DNA of 63,484 nt, counting the filler, from Nemertoderma westbladi (lineage: Eukaryota > Animalia > Xenacoelomorpha): NCBI GenBank assembly GCA_032718475.1. It is 3 parts of 3 records of this genome, joined end to end, with 100 filler letters (N's around TTAATTAATTAA, not from the genome) between each part and the next. Parts side by side here need not be neighbours in the genome. Positions count along the whole stretch, not along the records: positions 1 to 30,075 come from JAUCBJ010004861.1; 2 more parts are not named here. One strand, 5' to 3'. The notes beneath the pieces are model-generated. The model worked only from the letters and a program-made list of their open reading frames with translations. It made no database searches and was not told the DNA's origin. Position numbers and translations under genes: made by a program. Positions within the stretch are counted from its first letter, which is position 1. The number at the start of each line of letters is the position of its first letter. Of the stretch, positions 1 to 63,484 are shown piece after piece.

Positions 1-41
1 ACAATGTGTTGGCAAGCTGTATTTTTCGAGGTGTTTGTTAT
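1..41 (-). repeat. Inverted partial copy of the 412-bp unit (runs off the window edge)
   Basis: 1-41 is the exact reverse complement of 283-323 (ataacaaacacctcgaaaaatacagcttgccaacacattgt). Confidence 0.95.
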
Positions 42-94
42 CCGACACCACGCTGATGAGACCCAGTAAGGTCGAAACGCGTACGTGGTTTGGA
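41..94 (+). ncRNA. Type I hammerhead ribozyme, copy 1
   Basis: Helix I accacg/cgtggt (extendable by tccga/ttgga around a bulged C), core CTGATGA, helix II gacc-[cagtaa]-ggtc, GAAA, palindromic helix III acgcgt, GUA cleavage triplet (cut after 83). Confidence 0.93.
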
Positions 95-395
95 GAGATA
101 TGAGATATTAATTTCAAGAAAAATTACGCGATTCCTAAATTTGTACACTACCCGGTTAAAAAGTACGCATGTGATGGGATTAGTCCTACAATTGCGCCAA
201 TAAAAGATAAGTTATTTTCGGTAAAATAAACATATCATTCGAGGTTAAGACCCCTAGATCCCTTCTTATAATAAAATGTATAATAACAAACACCTCGAAA
301 AATACAGCTTGCCAACACATTGTTACTATCAATAATCAAAAATCAGGGGCTAATAAAATGGCAGCTGTCTTTGAAATTAATACTCCATATCTCAA

Positions 396-455
396 GAACC
401 TGTGGCCTAGTGGTTGTAGTCTCGGCTTCCGCCTCGAGGTCCCAGGTTCGAATCC
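396..455 (+). promoter_or_regulatory. tRNA-derived internal Pol III promoter (A and B boxes); repeated in each full unit (also about 808, 1220, 1632, 2041, 2453)
   Basis: A box TGGCCTAGTGG at 403-413 and B box GGTTCGAATCC at 445-455, with tRNA-like spacing and a residual anticodon-like arm ctcgg-cttccgcc-tcgag. The acceptor and T stems are not intact. Confidence 0.85.
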
Positions 456-506
456 GACACCACGCTGATGAGACCCAGTAAGGTCGAAACGCGTACGTGG
501 TTTGGA
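453..506 (+). ncRNA. Type I hammerhead ribozyme, copy 2
   Basis: Identical to copy 1; predicted cut after 495. Confidence 0.93.
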
Positions 507-864
507 GAGATATGAGATATTAATTTCAAGAAAAATTACGCGATTCCTAAATTTGTACACTACCCGGTTAAAAAGTACGCATGTGATGGGATTAGTCCTA
601 CAATTGCGCCAATAAAAGATAAGTTATTTTCGGTAAAATAAACTTATCATTCGAGGTTAAGACCCCTAGATCCCTTCTTATAATAAAATGTATAATAACA
701 AACACCTCGAAAAATACAGCTTGCCAACACATTGTTACTATCAATAATCAAAAATCAGGGGCTAATAAAATGGCAGCTGTCTTTGAAATTAATACTCCAT
801 ATCTCAAGAACCTGTGGCCTAGTGGTTGTAGTCTCGGCTTCCGCCTCGAGGTCCCAGGTTCGAA

Positions 865-918
865 TCCGACACCACGCTGATGAGACCCAGTAAGGTCGAA
901 ACGCGTACGTGGTTTGGA
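865..918 (+). ncRNA. Type I hammerhead ribozyme, copy 3
   Basis: Identical to copy 1. Confidence 0.93.
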
Positions 919-1276
919 GAGATATGAGATATTAATTTCAAGAAAAATTACGCGATTCCTAAATTTGTACACTACCCGGTTAAAAAGTACGCATGTGATG
1001 GGATTAGTCCTACAATTGCGCCAATAAAAGATAAGTTATTTTCGGTAAAATAAACTTATCATTCGAGGTTAAGACCCCTAGATCCCTTCTTATAATAAAA
1101 TGTATAATAACAAACACCTCGAAAAATACAGCTTGCCAACACATTGTTACTATCAATAATCAAAAATCAGGGGCTAATAAAATGGCAGCTGTCTTTGAAA
1201 TTAATACTCCATATCTCAAGAACCTGTGGCCTAGTGGTTGTAGTCTCGGCTTCCGCCTCGAGGTCCCAGGTTCGAA

Positions 1277-1330
1277 TCCGACACCACGCTGATGAGACCC
1301 AGTAAGGTCGAAACGCGTACGTGGTTTGGA
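1277..1330 (+). ncRNA. Type I hammerhead ribozyme, copy 4
   Basis: Identical to copy 1. Confidence 0.93.
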
Positions 1331-1688
1331 GAGATATGAGATATTAATTTCAAGAAAAATTACGCGATTCCTAAATTTGTACACTACCCGGTTAAAAAGT
1401 ACGCATGTGATGGGATTAGTCCTACAATTGCGCCAATAAAAGATAAGTTATTTTCGGTAAAATAAACTTATCATTCGAGGTTAAGACCCCTAGATCCCTT
1501 CTTATAATAAAATGTATAATAACAAACACCTCGAAAAATACAGCTTGCCAACACATTGTTACTATCAATAATCAAAAATCAGGGGCTAATAAAATGGCAG
1601 CTGTCTTTGAAATTAATACTCCATATCTCAAGAACCTGTGGCCTAGTGGTTGTAGTCTCGGCTTCCGCCTCGAGGTCCCAGGTTCGAA

Positions 1689-1742
1689 TCCGACACCACG
1701 CTGATGAGACCCAGTAAGGTCGAAACGCGTACGTGGTTTGGA
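1689..1742 (+). ncRNA. Type I hammerhead ribozyme, copy 5
   Basis: Identical to copy 1. Confidence 0.93.
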
Positions 1743-2097
1743 GAGATATGAGATATTAATTTCAAGAAAAATTACGCGATTCCTAAATTTGTACACTACC
1801 CGGTTAAAAAGTACGCATGTGATGGGATTAGTCCTACAATTGCGCCAATAAAAGATAAGTTATTTTCGGTAAAATAAACTTATCATTCGAGGTTAAGACC
1901 CCTAGATCCCTTATAATAAAATGTATAATAACAAACACCTCGAAAAATACAGCTTGCCAACACATTGTTACTATCAATAATCAAAAATCAGGGGCTAATA
2001 AAATGGCAGCTGTCTTTGAAATTAATACTCCATATCTCAAGAACCTGTGGCCTAGTGGTTGTAGTCTCGGCTTCCGCCTCGAGGTCCCAGGTTCGAA

Positions 2098-2151
2098 TCC
2101 GACACCACGCTGATGAGACCCAGTAAGGTCGAAACGCGTACGTGGTTTGGA
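2098..2151 (+). ncRNA. Type I hammerhead ribozyme, copy 6
   Basis: Identical to copy 1. Confidence 0.93.
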
Positions 2152-2509
2152 GAGATATGAGATATTAATTTCAAGAAAAATTACGCGATTCCTAAATTTG
2201 TACACTACCCGGTTAAAAAGTACGCATGTGATGGGATTAGTCCTACAATTGCGCCAATAAAAGATAAGTTATTTTCGGTAAAATAAACTTATCATTCGAG
2301 GTTAAGACCCCTAGATCCCTTCTTATAATAAAATGTATAATAACAAACACCTCGAAAAATACAGCTTGCCAACACATTGTTACTATCAATAATCAAAAAT
2401 CAGGGGCTAATAAAATGGCAGCTGTCTTTGAAATTAATACTCCATATCTCAAGAACCTGTGGCCTAGTGGTTGTAGTCTCGGCTTCCGCCTCGAGGTCCC
2501 AGGTTCGAA

Positions 2510-2563
2510 TCCGACACCACGCTGATGAGACCCAGTAAGGTCGAAACGCGTACGTGGTTTGGA
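2510..2563 (+). ncRNA. Type I hammerhead ribozyme, copy 7
   Basis: Identical to copy 1. Confidence 0.93.
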
Positions 2564-2819
2564 GAGATATGAGATATTAATTTCAAGAAAAATTACGCGA
2601 TTCCTAAATTTGTACACTACCCGGTTAAAAAGTACGCATGTGATGGGATTAGTCCTACAATTGCGCCAATAAAAGATAAGTTATTTTCGGTAAAATAAAC
2701 TTATCATTCGAGGTTAAGACCCCTAGATCCCTTCTTATAATAAAACAGCTTACATACAGGCAGACGATACTTTAAAATGATATGCTTTATTGAGTGTGGC
2801 TTATGTATTGTAGTAGACT

Positions 2820-2985
2820 TATCAGCTGAAGACCTCCGAATACGAAAGGGCAATACATTGTCTACAATTAATGAGCTATCGAGGGATCACACCGCTCGCG
2901 ATGGCGTTAAATTTATTCCGTGCAGCAGCGATTCCTGTTGGGCTCTTCTTACTGTAGAAGTCACCAGATCCCTTAATGGTACCAG
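2820..2985 (+). mobile_element. Degraded RTE-group LINE fragment
   Basis: Encodes EDLRIRKG...CWALLTVE, matching the RT region of the copies at 7244-8708 and 50038-50588. Confidence 0.65.
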
Positions 2986-3150
2986 TAGGTAAACCACACC
3001 CGCATCATTGAATCATCAGGTTGTTAAATTAAACCTTATATTATAAAGGATGTGTTTGTGTATGTATAATGTAATTACATTATTATTATTATTAAAAATA
3101 AATTAACATATTGCCAATATTAAATTTTAACCTTCTTAATAGTTTACGAG

Positions 3151-3728
3151 AAGGATGTTTTACGTTACGGTATTACGTTACGTTACGGTTGAAAAACTGA
3201 ACTTTTTACGTTACGATATTACATTACGGAATAATTTCTAAATTACGTTACGTTACTGAATTCCGAAAAAAATACTTGCGTATTACCGAAAATACCGTAA
3301 CGTAATAACCGGTTGATATTGCCATAGGACCACAAAGAGATGTTTAAAGTTTCATCATATTTTTGTCTAAACATCGGAAAACTATAGTTTCAATGTTTTG
3401 AAATTGCAAATTAATTTAATTTTATTAATTAATTCCCCGATTTATTAATCATTATTCTGTATTCCTGTGAAGAAACAAGACACACGGTACCGGTACTAAC
3501 GGTATTCCAGTTTCTCCCTTAACTCCGGTATAAAACGTTATTATTATTTTCCATATAATAAATTATGAATCTATTAATCTTGAAATTAACTCAGAAACTT
3601 TGGGAGTTGAAACTCAGGACGAGAATTATTGTGTTCTAGAACTCTGTATTTAGTCGCCTTCAGATTGGTCAAATTTTAAGTGTTGCTGGAACTCTAAACA
3701 GATTAATTTATCGAGTCCTCTAACTATT
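3151..3728 (+). mobile_element. Truncated copy (left half) of the hAT-like non-autonomous element at 14772-15936
   Basis: Starts aaggatgttttacgttacg and is collinear with about 14773-15400. Confidence 0.8.
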
Positions 3729-3880
3729 ACACCATGTCCCGTAATATATAGTGTCATTTTAGGATGACATGGACCCCCCCCCCCCCCCCCCCCACAGATT
3801 TTTCTACAAATCGTTATCATAATGCTTGAAATTTGAATCACAACTAGTTCCACTCACCGTCGATGACCCCATGTAGCCGG

Positions 3881-4773
3881 AATTTTCGATTTTGCCTTAA
3901 TTCTTTTTATAAGCGTTTTAAAAAAGTGTCTTTTGCGAAATCGTACCCTCTGTATCATTGCCATTCTTCACATTAGTCGTATTTTTGTCATATCATTAGA
4001 AAGCTTGCGTTGTAAGGATTCTAAATATGCAACAATATCTGAATTTCGTTGAGAAACAGCTGAGATATAGGCGTTCAAAGATTGCAAGAATTATCGATCA
4101 CTGAAGGCCATTTATTCGATGTAATAAATACACAATATTCTGGAACAATGTACCAACTCATAAAATAAAGTCCCAAATCTAGCAGGCTAGAAGAAGAGCG
4201 AAACGAGGCGCGGAAAGTTCTACTGCGATACTGAAATCAAACGAGGATGTTATGAGGGATGATGACTGATGAGGTGTTGGAACTGCGACGGGGAGGTTGT
4301 TAACGAAACTGACATAGAGGCCAAGGTTCATTGCCAGGCTATTCGGTAGAGGAGTCGTGAAACCATTACCTCGATAAAATACAACCTCTCTTACCTGCCA
4401 CTGTAGGGTGCATGCAGAGTAAATGTTGATATACTGTTACATCTTTAATCATACTATTACGTGCTATATTTAATTATTTTGATAATACTCATAAAATTAA
4501 TAACACGTTCTAGAATTTTGTGTATTTATTAAATAGAATAAATGGCCTGCATCGAACGATAATTCTTGCAATATTTCAACGCCTATATCTCAGTTGTTTA
4601 TTAACGAAATTCAGATGTTGTTACATATTTGGAATCCTTGCAGCGAAGCTTTCTATTGATATGAAAAAATTACGACTAATGTGAAGAATGTCCAAGATAC
4701 GCAGGGTGCGATTTCGCAAAAGACACTTTTTTAAAACGCTTATAAAAAGAATTTAAAGGCAAAATCGAAAATT
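3881..4773. mobile_element. Non-autonomous foldback/MITE-like element with about 270-bp inverted arms
   Basis: 3881-4150 is an imperfect reverse complement of 4503-4773 (aattttcgattttgcc.../...ggcaaaatcgaaaatt). No coding capacity and no clear TSD. Confidence 0.8.
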
Positions 4774-5904
4774 TCAAAGTGGTATATTGGGCAATTATTG
4801 TATTGGGCAAGTCACCTCATCTATTGGGCAAATCACAGGTAATCGTTATGTGGGGCGAGCCACGAAGTGAGTGAGCCTTAGGGTAGTGGTACCATTAATC
4901 AACCTGTCGTTCTGTCGCGTTCAATTTTAAACGTTAATAACTCGGCCTATCTTTGATGAAATCTATCCAAACTTGGTACACATGTTGTTTGGCAAAAGTT
5001 TAGAAATTTTCCAAGTAGAATTTCCGTGTGGCCTTCGAGAAGCTAAGATAATAGCAGTTAATTAGTTAATTAAGTTGATTACTGTAAAAACACCATTTTC
5101 AACCTGCCTTTTAAAGGAAATTAATTGTTTTACAGTATAAGATTTAAATAATTATACTTAAAAATTATACAGATGTAATCCACATACGCCATTCTGTTAT
5201 AGTTTTTAATTAGTTCAAGTGATTTGCTTTAATAATTGTGTCTTTAATTGATCTAAAGTAATTAAAACGGCGTAAAAAATTGATTCTCATTAAATACTGC
5301 TCATTTATTGGCCAACATGCTGGTACATAGATGGAAGGATGTGTCTTAAGCCAGCCAGTTGCTGGGAATGATTATTGGTCAAGTCTCTGCTGGTGTGGAG
5401 CTAGCTGGGAGTTGTGGCTGTAGACTAACCAGAGAGGAATTGTAATAGGCAACCAGTATTGCTATTCCAGCCCAGACAGCATTCTTTAAATCCAACATCC
5501 CAACATTGACTCTACTATAAGTGTTGTATTGCTATCTCAGGTAAAGGACAGATATAATAACATAAATACCATCCATGGCATGGCTGTTGTAGGCTTCTGA
5601 AATAGTTTATTCCACAATGTATACTGTATGTCTGGTTATTTTTTAATTGAATTTTTGCAAAGTAGTAAAATTAATGTTCTTAAAAATAATATTATTATTT
5701 TATATGTAACCTAGGAAATTAGCTACATTTTTTCGCTGCAGCTTTAAGAGTGTACATTGATTTAATATTATTTCAATACCCATATTACTACATCGGCATA
5801 AGATGCGTTGGCGTTGTATCACACATCTCCACATATCACACATCTCCACATAGATGTATCAACAGTTACTCGCACAGTTTCGAAACTTCGCATAGTTATA
5901 ACTG

Positions 5905-6196
5905 TATAAAGATCGTCAGTCTGCGTTTAGGAAAAATATTTTATGACAAAACAGGACAAGCGACGAGCGCAACGAGGCATATAATGAAGACGAGTACTGC
6001 GTTGACTAAATTATTATATAAACCACCTGGCTTCACATATTGATCGCATCCCTAGTTATTATTATTATAAAGATCGTCCTAGCCTGCGTTTAAGAAATAT
6101 ATTTAAATACAAAACAGGACGAACGCAAAGAGGCTTATAATGAAAACGAGTACTGCGTTTATTATATTCCTATAAACCACCTGGCTTTGCATATTT
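5905..6196. repeat. Diverged direct duplication (two copies of about 135 bp)
   Basis: tataaagatcgtc...caaaacaggac...gagtactgcgtt...taaaccacctggctt occurs at about 5905 and about 6066. Confidence 0.7.
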
Positions 6197-6914
6197 AACG
6201 TGCGATTGGAAATAAGTTCGTGCTACCCTTCCGTGGGTGGTAGATGTCGCGGTTATGTATTGGTGGTTTGGAAGGGTGGGGGGGGGGGGGCGGAGAGATT
6301 AAAAGGGGTAAACACGTACTGTCACCCTTTCTTTGATTGATTGGTGGTGTGGGTAAATTTCTCAAAACCTGATTTTGTGATACAGTCGCTCAATTTTAAT
6401 TTGTATCTAATAACTGGGCCTCGTGCTGCGCGAAGGCCCCACGAACGTGTTTTCTTAATTAAAGTTAAACGCGGGCAAAGATTGCCTTTGGGGAAGGTTT
6501 ATCACGACCTAACAATATTCACATTTACTTCTATATTCACATTCACAACAATATTCACAATGTAGGAAGATTTTCAATATATCTGTGACGTGAATTTCAT
6601 GGTTTTAAGACCATAAAGTTTTTCGTTCCAATATCATTGATGCCTTTATTTGATTTGTTATTTGCATTTTACTATTTGATTAACTTATTATAATATATTA
6701 ATGCAGTATTCTGTAGCAATTTAATTTTATCAATATTTTACCAGTATGGTTATAAACATGTCATCATCTATTTGCGTTATCGTGGGGGATTGGATTAGGG
6801 GGATATAACCCATCCCTACTATACAAGATGTACATTATTATCATAAACTAAATGTGGTTTTAAACTACTATAACAAAAATTAATAAATAACACTTAACGT
6901 CTGGGTGAATGTCA

Positions 6915-7200
6915 ATCATTGTAGCCATTGCATTGGGGCTGAAACTCAGTGATACGCAGTTCCGGTCGGATAGCTACAGTATTCCCATTCGACTTGGCTG
7001 TCGTGTAACTGAGCCTCGCTCCTGCGCCCGCTGTGAGTGTCCTGGGGCAGCCAATGGGCTCCATGGCCTCTCGTGCCAAAGGAGTGCTGGCCGTTTTCCC
7101 AGACACACCATGATCAACAAAATTGTAAAACGCGCCCTCACGACCTATTACATCCCATCCCATTATTCTGGAGCCCCCAAATCTGTCACTGCGATGATAA
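6915..7200 (+). mobile_element. Fragment of a CRE-like (RLE-type) non-LTR retrotransposon, zinc-knuckle region
   Basis: RLG...C-ARC-EC...GLHGLSCQRSAGRFPRH..IN.IVKRAL...IP, followed by a frameshifted LEP-like motif. This resembles the CCHC region upstream of the restriction-like endonuclease. Confidence 0.7.
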
Positions 7201-7243
7201 AATAATCTGTATCCTCCCGTCTCTGTAACCTCCCGTCTCTGTA

Positions 7244-8708
7244 CTACTAGGATCGGCATGCTGCATTGAAGCTGCATTTTTAAGAATGCTGTGCCGGCTT
7301 ATCGACAAAATTGCACCGCCACAACTCCCTATCACCCATGACATTTGCTAGATCATCCGCATCTTCAAGGCCAGTGTCCTTTAAGATGCGTCTCAAGAAA
7401 GTCATGGGCTGTCCACCATGCTTATTCACTCCATGAGGCTGCCAAAGTACAAGATTATGCACTGGCTGGTCCTCACGGCGAAAGCAATGTCCTGCAAAGC
7501 GGAGGCGATTTTGTTCTAGTGTCAAGCTTGGGGAAACCAATGAGACACCTCCAATGTTATATAGTGTCTGGTTGGAGATGTGTGCATTGAACTTGCCACA
7601 ATGAACCCGGCGTAGCATTCTTGTGAATGTGCCATCCAGAGATTTGGTGTCCTCAGCAGTTAGAGCCCAGCATAGTACTGGAACTACTGGCTGCTCTAAA
7701 TAAAAGGACCTTAAATTTCCGATTAATTCTCGGTGACTTCCAAATCCTGGAAAGCCTATTCAAGGCGGCCCATGCCTTTCCCTTACGTATTCGTAGGTCC
7801 TCGCCTGACTTCCGGATCCATGATCCCAGGTAACAGAAGTCATCCACATGCTCAAGCATACCATATTTTGAGCTTATGCTCATCCGATCAGAGACTTGCT
7901 GATGACTTTCAAAGTTAACTGTCAAAATTTTGGTCTTTATGGAGTTAATAAAAAGACCAACACTAGAAGCAGCATGTTCTAATGAGCTGAGGAGCCGTTG
8001 GGCTCCCTCTAGTGATTCTGAGAGTACTCCTAAGTCATCAGCAAAGTCTAGATCAGTTAGGTACTTGGCAGGATTTCCTAGATTTCTGAAGCCAGTAGGT
8101 GGAGTTATCATCACCCCATCATCATTATGATGATCTAAGGACATGCGTAGAACATAGTCAACAACAATTATGAACAAGAATGGTGCAAGTGTGTCTCCCT
8201 GGAGGACGCCCCATAACACTTCAAATGGTTCTGTGTCACCGTCAACAGTAGACACAAATGTTGTCGAACCATCGTATACTGATCTGATTGCTGCAATAAT
8301 TTCATCAGGAATCCCATATAATGAAAGTATGCTGAACATACGTGAGCGAGAGACTGAATCAAAGGCCTTGAAGAAGTCAACAAAGATAACAGCCAGATGC
8401 CTGTCTTTCTTTTTGATAACTCTTCAATTATCCTTCTAAGTGCCAAAATGGGCTCCATGGTCCCACGACCTTTACGGAACCCATTCTGATTTCCACGGAG
8501 CAGTCTCTCAATGGGATCTCTGATGCGATTTAATAGAATTCTATTGTATAGCTTTGCAGCAATTGAGATCAATGAGATTCCCCGAAAAGAACCATAGAGT
8601 GTTAGGTTGCCCTTCTTGGGAACTGGCACCAACTTATTTGTTTTCATTTCTTGTGGGACTCTTGTTGTACGGTACATGTCTACTATGATGGGATAGATGA
8701 GCTTTAAA
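7244..8708 (-). mobile_element. 5'-truncated RTE-group (RTE/RTE-X-like) LINE with frameshifts
   Basis: RT motifs PKKG, RGISL, QNGFRKGR, GVLQGDTLAPFLF, FADD, YLGS, RLRFAGHC; (TAG)n tail; 11-bp TSD ccgtctctgta at 7233-7243 and 8709-8719. Confidence 0.92.
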
Positions 8709-11402
8709 CCGTCTCTGTAACCTGCTCCTTTCCCCAATCGTTTGAAGGTTAGACGCGGGCAAAGATTGCACCAAACCTAAGCAAAGTATGTCCCTGTGTA
8801 CCTACTGTCTACTACTGTACTGTATGTATTGGTACTCAACGGGAGCCAGTAATATAAATATTATTCATTCTAGAACAGGTATTTAGGAAACAAGGGGTGA
8901 ACCAGAGGTATAAAAGGTGAGTTGATTCTATTGGTTGTCTGGCTAGCTGAAGCTGCTAATGTGCTCGTGATGTGCATGGAAAGGTCTCCCCTTCCATACA
9001 ATGCTAAAACTACAATCAGACAATAATACTGTAATAGTATTATTTTCCGTGGGTGAGTTCCAAACACAGCTTCTTAAGAGTAAATTGCTCATACTAGAGT
9101 AATGTATATAACATACAGTAGGTCATGCGTCGTGCGATCTCGGACATGATAAGTGTAATCCTACCATCATCGTGTCTTATTTTAAGCATTTAAATTCACC
9201 CATTGTGAAGAATACATAATTATTAAATGTTTTATAGAGCTTATTCCTTTATTAAGACCGAAATTGAATTTTAAATGCGAATTTGAACTAGAACGCCATC
9301 AAGATGGCTTTAAACGAACCTGTCTTACACGGACTCAAAGAAACAGATGGGGATTGGAAGATGCAAACCAAGAATGACTTGCATCAACCAAAAAAACTGC
9401 CTCCCATCTAATGTAATACACATTCGCCTAGGCAAACAAATCATATCACAATTACAGTACTACGATGATGTCTGAAATGGTATCCATATCCGCAACCTGA
9501 GAAACGGTCCAAAAGAGCTGTTTATTCTGCGGAGGGGTCTTCTGTATTAGATAAATAAAATAAAGAACACTAATTACAGTATTTATACCTGATACATTCT
9601 CAGTTAGCCTAATAAAAACATCAGAGCAACCAATATAATGTACATGTACAAGCCTCCTATGAAAGCTTGTGAAGTGTTCCCTTAAGTCTACCCAACAGCC
9701 GTTGGTACCCGGCTGGCAGCCACCCTGGTTCAGTTTTCTGGTTTTGTTAGTTTAATCGACAGCTGTTGTAAACGTCCCAGATATACAAAACCTACTAAGC
9801 CTTTACATTACAATTGAGCTTAGCCTGAGTTGATGACAGTATTATAACAATGACAATTACTGAATTAGGCCCTATAGATACATACGATATATAAATGAGG
9901 TACTGCTTGAAATTGCACTAACTGACTGAATAGAGATAGAACTATAATAATATAATAATAATGTAATACGTAACTCAAATTAACAATAAGTAGTGAAATG
10001 TTGTTCAGCTGACAAAGTGTAGCTGTGGGTATTTAATTTCGCGTTCCGTAATGTTGATAATATGCTAATATTTCGAATATCGCACATCGAATCGTTCCCA
10101 ACTTTTTTATTCAACAACTAGATACTAATTGATAAATAGTCGCGTTAAAACTTGTTGCGTACCTGCTTGAGTTTTTGAGATATTGGATGGTTATACACAC
10201 CAACATACACACACATCGTGTTTTTGAACGGCTCAACTCTTGACACAGACAGGTAACTTTACAATTTCCTATATCAGATTCAGATTATGTTCTTGATACA
10301 GAGAGGGCTGTAGCCTGTAGGGGCCTAGCACCTACTGACCTATCTGCCTCTGGCCCTATGCCAGTATGCTGCTATTGAAATTTAATCAATTTCATTTGAT
10401 ATTGACTGATTGATATTGCTGTATTCAGGTATTGCAGTAGGTGGCAGGAGCAGCAGGGCCTACCGCTGCTGTCCTGCTGTCAGACTTCAGGCTGTCAGCA
10501 GGTCCAAGGTCAGTGGGTGTGATTTGGTCAATTTGGTGTGATTTTGGTGTTTAGACGGACCGAACAAATATAATAATCTCAGAATCTGTGGCGAATGTAC
10601 TTCTGTTCACGTTCAGTGTTCAGTAGGCCCTAGGCCTACCGGTGACCGGTACTTGCACTTGACTTGCACTTCACACTTGGAAGGTGGACTGGGCAGCAGT
10701 CTGGTAGTGGGCACGGGCAGGTTTTAACGCATTGCGCTTATTTCAGTAAGGCCCTATTTCCAAAATTTTGCGTTATTCGACTATTATCTGATTACTGGAT
10801 TATTGAGCAAAAACCATGAAATTTCTTGAAGATTATTTTTTATCAACTTGTAGCAGTGTAGTTGTAGATCAGTTCTGCATTTTATTGTCTGATATTTGAA
10901 TAACAAATGACTGTTTATTCATTATTGGGCAGAATTTCATGGCGATTTTTTTAAAAATGAACCCAACTGCCCAATGGCCTGGCCAGGCCATACCTGCATA
11001 CAACCCCTTGAGAGGGTAGAGGGCAGGGGTACTAAGTCATTTAAAATGTAGACCTATACAATATTGGTGGCCATACCTGGCACCTGGGGTGGTATGGCCA
11101 CCCTTTTGTCATCAGTTTGATTATCCCCGAATTACTCAGTGTGTGACTCAACTGATGAGTGATGTGATGACACACCTGCACCGCATACAAACTTACATAG
11201 GCTGATCAGCTGATAGCCCTGCCTACGCCCTACAGTCCTGCAGTCTGAATGTAGAGAGTTAGGTATACGATACGCCAGCAGGCTAAGCTGCTAAGCCTAT
11301 AGTCCGGTACACGGACGCTAGACTAGACCAGACCCTACCTGATTGCTGGATTGTGATTGCCCTACTTCTGTATACTGGTATAACGTATAACTGTATTATT
11401 AA

Positions 11403-12431
11403 ATGTCAAATTTGATTAAACCTACATTATTAATATCGAGTACGCGCAATGTATTCTTGAATCTTGGCTTGGAATTGTGGTTGTTTAACACAAAGATTCT
11501 TAAGGAAAATGAGAAGCTTGTTTATATTTGGGTGAATGATCCTGCTGCCGTGATTGGTCGTCATCAAAATCCTTGGAAAGAAATTGATTTAACTATCGCC
11601 AAGCGATATGGGATATCTGTCGCTAGGAGGTCCAGCGGTGGCGGCTCTGTATATCATGATCCGAGCAACTTGTGTATAACTTTTTTCCAATCCAGGAACT
11701 CATACAGTAAATCTTTGAATCTTGAGTGGATTGTGAACTCTTTAAACACAGTTTGGCCTTACCTTGATCTTACTATCAATTCTCGGGGAGATATACTAAA
11801 CAAAAATAAATTGAAGATATCTGGTTCTGCTTCCAAACTAACTCGTTTGTCAGCATACCATCACTGTACTCTACTCAGCCGTGGCTCCAATCTATCAATT
11901 ATTCCCAAACTCCTCCGGCACAACACAGACTTGAGCAATCTAGCGTGTCGAGCTACAGATAGTTTACACTCACTGGTTGGGTCCATTGATCTCGATGTAG
12001 ATGAAGTTATACAAGGATTAATTGACGTCAATAATATGGATGAAATTATTTATGTAAATGCAACCGATGAAAATATATATCCCGGTATTTCTGACTGTTA
12101 CACTGAATTGCTATCTTGGGACTGGGTTTATGGAAAAACGCCGCGATTCATTATTCACCAAATCCTTAAGGAAACTGGTCTAAAACTTAAACTGACCATC
12201 TTTAAGGGTATTATTGAAGACGTTGAGATTTTAAACATGTGTTCTTCTTCCTATGAAAGTGTTGGTATTATATTTTCTGAACATTTAAAAGGGATTCGTT
12301 TTACCAAGACAGACTTATACTCAGCAATTTCCCGTCTATTGAATTCTCCTATATATAGTAATAATAGTGTTTATTTTGATATTGTTGTTAGTGATATAAT
12401 ATCTCTAATATCGAATATGAATATATTATAA
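11403..12431 (+). CDS. LIPT1: Lipoyltransferase 1 (lipoate-protein ligase A family), single coding exon, 342 aa
   Basis: Motifs VIGRHQNPWKE, RRSSGGGSVYHD, KISGSA, YHHCTLL and WDWVYGKTP. Confidence 0.93.
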   Translation: MSNLIKPTLLISSTRNVFLNLGLELWLFNTKILKENEKLVYIWVNDPAAVIGRHQNPWKEIDLTIAKRYGISVARRSSGGGSVYHDPSNLCITFFQSRNSYSKSLNLEWIVNSLNTVWPYLDLTINSRGDILNKNKLKISGSASKLTRLSAYHHCTLLSRGSNLSIIPKLLRHNTDLSNLACRATDSLHSLVGSIDLDVDEVIQGLIDVNNMDEIIYVNATDENIYPGISDCYTELLSWDWVYGKTPRFIIHQILKETGLKLKLTIFKGIIEDVEILNMCSSSYESVGIIFSEHLKGIRFTKTDLYSAISRLLNSPIYSNNSVYFDIVVSDIISLISNMNIL

Positions 12432-13039
12432 GATATTTGCTGCTATAGCTTTTTCGCACTTCGTTTTATTTTCATTATTTAGAATTCTGAAAGGTCATTG
12501 ACTGACACCGAAATCCGTTTTACTTCTCCGCCGTGTAATGGTGTAATTGCTGTTGTCAATTTAATTATTGATTGTAAATTTTGAAATTAATTAAATAACA
12601 CTATCTCACTATCATCCATCACCATGCTCTACATGCCTTCATTTTTAAATTGACCTTTGTTATGTAATTGATGATACTTGTATACGTCCGACCGACATTG
12701 TTATTATCTTATACCAGAGTAAATCTTACAATATTTCTCGGGAGGAGAAAGTACAGTACAGCAGTTTAGGCCTACACTACACTACACATTTACTGATTCA
12801 CACCACATTTAACGGAAAATTATCTTATTACAGATCTAAATCACATTATTTAAATAAGTTCAAAATAAATTAATTAGGCCTGGCCTTTTCAAGGTCAATT
12901 TTAAACTGACTCACTATTGTTTTCTATATTAATAATAATGTTGATAATTTGTTGATATTCTCCCATTGATAATTCTAACGGCGGCGGTTTAAGTTTATAG
13001 ACAATATATAATACCCTAAAACTGTATGAGGTTGAGCCA

Positions 13040-13950
13040 ATGGCCGATCCTTTGTTGTATAACAGCGTAGTGGACCGACATATAGTCGGTTCACAGTCGC
13101 TATACCAAGAATCTCACCCTCAACCCGAACTGAAACGCAGTACCTTACCGGTAACCCGGACTGGCACCGGCACCACAAACTTAAACCTATCGAGTCTTCG
13201 CATCTCCGATCTCGATAACCACAAAGCACCGCAACCCGGCAAGTATCGAACTCCGCGAAAGAACCGCGACTTGGTAACTGGCGGCGGGTTCGAACTCCCG
13301 ACATTGGCTACATCTTGTCCAACTGCGAGTATACGTGTAGGACAGGAGAGCAATGCGACAACAGATGGGACGTATTGCAACCATTTGCCTGCAGCAGAAG
13401 ACTCAGTGATCCATAGCGATATTCGCACTGCAACAGCAGATAGACTAACTAACAAACTCCCCACGAATTCAGCCTCCAACGGTTCTGTACTATCCGGTTC
13501 CGGGTCTCCCGGATGTGGGAAGGAACCGCCCTTCCGTCGGAAATCCTCCACACCTGACGCGAGTAAACCGACGTGGGAGACGAGTAAACACCAGCTCCCG
13601 CGGGGCAGCGTCACTCCCTCGGGGCGACTAGACCCGTGGAGCGAGTACGCGCTCGCCCTGGCAACTCAGTCGCCGTGCACCGGCGCCGATGAAACTCAGT
13701 TTACGTTGTTGGAAAACAACGATAATTCCGACAAAGTTAAGACTAAGTTTCTAAACATGTGGAACAACATGAAGTACGGGTGGTCGATGCATCTGCGTAC
13801 CGTGTTCAGTCACTCCTACCCTATCTGGTTACTCGGCCAGGTCTACGATTTCCGATTGACCTCGGCTGATCATTCCGTGGAAGAGGCCAGACAGCACTGT
13901 CTGCGTCGGTTCCAACACGATTTTATTTCTAGGATTTGGTTTACTTACAG
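13040..13950 (+). CDS. ATG4: ATG4C/D-like cysteine protease, exon 1
   Basis: KFLNMWNNMKYGW, PIWLLG and FISRIWFTYR; donor ag|gtcagt, phase 2. The six exons join in frame to 1920 nt (639 aa plus stop). Confidence 0.9.
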
Positions 13951-14653
13951 GTCAGTAAATATTTCTTCGGACAAATTACTACGGTAACTAAACTTGTTTA
14001 AATTGATTTTGAGGATGGGAGTGGTGTTATCAGTTTTCAAAACTTTAAGTCACAAACTGTATCGATATAAAAGGTGTTTATCTAGATATAAAAAGTAACA
14101 CATGACAAAACACTTAATATTTTCTTATTGTCAACTTCAATTTCTTATGTTTTTATTGCGTTGATTTAAGCAATTGACGTGACCACATGTGTTGTAGGCC
14201 CAACATTTGTAAATTTAGCTAACGGAACGGTACCGGTAGTCTACATATTTTAGCAACGACGTTTCGAGTTCACGAGTTGGTGAAACACAACATTTTGTTC
14301 GAATACTTGATTGGCTTGGTTATTACAAGGGCGTATACATATTTTTGTGTTTCAACAAAAAGTACGATTTTTTCATTTGCAATATAGGTGGAGTGGACTG
14401 GACTGGACATGGCAATATTAAATGACAATAAATTATAGCCAATCCTGTGGGCCCTATATATAATTATTAAGAAATCATTCAAAATCATATTTTTTTAAAA
14501 ATGTACCTGGTCAGTAGACGACACGGTAATAAAAGTAACGAATTTCAAACAACGAGTCATTTCATTTGTTACATTTCCAGTTTTTTTATAATATTTTTTT
14601 ATCTAACTAAGACTAAGACTGTATATAATAAAACGTTTCTATGTTCTTTACAG

Positions 14654-14744
14654 GAAAGATTTTCGTTCTATATCAGGAACTGCGTTGACATCCGACTCTG
14701 GCTGGGGTTGTATGTTACGTTCTGGTCAAATGATGATAGCTCAG
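14654..14744 (+). CDS. ATG4: ATG4C/D-like, exon 2 (catalytic Cys)
   Basis: Acceptor tttacag|; [19 protein letters not shown]; donor cag|gttagt. Confidence 0.93.
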
Positions 14745-14771
14745 GTTAGTGTGGGGTGGGTTAGAGCTCAG

Positions 14772-15936
14772 CAAGGATGTTTTACGTTACGTTACGTTAC
14801 GTTACGTTACGTTACGTTACGTTACGTTACGTTACGGTATTACGTTACGTTACGTTACGTTACGTTACGGTATTACGTTACGTTGCGGTTGAAAAACTGA
14901 ACATTTTACGTTACGATATTTCATTACGGAATAATTTTCAAATTACGTTACGTTACTGTATTCTGAAAAAAATAATTGCGTATTACCGAAAATACCGTAA
15001 CGTAATAACCGGTTGATATTGCCATAAGATGTTGACAAAGAGATATTTAAAGTTTCATATTTTTGTCTAAACATCGGAAAACTATAGTTTCAATGTTTTG
15101 AAATTGCAAATTAACTTAACCATAAAAATAACTCCTGTGAAGAAACAAGACACACGGTACCGGTACTAACGGTATTCCAGTTACTCCCTTAACTCAGGTA
15201 TAAAACGTTATTATTATTTTCCATATAATAAACTGTGAATCTATTAATCTTGAAATTAACTCAGAAACTTTGGGAGTTGAAACTCAGGACGAGAATTATT
15301 GTGTTCTAGAAATCTGTATTTAGTCGCCTTCAGATTGGCCAAAGTTTAAGTGTTGCTGGAACTCTAAACAGATTAATTTAACGAGTCCTCAAACTATTAT
15401 TTAGGTCATGGATCATATAGTTTAGGTTATGTAGTTTATATTGTTTTTGTGATATTGTGGGGCGAGCCACGAAGTGAGTGAGCCTTTGTGCTGCGCGAAG
15501 GCCCCACGAACGTGTTCGTTTTTGTGATATTGTAATTGTTAAGTAGCCTATACTGAAGAAGTGCGCCTAGAATTAGCTTTTGGCTAAATTGATAGGGGGA
15601 CTTCATCATAAATAACTGGAGAAGCCAGGAAGCTGGCTATAAGGATACCGTGTACAGACAAACAAAACCTAAAAGCATTTAGCTTTATATTGAATTAGCT
15701 AGAACATGCAAGTGAAAGTGAAAGTTTTTGTCGAAAGATTTACTTTTTTGTCCAAAATGATTGCTTGGTAGCTAAAACAAATATTACGCTATTACGTTAC
15801 GTTTTACGGAAAAAATATACAGTAAAATTACGTTACGGTATTGAAAAAGCTATTACGTTACGGTTTACGTTACGGAAAAATATTGAGCTACCGTATTCCT
15901 GAAAAGATACCGTAACGTAACGTAACAACATCTTTG
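14772..15936. mobile_element. Non-autonomous hAT-like element in ATG4 intron 2
   Basis: TIRs caaggatgttttacgttacg / cgtaacgtaacaacatctttg; 8-bp TSD gagctcag (14764-14771) versus gtgctcag (15937-15944); GTTAC subterminal repeats. Confidence 0.85.
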
Positions 15937-17110
15937 GTGCTCAGGTTAGTGTGGGGTGGGTTAGTGCTCAGGTTAGTGTGGGGTGGGTTAGTGCTCAGGA
16001 TAGTGTGGGGTGGGTTATTGCTCAGGTTAGTGTGGGGTGGGTTAGTGCTCAGGTTAGTGTGGGGTGGGTTAGTGCACAGGTTAGCGTGGGGGTGTTAGTG
16101 CTCAGGTTAGTGTGGGGTGGGTTAGTGCACAGGTTAGCGTGGGGGTGTTAGTGCTCAGGTTAGTGTGTGGTGGGTTAGTGCACAGTTTAGTGTGGGGATG
16201 GTTGGTGCTGTTGGTGCTCAAGTTAGTGTAGGGTGGGTTAGTGCTCAGGTTAGTGTGGGGTGGGTTAGTGCTCAGGTTAGTGTGGGGTGGGTTAGTGCTC
16301 AGGTTAGTGTAGGGTGGGTTAGTGCACAGTTTAGTGTGGGGATGGTTAGTGCTCAGGTTAGTGTGGGGTGGGTTAGTGCTCAGGTTAGTGTGGGGTGGGT
16401 TAGTGCTCAGGGTAGTGTGGGGTGGGTTAGTGCTCATGCTCAGGTTAATGTAGGGTGGGTTAGTGATCAGGTTAGTGTGGGGAGGGTTAGTGCTCAGGTT
16501 AGTGTAGGGTGGGTTAGTGCTCAGGTTAGTGTGGGGTGGGTTAGTGCTCTGCTCAGTGCTTAGGTTAGTGTGGGGTGGGTTAGTGCTCATGCTCAGGTTA
16601 ATCTAGGGTGGGTTAGTGCTCAGGTTAGTATGGGGTGGGTTAGTACTCAGGTTAGAGTGGGGTGAGTTAGTGCTCAGGTTAGTGTGGGGTGGGTTAGTTC
16701 TCAGGTTAGTGTAGGGTGGGTTAGTGCTCAGGTTAGTGTGGGGTGGGTTAGTGCTCATGCTCAGGTTAATGTAGGGTGGGTTAGTGCTCAGGTTAGTGTG
16801 GGGTGGGTTAGTGCTCAGGTTAGTGTGGGGTGGGTTAGTGTTCAGGTTAGTGTGGGGTGGGTTAGTTCTCAGGTTAGTGTAGGGTGGGTTAGTGCTCAGG
16901 TTAGTGTGGGGTGGGTTAGTGCTCATGCTCAGGTTAATGTAGGGTGGGTTAGTGCTCAGGTTAGTGTGGGGTGGGTTAGTGCTCAGGTTAGTGTGGGGTG
17001 GGTTAGTGCTCAGGTTAGTGTGGGGTGGGTTAGTGCTCAGGTTAGTGTAGGGTGGGTTAGTGTTCAGGTTAGTGTGGGGTGGGTTAGTGTTCAGGTTAGT
17101 ATGGGGTGGC
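15937..17110 (+). repeat. 27-bp G-rich minisatellite (GCTCAGGTTAGTGTGGGGTGGGTTAGT)n
   Basis: Direct tandem repeats. The first unit lies at about 14739-14771, before the hAT insertion, and overlaps the exon 2 donor. Confidence 0.95.
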
Positions 17111-17459
17111 GATATCTATATCCAACAATAACCATAACCATTCAATTTAAATAAATTCAATAATAATTACTTTTTATCGTAATTTTTTTGCTTTTATCTT
17201 AAATTATCAAGATATATAATTAATCAAAACTATTTCGTACTAAAAAACAACTTCGCAAGAAGTAAATGCATTTAGGTCCTTTTGCACTGGTAGCAATAAT
17301 TATGTTTGTTATATTATTGTTAAGTTATTGGGAATGAATATTATACATAAAATCCTGGTATAACCTTTATGTAGAAGGGAGGCCAGACAAAAATATGTAT
17401 GTTTTAATAGACACCTGCATCCGCGGATGTCAAAAATATGACATCTGCAACATCCCTAG

Positions 17460-20400
17460 AGGGCTAGTGTTAAGGTTTGTGCGGGGTGTGTTAATGCTAA
17501 GGTTGGTGTGGGGTGTTGTAGTGTTAAGTTTGGTGTAGGGTGTGCTAAGGTTGGTGTGGGGTGTGTTAGTGCTAAGGTTGGTGTGGGGTGTGTTAGTGCT
17601 AAAGTATGTGTAGGGTGTGCTAAGATTGGTGTGGGGTGTGTTAGTTGTTAATGCTAAGGTTGGTGTGGGGTGTATTAGTGCTAAGGTTTGTGTGGGGTGT
17701 GTTAGTTGTTAGTGCTATGGTTGGTGTGGGGTGTGTTAGTGCTAAGGTTGGTGTGGGGTGTGTTAGTGCTAAGGTTGGTGTAGGGTGTGTTAGTGCTGAG
17801 GTATGTGTAGGGTGTGCTAAGATTGGTGTGGGGTGTGTTAGTGCTAAGGTTGGTGTGTGGTGTGTTAGTGCTAAGGTTGGTGTGGGGTGTGTTAGTGTTA
17901 AGGTGTAGGGTGTGCTAAGGTTGGTGCATGGTGTGTTAGTGCTAAGGTTGGTGTGGGGTGTGATAGTGCTAAGGTTGGTGTGGGGTGTGTTAGTGCTAAG
18001 GTTGGTGTGGGGTGTGTTAGTGCTAAGGTTGGTGTGGGGTGTGTTAGTTGTTAGTGCTATGGTTGGTGTGGGGTGTTTTAGTGCTAAGGTTGGTGTGGGG
18101 TGTGTTAGTGGTTAGTGCTAAGGTTGGTGTGGGTTGTGTTAGTTGTTAGTGCTAAGGTTGGTGTGGGGTGTGTTAGTGCTAAGGTTGGTGTAGGGTGTGC
18201 TAAGGTTGGTGTGGGGTGTGTTAGTGCTAAGGTTGGTGTGGGGTGTGTTAGTGCTAAGGTTGGTGTAGGGTGTGCTAAGGTTGGTGTGGGGTGTGTTAGT
18301 GCTAAGGTTGGTGTGGGGTGTGTTAGTGCTAAGGTTGGTGTAGGGTGTGCTAAGGTTGGTGTGGGGTGTGTTAGTTGTTAGTGCTAAGGTTGGTGTGGGG
18401 TGTGTTAGTTGTTAGTGCTAAGGTTGGTGTGGGGTGTGTTAGTTGTTAGTGCTAAGGTTGGTGTGGGGTGTGTTAGTTGTTATTGCTAAGGTTGGTGTGG
18501 CGTGTGTTAGTGCTAAGGTTTGTGTGGGGTGTGTTAGTGCTAAGGTTGGTTTAGGGTGTGCTAAGGTTGGTGTGGGGTGTGTTAGTGCTAAGGTTGGTGT
18601 GGGGTGTGTTAGTTGTTAGTGCTAAGGTTGGTGTGGGGTGTGTTAGTTGTTAGTGCTAAGGTTGGTGTGGGGTGTGTTAGTTGTTAGTGCTATGGTTGGT
18701 GTGGGGTGTGTTAGTGCTATGGTTGGTGTGGGGTGTGTTAGTGCTGAGGTTGGTGTGGGCGTGGGGTGTGTTAGTCGTTAGTGCTAAGGTTGGTGTGGGG
18801 TGTGTTAGTGCTAAGGTTGGTGTGGGGTGTGTTAGTTGTTAGTGCTATGGTTGGTGTGGGGTGTGTTAGTGCTAAGGTTGGTGTGGGGTGTGTTAGTGCT
18901 AAGGTTGGTGTGGGGTGTGTTAGTGCTAAGGTTGGTGTGGGGTGTGTTAGTTGTTAGTGCTATGGTTGGTGTGTTAGTGCTAAGGTTGGTGTGGGGTGTG
19001 TTAGTTGTTAGTGCTATGGTTGGTGTGGGGTGTGTTACTGCTAAGGTTGGTGTCGGGTGTGTTAGTGCTAAGGTTGGTGTGGGGTGTGTTAGTTATTGGT
19101 GCTAAAGTTGGTGTGGGGTGTGTTAATTGTTAGTGCTAGGGTTGGTGTGGGGTGTGTTAGTGCTAAGGTTGGTGTGGGGTGTGTTAGTGCTAAGGTTGGT
19201 GTCGGGTGTGTTAGTGTTAAGGTTGGTGTGGGGTGTGTTAGGGCTAAGGTTGGATAGGGGTGTGTTAGTGCTAAGGTTGGTGTGGGGTGTGTTAGTGCTA
19301 AGGTTGGTGTGGGGTGTGTTAGTGCTAAGGTTGGTGTGGGGTGTGTTAGTTGTTAGTGCTATGGTTGGTGTGGGGTGTGTTAATTGTTAGTGCTAGGGTT
19401 GGTGTGGGGTGTGTTAGTGCTAAGGTTGGTGTGGGGTGTGTTAGTGCTAAGGTTGGTGTCGGGTGTGTTAGTGTTAAGGTTGGTGTGGGGTGTGTTAGGG
19501 CTAAGGTTGGATAGGGGTGTGTTAGTGCTAAGGTTGGTGTGGGGTGTGTTAGTGCTAAGGTTGGTGTGGGGTGTGTTAGTGCTAAGGTTGGTGTGGGGTG
19601 TGTTAGTTGTTAGTGCTATGGTTGGTGTGGGGTGTGTTAGTGCTAAGGTTGGTGGGGGGTGTGTTAGTGCTAAAGTTGGTGTGGGGTGTGTTAATTGTTA
19701 GTGCTAGGGTTGGTGTGGGGTGTGTTAGTGCTAAGGTTGGTGTGGGGTGTGTTAGTGCTAAGGTTGGTGTCGGGTGTGTTAGTGTTAAGGTTGGTGTGGG
19801 GTGTGTTAGGGCTAAGGTTGGATAGGGGTGTGTTAGTGCTAAGGTTGGTGTGGGGTGTGTTAGTGCTAAGGTTGGTGTGGGGTGTGTTAGTGCTAAGGTT
19901 GGTGTGGGGTGTGTTAGTTGTTAGTGCTATGGTTGGTGTGGGGTGTGTTAGTGCTAAGGTTGGTGTGGGGTGTGTTAGTGCTAAGGTTGGTGTGGGGTGT
20001 GTTAGTTGTTAGTGCTATGGTTGGTGTGGGGTGTGTTAGTGCTAAGGTTGGTGGGGGGTGTGTTAGTGCTAAAGTTGGTGTGGGGTGTGTTAATTGTTAG
20101 TGCTAGGGTTGGTGTGGGGTGTGTTAGTGCTAAGGTTGGTGTGGGGTGTGTTAGTGCTAAGGTTGGTGTGGGGTGTGTTAGTTGTTAGTGCTATGGTTGG
20201 TGTGGGGTGTGTTAGTGCTAGGGTTGGTGTGGGGTGTGTTAGTGCTAAGGTTGGTGTGGGGTGTGTTAGTGCTAAGGTTGGTGTGGGGTGTGTTAGTTGT
20301 TAGTGCTATGGTTGGTGTGGGGTGTGTTAGTGCTAAGGTTGGTGTCGGGTGTGTTAGTGTTAAGGTTGGTGTGGGGTGTGTTAGGGCTAAGGTTGGATAG

Positions 20401-20622
20401 GGGTGTGTTAGTGCTAAGGTTGGTGTGGGGTGTGTTAGTGCTAAGGTAGGTGTGGGGTGTGTTAGTGCTAAGGTTGGTGTGGGGTGTGTTAGTTGTTAGT
20501 GCTATGGTTGGTGTGGGGTGTGTTAGTGCTAAGGTTGGTGGGGGGTGTGTTAGTGCTCAGGTTAGTGTTGGGAGGGTTAGTGCTCTGCTCAGTGCTCAGG
20601 TTAGAGTTGGGAGGGTTAGTGG
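17460..20622 (+). repeat. Related 27-bp minisatellite (GCTAAGGTTGGTGTGGGGTGTGTTAGT)n with variant units
   Basis: Tandem repeats. Variant blocks recur at about 19130, 19385 and 19695, and the array reverts to the GCTCAG type near 20550. Confidence 0.95.
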
Positions 20623-20770
20623 TTCGGTTTATTTGTTTGTTATGCACAGCCAGCTTTCAGTGTTATATTATTTGATACATTATTTGCGCAGCAGCCGTAG
20701 CAATCATAGTACTGCTCATGTGCATCCATATGCTTGGATGAGCTCTAGACTTTGTTATTTCCGTTGCTAG

Positions 20771-20952
20771 GCGTTCATAACGCATTTCCTATACCGTTAC
20801 TGGCGTGTTGATGGACGACATACGAGAGACGAATTGATTTACCACCGCGAGATTATTCGCTGGTTCGGTGACTTCCACTCCAATCTCTGTCCGTTCTCTC
20901 TTCATAACCTGTTGGTTATGGGAACGGGTTTGGGGAAATCGCCTGGCGAATG
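20771..20952 (+). CDS. ATG4: ATG4C/D-like, exon 3
   Basis: Acceptor gctag|; AFITHFL...HREIIRWFGD...PFSLH...GKSPGEW; donor tg|gttagt. Confidence 0.92.
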
Positions 20953-21574
20953 GTTAGTATTTTGCAGTTTATCTATAACCACAGCCATTCGGAATTCTAT
21001 GTTCCACGATCTGGTCCCTTTTATTGTTTTTCATTTTGTTGGTTTTTGATTGTAAATCCATTCATTTTGAGAATGTTATTGCTTAGCCCATAACCTAGTA
21101 ATAATAATTTCGGTACGTATGCTAAGCTGTAGTAGGACAAATATATAGCTATTTCTTCGTCCTTTTATAGATGTATTGACAGCGATTGATAGGAGACTCT
21201 AAAGTACGAAATATCTAAATCGCGATGTGTTTAATCGCGCTGTATATTTTTATTTGCGATATTTTTACTCGTAATTGCAGGTTTTTTCTTTGCATGAAGC
21301 ATGGAGGTGATAATTAATTAGAAACTCTGCCGTTAGGTGATGGTAAATACATAAATACCGGCAGTCATGATAAAAAAGATAAGCGTAACTAACTGACGAA
21401 TAGGAAGCAGCACCACAAACTCGCGCCAATCTTGTTTATGCTTTTTGATCGGGATTGGGACCGGGATTATCACTCCCGGGATCCCGATTTTCGGGATCGG
21501 GATTGCAATTTTGGATTAAATGTCCTAAAGTTATCACTATATGTGGCGGGTTTTGGGTTACTCACTTTATCTTA

Positions 21575-22573
21575 TAGTCGAGTCAATCTAGCCAAAAACC
21601 CATTTATAAGTATTTCGCAATCAATCCGAACCACACATTTTGGATTCTATATTACCTTATTAATGACCAAAAAAAGTCTATAAGATTTTATTTTGCGGAT
21701 CATATGTTTATTCATAGAAATTCTGGGTAAATTTGCATAACACAAGCCAAACAAAAGGAACAGTAGGGAAAAGTAAGTAGCAAATTGGTGATGTTCCAGA
21801 ATAATTTAATTAATTTCACAATAAGGTGTGATTCAATGGGAAATTGGTAATATTTACACTGGCGTGTTACACATTAATTGCTATATCTCGGAAACTAGAA
21901 GTCGCATCAAATTTTTAAATATATCAAAAACTTCACGAATTAAGGTAACCGTTGTAAAAAAAATTATACAATTCCACTGCAAAGAAATTTCATAATTTCC
22001 ATTAATGTTAGTGAAGATTTTTCACATAATTAAATTGTGATTGCTCTATTGATTTAAGGTGTAATTTATTTATTTTTTTTAGTTTGAAAACCACAATAGT
22101 TTATCATATAACGAATAAATATTTTGGTGATAAGGGTTTTTGGGGTCGATAAATCCGATGGGCGAGGTTACATCCACCCGTTTAGTATATAAGTTGTGTA
22201 AATAAGCTCTCTCTCTATATTGTACCAGCAAAATTGGTATTAAAAATGGTTAAATTATTAGACAAATTTCCGTTGTTCTGGAAACTAAATTGGTAACCAT
22301 ATAGAAGTGCATACTTCTGTCAATCGATAGTCATTAGAGTAAAGTTTGTCTGTACCAAATTTGGAGAAAATCCCACCAATAGAACCCTTGTTGCTATGTA
22401 AAATCCATGTTGCTAAGGAAAGAAACAGGAAATTGTAGGAGATCCGCATAATATAATATTATAGACTTTTTTGGGGGTATTAACAAGGTAATGTATAATA
22501 AAAAAAATTGGTTTGGATGAATTGCGAATTTGTTATGGGTTGACCCCCTTTTTCGGCTAGATTAACTCGCCTA
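21575..22573. mobile_element. About 1-kb non-autonomous TIR element nested in a CGGGAT-rich element (about 21445-22815)
   Basis: Ends tagtcgagtcaatctagccaaaaa / ttttcggctagattaactcgccta. cgggatcccg-rich blocks lie on both sides. Superfamily not resolved. Confidence 0.6.
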
Positions 22574-23041
22574 TTACACTTCTGAAATTTTAGTAAGAGA
22601 AATTATATTAAATTTAATTTACAATTGATTACTGTCATGAAAATTCGATATAATCAAACATTTCTGTTCTGCTGAAACTATTTATCAGATATTCAACAAA
22701 TTTACTTCATTATTTATACTTCTCGGGATCCCGTTCCAAAAAAGTCTGGATCGGGATTATTGCATATTTTGCCGGGATCCCGGTTTTTCGGAATCGGGAT
22801 ACACTTAAACACTAACATAGTACGATTTTGCAGTAATTACCACCTGGTAATTACTTTTAAATTTTTTAACAGCACACGCCAGTTACTCGGCCAATTTATT
22901 TGGCTAGGCGCGGTGTGTCAATCATGTGGATATACTCATTGTTTGGCCCCTTGTCCTCCCGGGTGTGTATATTGAATCCCACATTCGTTACATTCACCTG
23001 TACTACCCAACCCAACCCACTATATACTGCTACTATTCTAG

Positions 23042-23194
23042 GTACGGGCCTTCCACTGTGGCTCATCTCTTACGTAGTGCAATGATACAATCCCAGTTTA
23101 CCAACCCCCTTCTCGACCAACTCTGTGTCTACGTCGCTCAGGATTGCACCATCTATAAGGATGATGTCGAGCAATTGTGTCAAAGGACCCGGAG
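23042..23194 (+). CDS. ATG4: ATG4C/D-like, exon 4
   Basis: Acceptor ttctag|; YGPSTVAHLL...VYVAQDCTIY; donor ag|gtgagt. Confidence 0.92.
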
Positions 23195-23673
23195 GTGAGT
23201 CGGTCACTTCTATAAGCATTGAACGCGCATTTATAATGCAGGTTTTAAATACTAATAATATTAATTGAATAGTAATAATTTTTAATGTAAGCCAAGTTAG
23301 TCTATATTTTTAATTTTAAGTGTATTGTTCCTATATTTAATTTCATTCCACAATATTTACCTATTACACCTATTTTATTCCAAAATATTTATTTTTAACA
23401 GATCTATAACCCAAGTCTTGGGAATAATTTTTTTCCTTCGAATAAATGGAATTTACCTTTATTCCCAGGAAATGAAGGTAATTTAGCTACTTCTGTTCTT
23501 ATAAATGGAGGATGTTTATTATTTTATTCCTGTAATGCATTCTTGTTGTATTTCTGTATAACAGCTATCGGTAGTTAGAGTCACTACCAGCAACCGGCCC
23601 TCGTCTGCGCCTTCAACCAGTACAATATGGTTTAAAGAGAGCAAAAGTGAAAAGGCAATTTTGTGGAATAAAA

Positions 23674-24005
23674 TACCGTATTTACTCGAATAAGAGCCTT
23701 GGCGTTTAAGTTGATAAATGGCCAATTGGGGATGCGTTTATTCGAGGAGGGCGTTTATTCGGGGGAGGCGTTTATTCGGGGAGGGCGTTTATTCGGGGAA
23801 GGCGTTTATTCGGGGAAGGCGTTTATTCAGGGAGGGCGTTTATTCGGGGAAGGCGTTTATTCAGGGAGGCGTTTATTCGGGGAAGGCGTTTATTCGGGGA
23901 AGGCGTTTATTCGGGGAGGGCGTTTATTCGGGGAAGGCGTTTATACGGGGAAGGCGTTTGGCGTTTAAGTTCCAAATTGTCTGGTTCGAGTGGGGGCGTT
24001 TATGT
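23674..24005. repeat. 17-bp repeat (GGGAAGGCGTTTATTCG)n inside a probable MITE remnant
   Basis: Tandem units at about 23730-23960, preceded by the TIR-like sequence taccgtatttactcgaataag. Confidence 0.7.
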
Positions 24006-24169
24006 TTATCTTCTAGATTTTTTTAGCATTTTGAATGTAATAATACCCTAATAAAAAATAGGGCCAGCCTGCACAGTACACATACATTTGTTAATTCTGG
24101 GTTAACTTATTGACTCGGCAATCGAAACCCTAGACAAAACAAACAACAAGTTATATTTTCACTTGGCAG

Positions 24170-24398
24170 ACGTTCCAGTGAGATAACCACCCCGCCCCAA
24201 TGGCGCGCCGTAATCATACTTGTCCCCATCCGACTCGGTGGCTCGACGTTCAACCCTATCTACGCCGACTGTATTCGCACCTTCTTCGGAACGGAATGGT
24301 GTATCGGAATAATCGGCGGTCGTCCCAAACATTCCCTCTACTTCATCGGGTACCAGAACGATAAACTCATCTACTTGGACCCGCATTACTCGCAAACA
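24170..24398 (+). CDS. ATG4: ATG4C/D-like, exon 5 (catalytic Asp/His)
   Basis: Acceptor ggcag|; [23 protein letters not shown] and LIYLDPH; donor aca|gttagt. Confidence 0.93.
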
Positions 24399-24689
24399 GT
24401 TAGTTCGTTATACTTTATAATCCAATGGACTTTATTTTATTTTATACCCTGCATAAACAAACACATTTGTGCTGTTTTCTCTTCAAAACATATCAAAAAA
24501 GTATATTATTTTTAAATTATTTCAGTCTGAGAAATGTGAAAAAATTTAAATTCTAAAAAATGGTTAGTGGCAATATTCGGGTGATTTTTCGGTCCATTTA
24601 ATGGTGCGTATGGCGGTGCGAATATCAATTACATTAAACGTGTTTCGATGTTTCGTTGGTTAGTGTATCGTATAGCTCATCTGCAGCAC

Positions 24690-25787
24690 ATTGTTTATCC
24701 CATCCTTGTTTATATCATCCTTGTTTATCCCATCCTTGTTTATATCATCCTTGTTTATATCATCCTTGTTTATATCATCCTTGTTTATATCATCCTTGTT
24801 TATATCATCCTTGTTTATATCATCCTTGTTTATATCATCCTTGTTTATATCATCCTTGTTTATATCATCCTTGTTTATCTCATCCTTGTTTATATCATCC
24901 TTGTTTATATCATCCTTGTTTATATCATCCTTGTTTATCTCATCCTTGTTTATATCATCCTTGTTTATATCATCCTTGTTTATATCATCCTTGTTTATAT
25001 CATCCTTGTTTATATCATCCTTGTTTATATAATCCTTGTTTATATCATCCTTGTTTATATCATCCTTGTTTATCTCATCCTTGTTTATATCATCCTTGTT
25101 TATATCATCCTTGTTTATATCATCCTTGTTTATATCATCCTTGTTTATATCATCCTTGTTTATATCATCCTTGTTTATCTCATCCTTGTTTATCTCATCC
25201 TTGTTTATCTCATCCTTGTTTATATCATCCTTGTTTATATCATCCTTGATTATATCATCCTTGTTTATATCATCCTTGTTTATATCATCCTTGATTATAT
25301 CATCCTTGTTTATATCATCCTTGTTTATATCATCCTTGTTTATCTCATCCTTGTTTATCTCATCCTTGTTTATATCATCCTTGTTTATATCATCCTTGTT
25401 TATCTCATCCTTGTTTATATCATCCTTGTTTATATCATCCTTGTTTATATCATCCTTGTTTATATCATCCTTGTTTATATCATCCTTGTTTATATCATCC
25501 TTGTTTATATCATCCTTGTTTATATCATCCTTGTTTATCTCATCCTTGTTTATATCATCCTTGTTTATATCATCCTTGATTATATCATCCTTGTTTATAT
25601 CATCCTTGTTTATATCATCCTTGTTTATATCATCCTTGTTTATATCATCCTTGTTTATCTCATCCTTGTTTATTTCATCCTTGTTTATATCATCCTTGTT
25701 TATATCATCCTTGTTTATATCATCCTTGTTTATTTCATCCTTGTTTATATCATTCTTGTTTATATCATCCTTGTTTATATCATCCTT
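24690..25787 (+). repeat. 15-bp minisatellite (TATATCATCCTTGTT)n abutting the ATG4 exon 6 acceptor
   Basis: About 73 near-perfect tandem units ending in ...catccttcctcag|. Confidence 0.97.
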
Positions 25788-25793
25788 CCTCAG

Positions 25794-26147
25794 GTTGTCG
25801 ATGTAACCGAACGCGACTTCCCAACTTCCTCCTTCCACTGCGACTCGCCACGTAAACTCCCAATCTCCAGTATGGACCCGAGCTGCACCCTCGGCTTCTA
25901 TGTGAACAACCACGCCCAACTGCAGGAGTTCTTCCAACTCGCCCCCAAACTGTTCCGGCCGTGTCCCTCCAGCGGCGGCGGGGAGTATCCGTTGTTCGTG
26001 ATCGCGGATGGAACCGGTTCCGTCCAGTCGTCCCCTTCGGCCGGATCCGGTTCCACTCCGACTCGACTCCTCCGGATCCGACACGTTGACTCGGAAGGCC
26101 GACTCATCGAACCCGTAACTGCCGACGAGGACTTCGTCATGTTGTAG
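25794..26147 (+). CDS. ATG4: ATG4C/D-like, exon 6 (last)
   Basis: Acceptor ttcctcag|; SFHC..PRK....MDPSCTLGFY; C-terminal LIR-like EDFVML and stop. Confidence 0.92.
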   Translation, partial: VVDVTERDFPTSSFHCDSPRKLPISSMDPSCTLGFYVNNHAQLQEFFQLAPKLFRPCPSSGGGEYPLFVIADGTGSVQSSPSAGSGSTPTRLLRIRHVDSEGRLIEPVTADEDFVML

Positions 26148-26849
26148 CTACCGGTTACTGTTGCTATAGTTATAATTTGTGTTGCCATAGTTACACCTGT
26201 TGTTTCTTTATCTACTCCTCGTATTACTGCAGTTAATACATTCGAATAAGTGTTGTATTGCTGTAGTTACATGTATGTTGATATGGATACGTAGTTAGCT
26301 AGACCTAATTAGCTCAACTCGTATTATTTTCCTTTGTAATTCACCGAGGTTTTGGTCACAACGTATGTTCCAATGGCGACACCTCATTGTGTTACCTTGG
26401 TTGCACCTCCAGCCTCACCCTGTTAGTAGGTATTGTTATAGCGTGTGTTTCTATGGTTTCATTTATGTTACTAAGGTAACCAGTAACCACTATGGTAACT
26501 CGCAGTCATTCTATTATTATTTATTTATTTATTATATTCATTTCGTTGGATCAATTTTATTTCGCAGTTTTCGATAATTTAGTTGTTTGTTTTCATTCCC
26601 TGATTGATTGATTTTATTTTCTATTATTAAATTTCCTTGATTTAATAATCGTTGTGTTGATTATCCTTTTATCTACGTTCCGTTCACCGCTAATAGATGG
26701 AAAAAAATTAAATATTTAACAACCAAACATTTAACTTTGAATTGCTTTATGAATTGGTTTAAGGTAATACAGACTGACTAACAACAAAAAAAAACGATAT
26801 AATGGTTTTAGTTTATAAATACTGTCGCGCTCTCGTCACTGGTGTGATC

Positions 26850-26978
26850 ATGATTCTGTAATATGTAGGGCTGGGAGACCTCAAGTCACATTAAAACTAA
26901 ATAAAAAACCTTCTCTTTTTCTTTCTTTTTCTTTGCATGTCGCTTGAGGTCTCCCAGCCCTACATATTACAGAATCAT
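26850..26978. repeat. Perfect 36-bp inverted repeat with a 57-bp spacer
   Basis: 26850-26885 (atgattctgtaatatgtagggctgggagacctcaag) is the reverse complement of 26943-26978. Confidence 0.92.
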
Positions 26979-27147
26979 ATAATGGTTTTTAGTACATGTC
27001 TACAAATTGTCAACTCAAATTAAATGCAATAATTCTCAGAAAGTTATTATTATAAATTACTCTGCACCGGTAAATAGTTCAATTCTAATCCAAATTATTT
27101 CAGCATATGGGATTCACGATGAGATAAGTGAAACAATCAAATGAGTT

Positions 27148-27320
27148 TGTGACGGACGCAGATCCATTGGGTGATACACTTTAGTGACGGACGGAGATCC
27201 AGTGGGTGATACACTTTAGTGACGGATGGAGATCCAGTGGAGTGACGCCGGAGATCCATTGGGTGATACACTTTAGCAGCATTCATCTTCATCATTGTGG
27301 AGGACTATGAGCTGCGGATA
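27148..27320 (+). mobile_element. Decayed RTE RT fragment with local tandem duplications
   Basis: gggtgatacactttag occurs three times, then gcattcatcttcatcattgtggaggactatgagctgcgg, which resembles GDTLAPFLFIIVVDYVLR. Confidence 0.5.
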
Positions 27321-28586
27321 GGCGGAGACTTTCGACCTAATCCAATTTCATCTCTCTCCTGGGAAAATTCGACGCAAATAACAGCTGATTACCATCAAAA
27401 GTAAAACTGTAAACTGTTCTATTGACTTTTTTGAATTGAATTTTTATTGTTTTGATTATAGTAACATGCCACTGTAACCTGCTCCTTTCACTAAATTGAG
27501 AATTTAACATTGAGGGGGATATTAATTCGCCGTGGTGGGATTTACGTCCAGTTAATCTCTCTGTCTCATGTGCTGTGGACATCTCGATATTCATAGAGCT
27601 GATAGCGTGGAAATATTTGCACCAAAAGGTAGCTCCGTAGTCGTGGGTCCCCAGCAGAACATCTAAACTGTGAAACTGTCCAATTTGTGAATAGCACAAA
27701 GACCACAATTCTGAACAGTTATAGAAAACATGGAATCCGACCAGCTTAAAGTTGATCATGATAACACTCAATCGCTGGATATTTGTGAATGACTTCTGAA
27801 TGGCGAGGTTTGGTAAAGATCTCCGAATTCGCAAATAGAAAGCCTGGTCTCCCATCCACCAGCTCCTCCATGCTCTTAAGGTACGCCTTTCTTTCGGTAA
27901 GAATATAGACGTGGTGGACAGCCAATGACTTCTCTCAAACGCCTTTTCAATGCAGATAGAGGGTCTTTAGACGCAATCAAAATTCATCCCTCTCCAGGAG
28001 AACTTCGACGCAAATAATAGCTGATTATTCTCAAAAATAAAACTGTAACCGGTTCTATTGAATTTAGTTTATTATTTATATCGTGTCACTATAACCTGTT
28101 CCATGGGTGAGTACAAAGCGGAGACCGGGGATGGGAGACTCCCCAAATACAATAGGGAGACTACCTGACTGATGAATAACCTACCGACAAAAATACAGTA
28201 ACTTTAGATTAGAAGGTTTACGATATTATTGATCGTCGCATATTCGCTTTCCTTCAAGAATTGAGTATGAGAATATAATTATATAAAGAGAACCTTATCA
28301 TCGGCATACAGTATACTGCTGGCTGATTCAGCACGTTAAACTATATACAGATAGTATCGAGGAGGGGATTTATATGTTAGGCTGAGATACCGGTATCAGG
28401 GTGTATAAAAGTAAAGGCGGACTTTTCTAACCAAAACAATAAACTATATTTGTTACCAATTGAGGGAAAGGAACAGGATCCAGAAGCAGGCTTTTCTAAC
28501 CAAAACAATAATCGATATTGTTACCAATTGAGGGAAGGAACAGGTTACATAGACAGGCTTTTCTAACCAAAACAATAAACGATATA

Positions 28587-29795
28587 CAGGGTGTCCCAAT
28601 AAATTTGATCCGGTTTTAAAGTTTAATAACTCGTCACAATGAGCATCAATCGCAGACTTCTTAGTATCATATGAAAGCCAATAGGTGAACTTAAACTTTG
28701 GAATGCATTCTCGGTGATTTTATTGCTATGGTGAACAATAATTATCCTTATAATTAAGCCCAACGTTTTTATTGAATTAGAATGTTTAAGTAGTTTATAA
28801 AGTTAAGTTCAGAACAAGTATCTTTGTATAATAGATAACTGATTATTCACACAGTCCATAGCAGTGAAGTTAAATTAATCGGACTATCAGTATACTTTAT
28901 GGTTTGTAAATTTCAATGTGGCCTCCACCTATTTCTTTCACCTTCATAAGCCGCTTGATCGTTTCTTGGAAACAGTTTTGTAAATGATGATGCGGAATTG
29001 TTTCCAGTGCGGAATTAATGCGCGTCCTCAGCTCTTCTAGCCTCGTCACCGTTTCACTGTACACAAGATTCTTGACATGGCCCCATAAATAGTAATCACA
29101 GGGAGTCAAATCGAGAGAACGAACTGGCCATCGTATAGGACCGTCTCTGCCAATCCACCTGCAGGAAAGGTACTGTCCAAAAATAAACGAACGTTAAGGG
29201 CCCAATGTGTCGGTGCACCGTCCTGCTGAAACAGCACTTTGTCGGTGTTAAGACTCAGTCTTGGAATTAGAAAATCTTGCAGCATTGCCAGATATTTCTT
29301 AGCGTTGATAGACGAACCTTCGAAAATGTATGGTCCAATAACCTGTGTGGAAGACCATACCGTTAACTTTGGTGTGTCACGGAAGCGTTCTGTCACTTTA
29401 TGGGGGTTTTCAGTACCCCAAATTCTGCAGTTCCACCGATTGACAGCGCCACTGAGGTGAAAGGTTGCCTCATCGCTAAAGTAAATGTGGGCCGGATCTT
29501 TATCTTCTAAATAAAGCAGAATAGCGTCAGAAGCGCTCACTCTGCTGGAATAGTCGTTGGGTTTGAGCCCGTGCAACATCTGAATTTTATATGGTCGAAA
29601 TTTCAGGTTTTTGGCAATCCTTTGAGTGGAGCTTCTGCTTACCCCTACAGCTAAGGACACACGGCGCAAAGAGGTTTCTGGATATGTTAGGAAGTGAGTT
29701 TTAATAGCAGAAACTTTCTCTTGCGTAATCGAAGGCCTTTGAAAGCCTGATTTGCGTAACAAAGTTTTTTCACTCTCAAATTTTCTTACAAGACG
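28587..29795 (-). mobile_element. Tc1/mariner-superfamily DD41D (rosa-type) transposon, frameshifted and truncated
   Basis: TA|CAGGGTGTCCC terminus at 28587. Motifs FSDEATF, QQDGAPTH and DLTPCDYYLWG. There are 41 residues between the last two Asp once a 1-nt frameshift near 29162 is corrected. The other TIR was not found. Confidence 0.88.
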
Positions 29796-30075
29796 CGATG
29801 TTAGAGACGAGTGTTAGACGAGTGTTAGCCAAAGTGCCAAGAAGCAATCATTCGTATGTTGGTGTCTTCTCCACTTACGATTCATCAAGAAGAGCATTCC
29901 CAATGCTTCTAATCACATCCCTTTTACATATGAGTACAGCAAATCTTCCTTGAGCCAACGACTTCGACCGGGAACGATATCTACTATCGAGAACTACAAG
30001 GCTGAATTTATCCGCTGGTGCTACAATATATCCTCTTCATTCAAGATGAAGCATGATCGTATTCTGAGATTTTTC

Positions 30076-30175
30076 NNNNNNNNNNNNNNNNNNNNNNNNN
30101 NNNNNNNNNNNNNNNNNNNTTAATTAATTAANNNNNNNNNNNNNNNNNNNNNNNNNNNNNNNNNNNNNNNNNNNN
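30076..30175. other. Artificial assembly spacer
   Basis: 100 nt: N-run, TTAATTAATTAA (stops in all six frames), N-run. Confidence 0.97.
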
Positions 30176-33100
30176 ACGACGTCATAAATGTTAACACAGT
30201 AACTGAATAAAGGCACAGGTTATATATAAGTCAATCTATAGACAATAACAAAATTAAAAAGCATTAAATAACGCGTTGGTTTGGTATCCCTACCCGGATG
30301 CGGTTTGGATGAAACGAAGACATGAAAGTTAAAAACTCAATGAACCAAAGCGTGTCTGGTCGACTGATGGACACCGAACCACTCGCGAATTTAAACTGGG
30401 GATCCCAACTCGCTCCGGAACGCAACCCATAATAACTCTTCGCTTGCTGTTGCACTGAATTGCTCTACCGCAGTTGACCCACGAAAGTTTTGCACTTTGT
30501 ATTTCAGTATTTCATGCCGCTGGTTCTAGAGCCTAAGATTTCATCCGGTAAACGTTGCAAGTACCATAAACCATGCGCTGTAATCGTACCGATACCACGA
30601 AGTATCTTTAGTTTCACATGCATGTTTGCTTTTAGCGAAGTCCTGCTTACATATACGTACAATGCGATTGGAACTACCGGTAGTTTTCCCACCGGAATCG
30701 AGCATGCCCAGTAGGCCCAATTTTGCATCTTTCAGCATTGCGTCGGAGAAACGAGGCGAAGGGCCGGAAGTCGCGATGATAGAGTTCCAGTACGACCCTC
30801 TCTCGACCTTGGCCGTCCAGAGATATGCGAGAATGTTATCGCAAACGTGCTGGCACCCAGTCCGCCAGTTTGTGTCATCAACGTTGAAGACTAAGCAGTC
30901 ATTTATGTGCAGAAGGAGACGATTCGTTAGGATAAGCTGCAAGTGATCCCCACCTCATAGGGATCCTCGGATATAAGGATTACAGGATTACAACTTCCAA
31001 ACTTGAGGTTTAGAACTGCAGTAGGCCTATAATGCAGGCAGATTGTCTCATGCAGTCATGAGTTTACTAAAATCCTGAGGTTATTAGCCAAATGCGTGAA
31101 TGTGGATTGGTTAGGCCTACTGAAAGAACATGAGAAAACAAAAATGCTAGGCCTAGTACAATCACAGTATTAGGCTCACTAAAAATTAACAAATAATAAA
31201 TGAAATACTGAAATAGGCCTAAATTTAATTATACAACAACCGTCAGACCATACCTGCCTGCCTGCTGCCTGCATACAGCGTACCAAACCTGATAACATGC
31301 AGACAAGCCTAGAATACAAGTGAAATGTATAGTACAGTAGTAGGCAGGTAGGCCTACTGTAGTAAGGCCTGTGAAAGTACACGCGGTGGTACGCTACTGC
31401 AGTACTGCAGCAGGCGTTCCAGTGGAGGGGCAGACCGGTATATAAAATCAAACACTACCGGTAACTGCAGTGAACTGCTACACAGCCATCATTCTTGCCC
31501 AAGGCGCCTTGTCCCTGCCTCACACTACAAAAAGTGTTGCCGTCGCTAGGATACAAATTATATGTTATTGGCTAGAGCTGTACCATTGGTTGGCTTTGGC
31601 TATGTGTTTGATGTAGGCCATCATGTTATGATATTCAAATGGATTGATGGAGGGAATTTCAAAATGGTCAAATAATACAACAATAATGAAACTTTTAATA
31701 CGATGTGCAATTATAAAAATCGCTGTAACTCTGGTGCAACACGACCGTATTCGATGAAATTTTCATTGTTACGTACGGAAATTAATGCGTTTAGAATTGC
31801 TATACTCAATATATTTATAATCGGTATGATTTTTAAACTATAAGAGTTTAAGAGCCGGGAATTGCCAAATTGTGGCTACGTAAGCCAGATTTGACCACAA
31901 AATTGACCAGGTCCGTGCAACTCTTGAAAATTTTGGAATATGTCAATTTTGTTCTATTATCATGTTCTATAAATGACCAAAGTTAAAAAAAATATAATTC
32001 CTAGGAAGTTGTTTTATTTTTTATAAATATGTAATTTTGTGGTGAAAATTGGTTAATTTCGTTAAAAATCCGTGAAAATTTGACGGTTTGGAGTAAAATT
32101 GGGTGGGTTGGGCCAACTCATATAAATAGTTGCCAGCGTCATTTTTCTTACCCTAAAACGTTCTTTAATTGAGCACAGTTTTAGAAAATATAATTCCTAG
32201 GAAGTTCTTAAACTAAAGCTCAGACTTTCAAAAAGACGGCCATTTAACGGACTTTTTTTATTTGTCTGTCATACCTACACACAACGTTGAAATCGAAAAT
32301 GGCATGCATATTCGGATTCAGCACACCAAAATGTACCTATATAGTATATTTTGAGGTAATCTGAGGCTAAAATAAAAAAAAATGAAAAAATGAAAAAAAA
32401 TTTCGCCAAAATTTGCCAAACTTCCAAAAATACTTAACTTGCTCAGATTTTCATGAAATTTGGTACGGATGTGCCCAAAGCAATTCTAAGAAACTAATTT
32501 GAAGGATTTACGGAAAAATGCAATTTAAGCCGATATATGGCATTTTGAGTGCCTAATTTTAGGCTAAATTTCAAGAAAATACAGATTTCCTAAGTTTGGC
32601 CCTTATTTACTACAAGAAGCAAAGACTTTTTGTATTAACATTAAATGGATAAAATGTAGAGCTATCTTATCCATCTGTGATGTTAAAGTTTCAGAAAAAT
32701 ATAAGCAGACAATTCCGAGAAAACCACTTTCTACCAAAACCTATTTTGTCAACTTCCAAAATTACCATTTTTCGGCCCCAATTTCCGGCCCTTAATATTC
32801 AGGCAACGCACAATACCAATAACAGTAATAGAAATCCCATCTTCCCTCTATCTAACGCAAGTGGAACGGTTTCCTTCTAATTAAAAGATACAGAGTTATA
32901 ACGATTTAAAAATTGTCAAAAATATCCAAATTTGGCCCAAAATTGGCCAAAAGTTAAATTATTGGCATACTGTTAAATATTTTTGGCCAATATTTTGACC
33001 CGATGAACAACTGTATTGGATATGTATTCGGTATGAGTTTCAATCGAAATGGCCAAGCTGCTTTGGTGATAGCGAGAAAACAATGTAAAAATTTACCATT

Positions 33101-34102
33101 TTGATAATTTTTGGGTAAAATTAAAATGTGGCCAAAATGGCCAAATTTGGCTAAACGAAATTTTTTAATGAAACTTGCAAATCTATCCGCGCACAAAGTC
33201 TCTGGAGAACATTTGAAGATTTCAGTCGCCTTCACTCCGAATTTAATCATTTAGTGCTAGAAGTTTCCAAATTGGGGCAAAAATCCACATTTGGTGGCCA
33301 ATTTGGAAATGTTGCGAAACTAAATTGAAAAAACAAAACCGTACAAAATTCTTAGAATAACAAAAACTACAAACGTGGCTAATTTCAGAGAATATAATTC
33401 CTAGGAAGTTGTAAAAGGGCCCCGAGTAAGCTCCACTTTCTATATACTAATGTTGGAACGCCAACGCCCGGTGTGGGAGAATCCTCACGAAGGATCCTCC
33501 CACGTTGTGTTGTTTTTAGGTTTACATAAGAACCGCATATCCGACTAGTTATTAGTTCATTGTATTGCGTATATTGTTAATAAATTATAAAAGCTGCAGA
33601 AAGGATATAATTATTGATTTAATTAAGAGCTTCACTTTTAATCGTTAAAATTGCCATTTTTGCTTAATAATAAGCTTATAGTATGCTTAATAATACATGG
33701 TAAAAAAAGTATAACTTTTTCTCTATTCTCGAGGCATTTTATTTACCGAGCGCAATCGAGGGGGCAAAGGATTTAATAGATTTGTTGGATTAAATGGATT
33801 TAATATAGGGTAGAGAGAAAATTAAAAAAAAATGCTCTATTTTTTTCCCATTTAATACCTAATTTTATTCTTAAATTAGTGGTTTTTAGTTGCTTAATTC
33901 TTTAATAAAAGATAAAGCGATTAATAGCATTACGAAATAAATTGATTGAACTGTAGTATTTTACTATATTGCTTCCATAATTACTGCGATTCAAATTATT
34001 GTACTCTTCAAATTCGGAATCTTCTGCCTTTTACTTATAATATTAAATAATTTAATGTTTTCGTTTAAAATAATGTGTTAAATCTCGAGTTAAATAAATA
34101 AT

Positions 34103-34200
34103 TATGGGTGATAGGGAGTTGTGGCTGCGCAAATTTGTCGACAAGCCGGCACAGCATTAATGTATATAATGCAGCTACAATGCAGCATGCCTATCGTAGT
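34103..34200 (+). mobile_element. 3'-end fragment of the RTE-group LINE
   Basis: gggtgatagggagttgtggc...gacaagccggcacagcatt...gcagcatgcc matches the 3' end of the longer copies. Confidence 0.75.
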
Positions 34201-34793
34201 AAAATCGTTAAATAATTTAATGTTAAATTTAATGTTTCTTTATTAGGTAATTAAAGAGCCGATTAATTACTGGACATCAATATTGGATATTAAGATCAGT
34301 TTTGGTTTCCGTTTTTGTACGTTTTAAAATACGTACACAAAAAAAACCCCAGTAGTACCCATGGCATACACTAAAGTTGCAATAACTTTTGAGAGTCTAA
34401 ATGGATTTTCCTCAAATTACGTGCAAACCCTTTCTACTAAGATTCTCTTTCATCACATGTAATAAAATTTCAGAAATTCCAATAAAAATATTTTATTTTA
34501 ATAAATAAAATCAATGAGATCCGTAAAATCAATGCTATCCTATGGGTTTACTTTATTCCGTAGGGAAAAACAGGAACTCCTTATAATCACCCGATGTTGA
34601 GGTATATTTGAGCGAAAAAGTTACAATTTAAGAATAAATGTCTTTAATGTCCGCAGTTTTGCGGACAGAAAAGGGAGGAGATATTTTAATGAATGAAAAC
34701 ATGTTATTGCTATAAAAGTTCAGGTCCGACAAGACGCTATAACTGTAAATAAATAATACTAATAAAAAGTATAATAAAAATAGTAAATAAAAA

Positions 34794-35376
34794 TACTGTC
34801 TGGGGGCTACTGTCTGGGGAGCTACTGATGGGGTGCTACTGACGGGGTGCTACTGTCTGGGGGGCTACTGTCTGGAGAGCTACTGTCTGGGGGGCTACTG
34901 TCTGGGGAGCTACTGTCTGGGGAGCTACTGACGGGGTGCTACTGTCTGAGAGCTACTGTCTGGGGGGCTACTGTCTGGGGAGCTACTGTCTGGGGAGCTA
35001 CTGACAGGGTGCTACTGTCTGGGGGCTACTTTCTGGGGAGCTACTGTCTGGGGTGCTACTGTCTGGGGAGCTACTGATGGGGAGCTACTATCTGGGGGGC
35101 TACTGACGGGGGGCTATTGACCGGGGGGCTACTGTCTGGGGGGCTACTTTCTGGGGAGCTACTGTCTGGGGGGCTACTGACGGGGGGCTATTGAATGGGG
35201 GGCTACTGACTGGGGGCTATTGACCGGGGGGCTAATGTCTGGGGGGCTACTGTCTGGGGAGATACTGACGGGGGGCTGCTGTCTGGGGGGCTACTGACGG
35301 GGGGCTGCTGTCTGGGGGGCTACTGACGGGGGGCTGCTGTCTGGGGGGCTACTGACGGGGGGGCGGGGCTACTGTG
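34794..35376 (+). repeat. 14/15-bp minisatellite (GGGGGCTACTGTCTG)n
   Basis: Tandem units. The reverse-complement motif ccccggacagtagc also occurs at about 49835-49985 and 53823-53915. Confidence 0.92.
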
Positions 35377-38300
35377 TAAAATATAATAATATATATATAG
35401 GGGGATTAAAATACAGAACAAATAGAAGGGTCCTATTTATTCTGTATTTCCGTATATCAATGAACTCTATAAAAACACAATACTGTTTAGATATTATTCA
35501 ATTGTTTATAAATCAGTGGCAACATACATTATTTTTCCAGGATTACACTGCATTACACGAGCTGGTCTAATACGGAGCTACCAAATTATAATTATAAATT
35601 ATAATTTGAATAATACTCTTCTTCTGAATTATAACTTTGTTATCTACATGATTCCACGTCCACCATATTCCGCAGTACGAATATGAATAAACCAATCTCG
35701 CTAACCGGTTTTGCTATAGTGTTCTTGCTAGTTATCTATATAGGAAAAAGCCTGAGTCAAAGTAACGAAGATGGGTACATTATTCTTTCGCCAAAGTCCA
35801 TTCGACCTGGTCTTCCATATCCTGTATCAATATTGATCCTATCTCAGTCATTCAAAAACGTATATGAAACAGTTACTCTACGTCTGGAGGACAGAGAACA
35901 GAATACTATCAAATCGAAAATCGTTAACATTAAAGTTGGTTCAGTGGCTTCAGAAATGATGGATGTTCCTAATGATTGAGGGTCTGGTTCTTACAGTCTT
36001 CATGTGACTGGTGATTCTCCTGTGAGATTCGAAAACGCAACTGACCTGGAGTTCAACCCTCAACAATTGTCAGTATTTATTCAAACTGACAAAGCCATCT
36101 ACAAACCTGGAGAGGTTATTCGTATCAGGGCATTCGCCATAAACCCAACAAATTTTAAGACCGTCAGAGAAGACATTGTAATAGAAGCCTTTGACCAAAA
36201 GGGAAATAAAGTGTTCAAGGAAGAAAAGGGTAAAACATCAAGTGGCGTTGTATCCGTGGACATCCCATTAGCTGCAGAATTACTACTAGGTGATTGGCTC
36301 ATCAGGGCTACAACATCTGGTACCAATATGCAATCAGAGCAGGTCGTTGAGATAGGGGAGTATGTTTTGCCAAGGTACAATGTAAGTGTAGTTGGCCCAG
36401 GATATGTTCACACATCAACCAATAAAATCACATTTACTGTTATGGCAGAATACACATATGGTGAGCCTGTTATTGGTTTCGTGGAATTTGAAATTATGGA
36501 TAGTGGTGGTAAAAATGTTTTCTACAGCCAGAAAGATACAATTTCAGGTAAAAAGGAAATCACAGTCTACCGACAAGACGTTGCCAAATTTATATCGTCA
36601 TATAGGAGCACATTGCTGGTACGAGCAAGTGTCAGTGAATCCGAGAACGGTAAAGTCTTATCAGATGAAGCATATCTGATAGTTACTTCAGTTCGACACA
36701 CAGTAGAATTTACAGCTGCTTCTGAAAACCTATTCAAACCTGGTCTAGATCTAAAAGTCTTCCTCACACAGAAAATGCCTGATGGAAATCAAAACAGTGA
36801 TGGAATAACTAGACAAGTTACAATAAAAACATGGTTCACAGAGTCCTGCTCCAATTGTAATAATAATAATAATGGTGGCGGTGTAGAGGTGGCACCTCTA
36901 TTTCCAAAGCCAGACGATTCCCTTGATGTAGTGGACAGTAATACTGGAACTGATAGTAGTGGTACTGGGTCATTCAGTTCAATTAGAATTCAAAATTATA
37001 CACTACCACTACAAGGTTCTATACCAGTTATTATAACCAATATTCCCATCAATACAACTTCAATCTCAATGGAAGCGACATTGGTAGGAGATGCAAACAA
37101 TAACAAAGTCTATCACAATCCAAGTAAAGCTTACTCACCTAGCAACAACTTCTTAAAGATCCAGTCAGAGAAGGATAAGTTTATTCCTGGTATCTACGAT
37201 TTTACAATTAAAACAACTGAATTAGAAGTGGAAGTTTTTTATATAATAATTTCCAGAAATGGGGTTGTTTCTTCTCAAAGCGGAAAAGGCACTACTCTTA
37301 CCAGAAATTCTCACATTATATCAATTCCAATCGACAATTCAATGGCACCATCATCTCGACTCATAGTGTACTATATTAGGTCTGACAGTGAAGTAGTTGC
37401 TGATTCATTCCCTTTCAATGTGACCCCACTACTTAACAATTATGTCAAGTTGGAATTCCAATCTGATCGTATTGAACCTGGTAATAGCAATACACTTGAC
37501 ATTGAAAGTCACCCTGGTTCTACTGTTTTCATTCTTGGTGTCGACCTTAGTGTGTTACTATTAGCAACTGGCAATGATATCACCCACCAGAGAGTTGAAC
37601 ACAGTATAAGCCAGTTTTCTCCTTTTTCACTTGGGACAAGTAATCACGATTATCCCGATTATGATGGTGATGAGAGGATTGCCATATGGCCTGGCCCCAG
37701 GCCACAGGGTAACTTAGATACTGCCGCAATAATAAATAACAATGGATTGGTATCAATGACAAACATGGAAATACCTTCACAGTACAGTTACTATGAAGGT
37801 GACTGGCTCGAGGGTTTTCCACCTCCTGCTCCACCTGGTGAATATGAAGTTGATATGAATGATGATGAAATGAAAAAAACTACAGAAGATAGCTTGCAGT
37901 TGCCAAAGAGAGTACGAAAATGGTTTCCTGAAGCATGGATTTGGGACACAACTACAGTTAATAAATAAGGAACTGCATTGTTAAACAAAGTTATGCCTGA
38001 TACTATAACCTCATGGGCAACAACAGCTTTCACTCTGTCTGATGATGTTGGATTAGGCATAATTGATGGTATGACATTGATGGAAACCTTTCGAAAGTTT
38101 TTTATAACTCTGAATTTACCATATTCAGTTGTTAGGGGAGAGCAATTAGTTCTTGAAGTAAGAATATTCAATTACTTTGACTATAATGTTATCGCTGTTA
38201 TTACAATCCAGCAGTCAGATAAGTTTGACTTTATAAAGAAGGAAAACCTTTCTGATGCATCCGCTGTCCTAGACCAAACTATTCAAACTGTCCACTCAGT

Positions 38301-39120
38301 AATAATCCAGCCCGGCACAAGTGAGGTGGTTGGATTTCCATTGCTATTACATACTGTTGGTCACATTCCCATCACAGTTACAGCCCAAACTACTGAGATT
38401 GCTGATGCAGTAGAGCAGCTGCTCATTGTCAAACCGGAAGGTATTAGACAGTCCTATTCACATTCCTGGTTGGTTGATTTGCCAGACAGCAAAGTATCTA
38501 AGCGGTCAACTTTGGAGCAAAGTTTTGACATAACAGTTGATGAAACAGCTGTTCCTGATTCTTCACGAATAATGGTCACTGCCATTGGTGATATAATGGG
38601 ACCCAGTATCAATAATATTGATAGGTTGGTTACCCGTCCTACTGGATGTGGAGAACAAAACATGATAACATTTGCCCCAAATGTCTATGTACGTGAATAC
38701 CTGACTAGTAATGATGAACTCACCCAAGAACTCGAGACAAAAACTCTAAATCATATGAAGATGGGATACCAGAGAGAGTTAATATATCAAAGAGATGATG
38801 GATCATTTAGTGCTTTTGGTAATAGCGACTCCAGTGGAAGCTCCTGGTTGAGTGCATTTGTAATGAAGGTCTTCAGCCAATCAAGTCCTCAGATCACAAT
38901 TGATGGTGCTTTAGTAGCAAATACAATAAAATGGTTAAATAATTACCATGAAGATGGACAATTCAGTGAACCAGGAAAGATTATCCACACAGATATGCAA
39001 GGTGTGGTTGGGAGTGACAATTCTGGCATAGCCATTACTGCCTATATTACCATTGCCCTTATTGAGGTTCGCGATGCAAACCTGCTAAGCATTGATAATG
39101 ACAGACAAATTCTCAATAAC

Positions 39121-39663
39121 TGTGACGGGATCAGAGGATCCCGACCGGTGGTTTATGTACGCGTCCCCGCCGTGTAAGTGAAAAGGGTTCCTTGTTGTTC
39201 CGACTAATATAGATGGGTACAAAATATAGTATACAATAGACAGATAGATAGCATGGTAATATATAATATGAGAAACACTGTAAATCTGATGGTGACGGCG
39301 GTGACGGTCTTAAACTGTCACCGTACTGCCATGACTGTACTGAGATAACTGAGATAATAAGTGATACACCGACCGGTAATATACTGCTCTAGGTTGGCCA
39401 TATTACTCAGTGGATGCCTGCCCCCCATTGGCTAATATCCTAATTCTCGCCCTCCCATCTCTCTGGGAGTGCTTCCCCCCACTACTGTGTTTCTCTCTCT
39501 GTCGGAGGCATAACCTCTGAGCCCCATTGTGTGTGTGTCCTTTGGGGTTTTCTCGTCCCCGTTTGTTGGGGTGATACGACGTTGATTGGCAATCAACCTC
39601 GTGTTCCCAATACTGCTTAAAGCTGACTTTGTGGGGTGATTAGTGGAATTGAATACGCTAACA
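39121..39663 (-). repeat. 3' LTR (543 bp)
   Basis: tgtgacggg...tacgctaaca, followed on the plus strand by ctcccccc (PPT complement). Confidence 0.93.
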
Positions 39664-40724
39664 CTCCCCCCCATGCTATCTTCCTGGTGAGAAGATAGCA
39701 TCCACCTTTAGTGCGCTACAATTCCGCTGGATCCCAATCTACCATCAGGTGTGGGGTGGAGTTATTTTCTTTTCGGAGCCGGCTTTCCAGGCCGCTCCCT
39801 ACGGGTATGATATCGCTACCCTCTCTTGGTGCAACCTCGGCTATGTTGCACCAAGACATCTGGTGTCTCAGTGTCGGGCCGATCGTGAGTTTCTCCCACA
39901 CGATTTTTGTTTCCCCAACACCCTCTCCACTCTAACTCCACTCTAACTCTCGGACCTCCTTGTCCCTCACTCTACCTCTTACTCCTCCTCCCCCACACTT
40001 GAATTGCACCCGTCTTCCCTCCACGCGTTCTATACTCTCTCGCTATCTCTCTTGCGTTCTCCTCTCATACTCTTCTCACATTCCTCTCATACTCCTCTCT
40101 CCCCATGCCTGTGGTCCCATCAAGTGCCGCTCCTACTCGTATCCCGGTAGTGCTCATCTGCACGATTCTTGTCCTGCAGGATACGAGCTTTCACAATAAA
40201 TCCTGAGCTCCGCCCTGTTGTCATGACCACGCACTTTATCGGGTCCCACGCATGTGCGCACATGTTAGTGGGAGCCGTTTAAGTCCCATCCTGTCGCCCT
40301 AGTCAATTAGTCCCCAGTCCCAGTAGCTAATTGGAAAAAGGTTGTGCTTGACTACGGTACATACTGTATAATATATGAATTGCTATATAATTATTATAAG
40401 ATTACAATTATTGTTATTATATATATTATATTATAAGCTCGTCTACATAACGCGTTTCATTCCTACTACTCACTACTCTCTCTCCACCTTTCTCGCCTGG
40501 CGACTTCTTCCAGTCGCTTCCCCTCAAGTCTATCCGCTTCCGACTTCTCCCAGCTCTGTTGTGTATCCACCTCCCTGTCTACTAGATGCGGCTGTTGTAT
40601 TACACCGACTCGCCCTCCAGCCCCCGGGTGGTCTACCAGACCTTCGAAGGCCACCTAGAAGGCCCTTCTGTAGTTCGGAGGTGATCCTGATATTCTTAAC
40701 TTTCTGTGCTATTATCCTATCTAC

Positions 40725-41455
40725 CCTTTCTAGCTACTACTTCTACGGTCTCTACTCTCTTACTGCTAAATCTACTAACTCCACTAGCTCTACTAGCTCT
40801 ACTAACTCCACTAGCTCTACTAACTCCCTGGCTCTACTGACTCCTCTAGCTCTACTGACTCCCTGGCTCTACTGACTCTCTAACTCTACTGGCTCTCTAC
40901 CTCCACTAACTCTACTGACTCTCTACCTCTACTAACTCTACTGACTCTCTAACTCTACTGGCTCTCTACCTCCACTAACTCTACTGATTCTCTACTCTAC
41001 TAACTCTACTGACTCTCTACCTCTACCAACTCTACTGACTCTCTACCTCTAACTAACGATACTACGTACCCTCTTACTACTCTTACTAACTCCTCTAGCT
41101 AACGGTACTACCTACCCTCTTACTACTCTCACTAACTCCTCTACCTGCACGTGACGCTCTGAGTGCCGGCAAAGTGGGTATGTTAATTATGTGAACTACT
41201 ACTAACTCTTACTAACTCTACTAACCGGTACTACTTACCCTCTTACTAACCTCTAACTCCACTAACTCTTACTAACCGGTACTACGTACCCTCTTACTAA
41301 CTCAACTACCTCCATCTACGTGGCGCTTGGGGTGCCCACAACCACTCTACTACTACCTCTACATTGCTAACTCATACTAACTCTACTACCTTTCATCTAC
41401 GTGGCGCTTGCGGTGCCCACAACCACTCTACTACTACCTCTACTCTGCTAACTTC
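40725..41455. repeat. CTCTACTA-type low-complexity tandem repeats inside the LTR element
   Basis: Runs of ctctactaact / ctctactgact. Confidence 0.85.
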
Positions 41456-44222
41456 TTGTGCCCGGCACCTCTTGTGCCCGGCACCCACCCTAGTTAACAT
41501 ACCCTGCTCTTACATCAAACACGTCATCACGCCCGTGCCCTACTTATTTCAACGCACCCCCTGTACCCTTCTCATCTCTCCCATCTTTCTCCTCTAGCTC
41601 ACCCTACTGTACTTGTTTCCTCTACTTGTTTGTTCTTGGTTGTCTATACTGCGGATATTTGTAGTGGGGGAATGTCACCCTGCCCCCCCCCCCCCCCCAC
41701 CGGTGTTATGTTTGGTACTGGGGCTGATGTTAATATATTGGGGCCCATCCATCTATCTGCAATATCCCCCTCAACCGGGTCTTTGTTATGTCCCTGGATA
41801 TTATAGTCATGCTGCTGTGCTGGTACCGATATAGGCCTATCCACTTCTTGCCTACCTACCGGCATGTACTCCGCGACTTCCGGATCTAATCCCGTCGTTC
41901 GTGCTACCCTATCGCCTACACTATCTCTCCCAGCATGGCCTACAATAGTATGTGCAGTAAGGCCTACAGTATGTCCTGCAGTCTGCATGTGTCGCTCGGA
42001 ATCGAAGCTCAACCTTCTCGAATAATCCTCCCTGCGACTACCGTTTTCTCGATCGGTAGGTATATCCTGCCGGGAAGTTTCACTTCGATCCCCTATTCTG
42101 CTCTCCTCCTCGTGCCGGTACACCTTGTACCCTTCTCGCGGTGTGTAGTACACCTCGTCAGGTTGCGTCTCTCCGGGACGACGGCAATCTCCCGGAGTTC
42201 GACCCCACTGACTCTCCGACTCCATCTCTATCTCCGACGGCTCGCTATCCGTCCTCGCTCTCCTGTCGTTCGCGACGACACTTCTCCCACTCTCTTCTCT
42301 CTTTCTCTCTACAGTGTAGCGTCCCCGCTCGCGAGATCTCTCGTCGACCTCCCGGTTCAACTCCACTGTTCTTCCTCTCTCTTCTGACTGGGCTCGACGT
42401 CTCGTCGCTCGCCCTCTCGCGACGTCAACCTGTCTCTCTCTGCTCGATCGCACGCCGCTGGGGATACTTGTAACCCCCCTACTATTCTCCATCGCCGGGT
42501 GTTGCGGTCCACCTAATTCGCCCCGCGCATTATCCGCCGACGCCTGTGGGACATTCTTTGCCCCCCCCCCCCCCCCCTCTCGCCGCTAATTAATCTCTCG
42601 TTGTGGGGCTCCTGTAGCCCCCCCCCCCCCCCCCCCCCCCGCTCGCCACTTCTCGCTTCACTCTCTCTCACTTTACTTCTACACCCCTCTCTAGTCGATG
42701 CACTATCTCTATTGCGGCTGGGTCCATTCACCCCCGCCTCTCTCTCTACTACTGCGTGGCCTACCAGGCCCTCGTCGGGTTGACTCAACCCCGCCCCTCC
42801 CTGCACACTAACTGCGTGGCCTACCAGGCTCTCATTGGGGTTTCCCACCCCCGTTGCTCCCTGCCTACTGACTACGTGGCCTTGCAGGCCCTCGTTGGCC
42901 GGACTACCTGTGTCTACATTAGTATTAATAGCGCCGTTATCAATGTTATTATTTAGATTATTCAAATTAGAATTATTATTATTTTCTAAATTTAAATTAT
43001 TATTCGAATTATTTGGATTAATATTATTATTTGAATTTAAATTTAAATTACCGGGTAAAATATTTCCTGTAATAAAGGGATTAAGGTTATCTACTACGGT
43101 ACTATTAATATTAACGTTCTCTACTCTATTACTATTATTACCCCCCCCCCCCCCCCCCCCCCGCCCGTACGGTCACACCAGTCTTGGGTCTGTCGTCCGG
43201 TCCCTGAAAGTGGTCCCTGAAAATTAACAAACGTTCCTCTCTCTCCATCCTCTCGCAAACCTTGCTCGGCCAACTCTGTCTCTCTCGCAACCCTCTCAAG
43301 CCACCTCGCCTCGTGCTCCTTGCGCTCGCTCGCCCCTCTCTTGCCTCACGCTCTTTACACTGACACGCCAGATTTATTTCTAACACCCTTCTTACTTCGC
43401 GGAGGATGTAGCAGACTTATCGGTTGCGACGAACTCCCGTCGCCCCTCCGTCCTACTAACTTTCTCCCGCTTTCCGGGGTTTTCTCCGACCGACGAGACC
43501 GAATCCTCGGGATTAACCTCGGATTCGCCCTCCTGCGGTCCCCTCCAACCCACTAATTTTATTCCCCGGGCATCGACTAAGTATGGCCCTATGTACACTA
43601 TACCAGGCTCCATACCCCTACATTCCCACAGTTCAAACAGTTCGCTGGCAACCCCTCTCGCTTTCTCATCGGCTAGTTCTCCCTGCCCAAAGCCCACTAA
43701 GCAATCAAAATGTTTATTCGACTCACCTAGCCGCTTCTCTAGCTTCACCTGGTCTATCTTGGCCCCTCCTTTAACTTCCCTTAGTTGCTTCCGGGTCGCA
43801 GTGTAGGCTCGTCGGAGCCGGTCGCTGACCCCAACATCCTCGTCGCCGACATCTCCTCTATCCCTCCATGTTCGGCGTTGTACCGGCAGCCCCACCGTCG
43901 CCGTTCCGGTAGGCCATCTGTCGCCCTCGGCCTGTGGCTGGCCGGCGACATCGGCACGCTGACCGCCGTCGTGTGTCGACTCGTCTCTCTCCTCTCTCGA
44001 CTCATCTTCTCGTCCTCGTTGTAGACAGCCCCCTCCGCTTGGATTGCCGGATCGTTCGTCGTCGACGAATCCGGCCTCGTGGGTTGATACCGTCTCGCCG
44101 TGGCCTCGCGGATCGTTAGGTTGTCGTCCAGGGTCCGCGGCGGTGTTGTCTCTCTTTCTTGACTCATCTTTGCTCTGGTGGCTGGCAGTCACAGCTTCTA
44201 GGCAGTCCTTAGAGTTTAAGAC

Positions 44223-44770
44223 TGTGACTGGATTGGAGGATCACGACCAGTGGTTTATGTACGCGTCCCCGCCGTGTAAGTGAAAAGGGTTCCTTGTTGT
44301 TCCGACTAATATTGATGGGTACAAAATATAGTATACAATAGACAGATAGATAGCACGGTAATATATAATATGAGAAACACTGTAAATCTGATGGTGACGG
44401 CGGTGACGGTCTTAAACTGTCACCGTACAGCCATGACTGTACTGAGATAACTGAGATAATAAGTGATACACCGACCAGTAATATACTGCTCTAGGTTGGC
44501 CATATTACTCAGCGGATGCCTGCCCCCCATTGGCTAATATCCTATTTCTCGCCCTCCTACTGAATCTCTCTGGGAGTGCTTCCCCCCACTACTGTGATTC
44601 TCTCTCTAACGGAGCCATAACCTCTGACCCCCATTGTGTGTGTGTCCTTTGGGGTTTTCTCGTCCCCGTTTGTTGGGGTGATGCGAGGTTGATTGGCAAT
44701 CAACCTTGTGTTCCCAATATTGCTTAAAGCTAACTTTGTGGGGTGATTAGCGGAATTGAATACGCTAACA
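44223..44770 (-). repeat. 5' LTR (548 bp)
   Basis: tgtgactgg...tacgctaaca; roughly 20-25 substitutions and one indel relative to the other LTR, counted by eye. Confidence 0.93.
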
Positions 44771-47137
44771 ATAACATGATTACCAGTGCTACCACTTATC
44801 TCGAAGGGAAGATTAATCAAGCAGACATATACAGCATTTGTGTTATTAGTTATGCTTTGGCTAAGCAAGACAGTACACATGTGGGGAATGTGCTGCAATT
44901 ACTTGATGATGTGGCTGTTGAGACAGATGGAATGAAATATTGGGCAGTAGATAATAAGAAGATTCCTATCCCTGTATGGGCAGATTCTCGTCACCCTCAT
45001 TCTCCACAAATCGAAATCGAAATGGCCGCATATGTGTTGTTAACATATGCACAGCTTGGTGATGTAGATAGTGGCCTTCCTGTGCTCAAATGCCTGTCAT
45101 CCCAACGTAATGAGTTGGGTGGGTACACCAACACACAGAATACTGTGATTGCCCTGGAGGCCTTGGCTAAATTTTCAGCTATCCTGTCCAGCACAGACAC
45201 CGAACTCACAATCACAGCTGCAGTACCTGGTGTTGATTTTTCTATATTTGAAATTACAATTAGCAATGATAACATCGGTGTGCTACACAGTAGAGATGTT
45301 ACAAGTTACAACATGGATACGATATCCTTAAGAGTTGAAGGACATGGAAGGGCTTTACTTCAAGTGGTTGTCATGTACAATACACGTTTAGAATTTGTAG
45401 AACCAACTTACGAGCTTGATATATCACTAGATAATACGGAATCTGATAGCAAGATGAGAGTAAAATCCTGCGCAAAACGAATTAATAACAATGATGAAGG
45501 TATGGTAGTCATGAAGATTGGTTTACCCAGCGGATTTAAATGTGTTGACTATCATCAATATAATGGTGGTAAAAAATCTGTAAAAAGGATTGACATGGCA
45601 GAGAATGGGGTGGAGGTTTACTTGGACGGATTGGACGAAGAAGAAATGTGTTTGGAATTCGATATTGAACGAGAAAGTCTTGTGGCAGCGAGCCAACCAG
45701 CCTCAGCATCAGTATACACCTATTACAGACAAGCAGAAAGGGCTGATGTTTTATATTTTTCGACGAAGTTGGCTGATATGAGTGCATGTGATATCTGCAA
45801 AACTTGTGGAAATATGTGTGCAGGAAGCACAGCTATGAGAGCCTCGCAAGTACTGGTTGCTGTTACCTTCCTATACCTCCTTATATTCTAGGAACAAAGA
45901 ATACACCACATTTACATAGATAATTCTAATTTCTTCGCTGAAACTTTTGATTTTCCCCAAAATGTTGACCCCCTCCCTCCCCTAAATCAGATGTCATTGA
46001 TAGGCGTTGACCCCCCCCCCCCCCCCCCCCTAAATCAGATTGAAAAAAAAATTTTCGCGTCCTAATAACTAAAAAACATGGTGACTGGTAACGGAAACAG
46101 AAGGTCGTGCTACGGGCCTTCGGGTGCTTGAAACAATTAAAATAGGCGAGCTATTTACTCTTCTGCTATATCTTTTCTAGCATCTATAAATGAACATGCT
46201 GACGTCAGATTTTGGCTGACCCCCTCCCCTCCCCTCATCAGCACGTCATCAGATTTTCCCACCCCCCCCCCCCTAAAGTGCTGACGTCATACTTGGACGG
46301 CCCCCAAGTTATATTTATCATTGACGTTTTTCAGTAATTTTCAGTTTTTTCGTTAATGAAAGACTTCATTACTACTAACGCTAGATGCTCTATCCGTTTC
46401 CATCACAATTAAATATGGTAACGTATAAATAGGAGTTTAAAGTGTCCTCTCATATGATTGATACTACGCCACGCAATATTGTACTGTTCCAAATGTTTTG
46501 ATAATTGGTCAATCTTAAATGAAACTTTTGGAAAAGAATAGCATTAATAGTGTTTGTATTTGTCGCGCCAAGTGGTTTAAATTTGGTGCACAGCAAGCAA
46601 ATATAATTTATTGAAATTATCTTACAAATGTTATACTTGGTGTCACATAAATTTTGGTACGATTTTATTTTTTAATAATTCACTGAGAATTGAAGAAAAT
46701 CACAATTTATTTCTTGTATCATCTGAAAGCCAGTGCTAACTTAGATGTTGATATAAATGTATATTAATTTGGTATGTTTTTCTTAACTTTTTAAAAAAAT
46801 AATAAGAGTGAAAAATAATAATATAATGACTTATAATAAAATAAGTCATTATATTTCATAATGGATAAATAAGATGTTTCTTTGTTATTTCTTTAAGACC
46901 GAGTTACACGTGGCAACTTTGTCAGCAACTTGTAGAGCAACTCAGGTTGCCGATCAAGGTATAAATTATATAAATATGAAATTATATTATATCATATTAG
47001 ATAAAATCTGTTTTTATTGAAGAATTCCATGGTTGTTTATTGTTTACCCACATTTGAATTGTATTTTATGCCATGTTTTGACTCAGATACCTTTACGGTT
47101 GTTTTATAAAATTAAGGAATACAGTTATATTATACAT

Positions 47138-49805
47138 AGAATGGTTTAATACATACCGTATGCATGAACACTGCATAATGGTTTAATACATACTGTATGC
47201 ATGAACACGGCAGAATGGTTTAATACATACTGTATGCATGCACACTGCATAATGGTTTAATACATACTGTATGTATGAACACTGCATAATGGTTTAATAC
47301 ATACTGTATGCATGCACACTGCATAATGGTTTAATACATACTGTATGTATGAACACTGCATAATGGTTTAATACATACTGTATACATGCACACTGCATAA
47401 TGGTTTAATACATACTGTATGTATGAACACTGCATAATGGTTTAATACATACTGTATGCATGCACACTGCATAATGGTTTAATACATACTGTATGCATGA
47501 ACACTGCATAATGGTTTAATACATACCGTATGCATGCACACTGCATAATGGTTTAATACATACTGTATGCATGCACACTGCATAATGGTTTAATACATAC
47601 TGTATGCATGCACACTGCATAATGGTTTAATACATACCGTATGCATGCACACTGCATAATGGTTTAATACATACCGTATGCAAGCACACTGCATAATGGT
47701 TTAATACATACTGTATGCATGCACACTGCATAATGGTTTAATACATACTGTATGCATGAACACTGCATAATGGTTTAATACATACCGTATGCATGCACAC
47801 TGCATAATGGTTTAATACATACCCTATGCAAGCACACTGCATAATGTTTTAATACATACCGTATGCATGAACACTGCATAATGGTTTAATACATACCGTA
47901 TGCATGCACACGGCAGAATAGTTTAATACATACTGTATGCATGCACACGGCATAATGGTTTAATACATACTGTATGCATGCACACTGCAGAATGGTTTAA
48001 TACATACTGTATGCATGCACACTGCATAATGGTTTAATACATACCCTATGCAAGCACACTGCATAATGTTTTAATACATACCCTATGCAAGCACACTGCA
48101 TAATGTTTTAATACATACCGTATGCATGAACACTGCATAATGGTTTAATACATACCGTATGCATGCACACGGCAGAATAGTTTAATACATACTGTATGCA
48201 TGCACACGGCATAATGGTTTAATACATACTGTATGCATGCACACTGCAGAATGGTTTAATACATACCGTATGCATGAACACTGCATAATGGTTTAATACA
48301 TACCGTATGCATGCACACTGCATAATGGTTTAATACATACCGTATACATGAACACTGCATAATGGTTTAATACATACCGTATGCATGCACACTGCATAAT
48401 GGTTTAATACATACCGTATGCATGCACACTGCATAATGGTTTAATACATACCGTATGCATGCACACGGCATAATTGTTTAATACATACTGTATGCATGCA
48501 CATGGCATAATGGTTTAATACATACTGTATGCATGCACACTGCAGAATGGTTTAATACATACCGTATGCATGAACACTGCATAATGGTTTAATACATACT
48601 GTATGCATGCACACTGCATAATGGTTTAATTCATACCGTATGCATGAACACTGCATAATGGTTTAATACATACCGTATGCATGAACACTGCATAATGGTT
48701 TAATACATACCGTATGCATGAACACTGCATAATGGTTTAATACATACTGTATGCATGCACACTGCATAATGGTTTAATACATACCGTATGCATGAACACT
48801 GCATAATGGTTTAATACATACCGTATGCATGGACACTGCATAATGGTTTAATACATACTGTATGCATGCACACGGCATAATGGTTTAATACATACTGTAT
48901 GCATGCACACTGCAGAATGGTTTAATACATACCGTATGCATGAACACTGCATAATGGTTTAATACATACTGTATGCATGCACACTGCATAATGGTTGAAT
49001 ACATACCGTATGCATGAACACTGCATAATGGTTTAATACATACCGTATGCATGAACACTGCATAATGGTTTAATACATACTGTATGCATGCACACTGCAG
49101 AATGGTTTAATACATACCGTATGCATAAACACTGCATAATGGTTTAATACATACTGTATGCATGCACACTGCAGAATGGTTTAATACATACCGTATGCAT
49201 GAACACTGCATAATGGTTTAATACATACTGTATGCATGCACACTGCAGAATGGTTTAATACATACCGTATGCATGAACACTGCATAATGGTTTAATACAT
49301 ACTGTATGCATGCACACTGCAGAATGGTTTAATACATACCGTATGCATGAACACTGCATAATGGTTTAATACATACCGTATGCATGCACACTGCATAATG
49401 GTTTAATACATACTGTATGCATGCACACTGCAGAATGGTTTAATACATACCGTATGCATAAACACTGCATAATGGTTTAATACATACTGTATGCATGCAC
49501 ACTGCAGAATGGTTTAATACATACCGTATGCATGAACACTGCATAATGGTTTAATACATACTGTATGCATGCACACGGCAGAATGGTTTAATACATACCG
49601 TATGCATGCACACGGCAGAATAGTTTAATACATACTGTATGCATGCACACTGCATAATGGTTTAATACATACCGTATGCATGCACACGGCAGAATTGTTT
49701 AATACATACCGTATGCATGCACTGCACACTGCGGAATGGTTTAATACATACCGTATGCATGCACACTGCAGAATGGTTTAATACATACTGTACCGTATGC
49801 ATGCA
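47138..49805. repeat. 37-bp minisatellite (AATGGTTTAATACATACTGTATGCATGCACACTGCAT)n, about 72 copies
   Basis: Direct tandem repeats with a few variable positions. Confidence 0.96.
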
Positions 49806-50037
49806 TGCATACCTTATGTATGTATGTAAGTAGACCCCCGGACAGTAGCCTCCCGGACAGTAGTAGCACCGTGGGTGCATGATTAGGACAGTAGCCCCCC
49901 GGACAGTAGCACAGTGGGTACATTATTAGGAGAGTAGCCCCCCGGACAGTCGCACCCCGGACAGTAGCTCCCCGGACAGTAGCAAATTTTCATAATTGTG
50001 TTTATTTAATTAATAGAATTAAATATAATTTGTGTAA

Positions 50038-53000
50038 CTGTTCATAATTGTGGTTGACTAGGTTCTACGAATGTCCTTAGATCATCATAATGATGATTGG
50101 GTGATGATAACTCCACCTACTGGCTCCAGAAGTCGAGGAAATCCTGCCAAGTATCTAACTGATCTAGACTTTGCTGATGACTTAGGAGTACTCTCAGAAT
50201 CACTGGAAGGAGCCCAAGGGCTCCTCGGCTCATTAAAACATGCTGCTTCTAGTGTTGGTCTTTTTATTAACTCCAGAAAGGCCAAAATTGTGACAGTTAA
50301 CTTTGAAAGTCCTCAGCAAGTCTCTGATCGGATGAGCATAAGCTCAAAGGATGGTATGCTTGAGCATGTGGACGAGTTCTGTTACCTGGGATCATGGATC
50401 CGGAAGTCAGGTGAGGACCTTCGAATACGTAAGGGAAAGACGTGGGCAGCCTTGAATGGGCTTTCCAGGATTTGGAAGTCACCAAGAATTAATCGGAAAC
50501 TTAAGGTCCGATTATTTAGAGCAGCAGTAGTTCCAGTACTCCTCTATGGGAGTCCATGCTGGGCTCTAACTGTTGAGGACACCAAATACAGTCCCGCTCT
50601 CAAAAAGCATTCCTTTGATCAAACATTGATCAAACTTTGATCAAACATTGATCAAAGTTTGATCAAAATGTGTCCATAGAATATCATTGAAAGTAGCATT
50701 GACATTGAAATGACATTGATGGCACATTGAAATGACCTTGAAATCGATGGACCGAAATTCCAGACTTTCTGTCTCATATTGAAATGACATTGAAATGATT
50801 TCAAGGTAACAGTTTACATCGCTCTTCTGCGGCATGCCTTTGAACTCAGATTCCCGCCGAGAACTGGCTTTTGTTAATGGCCAAGCCGCGATGTGATTGA
50901 CAGGGCGGTGGATGGAGCTTGCTTGACTTTGTGGATGGACAGCGATTGGATTTACAAGGCGGTGTTGTGGTAGTGTCCCAGACTGAGTTTTGTTCTTGGC
51001 ACCATTGCACCAACAACTAGTTCAGAAAAACAGCCTTTGGAATAGTTTTAAATTATTGTTATATTAGAAATTAGTTTCAATGTTCCTTAAATCAGAATCA
51101 AGGCCAAAGACCTCCATTGACGTAGCAGCGCGATGGCTGCCGTTGCATTGCAATTGCTTATACAGTAATTGTGTAAATTCGACAAGCTTCCTTCCTGCCC
51201 CTGTCTCTAATTATACTAATAAAAGTAAATAAAGAAATAAATAAATCCAAGCACCAGCGCACCCCCTAAAATACCTTCTAAAAATTTACGTAATTTAATT
51301 TTAATACTCTGATAAGGTATTTTTATTGAAAACCTAATTTGTTTTAAAGTAAACTATGTTATGTACATCATTAGTTACGTATTTTTTAATTCAGTTTAAC
51401 GTATTGTAATTATAATTTTTTAAATATTAAAAATCAAATTGGGTTAGTAATACGTATTCAATTATGTTCATTCATTTTTAAATTTAAATTAAATTCTTTT
51501 GCTCACAGGTCGTTGTAAGACAAGGCATCAATATAACCCCAGTGATCCCATACTCTCTTGTTATGGACTATTACTATATCATTGTACAAGCTGCGGACCT
51601 GCACACCCCCCCCCCCCCCCCCCCCCTCCATTATAATGTGTTGTAGCCATCCACCCAACCCATTGCATAACTCGAATTAAACTCCACACAGCACAGCACA
51701 GCCCATACCTGCCATTGCTTTCATTACGCCACATCGCCATAAGTGGAGATTCAATTATGGCTGTGAATTATTATAATCATTTTTAGATTGACAACACAGT
51801 GTTGTGGTAGTGTACGTGTACCAGTACCAGACTGAGTCTTGTAATAGGCCCACTGACAACTCCGGGCTACGTTCTGAAATACAGCCTCTGGAATATTATT
51901 AAATTATTTTCATTAGAAATTATTCGCTAGAAAGCCAGTCTGTCAATTTAATCGTCCAGTATCAATTCCCGCGGGCTAATACAATTTATTTTCGGGCTAA
52001 GGATGCCCTGCCCACTGGCTAAGAAAGCAAGCTTGCGGGTAAACGATTCCCATTTTGCGGGCTAAGATTCCCGCGGGCTAAGTCATCACGCATCACCCAA
52101 CCGAACATACAGTTGACTGTAACTGTTTCACTCGCATCTCTGTAACCACAACCCAAATGCTGTGATTCACAGTATGCGATTTCACCGTGCTGTCACCGCA
52201 AGTGTATCTGAGAACAGGCCCATTTCTGGTACAGCTACAATTAGTTTCAAAAATTTAATGTAAAACATCGAAAGGAGCAGGTTAAAGGGGTTGTGTTTTC
52301 TAACCAAAACAATAAACCAAAGTAGATTTCATCGATTTGGGCTGGAGAACTTTTTTATTTGCGACCAACTGGCGCCACTATTTGCGAGATAAGGTAGAAA
52401 TTTTAATTAATATCGAGGCAAATACAACGTCTGTTTAATTGTTTTTGGGCAAACAGAAAAGTCCTCCATGCTGAAATTTTAGTAAGAAAGTTTAGTGTAA
52501 TAAATTAGTTTAGTACACATTACTACCTGCATAGTTCCTTGCTCAGGAGGCCAATCTCTTTGGTTCGCGGCCTCCTGTGTATGGGTTAGTTCTAGTTGGC
52601 TGTCTAATTTCTTGGGAAGCTTTTAGTAAATTTCGAAATTTCGGAGAATTCCATTCCACAGCAGATAATTGGTTTTACATGCTGGGGCGGCATAAGCTAA
52701 GAGCCATTACACATGCTATGCCTTTACTCTGTTAGTGGTCTGTCGCTGTCGGCACCCCAAGCTAATAATATACAGCAAATAGCACTGAGACCGCTTTTGT
52801 TTCAGAAAATTTGGAATGTGGATCTTTATATATATATTATTTGTTTTCTCATTTCAACTGGAAAGGGTTTTTTAGTATGCTTTCGCATGGCCTCCCCCTC
52901 GCTCGGTACGCTAGTTGCCCCACCCCCCCCCCCCCCCCCCATTATAATGTATTGTAGCCATCCACCCAACACATTGCGTAACTCAGAATTAAACTCCACA

Positions 53001-53823
53001 CAGCCCATACCGCCCTTGCTTTCATTACCACCACACCGCCAAGTGGAGATTCAATTGCGGCTGTTATTTTCTGATAATCGCTGTAAATTATTATAACCTA
53101 GGCAGTCCGGTTTAAATAACGGCTATAGCCTACAAACCTATTGTATGATATGGACGTGGTGTCCTGTGTGCTCTGTAGACATCCTACAGAGCACATGGAG
53201 CATTACACACACACACAGAGAGAGAGAGAGTGAGGGCTGCTTGATTGACACACGGCTCAGTGGGAATCTAGACTTTGAAGTGCAGCGCCTTTGGTAGAAC
53301 TCAATGGCAGGATTTATAAGCCTGGTTCATTTCAATATTTGATCAAACTTTGATCAATGTTTGATCAAAATTTGATCAATGTTTGATCAAAGGAATGCTT
53401 TTTGAGAGCGGGACTGTATCTGGATGGCACATTCACTTCACAAGAATGCTACGCCGGGTTCATTATATCCAGTACAATGCACACATATCCAACCAGACAC
53501 CATATAACATTGTAGGTGTCTCATTGGTTCCCCCAAGCTTTACACTAGAACAAAATCGCCTCCGCTTTGCAGGACATTGCTTTTGCCATGAGCACCATCC
53601 ATTGCATAATCTTGTACTTTGGCAGCCTCATGGAGTGAATAAGCATGGTGGACAGCCCATGACTTTCTTGAGACGCATCTTAAAGGACACTGGCCTTGAA
53701 GATTCGGATGATCTAGCAAATGTCATTGGTGATAGGGAGTTGTGGCGGCGCAATTTTGTCGACAAGCCGGCACAGCATTCTTAAAAATGCAGCTGCAATG
53801 CAGCATGCCGATCCTAGTAGTAG
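50038..53823 (+). mobile_element. 5'-truncated RTE-group LINE split by a DNA-transposon insertion (LINE parts 50038-50588 and 53417-53823)
   Basis: FADD, YLGSW and VLLYGS on the left; RLRFAGHC and a (TAG)n tail on the right. Collinear with the copy at 7244-8708. Confidence 0.9.
50589..53416. mobile_element. 2.8-kb non-autonomous TIR element with TA target duplication
   Basis: TA|cagtcccgctctcaaaaagcattcctttgatcaaacattgatcaaa ... tttgatcaatgtttgatcaaaggaatgctttttgagagcgggactg|TA; subterminal TTTGATCAAA repeats; no transposase. Confidence 0.9.
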
Positions 53824-53916
53824 GCCCCCGGACAGTAGCACCGTGGGTGCATTATTAGGACAGTAGCCCCCCGGACAGTAGCACCGTGGGTGCATTATTA
53901 GGACAATAGCCCCCAG

Positions 53917-54106
53917 GACCTGCTTTTCTGGCAACCAACTCATGGAATGCGTAACCGTGGACGACCGGCTATAACATCTATAGATCAACTTGAAAGGGAT
54001 ACTGAACTTGGGAGAATCAAAATTGCGACAACTATAGAGAATCGGGAAGCCTGGAAGAATCTCATTTCCAATGTCAGAGTTCGCTCGACTTAGTAGTAGT
54101 AGTAGT
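53917..54106 (+). mobile_element. 3' end of a second RTE-group LINE family
   Basis: LLFWQPTHGMRNRGRP...IDQLERDT...ENREAWK, then a stop and a (TAG)n tail. Confidence 0.8.
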
Positions 54107-54523
54107 CGACATGACGAAGTAGTACCGATAGAAGGGACAGGTAATGTCCGCCGTTTTCTTTTGGACATTTGATATTAAAATATACGGTTTTTCCAGTTTT
54201 ACTATAATTTGTATAGAAATTACGATTATGATGACGTAAAATAGGGACGGTGGGAATTCGGAATGTTGCACAGTTACTGGGGGGCTGTGCAGTAATATAA
54301 TAATAGCCCAGTTTCTAAAGAGACCTATTATGTTACATCAAACTAACAAGTTGCTCAAAACGTTGCCGGCCAAGTTGTTGGTAAAGTTCGTAGTCATTTA
54401 CAGTTCGTGAAAAAAGTAACTTTAATGACAAGCTACAGTAACATAAAAGTCATATCTACTATTATATTGCTTAATTAACAATGATCAATAAAATAACACA
54501 CATAAAAGTTAATTTAAAAAAAC

Positions 54524-54720
54524 TAGCCAATGGTGTAGTGGTTGCATTGAATTCACATCGACTGTAGGGGTTCGATCCACACATGATGGGCCAGTACAGT
54601 TTTCTTTCGACACGAATGACCAGCCAGGGCGCATCTCTGCCTTGCATCCTTAAGTGGTAGCTAAATGAGTACTAGTGTAAAAGCTTCTGTGGGATGTAAC
54701 TGGCCCTTCGCCCCGCAACC
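54524..54720 (+). mobile_element. Degenerate tRNA-derived SINE
   Basis: A box TGGTGTAGTGG at 54531-54541 and B box GGTTCGATCC at 54569-54578, then a SINE-core-like gccttgcatcct...taaatgagtac. The 3' boundary is uncertain. Confidence 0.55.
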
Positions 54721-55144
54721 CAGTTTTTCCCCCATACGCTAAAATACTCTGAAACCTACTGTAAAGGTTTTTCTGGGATATGACTGATTTGTTTTCTTTG
54801 CTAACCAGTTCCCCCCTCCAAGGCGTTGGAATCCTTTAGGAGGGATCTGAGCTGTTCGATTGGCCAGCCGGCTTGGGAAGGTTGCCCCAGTTACCCATAG
54901 CCCTGCGTTGAGTTAGTTCTGATTTCGACCAATCCCGAGCTACTGAACTGAAATTATCCTGTCTCACTGCTGATTACATGTGTTGAACGGGATTCTTGGA
55001 AAATAAGAGAGCTAAAGTCACGGGACTTTTTGTTATGATTTTAGGACTTTATTATCAGTGTTTTAAGACCGTGTTGAGATAGCGAAATGTTTTCTGCCTT
55101 TTTGTAAGAACATTAGTAGGCTAAATTATAGAAAGCATAGCTAT

Positions 55145-55244
55145 NNNNNNNNNNNNNNNNNNNNNNNNNNNNNNNNNNNNNNNNNNNNTTAATTAATTAA
55201 NNNNNNNNNNNNNNNNNNNNNNNNNNNNNNNNNNNNNNNNNNNN
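55145..55244. other. Artificial assembly spacer
   Basis: 100 nt: N-run, TTAATTAATTAA, N-run. Confidence 0.97.
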
Positions 55245-56428
55245 CAGTTATCAGTATATTTTTATAATTGAAGTTAGTTATGTGTTCTAAAGATAATTAA
55301 TAATAATCGTAATATTCTCTACCGGTACCAACCGTTATAAGGACTTCTGGCTACTTTTATACATGTAATTGAATGAGCCATCTACCAGTAAATGAAAGAT
55401 AATGTATTGTAATTGTTATTCCGATACTGGCCGCTAGGTGGTGCACAAATTATAATACAGTTGTGACACTACCCTACCAATATTGACATACAGACTTCGC
55501 CTATATCTGTATATACCCTAAAATAAATGCTGTTACTACTGTAATCATAGGCCTAAACTGACACACAGGCCCCATATAAATGCAATTTTTTTCTCAAATT
55601 AAAAGTTATCATAGTCAGTCCGAAATTATCATAGTCAATCGGATTATCGAAGTCACCCCAGTTGACGGTACTGTACTAAGCCGTTTACTGGTTTACTTTA
55701 GCAAAAAGTCCGAAATTCCACAAAATTTATATTAGATTATAGAGCCTCATGACTTAGAATTGAATTAGGGTTAAATTACTGCTTTAATTAGGCTCTATAT
55801 GCAGCTATGGTTTGTGCCTGACCAACAAGCCCTAACAGACTATACAGCTATAACCTAAAAAACAAACCAATATCCCAGTCAGTACATACCGGTACAAAAC
55901 ATCCCAAAACAAAAACCAAGTCATTAAGATTAAGTAACCCCAAGACAGCCAAATCTGTAAGTAAAATAACACTGTACCGGTAGCGGTATGTTTTCCATAT
56001 AAAAAGTGGCGCCTGTAGTGTGATAGAGCCGCTCTGTAAGCAGGGTTGGCAGGTTGGTCTATACATCTGACTGGATTATTAAATGGTCAATCAAACTGTT
56101 AAAGCAGGTTTCTACAATCTGACAACATTCATACCGTCATAATTCTCGTTTATTGTTTTTGTTACCGGTACCGTACTTTCAAATCGCCTATCTGTCACCT
56201 AGGCCTACTACAGTACTACCTGACTACAGTTGGTGGTGCACTAATGCCATTTAGTAAGTTATAGGCCTATTGGGTGAACTGAACTGTAAGCTGTCTGACA
56301 GTCTGGTCTGGCTGTCTGGTTATGCCTGTATCTGTACAGTGTAGGGGTAATAATTCAATTTCCAGATTAATTAATAGGGACCGGTACCGGTATAGGCCTA
56401 TATAACTATAATATATTATTATCTGATT

Positions 56429-57094
56429 ATGGGTCCCAAGAAGGCACCAACAAAGCCGGCACCAGCGCCAACAAAGGCGAAGGCGCCAGCACCAGCGGCT
56501 GCTCCGAAGAAACCGGCCGCACCTGTCGCCAAACCGACACCGGCCGTAGTAAAACCGGCGCCTCCAAAACCGAAACCAGTGGCCATTCCGCCTAAACCTA
56601 AACCGGCGGCACAGCCAAAACCAGCGGCGCAGCCACAGCAGAAACCGGTGGCGCCACAAGCTGATGGTGGCGGAGCAGCCGGACAATCGAAACCGCGGAA
56701 GAAGTCGATGAAACAAAAACGATTGGAGCAAAAGAAACTGAAGGAGAAGAATAAGAAAGTTAGTCTGAGATTCACGATAGAATGTTCCAAGCCAGTGGAG
56801 GATTCCATAATGGCGATGGACGACTTCGAGAAGTATTTGAGGGCGCACATTAAAGTCAACGGGAAGTTAGGCAACATGGGAACATCGGTTGTGCTGGAGA
56901 GACAAAAAACTTCCATTGTTGTCTCGTCATCGGTGCAGTTCTGTAAACGATACCTCAAATACCTGACGAAACGATACCTGAAGAAGAACAACCTCCGTGA
57001 TTGGTTGAGGGTTATAGCCAATACGAAAGAGAGTTACGAGTTGAGGTACTTTAATATCGGTCAGGATGAGGACGATGAAGACGACGATAGTTAG
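56429..57094 (+). CDS. RPL22: 60S ribosomal protein L22 (eL22) with Pro/Ala/Lys-rich N-terminal extension, 221 aa
   Basis: [56 protein letters not shown] and an acidic tail. Confidence 0.95.
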
Positions 57095-58220
57095 ACTGGA
57101 AAGGTTGACTGTTTGTTTGTCGGATAGTCAATGGATTGTTTGTCGGATACCGGTGGTACAATTTACCTTCTATTAATTAAAATATATCCATTTATACAAT
57201 GGAGATTTAATTAGTTTTTTGGGGTTTTTAGGGTTTTGGGGATTTCTGGGGTTTACTGTGGAAGATCACCCATGGTGGTGAACAGGCATTCCTTGGCTTA
57301 ACGAGCCTAAAAGATTCTCCCATTCATTAGTTTTTTTTTATTTGTTCACATACCGGTGTAAAATAATAGGTCACGGTAAAGAAGAATTAGGGTTCTTTAT
57401 CTTAAGAATTATCTTCTCATCTCTCCTAAACGCGCCTTTTTATTTTAACAATTTTCCCTAATTGATATTAGTTTATAATTAGATTTGGGCTTATTTTATG
57501 CGTGTGTGTCTGGGGGGGGGGGGGGGTCTAGAGCTTTGCGTAATCAAAGTATACCATATTTTTTATTAAATCCATATACCGGGTTTTTCTACAAGCTAGC
57601 AGTTTATTAATCAGAAAATAAGTCAAATTCTATAAATTTGCTTTTCTTACGCTTTCAACAGTAGGTCAGTGAAATAAAGTGGTGACATAAAATATCAGCT
57701 TATATGCAGTAAAATGTAACGGTAAGAACGAGTAGGGCGGGACTTCAAGCTGCAAGCCATCTCAGCGAACAATTATAATATGGCTAGTTATATAGGCCTA
57801 TTCTGATCTTGGCTTTCGACAATTATGGCTTTCGAGTTTCGACACACACACACCCCCACCCCCACTAACAGGTAACGGCCATAGTATAATATATCAGTTG
57901 CTGATGGCTTGCAGTTTTGACTCACCCAACAATCTTACCCTTCTAGATCTACTATACGTGGTATATCTATTCTAAATTGAATATACCACAGTCAAGGACT
58001 GTTACAATAGAGTAATTTATTGAAAATATGGATTCCGATTGTATAAAATTATTGTTACTGCAAAGCTTCTTTATTGTCTAGTGACGTAGTTCTAGAGTGT
58101 AAAGAACTTATACAGTTACGTATAGGGGGCGTTCATAAAGTATGTCACGCAAATTTTCGAAAGATATTTTAGACGAAAAATATTTTATTTCAATAATTTA
58201 ATAACAGTTAGAAAGCCTAA

Positions 58221-58960
58221 GGGGCCATCCATAAATGACGTCACGTTTTTTAAAGACATTTTTGACCCCATCCCCCCCCCCCCCCCCCCCTTTCGTCACA
58301 AATCGTCACGAAATGGCTAACCCCCCCCCCCCCCCCCCCCCTCCCCAATGTCACGTCACACTATGTAAAATTTAATTATTACTCTTATATTATTAGAACA
58401 ATAAATCTGGAATAAATTTGTCAACTATAAATATATACAACATTACAAATTACAGTAATATGAGTTTCGCAGACATGCTCCCATGGTCACGTCAGGTGGT
58501 CTGTCATGCTTATAATGGCCATTGGTGAGACATCAGCTACTGGGTGTGGGTTCGCAGGGGATTGATATCAAAACGGGTTTTGGAACTACCGCTACTATGA
58601 AGGGATGTAAGATTTTTAAGTAAAACTTTCGATGCAAAGTAAAGATGACATTCTTTACAAACACACTCGAATTTTACCAATTATGGAAGGGCGGTAGAGG
58701 TCGTAAGGTAAGATTTTAATGGTTGTCATTGGAAGAGGTTATCGTTTAATAGTAAACACGTTAATAGTAGACACGTTTAATAGTATACAAGTATACACAT
58801 TATGTATTTAATATATATACAGTAATTTTATCGGAAACTTATAATGTGACGTCACGAAATTGCGGACACCCCCCCTTCGTCTCGTCACAAATCGTCACGA
58901 AATACCAACCCCCCCCCCCCCCCCCCCCTGTCCAGCGTGACGTCATGTATGGATGGCCCC
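58221..58960. mobile_element. PIF/Harbinger-type (Tourist-like) MITE
   Basis: TIRs ggggccatccataaatgacgtcacg / cgtgacgtcatgtatggatggcccc, with a TAA target duplication on both sides. Related single ends occur near 46285 and 58124. Confidence 0.88.
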
Positions 58961-59374
58961 TAATAGAAAGTGAAACACTTTGACTGAAGTAGTTCTTACA
59001 AAAAGCCTTTACATACATACTTTAGCAGCTTCAAACTACAGTACTGTACTCTACACGTACAATGATTTAAATACCGACTTTGTTACACTAAAATATGAAA
59101 CCACTCATTCACCCAAAATACCAATAAATATTACAAAAATGCCGCTTCTATTTCTCGTTATTGGCGTAATTAATTGTCCTGCCAAAATTTATAGATTGTT
59201 TAGAGTGTATTAATTATAGTGGCCGTAATGGTTCACAGTTAATCATTGTAGCGAGTGGATAAAGAAAGACGGCCAAATTCAGTAGAATTGAGCACAGTGG
59301 CAGCAGGTCATTAATATATTGGCAGAATAAATTGCGAACATACAAGATATCAGGTAGTATTTCCAGGTCTACCT

Positions 59375-59422
59375 GTGCCGCTAGCTGAATGGTTAGAGCG
59401 TCAGACTTCCAACCCGGAGGTC
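59375..59422 (+). mobile_element. Truncated tRNA-derived head (SINE remnant)
   Basis: A box TAGCTGAATGG at 59382-59392, CTTCCAA loop and GAGGTC; no B box. Confidence 0.5.
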
Positions 59423-59699
59423 ATTGCCGACTTAGCTAAGCTGTGCCCGTCAAGCTAAATAGCAAAATAGGTAATATAGAAGATAGGCCATGTTATTCTA
59501 GAAAAGTACTGTATAGAGTAATGAAATACCAGGAATCGAATTCAAAACACTATAATGATGTACCCATTTATCCGAACACCTTTACAGCTTCAGTCTTAGG
59601 GCAATCACACCAATAGAATATATACTTGTGCGCACAACATGTCATGATTTTTATTATCGGATACAGTATGCCCACGACTGTCGACTTTCGTTGTTTATT

Positions 59700-59880
59700 C
59701 CGCAGCCACCGTGTTTATTCACTCCGTAAGGCCGCCAAAGCACAAGATTGTTCACCGACTGGTCGTCACGGCTAAAGCAATGTCCTGCAAAGCGGATGCG
59801 GCACCGTTCATACCTACGGGTAATACCCAGAGCCCAGTAAATGCGTGCTGGTTGTGAGAGAGGGAGACACTGCAATGGCT
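59700..59880 (-). mobile_element. Diverged RTE-group LINE fragment
   Basis: RIRFAGHCFSRDDQSVNNLVLWRPYGVNKHGG. Confidence 0.8.
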
Positions 59881-61469
59881 CGTAATCTCTTCAGGGACAT
59901 GCATGTCCCTTAATACATATATACATTTTATATTTAGCTGATGCTGCGATGTCATTGTGGAGAGCCCGGGGGATGATATCCGAGATGATGTACCGGTACC
60001 TGATACTCTTGCAGAGCAACGAGCTGAAGATTCTCAAACCCATGTTGATGGTTTATCTTCCGACCTGGATGTCCTAGATAACTTGCAAGAAGAGGGATTG
60101 TGACTCAGGCGATGAAATTCATGTCCACAATGTTAAATTGTTATATGATGATGGTTTGATTATTTTGTTGAATCCGATGTAGAATGTTATCCATTGTATA
60201 TGATGTTATATAGTTGTTTGTACTTGTAGTAGAAGGCCGATTTGATTTGTGTTATTCGAATTTTGTAGTCTTTTTAACGAATTCATAATGAATAGAGAAA
60301 AAATATTGAAAAATATGATCTACGTTTTTCCCCCATGTAATACGTAATTTTATTCTTAAATTGGTACTTTTTTGTTGCCCAATTCTTTAATAAAGGATAC
60401 AGCGATATAGAGTTACAAAATAAATTGAACTGTTATTTTACTATATTGCTTCCATAGTTACTGCAATTCTAATTACTGCACTCTTCAACTCCTGATGCTG
60501 CCGTACTCATGTTAAATAATTGTTCTCGAGTGTTCTCGAATGTTTATATTTATTCCGTTTAATGCAAACCTTTTCTACGTCGATGCTCTTTCAACACCAC
60601 GTAATAAAGTTTAAGAAATTCCACCAAAATATTATATTATACTTTTTTCGCCGGGAAAAAAATAAAATCAATGCAATCCTATGGGTTTCTTTTTTTCCTG
60701 GGGAAGAAATGTACTCCCTTTCTGCCGATTTAGGCCTATATGTAGGCCTATATTCGAGCGAAAAGTAACAATTTAAGAATAAAAGCCTATTTTATTGTTT
60801 TACAGTTCATTAAATAGTTGTTGTTACTTTCCTATTATTTCTATTTCGGTTCATTTTAAAGTGGTTACGAAGTACAATTATTCTTAAACATTAAATTTCG
60901 AATATAATAATGTTTTTGAAAATCAATGTAATTTGTTATATTTCTCTCACTGTCTTTCCTCGACTATAAAATATTTGAGAAAGGTGAACAAAATTCTGCC
61001 TTGGAAACAATATGTAATCCACTAATGAGTTACTTATACGTGTATACACATCAGTTTCAAACATGTCCCAAGTTGTAACAAGTGTGGATAGCCTTTGCAA
61101 ACAAGCATTTGTTTCGCATCTGTTGAATCTACTGGTTAGCGGATTTGTTTTCCATGTGCAAGTGTGAAAAGCCTTTGCAAACACGTATGCGTTTCGCATC
61201 TGTCAAAATTATATTGCTTTGGGGATATGTTTGCCATGTGCAAAGACACATTTGGGACATGTAAGCCAACCCTGTATCATTTCATAATGCGCTCCGCATG
61301 TGTGAATTAGTCGTATGACAAATGCGTTCCACATATGTATTTTTCACTGGGTGTGGGAGTTGAGCGGGGAGCAACGAAGGGCACTCGCAGACTAGATGGC
61401 TTTGATATCCTGAAGACGTATATTGCTGACAAGTGACAAGGTCTCTTCTTGGTGCTACTGTGGAATGCC

Positions 61470-62755
61470 CCGGTTATGGGGTGGGTAGGTGGGGCCAGCT
61501 GCCCCTGCCTCCGACTCGATGGTTATGGGGTGGGTGGGTGGGGCCACCTTTGCCAGCCTCCGACTCGATGGTTATATGGTGGGTGGGCCACCTTTGCCTG
61601 CCTCCAACTAGATGGTTATGAGGTGGGTGGGGCCACCTTTGCCTGCCTCCGACTCGATTGTTATGGGGTGGGTGGGGCCACCTGTGCCTGCCTCCGACTC
61701 GATGGTTATGGGGTGGGGGGGGCGGGGGCACCTGTGCCTGCCTCTGACTCGATGGTTATGGGGGTGTGTGGGTGGGGCCACCTTTGCCTGCCTCCGACTC
61801 GATGGTTATGGAGTGGGTGGGCCACCTGTGCCTGCCTACGACTAGATGGTTATGGGGTGGGTGGGTGGGGCCACCTGTGCCTGCCTTCGACTCGATGGTT
61901 ATGGGGTGGGTGGGCTACCCGTGCCTGCCTCCGACTCGATGGTTATGGGGTGGGTGGTGCCACCTTTGCCAGCCTCCTACTCGATGGTTATTTGGTGGGT
62001 GGGCCACCTTTGCCTGCCTCCGACTCGATGGGTATGGGGTGGGTGGTGCCACCTTCGCCTGCCTCCGACTCAATGGTCATATGGTGGGTGGGCCACCTTT
62101 GCCTGCCTCTAACTCGATGGTTATATGGTGGGTTGGCCACCTTTGCCTGCCTCCAACTCGATGGTTATGGGGTGGGTGGGCCACCTTTGCCTGCCTCTAA
62201 CTCGATGGTTATGGGGGTGGGTGGTGCCACCTTCGCCTGCTTCCGACTCGATGGTTATATGGTGCGTGGGCCACCTTTGCCTGCCTCCAACTCGATGGTT
62301 ATATGGTGGGTTGGCCACCTTTGCCTGCCTCTATCTCGATGGTTATGGGGTGAGTGGGGCCACCTGTGCCTGCCTCCGACTAGATGGTTATGGGGTGGGT
62401 GGTGCCACCTTCGCCTGCCTCCGACTCGATGGTTATATGGTGGGTGGGGCCACCTGTGCCTGCCTCCGACTCGATGTTTATGGGGTGGGTGGGCCACCTT
62501 TGCCTGCCTCCAATTCGATGGTTATGGGGTGGGTGGGGCCACCTGTGCCTGCCTCCGACTAGATGGTTATGGGGTGGGTGGTGCCACCTTCGCCTGCCTC
62601 CGACTAGATGGTTATGGGGTGGATGGTGCCACCTTCGCCTGCCTCCGACTCGATGGTTATGGGGTGGGTGGTGCCACCTTCGCCTGCCTCCGACTCGATG
62701 GTTATATGGTGGGTGGGTGGGGCCACCTGTGCCTGCCTCTGACTCGATGGTTATC
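61470..62755 (+). repeat. About 45-bp G-rich minisatellite (GGGGTGGGTGGGGCCACCTTTGCCTGCCTCCGACTCGATGGTTAT)n
   Basis: About 28 tandem units with variants. Confidence 0.95.
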
Positions 62756-63114
62756 GTACCTTCATTTAATACTCTAATATTTTACCTTCATTTAATACTC
62801 TAATATTTTTAGGAAACAGGTTGATTTATTACAGTATTGTGCTACAGAATTAATTATTATATTCTATAGTGAATACGTTTTTTTGGAAGCAGTGAAAGGT
62901 AATTAACTCTAAAGTACATTTGTGCTGATATTTAAAAGTGTCTATGTAATAAATATATTGACACGTTAATCAACATATTTTATTAATTATACGTAATTTT
63001 TATTGTATTTATTTTGGTTTTAAATTATCTTAATTTATTAGTAATAATAATTATTATTATTATATTGCAGAATTAATATAAATGTATTATTATTATTATT
63101 ATAAATTTAATTCA

Positions 63115-63165
63115 TATGATGGGGATAGGGACTTGTGGCGGCGCAAATTTGTCTATTAACCGGTA
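63115..63165 (+). mobile_element. Short RTE-group LINE 3' fragment
   Basis: ggggatagggacttgtggcggcgcaaatttgtc matches the 3' coding end of the other copies. Confidence 0.55.
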
Positions 63166-63484
63166 TAGAATACTTAATGCACACCGATTGTGTGGCTGCA
63201 CAGATTGGGAATGCAACACGGCTTGGAAATCGCAATGCAGAACGCCTATTATTATAGTGTAGTACCATAACCCTAGAGGCAATAATCTTATAACGATAAA
63301 TATATATGGATGATATAAAACCACTGGTGAAGAAACCTGAAGAAGGACACCTGTTTGTATATATTTATCATATAATTCCGAAATTACACAATGCATCAAC
63401 CAATATATAGGGAGGCATACCGGTACCGTCAATTCAGGGATAATTACTTACATATTTCAAATCATATAAATAAATAATTCATAT

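Follow-up and report, generated by a model that had tools for sequence, protein, structure and literature searches.

Bases 40-2745 of the Nemertoderma westbladi DNA analyzed here (63,484 nucleotides in all, hereafter the window) constitute a young, dispersed, high-copy non-coding repeat, each unit of which carries A and B boxes and a type I hammerhead motif. The favored account, to which a probability of about two in three is assigned, is that the array represents one insertion of an element that would undergo transcription by RNA polymerase III (Pol III), be cut by double hammerheads into 412-nt monomers, be circularized, and then be recopied by a Penelope-like retrotransposon. For the retrozymes of animals, both the mode of transcription and the identity of the mobilizing reverse transcriptase (RT) have remained open questions; this family renders the two testable, since it supplies a candidate promoter within the unit as well as precisely patterned ends.

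Repeat detection returned the tandem array that had been proposed at this locus, with a period of 412, 6.6 copies, and 99% matches (Table 1). Apart from a single substitution (at 232) and the loss of 3 nt from the fifth unit, the units were found to be identical, G and C accounted for 161 of the 412 bases, and no open reading frame (ORF) of at least 120 amino acids was present within 40-2745. No further locus of the 412-bp unit was found elsewhere in the window. The array holds seven hammerhead cores (at 53, 465, 877, 1289, 1701, 2110, and 2522) and six tRNA-like heads (at 396, 808, 1220, 1632, 2041, and 2453), a discrepancy that arises because the array begins within the first B box. ORFs neighboring the array encode LIPT1, an alpha-2-macroglobulin-type thioester protein, eL22, and fragments of non-LTR RTs; identity with the best named protein matches listed, which were from animals, was at most 41% for LIPT1 and at most 69% for eL22, and no schistosome was among the best protein matches listed for these two.

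Table 1. Coordinates of the features of the array and of its representative unit, by position in the window.
Feature	Position	Strand	Basis or remark
Inverted copy of 283-323, cut by window start	1..41	-	Overlaps the sense array by 2 bases (40-41) where the two join
Tandem array, 6.6 x 412 bp	40..2745	+	39% G+C; repeat detection
"Tail" segment between preferred 3' ends, one copy per unit	284..342	+	A+C-rich, largely unpaired
tRNA-like head	396..455	+	Predicted rod, 396-402 pairs with 443-449; tRNA profile 13.7 bits
A box	403..413	+	Sequence; pattern test against shuffles
B box	445..455	+	GTTC T (447) 44 bases past A-box start; last three bases open extended helix I
Type I hammerhead	453..506	+	Rfam HH9, core-plus-helices descriptor, folding
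Hammerhead helix I	459-464/496-501; extension 453-457/502-506	+	Folding
Hammerhead core	465-471 and 486-489	+	Descriptor
Hammerhead helix II	472-475/482-485	+	Descriptor/folding
Self-complementary hexamer replacing helix III	489..494	+	Predicted pairing with next unit's hexamer 901-906
Predicted cleavage-to-cleavage monomer, 412 nt	496..907	+	Basal stem 507-529/783-805
Lone T4 run, possible leaky Pol III terminator	627..630	+	Lies in hairpin stem of RNA fold
Array 3' junction	2745..2746	+	Equivalent to 276, seven bases before first preferred 3' end (~283)

The extent of the family was assessed with the assembled contigs of four runs (X1, X3, X4, and X5), which were aligned to window positions 1-451. 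Contigs matching the unit numbered 3477 in X1, 1363 in X3, 1 in X4, and 85 in X5, and the head-to-tail joint of units was present in all four runs. In X1, 2920 of the 3477 contigs were at least 95% alike, and the summed depth was ~5-7 x 10^5, with rare variant joints at 20-27; given that overlapping contigs inflate this sum, it is not a copy number, and we infer a family size of the order of 10^3-10^4 units. No RNA data set was listed among those carrying the sequence. The single contig of X4, a run guessed to be of RNA and bearing another organism label, was 441 nt in length, closed on itself, and carried the majority alleles of the family; either tandem DNA or circular RNA would fit this contig, and it may be carry-over.

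Among the 18 loose-end entries listed, with a further 461 beyond the listing, the 3' ends of X1 and X3 were observed to cluster at ~283 and ~342, positions that allow for the first letters shared by the flanks, and to lead into long and mutually dissimilar flanking sequences. At ~283 and ~342, respectively, the listed entries comprised at least 18 and at least 20 contigs in X1, and at least 22 and at least 32 (10+22) in X3, while the agreement between flanks at the two preferred 3' ends was 0.39-0.46. That X1 and X3 alike have numerous dissimilar flanks joined at two positions of the unit indicates dispersal over multiple loci, and the dispersed copies on which the original prediction had been made to depend were thereby found. 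With respect to the array itself, all of its units carry family-minority letters at 266, 337, and 368, where the other letter makes up 88-89%, 66-70%, and 93-98% of the family depth. Because these minority alleles are shared by every unit, the array units descend from one template or from one local expansion. Both the near identity of the units and their shared minority alleles would suit local homogenization, and satellite-style expansion has been discussed for retrozymes (Li et al. 2026 preprint 10.64898/2026.07.22.740005). It is nevertheless very unlikely that the array is satellite DNA in which a single old SINE-hammerhead fusion was multiplied through unequal crossover or gene conversion, with the boxes and ribozyme as passengers and no present RNA cycle; fixed ends are not an expected outcome of DNA recombination, whereas dozens of different flanks were encountered at two fixed unit positions in two studies, and an inverted tail lies at the 5' junction of the array.

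The core of the hammerhead is intact in all seven of its occurrences. Rfam model HH9 matched each of them at 26.6-27 bits, with E-values of 0.001-0.0014 when 4 kb was searched and of 5.6e-5 when 161 nt was searched; the search with Rfam hammerhead models that had been proposed as a check thus recovered every core, but at scores below the gathering score of 52. When the unit was dinucleotide-shuffled 20,000 times, no match to a descriptor combining the core with paired helices I and II was obtained, and no site in the other 60,734 bases of the window matched it either. A core-like motif at 2826 was rejected as a hammerhead, as it is without the helices and did not pass the descriptor. The earlier description of a complete hammerhead fused to the boxes is correct insofar as the core and helices I and II are concerned, but helix III amounts to a single A-U pair capped by a 4-nt palindromic loop, and the probability of this pair in the monomer is 0. 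The dual role ascribed to the TCC at 453-455, as both the end of the B box and the start of extended helix I, was substantiated by its pairing with 504-506 at a probability of 0.87-1.0. The GUA cleavage triplet ends at A495, precisely the site after which cleavage had been predicted.

Immediately preceding the hammerhead, the A and B boxes were found at the positions given for them originally, with a spacing that is that of a short-arm tRNA. Shuffling the unit 20,000 times reproduced the pattern formed by the pair in only 11 cases; elsewhere in the window, the same A/B-box regular expression gave two matches, and the single site in the unit scores 2. A profile prepared from 41 tRNAs of fetched loci, which had been picked by way of a B-box pattern and is hence biased towards the B box, aligned over 400-462 (E ~0.003), and three of 500 shuffles in which the B box was held fixed reached the same 13.7 bits. 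The likeness of the head to tRNA upstream of the B box is therefore modest. No folded cloverleaf was recovered, with ARAGORN calling no genes and Rfam providing no tRNA match at E-values up to 10, and the head was found to be without the acceptor and T stems of a tRNA gene. Of the tRNA head originally proposed, the A and B boxes at tRNA spacing and the tRNA-like sequence are retained; as modeled, the head folds as a rod and is tRNA-like in sequence without being a tRNA. Paired changes in a remnant of the anticodon arm, seen in the loose-end consensus, were considered as covariation and rejected; they sit on CpG sites and derive from mixed contigs.

Judging from these sequence signals, the array is likely transcribed by Pol III from its A and B boxes. 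The unit has only one T4 run, located as previously reported (Table 1). Depletion of T runs was considered as a sign of selection for Pol III transcription, but this was dismissed because the one T4 run compares with a mean of 1.5-1.6 in shuffles (P of at most one, 0.52-0.54). A4 runs number eight in the unit, for which P was 0.009 with mononucleotide shuffles or 0.08 with dinucleotide shuffles.

Folding of the predicted monomer (496-907) as a circle gave -103.3 kcal/mol with a z of -4.5, and none of 60 shuffles was as stable; the linear monomer gave a z of -4.4. For two isolated hammerhead motifs, the most stable co-fold was a double hammerhead (-42.7 vs. -33.6 kcal/mol). The double hammerhead was likewise the best fold of 453-930 and, in the longer segment 396-930, tied for the minimum energy at -158.7 kcal/mol, while the probability of the swapped helix III in the ensemble of this segment was only ~0.11. 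Given that helix III is a single pair with a palindromic loop, cleavage probably requires two cores, and a two-core transcript is predicted to release one 412-nt monomer with its ends held together by helix I. The read-through to 412-nt monomers that had been envisaged is favored by these folds, in which the double hammerhead costs no energy and a lone core has no stable helix III. A second proposal, that termination at the T4 run would yield an RNA of 235 nt cut into fragments of ~100 and 135 nt, is correct with respect to the sizes, but the minimum-energy fold of this RNA is without helices I and II, and its two cleavage products are for that reason less likely.

Precedents exist both for the dependence of such ribozymes on dimers and for their failure to cleave. 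Axolotl and newt repeats with a one-pair helix III and a palindromic loop are described as cleaving efficiently only as dimers (PMC7229834; PMC6155905). With Xenopus, one of nine retrozyme dimers was cleaved in vitro (Li et al. 2026 preprint), and since the other eight were not, a good-looking hammerhead motif can be inactive. These Xenopus dimers, together with the weakness of helix III, lend some credence to the notion that the RNA spreads as linear multimers, with the hammerhead cutting little or serving to trim and with circles being rare or irrelevant to mobility. Hammerhead cleavage was also dispensable for insertion in vitro by the anole Penelope protein, for which uncleaved RNA was the main template (PMC11167929), and a multimeric transcript could template an insertion of 6.6 units. 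This possibility is nonetheless considered quite unlikely, in view of the strong self-pairing of the monomer (z -4.5), which pre-organizes the cores and the ligation junction, and of the abundance of circles from repeats of the retrozyme type in coral, mussel, and axolotl (PMC7229834). Moreover, no variant at 3% or more inside the hammerhead core was listed for X1 or X3, although the youth of the family limits the weight that this observation can bear.

The two preferred 3' ends, spaced ~59 bp apart, delimit the most A+C-rich part of the unit (68%; 71% in the best 65-base window). The inverted piece at the 5' end of the array starts exactly at the first of these ends and extends into the tail segment, with a microhomology of 2 bases at the inversion junction. 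A similar pattern is known from Penelope elements. In the anole, the Penelope protein initiates reverse transcription at a pair of internal sites within an AC-rich region; these sites define the genomic tail, and the protein both nicks and extends the two DNA strands (PMC11167929). Penelope-like insertions typically have an inverted truncated copy beside their 5' end and a tail of 30-40 bp (PMC8557442). Because the two internal ends, the AC-rich tail, and the inverted 5' copy match this Penelope-like footprint, the helper is likely a Penelope-type retrotransposon. Counting against a Penelope helper are the length of the tail, ~59 bp compared to the 30-40 bp described, and the A-rich ends, which suit LINE priming as well. 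Neither Penelope RT nor GIY-YIG motifs were seen in a short six-frame motif scan of the window, nor did its ORFs include a Penelope-like one.

The same Pol III and hammerhead element could instead have been moved by a LINE, such as the RT-bearing elements of the window, that primed at two single-stranded, A-rich stretches, twin priming then accounting for the 5' inversion. Both preferred 3' ends are indeed A-rich and largely unpaired, fragments of non-LTR RTs reside in the window (RVT_1 at 7656-8776 and a second copy at 50039-50587), and the 2-base microhomology at the inversion junction is consistent with this mechanism. However, the unit shows no similarity to the RT-bearing elements of the window, and the twin priming model does not by itself fix an inversion junction at the first preferred 3' end of the family, where it is found here. 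With the further observation that animal retrozymes co-occur with, and resemble, the pLTRs of Penelope elements (Li et al. 2026 preprint), mobilization by a LINE is thought unlikely.

Assuming the preferred reading of a Pol III-transcribed element copied by a Penelope-like helper, transcription would start near 396 in any unit and continue through the lone T4 run. The 412 nt between successive cores is predicted by folding to form a rod that would juxtapose these cores, with their palindromes pairing as a shared helix III, and cuts would then be made at both sites, 495 and 907. The resulting 412-nt monomers would be ligated to circles, presumably by an RtcB-type ligation as proposed for other retrozymes. 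From the end pattern, a Penelope-like RT/endonuclease may then nick AT-rich DNA and begin copying at RNA sites ~283 and ~342. One strand would be copied round the circle or along a multimer, giving 6.6 units, while the other would acquire only the tail, joined in inverted orientation at the 5' end. Insertion in tandem would give every unit a promoter upstream again, something that one cleaved monomer on its own would not have. Such a cycle would amount to a compact natural design for the production of circular RNA from a Pol III cassette.

Pattern scans for loci of similar layout elsewhere, in which a hammerhead core comes after a B box, provided 103 metagenome and 8 viral loci, four of which (4/111) passed a helix filter. 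Locus L085 possesses an A box, a B box running into extended helix I, and a short palindromic helix III, and it favors the dimer fold (-49.1 vs. -40.6). It gave no tRNA call, has no T4 run in its 648 bases, and has no significant similarity to the 412-bp unit (matches of 10-13 bases, E 0.79). The arrangement in L014 and L053 is different, intact tRNA genes being followed by hammerheads with a long helix III. A broader proposal may be advanced tentatively, with rather less than even confidence: the element would be a retrozyme that carries its own promoter and preserves, in its insertions, both RT start sites of a Penelope-like helper; the unit-length rod would act as a jig that pairs adjacent cores, excises one monomer, and keeps its ends in place to be ligated; and, taken with Sm-alpha and the unrelated L085, the fusion of a tRNA B box with hammerhead helix I would have arisen more than once, with Pol III-driven, Penelope-dependent circular-RNA "SINEs" forming a recurrent class.

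The family is not a new kind of element, for the same architecture has already been described for Sm-alpha and Sj-alpha of Schistosoma. According to PMC6765202, these are SINE-like tandem repeats in which a hammerhead follows a Pol III promoter, such that cleavage leaves the promoter at the 3' end of the monomer; a relationship of Sm-alpha to tRNA-Gln is reported in PMC2770079. The identity originally proposed, that of a retrozyme or Sm-alpha-like element, agrees with all of the features examined, viz. tandem arrangement, hammerhead, A and B boxes, self-paired monomer, and dispersal. In layout, Sm-alpha and the N. westbladi family both place a type I hammerhead after a Pol III promoter of tRNA origin, which in N. 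westbladi is a candidate one; both are organized in tandem and number thousands of copies, and in both the promoter would come to lie close to the 3' end of the monomer upon cleavage, making tandem copies necessary. The two differ in host, N. westbladi being a long-branch animal, in the length of the unit (335 bp as described for Sm-alpha, 412 bp in N. westbladi) and in helix III, which here is a one-pair palindrome predicted to be dimer-dependent. Within a literature in which subscription papers were only partly covered, no description was found of the N. westbladi 412-bp family or of a tRNA-headed retrozyme outside the schistosomes, and the accessible parts of PMC3531059, PMC6309819, PMC10886601, and PMC5786205 contain no closer precedent.

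Like the non-LTR retrozymes of animals, which have a type I hammerhead in each tandem unit of 150-450 bp (PMC7229834; Li et al. 2026 preprint), the N. westbladi family is composed of tandem units within this size range with a G+C content under the 45-50% of these elements, no encoded protein, a highly self-paired monomer, and dispersed arrays of up to approximately seven units. It resembles HHR_Amex1 of the axolotl in its predicted dependence on a dimeric ribozyme. Animal retrozymes seem to harbor no promoter, according to a 2020 review (PMC7761336), whereas A and B boxes are present in the unit here, making the 412-bp family a useful counter-example as far as that account extends. A further difference is that the ends of the N. 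westbladi element carry the footprint of a helper, which is not reported for retrozymes (PMC7229834; Li et al. 2026 preprint). With Penelope-like elements, as portrayed in PMC11167929 and PMC8557442, the family has in common two fixed 3' ends around an AC-rich segment, an inverted 5' copy, head-to-tail insertions, and a type I hammerhead; it differs from them in having no ORF, a tail of ~59 bp rather than 30-40 bp, and a tRNA-like head. As with the classical tRNA-derived SINEs, it is non-coding, of high copy number, and equipped with A and B boxes at tRNA spacing. However, instead of starting with the head and finishing with a LINE-type or poly(A) tail, the array starts in a B box and ends mid-unit, such that the ends of the element are internal to the unit, the insertion is tandem and circularly permuted, and the ribozyme directly follows the B box. 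What the family adds to the layout already known is a pattern of ends of the Penelope type, along with the double-hammerhead jig predicted for it.

Variant joints of the 412-bp unit differed greatly in depth among the contigs aligned on window 1-451, reaching 20-27 in sequencing run X1 versus 401-1158 in run X5, where the contigs bearing them were 0.6-1.9 kb in length. Although recorded as guessed DNA, run X5 may have come from RNA or from an amplified library, and its depths are not counted here as evidence of expression. One unit copy on X5 contig 24 carries approximately ten clustered T-to-C changes (window 233-284), several of which recur at low depth in X1 and in a third run, X3; at least part of this copy is hence genomic. 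Its origin may be a minus-strand RNA that had undergone A-to-I editing, or the copy may simply be old.

Elsewhere in the window, a second tRNA-like head (see table) retains an A box and an anticodon arm without a B box, and a few of its first letters are identical to those of the array head. The dispersed 570-bp repeat, which opens with short repeats of a 5-bp type, was found near the 3' flank of the array. The proteins encoded by the long open reading frames (ORFs) are strongly divergent from named animal proteins, and that of eL22 has an N-terminal extension rich in Lys, Pro, and Ala. The thioester gene is broken at approximately 39177-44221, with a 550-bp duplication (95%; 39119-39663 and 44221-44770) flanking the inserted sequence. 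A 15-bp minisatellite of 73 copies (24691-25787) lies in frame within the 3' part of an apparent gene, which, from its translation, we take to be ATG4-like.

Features of the window and of metagenome and viral loci (L-numbers)
Feature	Coordinates	Strand	Remarks
Truncated tRNA-like head, second in window	59367-59424	+	21.2 bits with tRNA profile, which is biased to the B box
Non-LTR reverse transcriptase elements, frameshifted	7242-8776, 50039-50587, 53419-53822		several copies, 89-94% identity
Dispersed 570-bp repeat	3160-3729 and 14860-15399		89% alike
Long uninterrupted ORFs: LIPT1, alpha-2-macroglobulin-type thioester protein, eL22	11403-12431, 35980-39177, 44734-45891, 56396-57094		
Hammerhead with long helix III, immediately 3' of tRNA end	L014:347-480 (approximate)		
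Hammerhead with long helix III, immediately 3' of tRNA end	L053:880-1000 (approximate)	-	
Hammerhead with long helix III, immediately after putative tRNA 3' end	L108:580-660 (approximate)	-	viral contig

The layout of the array unit was also observed on a metagenome contig unrelated to the array (L085:275-415, minus strand), where an A box, a B box, and a type I hammerhead follow in this order, the extended helix I begins at the end of the B box, and helix III is short and palindromic. No T4 run occurs in the 648 bases of this locus, and a 108-bp internal duplication lies downstream. With the hammerheads at the tRNA 3' ends, helix I overlaps the CCA end both of a tRNA-Thr situated within a tRNA cluster (L014) and of a tRNA-Gln (L053); these hammerheads and that of the viral contig possibly belong to phage-like DNA in which the ribozyme assists in processing the tRNA 3' end.
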